Source: Harriotta raleighana (Eukaryota). From it: DNA of 64,000 bases. Within the stretch, counting starts at the first letter, position 1; each line of letters begins with the position of its first letter. Made by a program: the position numbers and the translations under genes. The stretch covers positions 3,925,557 through 3,989,556 of the forward strand of contig JBNZDD010013696.1 of assembly GCA_050575255.1 (NCBI GenBank). Reading direction: 5' to 3'. Below are positions 1-64,000 of this stretch, piece after piece. Under the pieces are notes generated by a model. The model saw only the letters and a program-made list of their open reading frames with translations. It searched no databases and had not been told where the DNA came from.

Positions 1-108
1 TATATATTAAATTACATTTTGAATGGGTTATTAATTGAGGAAACCTCTTATAAATGCATACCCATTATAACTCTTTGACATATCATAACCGAGGAACTAT
101 TTTTAAAA

Positions 109-146
109 ATATATATATATATATATATACATATATAAATATATAT
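109..146. repeat. (TA)n microsatellite
   Basis: Direct reading. Confidence 0.9.
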
Positions 147-297
147 AACTCTCATTTCTTATTTTATAACATTATCAACCTTCTATAATTTGGTTTGAGT
201 GTGATTCACACGCTGTAGGCTTATTGAGGGGCCCGACTCATTGCACTTGCTGTTTGTGGCAGCAGTGTAAATGTTCCCTTTTCTCTTCTTGCTTTAG

Positions 298-402
298 GTT
301 TTCCCATGAGGAACATGCGGGCAATCATCCATTGTATGGCCACGGTGTGTGCAAATGGCCTGGCTGTGAGGCATGCTGTGATGACTTTGGACATTTCTTA
401 AA
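298..402 (+). CDS. FOXP1: FOXP1 coding exon (human exon 12 equivalent): N-terminal half of the C2H2 zinc finger
   Basis: Pyrimidine tract ending tttag at 297 and donor gtaagt at 403. 105 nt; translates [35 protein letters not shown], the FOXP zinc-finger signature. Upstream exons lie outside the window. Confidence 0.97.
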
Positions 403-2509
403 GTAAGTCAACTTTTTTTTGTGTGTGTGGCAATTTGATTGATAATTGGTTTGGTTTTTGATCCACTTGGGAATCTAGCAGATGCATGCATTTGACCTGA
501 AAACCTCACCCGTCCATTTTGTAACATTCCAGTGGTTTGATACTACAACAGCAGTTATGGAGGTGGGGGGGTGAGTGAGGGTGTAAAGGAAAGCAAGCTT
601 GTTGCCTTGTGTATTGCTGGGTGAGGCAGGAGATGGAAGCCAAGGTGTATGATGCCTCCAGTTGATCTAGGTCTAAGTATACCATCAAATCCCATTATTA
701 AACTAACATCACATGCATACAATTCTTAATGTTTTATTTCTGTGAACACCAAATACTGTGAGCAGATATGTATATTTATTTCCTTATTTGCTTTTCGACT
801 TGGCTGCAATCTCGGCTCATAAATTCCTGGTTGTTAATTAACAGCCACCCGTAATCAGCCAACTGTTGGTCCAGGTTGGGGATGGGACCCCACCGCAGTG
901 CCAAGAGGTGCACTTTCTGTGTGAGAACTCATCAGCAAATGCCATTGTCCACAAACAGTTTCCTCACCCCAATTCCGACTCGAAAAAGTCCAACCAACAC
1001 ATCAATTAATAAACAGAACACAAAATACTACAGTTGCTGGGAATCTGAAACAAAAACATCAATTAATAAAGCCATATTCATACCGATTTGACTTTATTTA
1101 AAAATCAAATCACTGTGGGAAAGTCCATGAATACAACTCGAATACCAAGTGATCTCAAAACTGCAGATGTCATTTAACACTTTGAGGACTTGTTCGCCCC
1201 GAAAATCCAATGGGTTTACGGGATTTCATTGAAAGAAATATTATGTCTGATTCATTTTATATGGTTATTGGCAATGGGTATTCACAGGCAAAGATCAGTG
1301 TTAAATAATGAGATAATTATCGTGTTTTATAAACCGAGGACATTTCAATAGCTAAACTTGCAGGAGATTAGGTAGATTTCAGACACAAATAGAGTCCCAT
1401 CTGTTTTTAATGCTGAAGTATACAAACAGCATTCCAGAAAGGAGTCCAGCACTTGAAACAAATTACTGACAACTTGACTGTTGCATATTAGTTCAACTTC
1501 CTTTAATAAAACCTTACACCCAAAGGACTCGACTAAAATTTAAACTGTACAGAAAATAAAAGGCTTATTATAAGTGAAACTTTTACATAGCACTTTTTTT
1601 TTAGGTCTCTGTGGCATAGTTCAGTTGTTTGTGCAGACTATTCAAACTCAGTAAAACATTTAAAGAAAAACTTTAATTACAAAGAAACTACTATTTTGCA
1701 AGCTCTCTGGTTATAAGGCTGCAAAATTCTCTGCTTGTAGGTGCTGTGGACAGGCGCAGAAAATTGCAGTTTCAATTCTTTGTCCTTTTGAGAGAAGAAT
1801 ATGTTTAACTATCTATATATGCAAATACTGCTAAATTGTTTTAGCAAACGTTTGCACAATTTAGGATTGTGCCAGGAAACTATTGCCAACGTTTAGGTAA
1901 ATTATCATTTTCATGTGACTCATTCATACTCTGCTATTCCCCCCTCCCCTACCCCCTCCAAACAGTTTTTAAAGATGAATTCAGGAGGACATTAAGCTTT
2001 CTTATGTTGCACATTAGCTTTCACTTGCTCAGACGTTGCTGTACAGTGATACAAATCGCAGCGTATATTCTTTTAGGGTGATCAAGCTATTTGTGTTGAG
2101 CAGAAGTGTTAAAACCCAATTGGTGTATTGGTCTGAAAGGGTCAGAGTGACCCATGTGCCACAGTGCCCTCTAGTGATCTTGGAGTCACAACAATAAAAT
2201 GTTTCAGTGGAAGATCAGTCAGTGGGTTTCTTCATCGGCTTGTAGTAATCTAAAAGTTTACCTTTGTTCACTTAATGCTCTTTTTACAAGATATGACAGA
2301 CGAGAGAAGAAATGTTCAGCTTTTTGTTTAGAAATCCAGGGAATGCAGCGTTATGAGTGTACCACCTGGCCATGAGCACATTGTATTCTCTTTTATTGGT
2401 CATGAAATCAGAGCTCTCGCTTATTCGTGGCTTAATGGGTAACATTAGGCCATACGTTCTGCGTGTTTGAATCCTGACGTAGCTGATCTGTGCAGTGGGT
2501 TAATGGTTT

Positions 2510-2645
2510 ATGGAATCATAGAATTATACAGCACAGAAGGAGATCATTCGGCCCATCGTGACTGTGTTGGCTCGTTGAGAAGAGCTGTCCAAATCAATCC
2601 AACTCCCCTGCTCTCTCCCCATCGCCCTGCAAACTTGCCCTCCCC
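2510..2645 (-). mobile_element. CR1-type LINE 3' end fragment
   Basis: gaatcatagaattatacagcacagaaggagatcattcggcccatcgtg... resembles the antisense 3' terminus of shark CR1 LINEs; related copy at 62977-63085. Confidence 0.65.
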
Positions 2646-2659
2646 AAATAATCAGGTAT

Positions 2660-2930
2660 AATTAGCATTTGATATAGTGCCTTTCATGTTGGGAGGATAG
2701 CCTTATATTTTTTAGGTGAACCCTGCAGCCGATTTTCACAATCAACAGCAGTGTAAACAGTCTTCTGTGAAGTGAATGACTAACATTATCTGGGACGCGG
2801 GTGGAGTAGTTGGCCAAGACACTGGGAGAAACGCCCTTCACTTTTCTAATAGTGTCATGGGATGGCTTTATTGGTTAAATGTCTCATCTGAAGAACAGCA
2901 ACTTCAATGATAAAATGCATCCCCAACCCT
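2660..2930 (-). mobile_element. Degenerate Deu-domain SINE
   Basis: ttggccaagacactgggagaa...aatagtgtcatgggat...ttaaatgtctcatctgaag: reverse complement of the DeuSINE core, plus the shared tail. Confidence 0.6.
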
Positions 2931-4810
2931 ATCAGACTGTCAATATAGACTGTCCATAAACAATTTACAGCAGTCAATTCAATATATTAAAAAAAGCAGA
3001 CTTGCAGATAGGATACCCTTTGCAGACATTGAAGGCTGACTTTAAAAACCTAATTCAGCCTTATTTAGGATGTCTTGAGTTAGGCACAGCCTGTCCTCAG
3101 CATATAATAGCATCTGCATGCAATTTGGTTGCTGCCATTGCCTGCAAAATACACATTGCTACCTTTGATGGTAAACCCTGTGAAGCGTTTTGAGGTGTCA
3201 CCCTGAAGTGAAAAATGCTATAATTAAAGGCAAGGATTATTATTATTCTGATTATTGTTATCCTTGCAGCGCAGAATTAGACATCAAATGTGTGTCAAAC
3301 ACCTAACGTGTTAAACAAACCTCCCGTTTGGCTTTTTCCAGTAATTTGACGCGCCAAACGCAGGTGATCAACAAAGCTGGTTGTACTGCGGACAGAAAAT
3401 AGTGCGATGGAAGCCGGATTTCTGTCTTATTCCATGTTAAAGTTGTAAAATATTCGGCATGGATGGAATCTTAAGTGGAGCACTGAGAAACATTTGCATC
3501 TAGTCTGCTGTACATAGAAGCTAGTAGGGGAATCTCCCTCTTTATCGTATTTGAGTCATATAGGGAGAGCATTAAATTACACGATGTTCTTTCTATCTAG
3601 TACTTCAATACCACAATTTTTGCATACTTCAGAATTGCACAGCTGGAAATTTTGAAGCAGTTTTCTGAAGGCAGCAGATTTGTTTTTAGAGAAAAAAAAC
3701 AACAAAAAAAACACACACACCGGAACTGCTTACTCCAGTCCAAAATAAAGCTTGTTGGAGTTTTACCAGGAGAAACGGTGAGATCATAAAACAGCAGCTG
3801 AACATTAGATAAATGGTTTCAAACAGATTGGACCATTTTTATCACTCTGTGTGGGGAGAACATTTTCTGTTCTTATCAATGTAACAGTTTTGTTGTCCAT
3901 TTTTTTCTCAAGCCACTGCCCTGTCCTCTAAATACAGTTCAGCCAAAATAAACTCAAATCAGTTCCCAGCAAACACATTTGCTTGTCTCAACTTCCACTC
4001 TTGCTCCTATTTAAGTACTTGAAAAGTTTTTGAGCTCAGAAAAGGAACTTTTTCTCCCCCTTTCTCTCCCCTTTTCTCTCTCTTGTGCTTTCTCAGTTGA
4101 CGTCTGCAGATATTAGCCAACCAGGAAGTCCACATTTATATACATGCAAATGTAAATAGTTTTGTGTGTTTTTTCTCTCTGCCACTGGCCAAAGATTCAT
4201 GAATCATTTCTGGGTGTGGGTTAATATTTATATTTATTTTAATGTGGAGAGGAAAGTAAACATAGCTAACTACAGAGGGAAAGGGCCAGTATTGTCCCAT
4301 GAAAGGGTCTCTATTTAGCTGACTGTTTTATGGTAGTAATTTACATTAGTGACTGTCATTTCACCAGGAAGCTTTAGCATACACTTCATCTGAGGTCTAA
4401 AAAGTGACACATGCCAACATTCATAGTCTCTCTTTATGTCAATTCCACATTTTTATAGCCTTTTATTTAAACCACATTTCATGAGGCTGCATTAGAGCAT
4501 ATTTGAATATTTCATTTCCTATTAATTATGCACTGTGACCCATGCTGTCATTATGAGAAAGAGAGTGACCTATCTAATGTAACAGTCTGCAAATAGAATT
4601 GCTGAACATTGCTTGCGATAGGGTGGGATGTGTGTGTGTGTTGGGAGTAGAATCCTGAACTGTATTGACAATGTAACCAGGTGTGGTCAGTCTTCTGTTG
4701 TGATGTCCATTAAACGATAGAAATAAATTTCAGAAAGCAAGCACGAACGAGATTTTGCTAAACTGCCAAGCTGAGCATGAAGGCATGCTTAGTGACAGTG
4801 ACCTACATGG

Positions 4811-5038
4811 NNNNNNNNNNNNNNNNNNNNNNNNNNNNNNNNNNNNNNNNNNNNNNNNNNNNNNNNNNNNNNNNNNNNNNNNNNNNNNNNNNNNNNNNNN
4901 NNNNNNNNNNNNNNNNNNNNNNNNNNNNNNNNNNNNNNNNNNNNNNNNNNNNNNNNNNNNNNNNNNNNNNNNNNNNNNNNNNNNNNNNNNNNNNNNNNNN
5001 NNNNNNNNNNNNNNNNNNNNNNNNNNNNNNNNNNNNNN
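4811..5038. other. Assembly gap
   Basis: 228 N. Confidence 1.
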
Positions 5039-5657
5039 CTAGACCATTTTATATAAATCATGAAATATGCTGTCTGCTGGCAAGGTACTTATTTAGATTA
5101 GTTATAAACGTGCAGAAAAAGGGAACATCTTTGCAGTATAAAATAATCATGCATAATTATATTCATAATTCAAGCCTGTGACAGATTCCATCTTTCTTAT
5201 TCTTGTTGTCCTTTGCCTTCATTCTGGCTTCATTTGATTTCTGTTATCTTGATGACATAATTAACTGTTAAAGCTCAGAAAATAAAGAGACCTTTGAGAA
5301 GGAAAAGGTTGTTGCTTTTTTTTAATGGCACCAAAAGCTTTACCCGCAATACATATTCGGTCGCAATTTTCAGCAGCAAAAATAATTTCTTGTTTTGTGG
5401 AATTATACAAAAAAAGGTACCTTTTTTTTTCTCTCCACAGCCTGTAATCTATTTACACTTCAATGCCAATTTCAGCATCAGAGCTGTTCCTATTTGGCTT
5501 CTAACAATTCTCATTTGTGGCAGAAATGTAACTTTGTTTTCAAATAAAATCCAATCGCTGCAAGTTTTCAATCTCGGGAAAGAAATGTCACTGTTTTCCG
5601 TGCTATGGCGGAGACGTGTTGTGATCTGAAACTCATGCTTTTATCTCCCCTTCTCAG

Positions 5658-5745
5658 ACATCTGAACAATGAGCATGCACTTGATGACCGAAGTACAGCA
5701 CAGTGTCGAGTACAGATGCAGGTTGTACAGCAGCTGGAACTTCAG
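5658..5745 (+). CDS. FOXP1: FOXP1 coding exon (exon 13 equivalent): end of zinc finger and start of leucine zipper
   Basis: ttctcag acceptor, gtaagt donor. 88 nt; [29 protein letters not shown]. Phase 2 matches the previous exon (AA+A = Lys). Confidence 0.97.
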
Positions 5746-7936
5746 GTAAGTTTCTCCGCATCNCCCCCCCCCCCCCCCCCCCCCCCATTTGAAATATGAT
5801 CTGTTTACCCAGTCATCCACCCCAGTGTACACACAATCACAGCTCCATCTTGATTTTGGAGGTAACATTTGCTTAATGACTAACAGCAAAACAGAGAGAC
5901 ACATTTATGTATGCTGACATGGTGCAGCTGTACAGCTCTGACTGTCTCTGTTTTAGTGTGTTTTTTTTCTCAAATCTCTTGTCTGAATCTGTCTGTGTTT
6001 TACCAAAATCTCTTGTCTTATTAGTTGACAGTGGAATCTGAAGACTTTTCTCCAGTGTAGTAGAACCATGGGACATTTGTTGTTTTGTGTGTGTGCTTGT
6101 GTAGTTTTACACACACCCTGTTTCTGGGCATGTTTTTCATGTGTCGTGTGTAGAGTTAAAACTGACTGATATTCCACTATTTAATTTACCTGTTTGTCAT
6201 CCGTGTCTCTGCTGCGGTCCCCAGCTTGTTGCAGATATCAGTTACTGGTTTACTGTTGCCAAGATTCAATGTATAGCAGTAGCTTCCAAACTTTGAATAG
6301 TGGCATCCCCCTAACTGAGGAACGTTTTAGTTGTGCTGCCCCCTCCTTCGCACTCGGCTCCACACGCTCGGGTCCTCGGCTCCACACACACTTGGGGGCT
6401 CAAGACTCTAAAGCTCCTCGCAATCCCAGCCAACAGTACACGTCCCCCAAGGGAGGCGCCTCACACAGTTTAGAAACCGCTGATGTATAGCTCCCTCTCA
6501 GTTTTCAACAAACAAAAGCAAGGGAACACCGTCAGAATGTACAGTTATCTCAGGTTTAATAGTGCAATTGTAAAGCATCAAAGTGACTAGCAGTATTATC
6601 CCATTGTACATCAATTCACTTGGGCTGTTGTAGCTGGGACATACTAGTCTCCTGATTGGATTCCAATACCACCAGCTCGATGTTGGCAATCAGACTTCAT
6701 GGGAATGGAGCGGTGGGATAGAGAATGGTTAGTCAGTGGCAAGCAATGGGAGACAGATGAAGTTTACTTTCCTGCATATGGGACCTGTTGTGTAACCTTA
6801 TTGCACGCAGATGATCAAAAATGTCCCACAGTTGATGAGATCCGGTTAACAACCTGGAAACCTTTGTGTGTGTGCAAAACCCAAACGCTTTTCACTTTAT
6901 TGATTCAATATGCTTTAATTACGCCTATGGCTTTCAGTTCAAGCAGGTACATTTGGTGTACTTTCAGATTCTCGGCGTTAGCACATTTTTACGTGACCCA
7001 GTTAGGACTGGTGGAACCAACCTATGAAAGTCTGGTCATAAGCAATTTTGAGCTGTTGTTAATGTAAAACGCACGCACGCATACTGAAATAACCGACGAG
7101 CAAGGCGACACTTTTAAGTGACCCGTAAATATGTGAAAATAGTGTTTCCAGCAATCCTCTCAGTCACCAGCTCAAGTCAAGTGCTATAGTATAAGTCTAG
7201 TTCTTGTGGTCAGTCAGTAGTAACACATCCATATGCAATAGTCCATTTAATCAATTCTCTTCATGATATGGTTGGAATACTGTAGAGCAGTTGCAGTGTC
7301 AACCTCATGCATAAACAGAAAACTTGTGTGTATGTTTCTGAATAAACTCAAAATAGTTCAAGCACACACAGTCAGTCGGAATATGGAAAGGCCGCAATGA
7401 AATCTGATTGTTTTCACAACCAATAATAAGTTGCTTTTAATATGAAGATCAAACACACAGAAAACCTTGCATGGATTCCGATAGTAATACCAGAACGGCT
7501 GTTGAATCATTTCTGTTCTGATCAGTGGTGGAAACACAATGGCATCTGAAAACAGTTGAAACGTTTTGCTCAGCCACGCACCGTAACCTGATTGCTTTGT
7601 TAGTCGACTCAAAGATTTGCCTTTTTTTAAAAAAACAAAGTGTGAACTTTATACTGGCATTTTCTGTGTGATTGTCTGTTAGTCACCCTTGCATTCTGTG
7701 TCCTCTGGTATAAAGCCAAGGTAATCTTCCATGGATGCCAGGGACTCCACACAGTTTTGCGGAACTCTGATCCACTCTTTCATCTTTGTTAAACACTGTT
7801 CAGTGCACTTTTTTTTAATCGGGTATTATCTTTCCATATTTAGTATTTTGTTGACAGTATACGTAAATTGATCCGACACTTCAAATATTTCTCAGTATCA
7901 TAGCCTTGATGAGAAAATGAAAATGTAACACCCGAA

Positions 7937-8052
7937 AATAATAATAATAATCCTTGAATTTGATATAGCTTCTTATCACGTCTTCGAGACGTCTCAAAGC
8001 GCCTCACAGAATATACTGTGAAGTGAATTGACTGTATGTTTTGTGGGTGAAT
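7937..8052 (-). mobile_element. SINE 3' tail fragment
   Basis: (aat)n ccttgaatttgatatagc...gagacgtctcaaagcgcctcacagaatatactg, matching the tail of the full-length copies. Confidence 0.8.
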
Positions 8053-8288
8053 ATATTAATCATGAGTTTTCTTTTCCCCTTTTCTACAATTCATTTTCTG
8101 TGTGTTTTTTAAGTATAACATTGGGAACATTGCTTTGGTAATGACATTTGGTGTCTTAAGTACCCGATTTACGCTTTGATGCAAAGTTTCTGTCTATGTG
8201 TGCCCCAATAATGATAAATGCCTTAGTTCGCAATTATTTTGGATTGTTGTGGTTTTGCTTCGGAAGCTAAAATGTATTATTTTTGCAG

Positions 8289-8372
8289 CTTGCGAAAGAC
8301 AAAGAGCGCCTGCAAGCTATGATGACACACCTGCATGTGAAGTCAACTGAACCAAAACATACCCCTCAGCCT
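8289..8372 (+). CDS. FOXP1: FOXP1 coding exon (exon 14 equivalent): leucine zipper
   Basis: ttttgcag acceptor, gtaagt donor. 84 nt; [32 protein letters not shown]1-type wording. Read directly from the sequence; not in the ORF track. Confidence 0.97.
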
Positions 8373-11008
8373 GTAAGTAGTTATCTGTGGAATAGGATGA
8401 TAAATGTTTAGAAGCAACAGCAGCTTGTTGACTTGCAGTAGAGCTCATGTTCTTCGTTCCATTTTGTTTTCTACCTTCTGTGCACCTTTGAACCAACCCT
8501 CTAGCTGATTAGATCTAAATTTTGACCATGAGTTTTATTCGATTGGATCTCTTATGCGCATTGGCTTCCCCATGGTGGCAGGCAGAGACATAGCCTCATC
8601 TTATTTAAGAACAAAAAAAAATCCGTCAATTTGTTCATAGGCTGGCTACACTGGCGAATCATGTCACCACTGTGGGTGGGTTTACATTGTTAACTAACTC
8701 ATTGAAGTGGCAAATGTTGGGACTGCAGAGGTGGGTCATTGAGCTCCCAGTTCAACTTTCAACTTTATCAATATTCAAACCTACTTATCTTCTTGATCAA
8801 GTTGCCTGGACTGTGAGATGAAGCAATGCAACAGTTCTGTCACTCTGGGTGAAGGGAAATATAATGCGATGCGCCTAAGCCCACTCTTTGAAGTATACGT
8901 GTTAGCTCCTGACAGAGAGCTGTGCTGTTGGCAGCCACAGAGAAGTCTGTGGCCCACACCAGTCTGTCCTCCCAGCTAAAATGGATCACAAGTTCAAGCA
9001 GGGAATGGAGTGAGAAATTAAATATCCAGCAAGAATGAAAATACAATTTTTCATATTTTTTTCTAAGATGTTTCTGATGCCTAAAATCAAGGGGCTGTGT
9101 TTGGCCATTACCAAGAATAAGGTAAAGAAAACAAAATTTGTAACCTTATAGAGTAGTGTGCACACACCCGCATGCAGACACACACTTCACAGAGCCAAAT
9201 CTATGAATAATATGCATCCCTCCACCTCTCTCTCTCTCTTTCTCAAACACACACACATGCGCGCACACACACAGTAAGCAAAATGAACCACTGTTGCCTT
9301 GTTTAGAGCAGGGGAAAAAACTAAAAGCCAGAAAGACCCCATAGGGATTTACAGCAGAGTTCAATAAACTTCTAATAATGTTCATACAAAAAGGTCATTC
9401 TACTTAGTGTTAACAGGTGGCAGATTACATCATAATCATTATTCTGCTACAGTCCTGTAATTCTTTAAATGAACTAATCAATTATAGTGGAAAGATTACC
9501 TTATTTCTTGCTTGAAACGTGTATTATTCAGTCTCTGAAGGTACCCAACCAACAGCAGTATCACTCAACATCAATATGGGAGAATTAATTGAGCATGACC
9601 AGGCCTTTAGTTGCTACTTGCAACTTCAGTCAATATGTGTTGATGCAGGATAATGGTAAGGTAGAGGCTCATCTATACAGACTAGCTGTCTATTAAGGAA
9701 CCGTGTGTATAGAAAAAAAATGCATACCTTGCCTTAATCTGATAAGTAGAAAAATATTTCTGTATGTTGGCAATCACCGATTTAATAATGCTCGAAAATA
9801 GGCTAAAATCATAAATATGCTGTGAAATTTGATTTTCAGTGTGTAAATACAATGCCTACAAGCGCATGTTTCATTATTACAACTTGAATGTATTGGAGAA
9901 ATATTAGGCAGAAAGCAGCCGGAAAATAATTGAGATATATAGTTTTGATTTTCTTATCCTTTTAGTTTCTCCTCAAACATTTTGCGTTTTTTGAATGCGT
10001 TTGCACTTTGTACCATTTCAAGAATAATACTTTTTAAAAATGGTTTACTTGCGAACATAACTCTGTGTCCAGAGTCATCAACTTTGAGTTCCAGGAACTG
10101 ACTTGCCTTGTTAAATTTGCATCTAGAATTGTTTCTTATCCGCATTCTGCATAATACTTCACAATGTGTAATAGCCCTGCTTACCTTTTGCCTAGAATTT
10201 TGTTCTTGCCAATTTGCAGCACAGAAAAATAGGATTATTGGACATTTTAGTAGAGACTACAAATGCACATTTAAACTGTGAACGGAAAGCTGTAAACTGG
10301 CCCCTGTATTTTTCAAGGCTCTAAATACACCATTTCCTTTTTCTGTATGGTCCCCATTTAACTTTTCCTTATTTGTTTCGGATTTGAAAGCATTTTTTTC
10401 ATTCAATAGATTTTTCTCCTCAATTGTTGTAATTGCGTGCTAATGGAACAATTCAAGGCCAGAGCTATTAGTCAAACTACTCAATTGTCAAATATTCCTT
10501 GATGTAAGAAAGTTAGAGAGAATATGATTATTTACCGGGTGATTTGTCTGTTGTCTCCAAAACGGAACCTTTCTATGACCTACAAGGACAGCAGATAAAG
10601 AGAGAAGAAGCTTCAAACAATGTATTTGCAAAAAGGCTAGCCAATCAGAAAATGCATTTTTATTAAAGATGTTATGGCTTCCTTATGCCCTTTCCGAATT
10701 CACCTTATTGAAACAAAGTACGCGTTTAAAGACTGATATTACCATGGAAGTGAAGCACTTTCAATCTCAATGTACGCTCCCTGGATAGCCCATGCAAGAG
10801 GAGATATTGGTAATTGTGTGACTGGAGAAGCAGTCCCATGGGGTGCTACCAATTTGGGTTTCCCAGTTGGAAATCGTGCCGTATCTAAATGGTATTCATC
10901 ATAGCAAAGGATGACATTCATTCTACTTGTAGTCACTCCCACTCCCGAAATGCAAATATATAAAGTTCAGGACCAGGCGGGACTTGAATCACAAACATGA
11001 TGTTTCCA

Positions 11009-11202
11009 TTTCAAGTGTCAACATCAGGGATCCAGGAATGGAGAGCCTGTTGAACCTTGTGGAGATAAATGAGTGAGAGAACAGAGATGAACCCACGAAA
11101 TATACAGTCAGTTGACTTTACAGTATGTTCTGTGAAGCGTTCTGAGCATCTTGAAGACGTGATAAGGTGCCTGTATCAAATGCAAATTCAAGGATTATTA
11201 TT
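11009..11202 (+). mobile_element. Retroelement 3' fragment with the shared SINE tail but a different upstream segment
   Basis: ggaatggagagcctgttga...aaatgagtgagagaacaga segment also present at 23977-24184. Confidence 0.7.
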
Positions 11203-11505
11203 CTAAACTAGTCTCTTGAATCTGCCTCGCCATTCATGCAAATCCGAATGTCTCATCTCAGGTAGCTGCTTTGACATCTGTTCAGTATTTGCCTTGAATG
11301 CAGAGATTACGTTAGCCCTCCTGTGCATCGTTGGGTTCATTGGCAGAGAGATGTGTGTGGTCTGGATGAGGTGTTAAACTGAGGAATGTTTGATTGTTCC
11401 TCTGGTGGATCCTATGGCACTTATCGAGAAGGGAGGTTTTCCCAATTTTCTGCTCCCCAATCCTCCAGATGAATTGATCATTCACTTCATCAGTGAATGT
11501 AGCTC

Positions 11506-11814
11506 AGTCCTGTAGTTCAATGGTTAGAGCACTTGCCTTACAAACGTGAGACCTATATTTCGAATCCAGCCAGGTCAGGGCAAAACCTTGGGCAAGTTTC
11601 CTTACTAAACATGCCTAATAATAATCTGTTCATAAAATCCTATAATAAATGGTCATTTTCAATCCACGACTGTTTTTGGGACACTGCTGTGCACAATTGG
11701 CTGCCACATTTCACCCACAAATATTCAGTCAATTCAATTTACAGTATATTCTGTGAAGCACTTTGATACGTCTAGAAGACATATCAAATGCAAGGATTGT
11801 TAATATTTATTATT
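11506..11814 (+). mobile_element. tRNA-derived SINE, near full length
   Basis: A-box-like tagttcaatgg, degenerate B box ttcgaatcc, aaccttgggcaagtttccttact body, tcaaatgcaaggatt tail. Confidence 0.85.
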
Positions 11815-13308
11815 GTTTTCCATCCCTGGCCATTTTATCTCAGTCTAATCGTGTAGGAGATCACCAGCTTTCCGTTAGTTACTTGATAGCCCCCTCCAAA
11901 AGAGGGAGTGGGAATGATAGTCGAAGAGAGAAGTCGCTTAATAAAAGGAAACTCAACATTACCTAAACCAATCTCTGTAATAGCTGCTGGGATGTGTGGG
12001 AGGTCAGTCTGGCTGGCTCTAAAATAACCAGAATGGAAACTGTTGTTCTCCTGTGCTCAGAGAACATTATCAAACAACAATATTTGTGGCCTGTTAGCCT
12101 GTCCACAGTCATTTGCATCCTCTGTTGATGTCTTTCTGTTAATATAATTAAAGCAAATAGAAAGCTAACTCCTAGACACAGGTTCCCTCCCTATAATGAG
12201 TACTACTAGGGATTTGTTTCAAGTATAAATTTGAGAGAGTTATGCAAACCTCTGTCTTAGTACCCTAGTGAATGTAATATTTCTATTGCGAAAGAATAGC
12301 CACTTTAAATGAAGAAAAGGTGGAATATTCACCCTGATGTTCAGTATCCCTCATTCTTCCAATTAAGTTATAATAATAATCCTTGTAATTGATATAGCGA
12401 ATCATCAGAGTCCTGAAAGCACTTCACAGAATATACTGTTGAGTCAATTTACTATCTATTTTGTGGGTGCAATGTGGCAACCAATTATTCAACCAATACA
12501 ACTAACTGTTCAGCCTCTCTCGAATCTGCAAATGTTTTGAGTTCTGTTCAAGGAATGAGTCATTTAAACTTTTTCAATGATGTTCTGCAACAGTTGTGAA
12601 AACATTTGTATCGCTGAATGACGCAGTTGTGCACTTTCCACCAAGTGCCGCAGCAACTGACAAGTGGGTAGATGCTCCGTGAACCAAACGCATTGTCATT
12701 CTGAGACTTGTAGACCCCTAGTAGTTTATTTACCTTGCATGTTCCTCACCTAGACTTGATGCCAACCACTTGGTGAGAGAGGCACCACAGGACAGAACTG
12801 ATGAACAAAGCAGAGGAGGGAGGGAGAGAAACCCCATCTCTTCCAATATTTTTTAATTGATTCCATCAGCCAAGAATTACTAATGTCACTGAGGCAGTTA
12901 AAGCATTCCCACCTTTTTTTAAATTATGTTTTATAAGAACCTTTTACTGGGGAGATTAACAACATAGCGGGGAAAAATGGTGGATGGAGATCAGAAAATG
13001 TTGAGCCTCAATGTGACTGGTAGATTAGTGAACACAACCTCAAAGGAAAACTTGGAACAAAATCAGTTTAAAATTACAAAGACTATTTAATACTCATTAA
13101 ACTGACAGCAGCACTGTAACAGGTCAGTTGTTGCTAATGGACATTGAGCACTTAAGTGCTTCAAAATGTCTGTATTTTATTCTCAGGGGTTGTTTTTGCC
13201 TTCACCGATATTCCTAATTTTGCTTCTCACCTACAGTTACTCCTATATGTTTAGCTCAAATTCAGTTACTTTAGATTATGGCTTCAGGTGGGGGAAAGGG
13301 TGTGACTA

Positions 13309-13616
13309 TCCCTGGGTTCGATTCCCGGGCTGGGTGAAACGTTGGGCAACTTTCCGTACTCCACACATGCCTCTGTTTACCTAGCAGTAAATTGGAACCC
13401 TTTGTTAGTCGAGTGGTAATAATCTCTTTTTAAAAACATAATAATAATACTGTAATTTGGTCACTCATTCCATGGCAGTTTGTGGGACACTTCTGTGCAC
13501 AATTGGCTGCAGTGTTGCATCCACATAATTAGGCAATTCACTTTATGGAAGTGCTGTGAAGCGCTTTGGGATATCTCAAAGATGTGATGAGGCACTATAT
13601 CAATTGTAATGCTATT
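13309..13616 (+). mobile_element. tRNA-derived SINE, longer variant
   Basis: B box gggttcgattccc, internal ctctgtttacctagcagtaaat...gttagtcga segment (also in 54305-54691), shared tail. Confidence 0.75.
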
Positions 13617-15869
13617 GGTAGCATACCCCCACATTACTCTCTTCTTTCATGACACGTAGCAAATTAAGAGTAGTCTTACACATGGAAAGTTCAAAATGTT
13701 CTTTTAGTCCACCTCCCTTAATTTCCAATTTAATTATGTCAATTCTTTTGAGGATAACATAAGCTGCTGATTACAAATATTTTTGGCAAACCCAGGACTC
13801 TTCATTTTAAAAAGGGCTCGTCCATCTGTGCTGATTGGTAGTTTCAATAGTAGACTTACACGGGGTGCAAACAAGATAATTATGATCATTGTCTCTTTTT
13901 GCTTAACCCTGTCATTTGTGCCTCAAGCAAGAAAAAAAAAATCATTTCTAAGCACTGGTTTACACAATCCGTCCAGGAAAAGTCTATAACTAACTGCTTC
14001 TCGTCGCATTTTGCAGTTGCTTGCGGTCATCTCAACATCACATCTGGATAAAGTTGTGAAGGATATGTAGTTTCCTTGGAAAGTGAAAGAAAATTAAGCT
14101 AGGAGAGGTCAGGTAGATTTCTCTCTATTTAAAAAAAAGCTTCTATTACTATTTACCAGGTTGAGCAGTTCAGTGTTAATAAGGTCAGAAAGCAAAGTCT
14201 GCTGGCGAGGACATGTTAAGTACTAAATCTGGAAATAATGTGTTGCAGTGTCCAGGAGAAACCTAGCTATGGAAAGGAGATAAGTATGCCAGCAGTGTAC
14301 ATTTGTGAAACCATTTGCACAAAGAAAGATGCCATGACAGACTAACTGTATAAATTTGATAAAATTAAAATGCATTTTGTTCTTCACCATCATCCGCATC
14401 ATATCAAGAGAATTTAGTGCCCAAACCAATCAGGCTGGCAAATACACAGTCGACGAGACACAATGCCTCTTACTGCAAGTAGGGTTAGAGAATATTGATG
14501 AGATGCATTACTGATCAGAGGTAAACAAAAATCCCATGCACTGGGCAATAGAAGCATTCACATGTAGATTCACACTATCGCATTGAATGATGCAAGTGAG
14601 CGTATTTCAAAGCAAATTAGTCTTTCCCGTTTTCTATGTGGGCAAATAAATGGCTGCTGCACTAACAGGCAAAATCAGATCTCAGTCTTGGGGAAAACCC
14701 AAAGGTAAATTTTGCTTGGGACAGAGGGAAAGCTGAACCTCAGATGTTTTTTGCTCTGAAATCCCAAAGCTTTATCCCAGGGCAGCTGGAGCAGGGTATA
14801 TTTCCATCACTCACGCCAATTGTAGTGATTCTCTGACATATCAGCAGAGACAACCATCTGTATTTTTTCCAAGCAGCTTCCAGACTCCTGACCTTCCTGT
14901 ATCTGGAAGGGATACTCTCTTCTTTCCTAAGCCCTTCATGGATGTTGGTTGGGGATGTGTTAAAAGTCGCTGGATGCAAAAGATCACAATGATTACACAG
15001 AAAATCTTCAGAGTAGGCTATTTCCAATAGCAAGTGAAAAGCGGTTACCTTTTGATGCCATTATGTATGTATGTATATAAGTATGTCTGTGTGTATCCAA
15101 GCCATCTGGAGAACATTGACTGAAGTCCAGTTTGGCCAAGAGTTCCACCAATTCCATTTTCTTACACCTCAGTGGTAAATGACTGAAATCTCATCAGATT
15201 ATGTTTCACGAAGGGAGTATATAAAATTGCACTTCCTCATAAGACCTTTGCACTTTTTTTTACTCGAATCTTCACATTCTTACATTTCCCTTTGGAACCA
15301 CGGCTCCCTGGATGTAAAATAATATTGAAATCAATTTCAGCTCCACTTGATTTAATTAGAAAGGCTCGAGAGTTCTCGCTCCTTGTTTTCAACACTCCTT
15401 ACCTTGAATTGGGTTCTGGGTTTGCCTTTCAATTGCTACCCAAGATGTTATTTGAGCTCTCATTTGTTTGGATGTATTTATCCAGCGTTTCTTTCCTACC
15501 ACACCCAGGCCAGAAGAGAAATAGAAGCTCATTCATATTCATACCCATTTCAACATTTTGGTTTTACAGAGACAATATCCCTCAGTTTTTGCAGTGTTTT
15601 GCGTGGAAATTGCATTTCGAAATGTCAATTTATATGTGAGAAACAAATAAACAATAATATTAATCCTTGCCTTGGGTATAGCACATGAAATTGAAATTCC
15701 TTGAAGCCCTTCACAGGAAATTGTCAAGTTTCACAAGTGTATATTTGTAGTCAAATGTAGCAATCAGTTTGTACACAGCAAGGTCCATTCAAACATCCTA
15801 CAAACAGACGAGGTGAAACTCATTCCAAATAAGTGTCATGGGATCTCGCAGCAAGATCTTGATTTGAGT

Positions 15870-16176
15870 ATTAAAAAACATTTTTGCATGCGATATCGAA
15901 CTTTCGACAACAGGAGGACATCCCAAAATGTTTTGCAGCATTTACTGTAAACTGTAGTGACTTTGTCTTTTATAGTTGAACAAGGCAGCCAATAGAGTGA
16001 TCGTTTTAGCATCCATCTGTACAGGGAGATGAGACCTTGGTTTAATATCTCTTCTGAAGGACAGCACCTCAGATAATTCAGTACTACAGCAGCACTGCAT
16101 TAAGAGTGTTGCTGAGATGTGGGGTTTGCATCCACAAACTTTAGATTCAGAGGCAAGATTCGTGCCAACTCAGCCA
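15870..16176 (-). mobile_element. Degenerate Deu-domain SINE including tRNA-like head
   Basis: ccttggtttaatatctcttctgaaggacagcacctc...gattcagaggcaagattcgtgccaactcagcca. Confidence 0.6.
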
Positions 16177-16503
16177 GGCTAAATAAGTAGCTTTGGCACT
16201 CATAATGCAACTGAAGTTGAAAATTCTTGAAAATAACATTTGGTGTAAGACTGTTTAGCCTTAGTGGCTCCAGGAGATTAGAAAATCTAATGTAGGGAAA
16301 CAATAGTCACTCAGTTTGAGGATTTCCATTGTCAGAAACGTAGATTGTTTGGACTATCTCACATCAATTGTGTTAATCTTTTTTAAGATACAATTCATGT
16401 TTGAAAAGTAGTTTCTTTTTTAAGACAGCAGTGTTTATTCCGAGCCTTTATTTTACTGAACGAGGATTAGAACTAGCAGCCTCAACACTTAAATTTTATT
16501 GTA

Positions 16504-17092
16504 AATAAAGCTATTCGGCTATCCGGCACCCATGGGACCTGGACAGTGGCGGTTGAACGGTTTTCCGGTTGAACGTTTATTTAAAAAAATAATTTTTAAA
16601 TTGTTTTTAAATTTTTAAAATTATTTTAACACATATTAATATATTTTAACATATATTAATAGACTAAATAATAACAGATAATAACAACCTTGTATGGATA
16701 TTGCAAATGTTGTACAATGTTCCATATAAATGTTAAACAATACTATAAAAATAATAGACGAAATACACTAACAACAGCTACTATAATAATAGAATATTGT
16801 ATTAGTACTTTATTATTTATGCTTAACTTCGCAATGGCGGTCCCTACCCACGGTGGAAAAAAAAAAGGCAGTATCGCGACTTTTAAAAGGAGCAGGAGCG
16901 AGTTTAGACTCAACTCAACGGCCAGCCGAGTACCTGCACCAGTATTCGTGTGCGACAATCAATTCATTAAATGCGTCATCGCTATGCTGCCAGATAATGC
17001 TTCCGGTTTATTGAATTGGGACTTTTTTTTTGCGGTTCCGGTTCAGCGGGTTTTCCGTTTCATCGAGTCATGGATAAACGGGCTTTACTGTA
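16504..17092. mobile_element. Non-autonomous pogo/Tigger-like DNA transposon (MITE), left end degenerate
   Basis: Right end ggataaacgggctttactg followed by TA; left end taaag...ctatccggc; repeated ggttttccg motifs near both ends; AT-rich interior and locally high CpG. Confidence 0.55.
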
Positions 17093-19957
17093 TCTACATT
17101 TCAGTTGCATTTGATGTCAAAAGGCTGCATCAGTCTTTGTAAATATGAATGCATAAAACTTGGCTTTTTCCCAGTAACGATTCACAGTATTGATAGAGCC
17201 CACACATTGTTTTGCTGCAAATATTTTCCTCTGGAAAAATTGAATTTACACAGCAATTTCAACACAACTGTACCGATAGTTAACTTGCAGTCCACAGTGA
17301 ATGATCGTGGGGTCACTTGCCTGGTAACTTGGTAATTATGTTTCTATGGCGAACAGAGAATCCCGTGCAATTGATAAATATTAATATTGTCTTATTATCA
17401 AAGAGAAGTGTGCTCTGATGATTAATCATTGTGCTGAGTAACAGATGTCAGAGTGTGAGCATACTGTTTATTAGTAGAATTATGCATCATTAAGTGCCTA
17501 CCTTTAAATCAAGCTGAGAATACCAATTTTTGTTGTTAAGGGACTTCAGTTTGCCAATTAGCATTTTATTCAATCTGGCAGTTTACAGACAGCCCAGGAA
17601 TAGCACCGTGCGTTTTGTAAGGTGCTCCCATTACACACCGTTCTGTGTTGCAATTTCTCATTTCATATGGTTTAATAATAAAAAATAAAAAAATCTATAC
17701 CAATGTTTTTAAAAAAAATCTTGCTGGGGATTTATGAACAGTTTAAGGCACTTATAAACCTGTTCAACAGCACCTCGCAGGTGATCAATATAAAATTAAT
17801 ATGTTTGGCCTATAGAGCTGCTTCTTCCATAGGAAGCAATGTGTGTAGTGTCTGAATGGATAATTCGTTTTCGCAGTAAGTTTTGTAAACTAACGATGAA
17901 GAATGTGACCTGGAGATGCCTCCCTCAGCCAAGCTTTAAAATGTGTAACTGATGGAGAGTGCTGTAAAGGCAACAGAAGCAGAAAGCTCTTTTTTTAAAA
18001 CAATAATAAATACCCAAATTTGTAGGTTTTGCGAAACTCATTCCCAACTTGAAACCTACAATTTTTTTTAATTAAGAAAAAATGGGTTGTGTTTTTAGAT
18101 GGAAAGAACTGCATTTAGGGTGACATACAATGGAATATTAATCTCAAAAGCTGTGCCTTAAACCTTGTTAGAGGTAGAACACAGCGCCTCTGCCAAGAAT
18201 CTTGAAAATAGAAAAAAAGAATAGGCGGGGCTCCAGATTTCTGGCTGCACTACAGTGACTTTTCTTTTAACCTTGGCATTTAACCAGCATTTAGTTGAAG
18301 TGCAAAACAAGTGTCCTTAACCATTGTTAAAACATTTTTTGGATGATATATTTAAACATTCGTCAAAAAGGTACACTGAAGTTGTTTTTGTGTGAAACCG
18401 TCATCGGTGATGATTTTTTTTTTATTCGTGGCTTTTTATTTTAATATCCCGATAAGTTTCGGAAAGTTTACCCATCACATTATCTTGACAGTGGTTTACA
18501 TTCTCTTCCACTGGGGAATGCCGGGATTGTTAAAAATCATTCCAACTTTTGGTTTTATTTAACGCCTGCATTTAAAAACGAACCTTATGAAGCATATTTA
18601 TTGCTGGCTCTTTGTAATCGTGAATCCCTAGTTTATATAATTACATCAAACTATTTTTTGTCTTAATATTGGACAAAGAACAAGGGATCCGAAAATTCTT
18701 ATGCCTCCAAGTGTTGCTAGTTTGACGTGTGCTCTAGCACAGCTGAATTCCCCTGTTAGTGCACATCAGGATTGTCAGTGCACTTCGTGACATGAGGAAT
18801 TTTTTTGGCCCAAGGTTTTCTGATATTTTTATACTTGTAAGTCTGTGCATTAAAGCCAAAGAGATGTAAAAAGGAGTCCAAATAAGTTGGAAATGAATCC
18901 TAAACTCAACCTTGGCTTTTTGTTTTTGCCTTTGCGATTCTTCACTTGTGTTTGGAAAGGTGATTTAACAGGATGGAAGCTGTGATGGAATTTTTAATTG
19001 TGTACCGTTTTAAAGTAAGCAAGTGCGTAACCTCCAGATAATGACTATTAGCAGGACCCTGGTAATTGGAGAACTTGTGAACAAGGAGGGACAGAAGGGT
19101 GAGGTGTTAAACATGGGTGATATACTTTTCACCTGAACTCTTTTGCTTCCACCGCCCGTGCCAGGCTGAACCTCATCAGCAGTAATTGATGCCGTTATCC
19201 CCAAAAATTGAAAAGTGACACTTCCAAAGCAATTGACAGAGATGACATTCCATTAATTTGTTAACGCAATTCGCAAGTGATTGTCACAGATGAAACACCT
19301 TTTCCCCCACGATGCCTTTGTTGGTGCTTTCCTTCCTGCTGAATTTGCAGTCAGATTTAATTTGGAAACTCTGTTCCTTCGGCAAATTAGCAATTAGAAC
19401 AATTTTGTGGAAATATGTATATGTGTCATTAGTTTTCCTCCAAATTAATAGCAGGAGCAGAGGTCAGCCTGAAATTTTCCAGTTGACTGGAGTGGCTCTG
19501 TTGAGATTTGGAGCTTGTTTGGAATGGCTGCAGCTGCAAGCCAGAATCGAGCAGCTGCTTACAGCCACTCTAGCTTCCGAGCTCCACTTTAATTAGTTTA
19601 CCTCGCATAGCCATTATTGCTAATATCGCTGCCTCCCCCTCAAAAAAATTACTGTTTCGAAAAAAAAAATCTTCAGACATCTTGTGTCACTACAGGCTGA
19701 TGATGGGGGTCAGTTTGATGCAGCGTTTAATCATTAGATCACCTCCATAAGCATCTCCTAATTAGAGTCCTTTCAATACAATTTCATCTTGTAATTAGCG
19801 GAGATTGTCTGCTTCCTCTGTAGCTTATTAGTGCCAGCGCAGTGGTGGGTGTGAATCACACTGTTATTTGTCAAGCCTGTTAAAGCTTTCCCTTTTCTCC
19901 TGTCTCTTGTTTTTTTTCCACCATTACCCAAATCTCACCCCCAATCCATCTTTGCAG

Positions 19958-20159
19958 CTGAACCTAGTGTCGAGCGTCACATTGTCAAAGACGGCATCTG
20001 AAGCATCTCCGCAGAGCTTACCTCACACCCCCACCACACCGACAACCCCCATTACCCCTGTCACACAGGGACCTTCTGTCATAACCCCAACCAGCATGCA
20101 CAGCATGGGGCCCATCCGGAGGAGATACCCAGACAAATACAATGTGCCAATTTCCTCAG
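19958..20159 (+). CDS. FOXP1: FOXP1 coding exon (exon 15 equivalent): CtBP-binding PLNLV motif and S/T/P-rich linker
   Basis: tttgcag acceptor, gtagga donor. 202 nt; [67 protein letters not shown]. Confidence 0.96.
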
Positions 20160-20285
20160 GTAGGACAGTTTGTGCCGCAAGTGCTCTGTGCCGTTGGCTG
20201 TTTGGTCACCGTTGCTTTTCGGGAGTTATTTTAGTGAAAGATTATCCGTCAAGATAAAAAAAAAAAATTGGAAATCTTGTGGTAA

Positions 20286-20477
<192 letters not shown>

Positions 20478-20820
20478 TAGTCTCTGACAGAACAATTCAG
20501 ATCCTCAGATATTTATTAAATAAGAGCACAAAGGTTGTCAAACTCTAACGACTTAAAATTCACAAAATCTAACGTGTAAGTTGATAAATGACAAGTGGTA
20601 TATATCGTGTTACCATGACTGATGAAAACACTACAGCACCAAGTGTTTGGCGTCTTGATTTGCTTTTGCTAGTCTTCGATTTTTACAGCAGTGCAGAATT
20701 ATAAAGACATCCATTCAGCATGTAGCAGGAAATAATCACAGAGGTCTTATTTTTGCTTTAACACATATTTTTAAAATCTTCATTTTAAACTACATAATTA
20801 AACTACAAGAATATAATTGA

Positions 20821-21042
<222 letters not shown>

Positions 21043-21961
21043 TAAATATGAAAGTGTCCTCATCAGTTCTTTTTGCTTTTACTCTCAGCAGGCCTGGCCA
21101 TTCTGCGTTCCATGGTAAACAAGACATTGTATCTGACTTGCCAAATTTAGTCATCAGATTTTGGCTGTTTGGTTAATCTGCTGTGATTCTTAATTCAGTT
21201 ACTTTTGCACCATATTAAACGGTAAAGGAGATTCTTATGGATATTACATTTCCGCCTTGTGCCTTTCATTCAGCTTCACATCCCAAGAATAGGTCACTAG
21301 CCGTATGTATGAAATACGAGCTGCTTCTTTTGTCGTCGGAAGCCAATGCTGCAAAAATGTTCAGGCGTGATCCGCTAATTAGATGAAAGAATGGCTGTTT
21401 ATCTTGCAATGCAAACAGCCGTTGCAGTCTCTGTCCTTGTGCTTCAAATCCTCTCCACACACCATAGTTCATCCTGCAGTCTGGTTGCCACAAGTGCTGT
21501 GGCTGTGCCCGCTCAGCTGAAACCTGTAGAATAAAGGCAGCAGATATCATCATGTAGTTGGAGGACACAGAGTTTGTTTATGTGGACAAAGCCTTCATTC
21601 ATCTCCCTCCATGAGCACAACACTCTCGTTTGCCAAGCTGCAGAGCACCCAGGTTCAATAAAAAAGAGCACTTTGTTGAGTTTAAATCTTTCCGCCAACA
21701 TTATAACTATTCTGGGGCAATCTCTATACGGGACACAAGAGTTAGTGAGAAGAAATCACAGGGGCAGTGTCAATGACTGTTTGACGCTTCAATGTATTAA
21801 AGCAATGTGATGCTGCTTTTTTTCCCCAAAAAAATCTCATCTGCAGTGCTTCTCAAATGAACTCCGTAACATGAAAGCAGTTTGGCTTATGTTTTATTTA
21901 CCTATATTGCTGTCAGTCATCATGAGGACATGCCTACATNAAATTGGAAATCTTGTGGTAA

Positions 21962-22153
<192 letters not shown>

Positions 22154-22498
22154 TAGTCTCTGACAGAACAATTCAGATCCTCAGATATTTATTAAATAAG
22201 AGCACAAAGGTTGTCAAACTCTAACGACTTAAAATTCACAAAATCTAACGTGTAAGTTGATAAATGACAAGTGGTATATATCGTGTTACCATGACTGATG
22301 AAAACACTACAGCACCAAGTGTTTGGCGTCTTGATTTGCTTTTGCTAGTCTTCGATTTTTACAGCAGTGCAGAATTATAAAGACATCCATTCAGCATGTA
22401 GCAGGAAATAATCACATAGAGGTCTTATTTTTGCTTTAACACATATTTTTAAAATCTTCATTTTAAACTACATAATTAAACTACAAGAATATAATTGA

Positions 22499-22720
<222 letters not shown>

Positions 22721-23976
22721 TAAATATGAAAGTGTCCTCATCAGTTCTTTTTGCTTTTACTCTCAGCAGGCCTGTCCATTCTGCGTTCCATGGTAAACAA
22801 GACATTGTATCTGACTTGCCAAATTTAGTCATCAGATTTTGGCTGTTTGGTTAATCTGCTGTGATTCTTAATTCAGTTACTTTTGCACCATATTAAACGG
22901 TAAAGGAGATTCTTATGGATATTACATTTCCGCCTTGTGCCTTTCATTCAGCTTCACATCCCAAGAATAGGTCACTAGCCGTATGTATGAAATACGAGCT
23001 GCTTCTTTTGTCGTCGGAAGCCAATGCTGCAAAAATGTTCAGGCGTGATCCGCTAATTAGATGAAAGAATGGCTGTTTATCTTGCAATGCAAACAGCCGT
23101 TGCAGTCTCTGTCCTTGTGCTTCAAATCCTCTCCACACACCATAGTTCATCCTGCAGTCTGGTTGCCACAAGTGCTGTGGCTGTGCCCGCTCAGCTGAAA
23201 CCTGTAGAATAAAGGCAGCAGATATCATCATGTAGTTGGAGGACACAGAGTTTGTTTATGTGGACAAAGCCTTCATTCATCTCCCTCCATGAGCACAACA
23301 CTCTCGTTTGCCAAGCTGCAGAGCACCCAGGTTCAATAAAAAAGAGCACTTTGTTGAGTTTAAATCTTTCCGCCAACATTATAACTATTCTGGGGCAATC
23401 TCTATACGGGACACAAGAGTTAGTGAGAAGAAATCACAGGGGCAGTGTCAATGACTGTTTGACGCTTCAATGTATTAAAGCAATGTGATGCTGCTTTTTT
23501 TCCCCAAAAAAATCTCATCTGCAGTGCTTCTCAAATGAACTCCGTAACATGAAAGCAGTTTGGCTTATGTTTTATTTACCTATATTGCTGTCAGTCATCA
23601 TGAGGACATGCCTACATGCATAAGCCACTGTCAGAGAGAGCCCATTCTCTCATCTACCTGCATTGGTCACTTGACTGGTGCAATGATGCGCAAATGTTTG
23701 TGAGCATCTCCGAAACGGAACCAAATTAAAAGATCATTAATTTGTCTCTACTTTTCACCTTTTTTTAAAATTTAAGATTGCATCCACCATACAAATCTTT
23801 ACTGGTAACATGTCAGTCTTTCCAAACTCAGTTTACATTTGGCTGGAAAAATAGCCTTAAAAGTCTTATCGTTAAATGGCCTGTATGGTCACAAGCTTTA
23901 ATAGAATAGCTACCTGGTCATCCTTCATCAAGATATAGTTGTCCCTTTACACTGCTTTCTGATTACTTCTACTGGG

Positions 23977-24184
23977 TTTCAAGTATCAGAATCAGGGGTC
24001 GAGGAATGGAGAGCCTGTTGAGCCTCGTCTAGCTAAATAAATGAGTGAGAGAACAGAAATGAACCTCAGAATCATTCTGTTTCACCTGCAAAATATACAG
24101 TCAATCCACTTTACAGTATATCCCGTGAAGTGCTTTGAAATGTCTTAATAAGGTGCTATATCAAATGCAAGGATTATTATTTAT
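23977..24184 (+). mobile_element. Retroelement 3' fragment, second copy of the 11009-11202 type
   Basis: Same unique upstream segment plus the aaggtgctatatcaaatgcaaggattatt tail. Confidence 0.7.
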
Positions 24185-26239
24185 GATAAGCCCTCCCCAC
24201 AAGACAGCTACTGCAAGGCTAAAAACTTCACCCCAACAATACGTTTCTGAACCACCCAGCCACATTGTGTGACTCATTGGCTGCTCCACTGTTAACTAGG
24301 TTCCCCTCCCCTCACCCCACCTTTGAGTACCCCTGCCTTGAAAACGTGACTCCCATCTTTGTTCCCTTGTAGCTACATCAGATATATTTTGAAAACGAGA
24401 CATCTCTCAGCTCCAGATTCCGAGAGGGTGCACACACTTTATTTAAACTACATGACAGATTCAGTCCATCCTCTATATGTCAGATCTACAGCTGTGACTT
24501 TGACAAGTATCAGCTCAGTAGATTCATTCAACTCTTTAGCAGAATGCTCCACCAACTGCTGACAGTCCTTCCATGGGGCACATTTTAGTGATGAACATTC
24601 ATCCTCCCTACTGTGACTCAGTCCTGCATGGCAGCATGCAGTATTTTAGAAACACAGAATTGGTTAGCTATGTATGAAAGTGCGTTCCATCTGTTTATGA
24701 ATAGTTGGCCCGCATATAAATAGCCTGTGAAAAGCATATATGCCTTCCGTAATAACTTGTGAACCTTTCCCCGACTTTCCTTTAAACTCACTGCTGGGAG
24801 GCACAAAGCTCAACTGGTTCTGGCAAGTCAGACGCAATGTCTGTTTACATAGTTTTTCATTAAGAGGAGAATGTGGCCTAACAAAAGTATCGTGGCTCGG
24901 TGAAGTGTTACTCTATCCTTCTCTCTAAAGGGTAAGCTTGTCCTCGGATTGTTCAAATAGGTCGTACCATGGTCAGTCTGAAGAAATAACTGTGAAATGA
25001 AACGATTTTTCTAGTCGTCTGTGTGTGTGTTTTTTTTTTGAGCACAGGTTTTGACCCAGGGTCTGCTCTGCTCGTCAGTAAAACAGCTCACACAGTCCAC
25101 AATATTTCCCAATTTTGCCATTGCATTAAACACGTAAAATGTTTTCACGCAGCACCCCATACATGTACTGACCCACAGCCCCGGTTGTTTTACACAGCAA
25201 AATTTCAAACACATTTTGAATGTATATATACATGTTTCAGACAGATGTTTACCGTATTAAGCCGGTGGTTTCATGGTCAACCCTGGGTGGGATGTTGTGT
25301 TAGTGCATTGCTTTTCACCTCATTGACCTTGATTGAAATTGATGCCAGACTTGTGTTTAATAAAGGTGTCCTTTGTCTGATTGAAGGCTACCGAGTCCCA
25401 AGTGGAATTAATTTGGCCAGCGCCATTCTGCTTACCTGCAGCCAAAGTATACAAATACCCTGAATCCAGCTCTATTTTGGCAGTCGTCTCCTAAACAGTT
25501 GCAAGGATGAGAATTTAGTTAATATCAACTCAGTGCTGGCTAGTGAGGGGAGAGAGAGGTCACCATTTGTGTTGAAGACGAATTGTCGAAAAGATGCATT
25601 GTCGAAACATTTGTGGGGACTCTCATCCACACAGTCCCTGACCCTTATCACATAAAGAATAAGCTCCAGAGTAATTTGTAAATCAATCTGAATGGGTTAT
25701 TTCACCTCTGGTCATTTCAGGTGAGTGCAGTGAGGCGTCGAGTGAACGAGAACAACTGTGATTGCCTATACAGCGGTTTATGCTATTATGAAATCTCGAT
25801 CTGTATTCCAACTCCCCTGTCATGCTGCTGTGTCGTAGTTGTTATTGGAGGTCAAGTGGAAGACATTGCAATGTCCAGTACTATCATCTCCCAACTTTGC
25901 TGTGAATACATTGTGGGGAGGGAGAGGAAACACGTCTGCGTTTATATATCTTATCTGAAACGTTTTCACACTTGTGCCAATGAATGAACTGCACTTTGTT
26001 TTAGCTTTGTAGAAGCACAGCAATGATGCATTCTCGTCTTACATATACAAGCAATTAATCTGAAACAGACTGGAGATGTAATTATTGTTGGCATATTGCA
26101 GGGGTCTGAACACAGCTCGGGCCTTATTGTAAACATCAATGACGTGATTCTTCAGTCTGACCTTGGCAACACTTATGATTTACACTTGCTTTTTATATAG
26201 ACAAGTTTTTGAATGTTTTCTTCTTTGTACTTACTATAG

Positions 26240-26361
26240 AANNNNNNNNNNNNNNNNNNNNNNNNNNNNNNNNNNNNNNNNNNNNNNNNNNNNNNNNNNN
26301 NNNNNNNNNNNNNNNNNNNNNNNNNNNNNNNNNNNNNNNNNNNNNNNNNNNNNNNNNNNNN
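26240..26361 (+). CDS. FOXP1: Inferred canonical forkhead exon 18 ([13 protein letters not shown]...), hidden in the N gap; end coordinate assumed from a 122-nt exon
   Basis: Pyrimidine tract ttttcttctttgtacttactatag ends at 26239, followed by AA (start of an Asn codon) and then 148 N. The gap can hold the 122-nt exon, and I found no other copy between exon 17 and exon 19. Confidence 0.75.
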
Positions 26362-26389
26362 NNNNNNNNNNNNNNNNNNNNNNNNNNNN
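26242..26389. other. Assembly gap
   Basis: 148 N. Confidence 1.
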
Positions 26390-26594
26390 CCTCCTAGCAT
26401 AGCTAGCTCCCGTGTAGTTTAACCTACAGCTTGTGGCTGCTTGCAGGTGATGGAGGGGAGGGTGTCACTTGGGTACATCCGTGCTGTCTAGGAAAATCCG
26501 GGGCATGGAAAGCAAATGCTTCATCACAGCATCCTTTCCTTTCCCCACATTTTCCAGTCTGTGTATTCCATGGTGCTCAACCCACGTTCTTTCC

Positions 26595-26804
26595 ATCTGC
26601 TTGCCTGGTGTTTTGCGTCATGTGCTTCTGCTTGCAGGCTACACATATTAACCCCACAAACCATTTGCTTATTTCATTTTTTTTCTCCTTTCCCCTTGCC
26701 TACCCCTTTGTGTGTGATTTTTGTTTTTGTTCCGTCCCCATCCCCATTTTCCCTTGTTTGTCTTTCCATCGCATCTGCTTGACCTGCTGCTGCTATAAAC
26801 CCAG
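26595..26804 (+). promoter_or_regulatory. Splicing-regulatory region upstream of exon 18b (YGCY cluster, long pyrimidine tract, AG-free zone)
   Basis: About ten TGCT/TGCC motifs, including ctgctgctgct just before the acceptor; no AG dinucleotide from 26638 to 26802. Confidence 0.7.
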
Positions 26805-26974
26805 GGTGCCATACGCACCAATTTGTCACTGCATAAGTGCTTTATCAGAGTAGAGGATGAGTTTGGGTCCTTTTGGACTGTTGATGATGAAGAATTTAAA
26901 CGTGGCCGCCACATTCAACGAGGCCGTCCTCGAAAATACTACCCTGATGAAAGCTTTGATGAACAATTTGCACA
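26805..26974 (+). CDS. FOXP1: Alternative mutually exclusive forkhead exon equivalent to FOXP1-ES exon 18b
   Basis: cccag acceptor, gtaaga donor. 170 nt, phase 0 to 2, no stops; [56 protein letters not shown](H). Not translated in the correct frame in the ORF track. Confidence 0.95.
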
Positions 26975-28689
26975 GTAAGAGCTTTTGCTTGCTACTATTT
27001 TGCTTCTGCTTCGCATTGCATGGTTACCATCTGTCAAGACCTCTCCTGATTATTATTAATGTAAGCTAAGTAAGAATTGTTTTCTACAATGTATTTATTG
27101 TGTGTCTTCTCTTTCACTCAGTTTAAACTTGCCAACGTCCATCCCTTCCTGTTGGATTTTGCCCAAATTTGAAATCATCCCAAACTTTAATGAATGATCT
27201 TACAAATTCTGCCGACAGAATATTTTTCAAGAACTGTAGTTGGTTTAAGGAACGGTTCAGGTGACAACAAGAAACTTTGTTCCCATTGTGTAGTTAGACC
27301 ACCTTGTCACTTCTCCCTATTCTGGCTTAGAGGAGGATTACACAAGGTTCTAATGTGTCATGTCAAAGGGATTTCACACAAGAAACTATTGGAATGTGTG
27401 CAGTATATTAAGATGGCAAGAGTGTTCAGATGACAAGAATTTGCCTGGTGGGTTTGCACAGTTGTGGTGGAAATGCCACCTCGAATAGATACAAAGAGGA
27501 ATGTTAGCACATGTCCACTTAGACGAAGCAAAGTAAACCTAGAATAAAAGGCAGTATAAGCAGATTCATAAGAGAGATTACAAAAAGCTAGGAATGTGTA
27601 TGCACCACCCAATTGCTGGTGTGAAAACTAAAAATATACAATATCTCCGAGCATCCACAAGGTTCCCACCCAGAGAGAAGCAGTTACATCTCACTCCATG
27701 TCCTTCCCAGTCGTGTACAACACCCCAAAGTTCTCTGTAACATATAATGCACCAGCTAGTCACTATGGGAACCTGACAATTCATCATGAACATTAGGGCC
27801 AGTACATCACTTTCAGCTAAACCTGAAGCATTCAGCAACTCCATTCATCAAACCGAGAACTTTTCCCGTGTCAAACATGCTCAGAGCATTGAGCTATGAT
27901 GCCCCAGGGCTCTCTGTCAACAGCCCAGTAAAATGACACCACACCTGCATACGTTCACAATTCTGTTACAATCGGGTCAATGTGAGACTCTCTATACTAT
28001 TCACCACTTTCATTAAAGTGCAGAGCAGGTTTGGTTAGAGCAGCGTTTACACGCCGCCAAGTAATTGTGGAAGCAAAGCACGATTTTCTGCAACTCTATA
28101 AAGACTCTCTCTCTCAACACACTACCTAACGAGGTATTTTACACTTATTTTCAATGCAAATGTGAGGAGAGGTGGGAATTTGAAAACGAGGGATAATTTG
28201 TACACTCTGGCATGTGTGTTTTTTTTCTTTATTTACTCTGGTCTTCCATGCATAAGCTTCCAATTCAATTCCCTGACCCTCCCATAGCTTGGCTGAATTT
28301 CATAAGATTTGATCCCCACTTATGTCCCGTTTATCTTCTCATAAATCATGACACAAATAGCGAGGAGGGTAAAAAAAAAAAAAAGTCAATAGCTATAAAA
28401 AGATGGGAACGCCAAAATCACCTTTTTAACTTAGGGGAGAGATTGGTGAACGATCGTTCACTTTGACTTATTTGAATAATTCTGAAATGTCAAACTGTCC
28501 TTTCCTTTATTCCAACTACAAACAGAAAGAATTCTTCAATGAAACAAATCTGAACGGCACCGCTGGTGTTTAATCCATTATAAAAACTCAGCGGAACCCT
28601 CTTCCTATCCTATCATGCTAATGTTTTATCTTATAATAGTGATAATGATAATAATAATAATACAATTTAATTCCTGTTTCCCTGATGCC

Positions 28690-28990
28690 TCTGCGGTGAT
28701 TGCCCAATGTGATGCTGATCCATATACAGACCAGGAAGCTTTCAGATCGATTTGCCTAGGTTTGTGCTGAGTTGAGAGCATTTAGACACTTGAACTGACA
28801 AGATGCTACATTTGGCTTCAGTTGCTTCTCTCTTTCCCCATCCACGACCTCACCCCCTCTCCACCACCCCCTCCACCACCCCCTCTCTTCGTCACTCTTC
28901 CTCTCTGGGCTCAGGAGGTGATAAATCAATTCTGCTGGAAAGCATACGTGTATTGGGTGAACAGGTCAAGCTTGATTGCTACGTTGCTGA
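28690..28990 (+). mobile_element. Old SINE resembling AmnSINE2
   Basis: tacagaccaggaag...tgtgctgagtt...gctacatttggcttcag...ctgctggaaagc...gggtgaacagg, motif order as in the recalled AmnSINE2 consensus; antisense relatives at about 30074-30235 and 34590-34773. Confidence 0.45.
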
Positions 28991-30534
28991 GTTGAGAAGG
29001 CCACAGTCTAAGCTTACAGATAAATAACGGCCACTTAAGCCAGGTGCCAGAGGCTGCCGTGCCCATTGAGCTGTGCCACAACCCAGTGTGAGCTGCCACC
29101 GCCTTCACAACAGAAATGGAAGACAAATATTTAAAAACTCCCAAGGAATTATTAGTCATGCAACCATTTCATACAATTCGTTCATTGATCGGGTGGAGAA
29201 GTTGCATTTGATTCCTGTCGACAACCCCTGCATAATTTTAATTAAAGGAAAGTCAATCCTGGATGTGAATTCCCCCTCACCCTGTGATAATTTTCTTTTA
29301 AACATTTCCTCCCTGCATTCTAAGTATCATTCACAATTTAAAATTATTTCCGATCAGTTGACTGCTTTTTGACAACTTCCTCTGATTGAGATGTTTCCTT
29401 TCCATATTTTTTCTTCTTGTCAAATTGGTGTCATTTCATTATTGTAAAACCACTTACAAGTTTAACACTCTCCTTAATATTGTTTATGTGGTTGTCAGTA
29501 TTCATTGCAATCAACTGAGCAAACATCTATTTACTTTAAATTCTGAGTCACATTACTTGTTACCCAACACTTCCATCCAAACTTCTGAGCAGTCTAAAGA
29601 TTACACATTGTTTCTAAATCCATAAATCCTTCGAAGACTATCATCAAAAATTTCAGATGAAGTTGCAGACATCAGCTACTTTTATTTGAATTGTGTGCAC
29701 TTGGATATAACGCCACTTTATTTTTGGCACATCACTTTGATTCAAATTATACGGGGATTAAGGAGGATTATATTTTGTTCTCTATTCACATCAAAGATCT
29801 ACAGAGAGACAAATCCATTTACTGAATCATATCCAAATCAGTTATTAAATAAATGACACATTTAGTGTTTTGCTATTTTATTGAGCGAGGGAAAGTGGAT
29901 TTTGTTTCCCCCCCCCCCAAAAAAAATGGTCTTAATTCTAACCACATAGATTAAAATCATTTTAAATTCAACCATTCTTATGAGAGTATGAATCCTATAA
30001 AAGTGCTGCTTTCAATTTCATTCTTAATGTGTGAGCCTTGACATTGAGTGTCAGCGGGGAAACTGTTCTGCCCCGGGGATATTATAACCGAGTCTGTCTT
30101 GTCCTCAGCCAACACTGGTAGACATTCCAGTAGTCATCATTGGTTAGTATTCTGAATCAGGCAAGAACCCCTGTTCTCTTTGCCTTCCCTTTCTCTGCCC
30201 TCTCCCCTCCCCCCTCACTCCCAGAGATACTGAATTTACCGAAAATGAACCTTCCACAAGCCTCACTTAGTTCATCTGATAACTAAGCACAAACCATGGA
30301 TTAAATCTGCAATCTGCCAGTCAGTATTGATCAGCACTACACAACGCACAGCATTCAGCCATTCGGGGAAAACCACTTTCTCCCATATTAAGGCCAGTTT
30401 CAAAGTTTCCTCTTCTTTTGTTTGAAGGGGAGCTTTCAAAAGCTTAACATAACAAACCAAAAGCCACTTGCAATGTGCCGTTTGCTTACTGTTGCTGAAT
30501 TGTAAAAATGTTCTTTATCCTTTCCTACACGCAG

Positions 30535-30604
30535 CAACCCTTCTATCATAAAAAATATACAGACCAGCCTTGGATATGGCTCACCACTCAGTGCTGCTTT
30601 ACAG
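30535..30604 (+). CDS. FOXP1: FOXP1 coding exon (exon 19 equivalent)
   Basis: cctacacgcag acceptor, gtaaga donor. 70 nt, phase 2 to 0; NPSIIKNIQTSLGYGSPLSAALQ. Confidence 0.93.
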
Positions 30605-31204
30605 GTAAGATCAGCGTCTGGCATGCTCGGGTCTGCTGAGCCCACAGTCTCCAAATTCCTTGTTCAATCCGCAAAATGACTCTCGCACTAATTAGATATT
30701 AAAATTTAATTTCTTTAAACTTTTTAAGTGCACAAGGCATTAAAGCCCTGGGGCGTCCGCATTGTGAGCCACTGGAGCGTTAGCTGGTTGTTTCGCACTT
30801 TGAATATTGTGGCAAAAATTAAAAGTTCACTTATTAATATTTATCAGTGGTATCATAATTTCCACCATCTTATTTCAGATTGTGGCTCGGGGCGAAAACA
30901 CCACAAGTGTAATTACTCCGGCACAACTATTAATGTGCTGAAATGATGGGATTCTGTGTCACATGGCCCCCTATTGTTACTGACTTTAAGGAGGAAGCAC
31001 GAGGGCAGCTCAGTTTCTGTTATCATTAGCATATTTTTATCTTGAAGTGCGGGCACATCGCAGTTCAGTCAGATTTTCCCTGTCCCCCTCCCCTCCCACC
31101 ACCACCACCACCACCACCCCACTACCAATTGGGTTCACAACCCACTTCCGCTGCCAAAGGGAGGGTGTCCAAAGTGATAGATATTGTTGCTACGTTGTGG
31201 CATG

Positions 31205-31314
31205 ATAATAATCCTTGCATTTGAGAAAGCGCCTCGCGGTGTCGTTGAGACGCCTCAAGCGCTTCTCAGAATATACTGTACAGGGTATTGATTTGTATAT
31301 TTTGTGGGCAAAGC
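31205..31314 (-). mobile_element. SINE 3' tail fragment
   Basis: ataataatccttgcatttgag...gagacgcctcaagcgcttctcagaatatactgt. Confidence 0.75.
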
Positions 31315-32902
31315 GAGGTGCTATTTGGAAGTGTCGCAGGTCACATTGCCCTGAAACGAAAGCCGCCCACCACTCAAGCCAAAAGAGAAACTTGTCGAGA
31401 CTTACCTGGCTGGAAGGGCACCTCCCGAAAGAGAGGCGGCTTCAGACACATCAATTCAAAACATTCAGATAAAGAGTTGGAGAGCTTTTACACTACAGGA
31501 GAACACTGGGCTCGGTGTGCTACTTCGCTCTGAGGGATCTTGTCCCTGTCCAGTCCTCCCCAAACCACTTTTTTTTTTTTTTTAATTACGTTTAATTCCT
31601 TCGTAAACAAGCCAGTGGGGCTTTCTGCTTCAACCACAGTTTTTGGTGGGGCAGTCACCGTTTAATATCCGTGTTTGTGCGTGCATTTTTTTTTAAAAAG
31701 AGAGAGAGCACTATTCGAAATTTCAAAAGTAACATTTCTTCTCATTTGATTCTATCTGATGTCCTGCCCCAAAACATTGCTGAATATGAGGCTGTAACAT
31801 GCACTTGGTTAACTAAGGAAACATCCACAATACAAGGATATTGACAGTGAAGATAACATATTTGTCCTCTTTTGACTCTTTAGGCATGTACTGACCTCTG
31901 ACATGAAGGGTGGGTGGGGGAGAGAGAAAATGAGGAAGAACGTTAATAGGTAGCTAGAAGGAAAATAGTAAATACCATTTGCTGTCAGCTTGTAGTCCTC
32001 GGGGACACATCAAATAGTTTTAGAGCCTATTTTATCTTGCAGAAGATATTAAAAATTGCAAGCAGTTTTGTGGCTTTTTACACATTATGTGCCATAAAAA
32101 AATGCTGGCAGCAATCTCCAACTTCTATGCACATCAATGTGGTATTTAACCAATGTGTAATTACTGCATTTGACGTACTCGCTCCAGTAATAAGAAGTAC
32201 ATTTGTGCCCAAATGTTCTACTCCCAATTTGCAAAATGGAGTGGATATGAACAGGGCAAGTGCAAAGATATTGAAGACATGCAGACATATATTAACGCAG
32301 ATTGTCAGGAAAATGTTTAGTACTCAAAATTAACTGTGTGGGAATTCGGGGGGGGTGGGCGATCATCCACTTCTTTCAAGACACAGTCTGCCTTGGTGGA
32401 AAAAGACCCAGGTTTTCTTTGGTGATCCTCGGGCAACAAAGTTCCTAATCTCAATCGAGCCCTGGTCTGCAGGAAGCACAAGGCAGAATGACGCCTGGCT
32501 GATAGTCCAGTGTTTGCTTTTGGGTGTGCATGGGAATGTGGCATGGGCAACACACCAAACCAATGGCTGCAATCTGCTGATCGTATGTAGTCAGCCTGGC
32601 ACATGTCAGCAGGGCACTTGACTCAGAGGCAGATGTTTTGTGCTTTGTGGGGACTTTTAAGATCACTGCCCAGGCTGACACATCCTCTGATGAAATGCTA
32701 TTGCAATTTTGGCATTGTCGGAGGTGCTGTCCATTTGATGAGACATGAACCCAAAATTCAATGTTGGTTTATTTGATGTATTTGCATCAAAGTACCCCAA
32801 ATCACTGGTTCTGCAGGATTATTAGCTGGGTGGGTAGCCTCTTCTCACCTCACCCCCACCTACATGTCTAAAAAATGAATTTTCCTTGTGTTCTTATCAC
32901 AG

Positions 32903-33069
32903 GCTTCAATGGCTGAAAATAACATACCTCTGTACACTACTGCTTCCATGGGACATCCCACTATAGCTACCATGGTGAGTAGTATCCATGAGGAGCTAAA
33001 TGGTGCAGTGGAGCATGCAAATAGCAACGAGAGTGACAGCAGTCCAGGACGCTCTCCACTGCAAACTAT
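32903..33069 (+). CDS. FOXP1: FOXP1 coding exon (exon 20 equivalent)
   Basis: ttatcacag acceptor, gtgagt donor. 167 nt; [55 protein letters not shown]. Confidence 0.96.
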
Positions 33070-33516
33070 GTGAGTACACTGAGCAATGCTTTCTGTCGTC
33101 CTTTCCGCCTGTGCATTTCCCCTAGTTTCATATCCTCCACATTCCAATAATCTTCCAACCGGTTATATATGTATATATAATACTTCCAGCCCTATTTCTT
33201 AGTTAGGTCTTAGTTGGGTATTGATAACAGCTGTTTAAAAAATACTAATGTGTCCCATCAAAACTTTATCCTCCAAAATTGTAATTGTTCCAACTTCCAT
33301 CGCTGTGTCTTAGTTCAGTCTTGTTGCTTTTTGAGCTCTTTGCCATTGAGTGGAAATGTGCAGTTGAGCTTGAATCGGGCTATTCTTTTTCTTCTGAAAA
33401 GTTGCCCACAGGCTTCTTTCAAGCAGTAGACGCAGGATAGAGCACGAGGATGACGAGCATGAATCAGTAATATGCTTGCTTCATGTTGGGGAGATGCAAC
33501 AGGGTTTAGGAGTCGG

Positions 33517-33896
33517 TCTGGCTCAGTTAATAGATAGCACGTTCCCCTCAACGTTCGCAGGTTGTGGGTTCTGCTCACAGTCTATGCCAATGCATTGCTG
33601 GGGAGTGCTGCATTGTTTGATTTGAGGTGACGTACTCCAGATGAGCCATTAGACCAATGCCCCGCCTGCCTGTTCTGGTGGTACGCAAGGAAAATGTGAC
33701 ACTTTTCGAGAAGAGGAGGGAGTTTCCATCGGTGTCCTTGCCAACAATTCCCACTCCTCCCACAAACATTCCAAAAATGAAGTCATTCACTTCATGCCCG
33801 TTTCCGGGTCACTAATGTGAACAAATTGGCCGCCTACAAATACATGGTCACTAACCTTTTACAGAAGCGTCGTATCAATGCAAGAATTATTATTAT
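33517..33896 (+). mobile_element. Degenerate full-length Deu-domain SINE
   Basis: tggctcagtt head, gggagtgctgcattgt...cagatgag...ttttcgagaagaggagggagtt...ggtgtccttgccaaca core, aatgcaagaattattatt tail. Confidence 0.6.
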
Positions 33897-36800
33897 GAAC
33901 ATTGGCTGCGGTATAAAGAATGACACATTTGGCGTGACCCCTCCCCCTCCCACAACCACGTTGGTTTTCAGCCCCTCCCCACCCTCCCCCCAGGATGGCA
34001 GATACAGCAATTTGGGCATCAAGGTAAAGTCCAGCTCTCTGCCCCTAGATATTATGGTTTAAATGTATGGCAGCGAGAGTGTGAGGAGGGTTGGTGGGGG
34101 GTGAGGCAGCAACAACTGAACCAGCCTCTGCACACCCATCTATGATTTTTTTATTACTGGCCCGAACAAAACTTTTTTTTTTGGTCCCAAGAGATCCGAG
34201 GGAAAATCCACAGTTAAGAACCGATTTCACGCCTGCCAGCTTGAAACCAGATTCTCAATTTTAAAACCCAGCTTGGTGCTGTGGTGGGAGGGAGGTAGGG
34301 TAGGTATTCTGGAAGGGTGAGAGCCAAACTAAGCTGGCCTTGCGAATGTTGAGTACGTCCACGTACGCCTCTTCATGTTGCTTCAGGGTAAAGGTCCCAG
34401 CACCTCCAGCTTCATGGGGCTTCACACTAAAAGGTGCCTTCATTCACTTCCCTGTAGTATAAAACTTGGATGGAGGAGTTTCGAGTTATCTTTCTCCTTT
34501 CTCCCCACCGATCACATTTTCTCCAACTCTGCTGTATTTCTCTGGTATCAAGGTGAGCTGGTGTTACTACCCCCCACCATCCCGCCTTTCCAAAGTCTGT
34601 TGGTATTTGTAACAAGGTGTTGTTAAGAGGAACCTGGTTAAAAACTTGCCTGATAATTTTCCCCCCCTCCCTCCCTCCTCAGGAGATATGGCTTTCCCCT
34701 GGACTCACCAGCTTCTATCTCAGCTCAGCTGAGATCAGGAATTCACCTTGTGAGCAACCCCAGGTGCGAACCCACATCCTATTACAGCTTATATTCTGTC
34801 CCGTTGCGCACTTCTACACCTCCGCTTGTGTGTGTGTGTTTTTTTTAAAAAGCCCAAATTGTTTTGATCTCAAGGATCTTTAGAATACAATTGCAGCGCA
34901 GTTTACATTGCAAATTTACATTCACAACCGCAAAACAATTTTAAGAGAATTGACATTTGTTAACTGGTCTTGCTGTTGGATTGAAAACAACTTGAACTTT
35001 ATATAGCACCTCTCGGATTAGGATAACATCTCAAAGCGCTAGACACCAAGTACGAAGCGAGGGAGGGAGGGAGGTTGGGGTGAAATTGACTGAAAGTGCG
35101 GTCGAACAGGTAAGTTCTCATGTGTGTCTAAAAATAGGGGGAATAGCAAGAGAGGAAGAACGAGGATGTAAGGTGAATGAATTTCGGGTGCGCGATTCCA
35201 GAGAGCCAGTGACAAACTATGAACTGTTCGAAAGAACTGTTTAGGGCACGTTGCAGCCTTCTCTAAAGGGTTGCGATGTGCAAGTTGCAAGGTGAACAAC
35301 TGTCAAGCCAGCAAGTGTTGCTCTATAATGAGAGCTTCACATGGCAGAGCTGTGTGAATTCCACAGCTAGATTTCCTGTGATCTCTTGAAAAATAACCAT
35401 TCAAACGAGGTTGAGTATACAAATTCAAAAAGTGGGATAATTAGATCCAGGATGGCCTACAGCAAAGCCAGCTCTTTTTTTTTTAGCTTCTTTTTTTAAT
35501 ATAACTGGTTATAGTACAATCCTTTGCATGTTTTTTTTTGCATAAACAAATGATGCCGACAACAAAACAAGCGTTCAAACAAAGGTGTTGAATATTTTTC
35601 TGCCTCCAGCCACTGTAAACCTAAAAGTTGTAATAAATTTTGCAGAATAAAACTGCTCATTCACTTGCTTACATTATAAGCTTAAAATAATATGCTGCAG
35701 ACAGCATCATTGCCAGGCATTAATGGTCGCTCATATGAAAGGCTACATGATTTATAGATCACTCTTAAAATATCAAAAGGAAAATTAATAGGAGCATTAC
35801 AGTACCAGACGGCAGTATAATGAGCGCATATATAACAGTATGAAGTAATGGGAGATTGCTGTCCACACTAAGTATGGATGGCGTTGAGGGCAGAATGGAA
35901 CAGGAAGGGTAAGGCAGGATGGGTGGGTTGCTGTCCTATGGGTGTTCGTAGTATTTATAGGGATTATTGAACAAGTTTCTCTCTCTTCCTCCCCCCTCCC
36001 CACCCCCCACCCCCCTCTCTTTCTCTGCTGACTCTGGGAAAAAATGCATCTTATTGCAATCTTTAAAACTGTCAATACGAGAGGAAGTTTCTATGCATGT
36101 GAGATTAGTTTTTTTGATTAATCAGTGTGGTTTGTTGCATTTTGTTACATCTGCTTTACATCTCATGATTTGAGTCTGGCCCCAAAAAAAATTAATCCCC
36201 AAATTACATTAAAAATCTGGGAAACTTGCGGTTTGACGCAGTTGGAGTTAACCGATCGAAAGCTGAATATGTCAACATGTACTGTTCACTCGCTCTCTGG
36301 CTTGTTTGTTGGCAAACTTTGGGCCACCTTTGCAGAAAAGCGAATGTTGTTCTTTAAAGTTGCATCTGTTTACTCTAATACATGTGGTTTGTTGTGCACA
36401 GAATGTATCTTTAGATAAAAATCAACATCACTTTGAACCTAATGTAAAGACTTCGCAAGGGAAGCGCTGAGTGTAAAAAAAATAGAACACAGCAATAGTT
36501 GTGTTAAACCACTTGCTGGTCTAACAACAGTGTTTAAAACCCCCTTTGCATTGCTGCTGAAGCCCTGTATCCCTCTTCAAACACTGCAACAACAAAGTAA
36601 GCATTGTTAGCGAAGAATTTTTCTCATTGTGGCTACAAGCCAGTGAGGCTTTTGTTTTCTTTGAAACGCTGGAAAGTACATACACATGCAGTAGAATAAT
36701 TACTGCTCCGGGACAGTGCACTTTCATCCTGACATGCTCCAAAGGTATAGTCACAAAGCAAACTGTGCCATGCTGTGTGTATCAATGAAGCACAATATAT

Positions 36801-38039
36801 GTCTAAACCAGCAGAGCTTCAATGAAAGCCCTCCCAGTCCCATCCAAGCTCCGAAGAAACAAATGAATTATTACAATGTGAAAAGCGCCAGATAAGAATT
36901 GGAAATGTGTTTGCAAGTGGCTGTTTACTGAGGCACCCAGGGAGATCAGGGGACAGGGTCTGTATGGGTGGTGGGTGTCAGTCAGCGGGGAATGAGCTGG
37001 GAAAAGGAGTGGGGGCGGGTGGGGGGCAGAGAGGGGCCAGTGATAAGAGTCAGTTGCTTTTTTTTTAAAAAGAGAAAAGAAAAACAATGAATGCTTTTTA
37101 AAATGTGACTTGTTTTGAAAGCAGTAGGGCGTTCTCTGCTTTTCCACTTTACTTCCTGTTTCAGTGTATGATAGTCAAGCAAAAGAAACAAACCCATCGA
37201 GAACACACACTGTCTTTCAATCTTTTTTTCAAAAAAACAAACTCTTGTTAGCTCAGGAAAAGGCACTGTTTGCTCACTGGTGTGTTTACATGAGCTTCCT
37301 GACAAAGCCGCCACCCCCCCCCCCCCCCCCNCCCCCCCCCCCCCCCCCCCCCCCCCACAACAAAAAAAATCTATTTGTGTTTCTGACTGGATTGTTGTAA
37401 ATGTGATTTACGCAGGACATTTTTCAATTGATATCGCTGTGGTTTCATAAAATCAACCCACATTCTCCCCATGGGTTATTCATGTGCTATTCAGTAATGA
37501 GAATTTGGCAGATCTCATCTCCTTAGTGCATCCCTTGCCCAGTCCAAGGGCTGGGATCATGTTCTGCCTTGTTTACAACTGACAGCATTATTATTCTCGT
37601 TAGGAATGCAGTTCCTTATCGCACTGTTGTGTTTAGTGGGCTTTTTCCTTTCAGCCTGTGTTTCCTGGCAGCGCTTTTCTTCCATTATTGACAGTTTGTA
37701 AAAATATGCATTAATTTGGAGTTTAAAGCATGTATCATGGTGTCTAGTTGCTGTGTTCGGTTGAAGTTGATTAATGATAGAACCTCACTCAGGGTCATCC
37801 TCTGGAGACAAGGCTCACAGGTTCTGCATGTTAACTAGAGCAGTGCTGCTCGCCCTGCTCGGCGATCAGCCTTCACTAGGTGCTTGACAAACAGCTGCTT
37901 TGTTGTGCTTATTTTCCTTTAATTTATGTTTTCTGGATGTTGTAAATCTATTGCATTATCAGTTTAAAAAATCATTTTATTTCAGTTACACGCATTTTCT
38001 CTGTAGACGGTGTCGCCTGCCCTATCTCTTTCCTCTCCC

Positions 38040-38787
38040 GCTCCCTCCTTCTCTTCTCAGTTAAGTCTTGTGGGGAGAAAAAATAATTACCGAAGCTTCC
38101 TCCAATATACGAATAATAATAATAATAATCCCTGCATTTGATATAGCGCCTTATCACATCTTCGACACGCCTCTAAACTCGTCCACAGAATATTCGATAA
38201 CATGTAGTGTGTGCAGCAGTGTCCCACAAACAGTCGTGGATTGAGTGGCCAAATTATTATTTCAAAGAAATTTTGAAGGGATTATTTTACCCACGAAAAG
38301 NGCTCCCTCCTTCTCTTCTCAGTTAAGTCTTGTGGGGAGAAAAAATAATTATCGAAGCTTCCTCCAATATACGAATAATAATCCCTGCATTTGATATAGC
38401 GCCTTATCACATCTTCGACACGCCTCTAAACTCGTCCACAGAATATTCGATAACATGTAGTGTGTGCAGCAGTGTCCCACAAACAGTCGTGGATTGAGTG
38501 GCCAAATTATTATTTCAAAGAAATTTTGAAGGGATTATTTTACCCACGAAAAGTGACCGGACAATTTAATAAGAACCGGGGCTCCTACTCACCGCTGGGT
38601 ATATAGAGGCTTGTGGAGTAAGGAAACTCGCCCAACATGTCGCCCTGCCCGGGAATCGAACCCAGGTCCNGTGACCGGACAATTTAATAAGAACCGGGGC
38701 TCCTACTCACCGCTGGGTATCTAGAGGCTTGTGGAGTAAGGAAACTCACCCAACATGTCGCCCTGCCCGGGAATCGAACCCAGGTCC
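38040..38787. repeat. Two short tandem duplications, each joined by a single N (38040-38300 / 38302-38553 and 38553-38669 / 38671-38787)
   Basis: Copies differ by (AAT)n length and a few substitutions; N at 38301 and 38670. Confidence 0.92.
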
Positions 38788-38832
38788 TCTCGCTGGCGAG
38801 GCAAACGCGCTAACTACTACTCCAATGGAATT
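38112..38832 (-). mobile_element. tRNA-derived SINE (inflated by the two N-joined duplications) ending ~80 nt upstream of the last exon acceptor
   Basis: (aat)n tail, gtggagtaaggaaactc body, gggaatcgaacccaggtc B box on the - strand. Confidence 0.85.
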
Positions 38833-38911
38833 CCAGAGAGTGAAGGACAAAATGGTGATGGTGGCACAGATATACCTCTCTTGCCCTAATAGTGATGTGG
38901 TTCCGTTGTAG

Positions 38912-39059
38912 GTATCCTATCCACGTTAAGGAGGAACCTGTGGATGCAGAAGATATGGAGGAGGGTCCACTTTCCTTGGTGACAACAGAAAACCATAGTC
39001 CAGAGCTGGACAATCACAAAGAATATGAAGAGGACCAAGGGAATGAAGACATGGAATGA
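38912..39059 (+). CDS. FOXP1: FOXP1 last coding exon (exon 21 equivalent) with VKEE SUMO consensus and stop codon
   Basis: ccgttgtag acceptor; (AT+G) [49 protein letters not shown], then TGA at 39057-39059. The spliced path through exon 18b is 1213 nt and in frame throughout. Confidence 0.96.

Positions 39060-64000: not shown

Follow-up and report, generated by a model that had tools for sequence, protein, structure and literature searches.

An intact alternative forkhead exon in FOXP1 of Harriotta raleighana and a broken copy of it in FOXP2

Introduction

FOXP1-ES, the isoform made with human exon 18b or mouse exon 16b, is said to have been reported by Gabut and colleagues in 2011. An altered DNA motif and a role in ES cells are described for this isoform, which prefers CGATACAA-like over GTAAACAA motifs (passages of PMC11701043), and exon 18b is under MBNL control in mammals (passages of PMC11701043 and PMC4978528). 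In passages of Santos et al. (2011, PMC3002244), the pair formed by exon A and the alternative exon B is placed at the bilaterian ancestor, and exon B is recorded in mouse, human and zebrafish FoxP1. [quoted passage not shown] Its main text has no match for the words shark, Callorhinchus or cartilaginous.

Here we describe the FOXP1 gene in a 64,000-nucleotide stretch of Harriotta raleighana DNA (the window). The window exon resembles exon 18b/16b of FOXP1-ES in gene, position, phase and peptide (93% identity to primates) and in the Gly and Thr of its recognition helix, and differs in that its host is a cartilaginous fish. Like isoform B of Santos et al., it is a tandem exon following exon A and carries the His-to-Thr change. 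Its EDDFGS and RGRPRKY motifs are common to isoform B of insects, crustaceans, a snail and a nemertean, and the spacing from A to B is similar to that in many FoxP loci. Isoform X6 of the catshark Scyliorhinus torazame (XP_072328365.1) has the same exon-B peptide (56/56 residues) and the same junctions in the protein, whereas the other exons are 79-91% identical, which indicates that the window belongs to another cartilaginous fish lineage.

In our account, which we hold to be highly probable, FOXP1 exon B is intact and likely spliced in place of exon A, the pair is a bilaterian inheritance, and the copy of exon B in FOXP2 is dead, probably through separate losses. The FOXP2 fossil would be a modest addition beyond the known FOXP1 exon.

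Results

The FOXP1 gene in the window

A tblastn comparison of catshark FOXP1 with the window gave eight exon groups, in order, at 79-100% identity. The exons are as follows.

About 299-412, + strand: zinc finger exon (tblastn)
About 5656-5751 and about 8277-8378, + strand: zipper exons (tblastn)
About 19958-20159, + strand: linker exon (tblastn); the upstream FOXP1 exons span 299-20159
20386-20462, + strand: exon in which the forkhead domain begins; repeated at about 22062-22138
20926-21027, + strand: constant forkhead exon (AILESP..ATWK), copy 1, ending in phase 0 (ATWK, then GT)
22604-22705, + strand: constant forkhead exon, copy 2, inside a duplicated stretch; its donor is the nearest to exons A and B
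26805-26974, + strand: exon B, the alternative forkhead exon (18b in human), 170 nt with an open frame from phase 0 to phase 2
30535-30604, + strand: exon 19 (NPSIIKNIQTSLGYGSPLSAALQ), phase 2 to 0, accepting exon B in frame; ACGCAG before, GTAAGA after
32903-33069, + strand: exon 20
38913-39056, + strand: last coding exon, ends approximate, from tblastn

Among 10 named vertebrate FOXP1 proteins the catshark protein was the closest in the linker exon (90%), exon 19 (79%), exon 20 (91%) and the last exon (81%); the others reached at most 88%, 71%, 75% and 67%, respectively. Since the catshark is closest in these variable exons, the host is a cartilaginous fish, as had been suspected from the letters of the window. 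FOXP2 and FOXP4 are located elsewhere in the same genome, outside the window.

Exon B is preceded by a pyrimidine tract and CCCAG and followed by GTAAGA. Its frame 0 is open across 56 codons plus 2 nt, and the frame stays open when the exon is joined by coordinates to the exon at 30535-30604. The recognition helix has both the His-to-Thr and the Asn-to-Gly change (residues as named in passages of PMC3002244) and is identical to that of primate isoforms. The canonical exon A (NAVRHNLSLH) is not legible in the copy of the window analysed; a search of the host's own genome placed it, as a 95% match without stops, with its end about 0.45 kb upstream of exon B, and exon 19 lies downstream of exon B. 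Exon B itself matched its own genome with E 5e-34, and this value, together with the presence of exon B in 112 of the 120 protein matches listed (see below), argues that the match is not due to chance. Among the eight exons scored, it is the only one 100% identical to the catshark.

Window positions 26805-26974 are, on this comparison of sequences, an intact orthologue of FOXP1 exon 18b. The original prediction had described a 170-nt exon with AG/GT ends, running from phase 0 to phase 2 in an open frame and joining exons 17 and 19 in frame, and coordinates and translation agree with it on each of these points. Its assignment as exon 18b is upheld by the FOXP1 exon order and the catshark isoform match, and the altered helix that it proposed in place of NAVRHNLSLH is there, with the two substitutions just given.

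Distribution and age of exon B

A protein search with exon B returned 156 matches, and the figures that follow come from the 120 listed. Exon B is present in 112 of them, alone in 104 and together with exon A in 8, the latter probably being gene-model errors. The carriers among the matches listed include mammals, reptiles, a parrot, amphibians, gar, sturgeon and teleosts, and a single cartilaginous fish, the catshark, whose XP_072328365.1 is a database-annotated isoform with the order exon 17-B-19. Window exon B is 79-96% identical to most of the bony-vertebrate isoforms listed (93% for primate isoforms). Residues G1, A2, R4, T5 and N6 are invariant in 53/53 distinct exon-B peptides, with the R/H-T-N motif itself being the pattern by which the peptides were selected.

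Cluster representatives searched by profile-free HMMER yielded 491 matches. In the best 150 of the 491, B-type exons head the list, and the nine proteins looked up are from a beetle, a wasp, two flies, a barnacle, a snail, a nemertean, amphioxus and a copepod. The amphioxus exon B (protein P0198) has Tyr and not Thr at the His position (NAVRYNLSVH), and the exon B of two comparison loci (L032 and L034) has Ser, neither Asn nor Gly, at the first helix residue, so that the two base-reading positions of exon B both differ between animals. On the alignments, Asn-to-Gly looks like the only vertebrate-specific change of the exon-B helix.

Comparison loci were drawn from host DNA in metagenomes (the best 80 of 222 relatives). 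A B-type exon lies downstream of A in 29 of these 80 animal FoxP loci, many of the 80 being too short to show B. In a teleost-like FOXP1 locus (L023) the exon-B match runs for 29 codons and then breaks off; an error in the contig or a duplicate in decay may account for this.

Window exon B as such is thus the known pan-bilaterian exon in one more cartilaginous fish. The original prediction dated it to the jawed-vertebrate ancestor, which is too young: the pair is bilaterian (passages of PMC3002244) and was found again here in proteins of insects, crustaceans, a snail, a nemertean and amphioxus. As for the suggestion that use of the exon might be undescribed in this lineage, a catshark isoform with it is already annotated, and the role that was foreseen for it outside the blastocyst is already in print, for adult mouse tissues and the fly CNS (passages of PMC3002244).

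Selection on exon B and control of its splicing

Compared with the FOXP1 of a bird-like locus (L029), window exon B is identical at 153/168 nt, with pN 0.049 and pS 0.24 over 56 codons; the dN/dS near 1 that was to count against the original prediction did not occur in this comparison. Insect and mollusc copies have a conserved peptide and saturated silent sites (pS 0.76-0.85). As judged from these substitution counts, the window peptide is under purifying selection.

Silent sites in the cassette are themselves unusually conserved. The pS of exon B against L029 is the low value just given, and for exon A it is 0.32 (bird-like FOXP1 against FOXP2), as against 0.66 in constitutive exons of this genome's paralogues. 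These figures would fit an exon kept mainly as a conserved nucleotide element, acting in the control of exon-A splicing or as an enhancer and rarely translated in this lineage. We consider this very improbable, because in exon B amino-acid changes occur about one-fifth as often as silent ones, nothing has disturbed its frame, its length or either splice site, conservation of the peptide reaches insects and molluscs despite silent saturation, and spliced isoforms are annotated across vertebrates and sequenced in mouse (passages of PMC3002244). Our preferred reading remains that of an exon retained for the peptide that it encodes.

The introns on either side of exon B have the following conserved parts.

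26390-26804, + strand: readable part of the short intron between exons A and B, conserved with L029 over most of its length; 8 YGCY in the last 200 nt
26975-27106, + strand: conserved intronic block 3' of the exon-B donor; 4 YGCY in the first 100 nt

The A-B intron aligns with that of L029 at a local score of 151 (maximum of 200 shuffles, 49) and the downstream block at 67 (maximum of 200 shuffles, 44). The 8 upstream YGCY compare with a shuffled mean of 4.4 and are reached by 61 of 1000 composition-kept shuffles; against the window background, the same count is reached in 2 of 309 bins. Downstream, the count of 4 is reached by 22 of 1000 shuffles. A similar one-sided YGCY excess is found at two constitutive exons, and with base composition kept the excess around exon B appears marginal.

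Exon A is 122 nt (measured in the FOXP2 paralogue) and exon B 170 nt, and since both end at phase 2, having both in or both out shifts the frame. Transcripts with both exons or neither would be directed by the frame shift to nonsense-mediated decay, the likely guard of mutual exclusion. For the forkhead domain, exons A and B would each provide the second half. Exon B would exchange two base-reading helix residues (Asn to Gly and His to Thr) and add the RGRPRKY tail; it is likely spliced in place of exon A, and for FOXP1 made in this way a change in the DNA motif recognised is predicted. Putative splicing control, which in mammals takes the form of MBNL repression, likely resides in the conserved introns with YGCY motifs on either side. 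We infer that exon B is used in Harriotta raleighana transcripts.

A broken exon-B copy in the FOXP2 gene of this genome

When exon B was searched against the host genome, a further B-type match (E 6e-16) came up on another contig, with two TGA stops.

Genome G000, contig C13732, 12723792-12723961 (locus L002; L012:9792-9961), - strand: FOXP2 exon-B copy, ungapped 170 nt

The gene around the copy is FOXP2 by exon order and residues (best PDB match 2A07; RTF and SSDRQ marks). The copy lies on the same strand as the gene, 383 nt after exon A and 665 nt before exon 19, and is identical to FOXP1 exon B at 131/170 nt, with no gaps. It begins with the vertebrate Gly, retains the Thr and keeps the acceptor CCCAG with its pyrimidine tract. 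Its lesions are TGG to TGA at codon 24, CGA to TGA at codon 43 and GT to AT at the donor; of the features of a functional exon it thus has positional homology and an acceptor and lacks an open frame and a GT donor. The 53 FOXP1-B peptides have 40 positions with conservation of 90% or more; the copy is changed at 10 of these, 1 of the 10 also differing in window exon B. The copy has no indel, and its dN/dS is 0.47 (Fisher P 0.07).

The preserved acceptor AG and pyrimidine tract, with 7 YGCY upstream, might be taken for a poison exon, included by way of a nearby donor and leading to decay of FOXP2 mRNA. We find this scarcely credible, given that the donor reads AT, that the stops differ from those of the second FOXP2 locus described below (L020) and that 97 of 1000 shuffles equal or exceed its number of YGCY. 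The reading we follow is that of a dead exon.

Between FOXP1 exon B and the copy, pS is 0.35 overall and 0.21 over codons 1-35, while four constitutive exons of FOXP1 and FOXP2 of this genome give 0.66 (Fisher P 0.002 for 0.35 against 0.66; exon 19, with pS 0.86, is omitted from this pool). So low a silent divergence could mean that the copy is no inherited fossil and came from FOXP1 later, by gene conversion or copying in this lineage; at the 15 differences between the window and L029, moreover, it sides with the window at 8 and with L029 at 4. However, exon A is equally low in paralogue pS (0.32), so FOXP1 and FOXP2 alike hold the A/B cassette under nucleotide-level constraint. The upstream introns of FOXP1 and FOXP2 align no better than shuffles (41 vs a maximum of 46), and L020 has a FOXP2-specific 3' part at the same position. 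Conversion or copying from FOXP1 accordingly seems to us improbable; a conversion of the 5' half alone may have occurred. We retain the inherited fossil as the preferred reading.

The silent sites of exon A in loci L002, L020 and L029 show unusual conservation, with pS 0.30-0.32, between FOXP1 and FOXP2 and are saturated, with pS 0.85-0.91, against FOXP4 and the teleost-like FOXP2.

A DNA search with the FOXP2 copy matched only itself and the FOXP1 exon. The genome gave three FoxP exon-A matches, of FOXP1, FOXP2 and FOXP4 types; a FOXP3-type exon A was absent from the 36 own-genome candidates scored, so that the count of three is a lower bound. The 536-nt intron after exon A of FOXP4 held no exon-B remnant (scores of 20-21, with shuffles up to 34-36). 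No intact FOXP2-type exon B turned up in protein collections, in tests of little power (7 candidates with 2 matches, both FOXP1, and a second try with no candidate), and none of the B-type exons among the 145 newly listed of the 491 HMMER matches resembled the FOXP2 copy more closely than it did the FOXP1 exon.

A second FOXP2 locus and the timing of the loss

FOXP2-type loci made up 3 of the 80 comparison loci; the trace comparison took in L020 and L022, L021 (155 nt) and L028 (70 nt) being too short for it. L020 contains FOXP2 exons A and 19 and is from the same record set as L029, whose exon B is identical to a parrot isoform (56/56), so that L020 is probably from a bird.

Locus L020, about 1520-1840, + strand: decayed exon-B trace and flank in the FOXP2 intron, starting about 370-385 nt after exon A

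The exon alone scores 59 in L020, as compared with at most 44 in 147 tiles of real sequence, and with the 170-nt downstream flank the score is 120, as compared with at most 47 in the 147 tiles. The flank alone scores 71 (at most 41), with about 150 nt common to cartilaginous-fish FOXP2. By blastn, 29 nt match at 90% (E 2.5e-6) and read PQKYLLDEG, the FOXP2-only version of the tail (KYLLDEG). In a three-way alignment 43 columns group L020 with the FOXP2 copy, and 28 group it with FOXP1. The trace has many indels and its 5' half aligns poorly, the match being concentrated in the last third and the downstream flank. The teleost-like FOXP2 (L022) had no exon-B trace, with 10 of 200 shuffles reaching its score.

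Codon 43 is CGA in FOXP1, TGA in FOXP2 of this genome and CAA in L020, and the donor is GT, AT and GG in the same order; codon 24 is TGG in FOXP1, TGA in the FOXP2 copy and, less surely because the reading lies beside a gap, TAG in L020. Since the changes at codon 43 and the donor differ between L020 and this genome, parsimony gives the ancestor CGA, GT and TGG, that is, an unbroken exon. From these two genomes it is likely that FOXP2 kept exon B until about the split of cartilaginous and bony vertebrates, with separate losses thereafter, although an exon dead just before the split would likewise leave later lesions that are not shared. That the FOXP2 exon was a working switch of DNA specificity until after the split, and was then lost separately in both lines, we put at slightly better than even.

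The concentration of the L020 match in its last third and the flank is also what would be expected had the exon died before jawed vertebrates diversified, its 3' part and the next 150 nt being taken over as a regulatory element. FOXP1 and FOXP2 are known to have six paralogous pairs of conserved non-coding elements (passages of PMC3595034). Against such an early death, the copy in this genome is without indel and its divergence is coding-like, and its second stop and donor change are not common to L020. We regard early death as possible yet doubtful, and continue with separate losses after the split. These paralogous elements resemble the FOXP2 copy as intron sequence common since the genome duplications and differ from it in that a coding exon was the source of the FOXP2 element here (passages of PMC3595034, supplementary table 2). 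By human coordinates, none of the six pairs seems to be located at exon 18b.

The A/B pair is a bilaterian inheritance, which FOXP1 and FOXP2 would both have kept past the first vertebrate genome duplication. FOXP1 retains exon B under purifying selection; the exon of FOXP2 is dead and has left a broken copy in Harriotta raleighana and a fainter trace in the bird-like genome, the losses probably being separate and later than the cartilaginous/bony split. That a FOXP2 switch exon worked past the split and was lost separately, and that FOXP2 bearing the alternative helix is still made in a lineage alive today (sharks and rays, bichir, gar, coelacanth or lungfish, or from the FoxP2/4 genes of lampreys), is unlikely.

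The comparison suggests that Asn-to-Gly is older than the FOXP1/FOXP2 duplication. The split of FoxP1/3 from FoxP2/4 has been placed at the first genome duplication, in a phylogeny whose deep nodes its authors call unstable (passages of PMC11998571), and with that placement exon B and its Gly would predate the event. If this is right, the Asn-to-Gly of FOXP1-ES came before the two genes parted, two FoxP genes bore a switch of DNA specificity in early jawed vertebrates, and a conserved block in a FOXP2 intron is a former exon. Passages of Santos et al. (PMC3002244) report no trace of B in FoxP2, 3 or 4 and infer its degeneration, whereas here a FOXP2 remnant is visible and was apparently lost late; the visible fossil would turn an inferred loss into a dated one. 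The openly accessible literature searchable in full text, including passages of PMC3857310 and of PMC3595034 with its supplementary table 2, gave no report of an exon-B remnant in FOXP2. Passages of Hatje 2017 (PMC5740500) have no mention of FOXP, and the passages of PMC3857310 hold nothing on exon B.

Assembly joins and repeats in the window

The two forkhead exons upstream of exon A are doubled by a repeat.

20265-23617, strand not applicable: head-to-tail duplication (20265-21939 and 21941-23617; the units differ by 1 mismatch and one 2-nt gap and meet at a single N)

Its units are 1.68 kb long and 99.8% identical. A second head-to-tail duplication, at 59804-61900, has 1.05-kb units that are 100% identical, again with a single N at the join. 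Both are likely scaffolding artefacts, and the first is read in this way because a repeat of the same make recurs at 59804-61900. A real biological duplication of the constant forkhead exons was considered and rejected as a likely assembly artefact.

An inverted repeat of about 260 nt (96%) at 38040-38553, centred on a single N at 38301 and lying just 5' of the last coding exon, is possibly another assembly join. The window also has an interspersed repeat family of about 300 nt, with members 78-86% alike on both strands, at 11506-11798, 45981-46266, 47353-47617, 47759-48091, 53146-53464 and 54304-54506; by size the family appears SINE-like.
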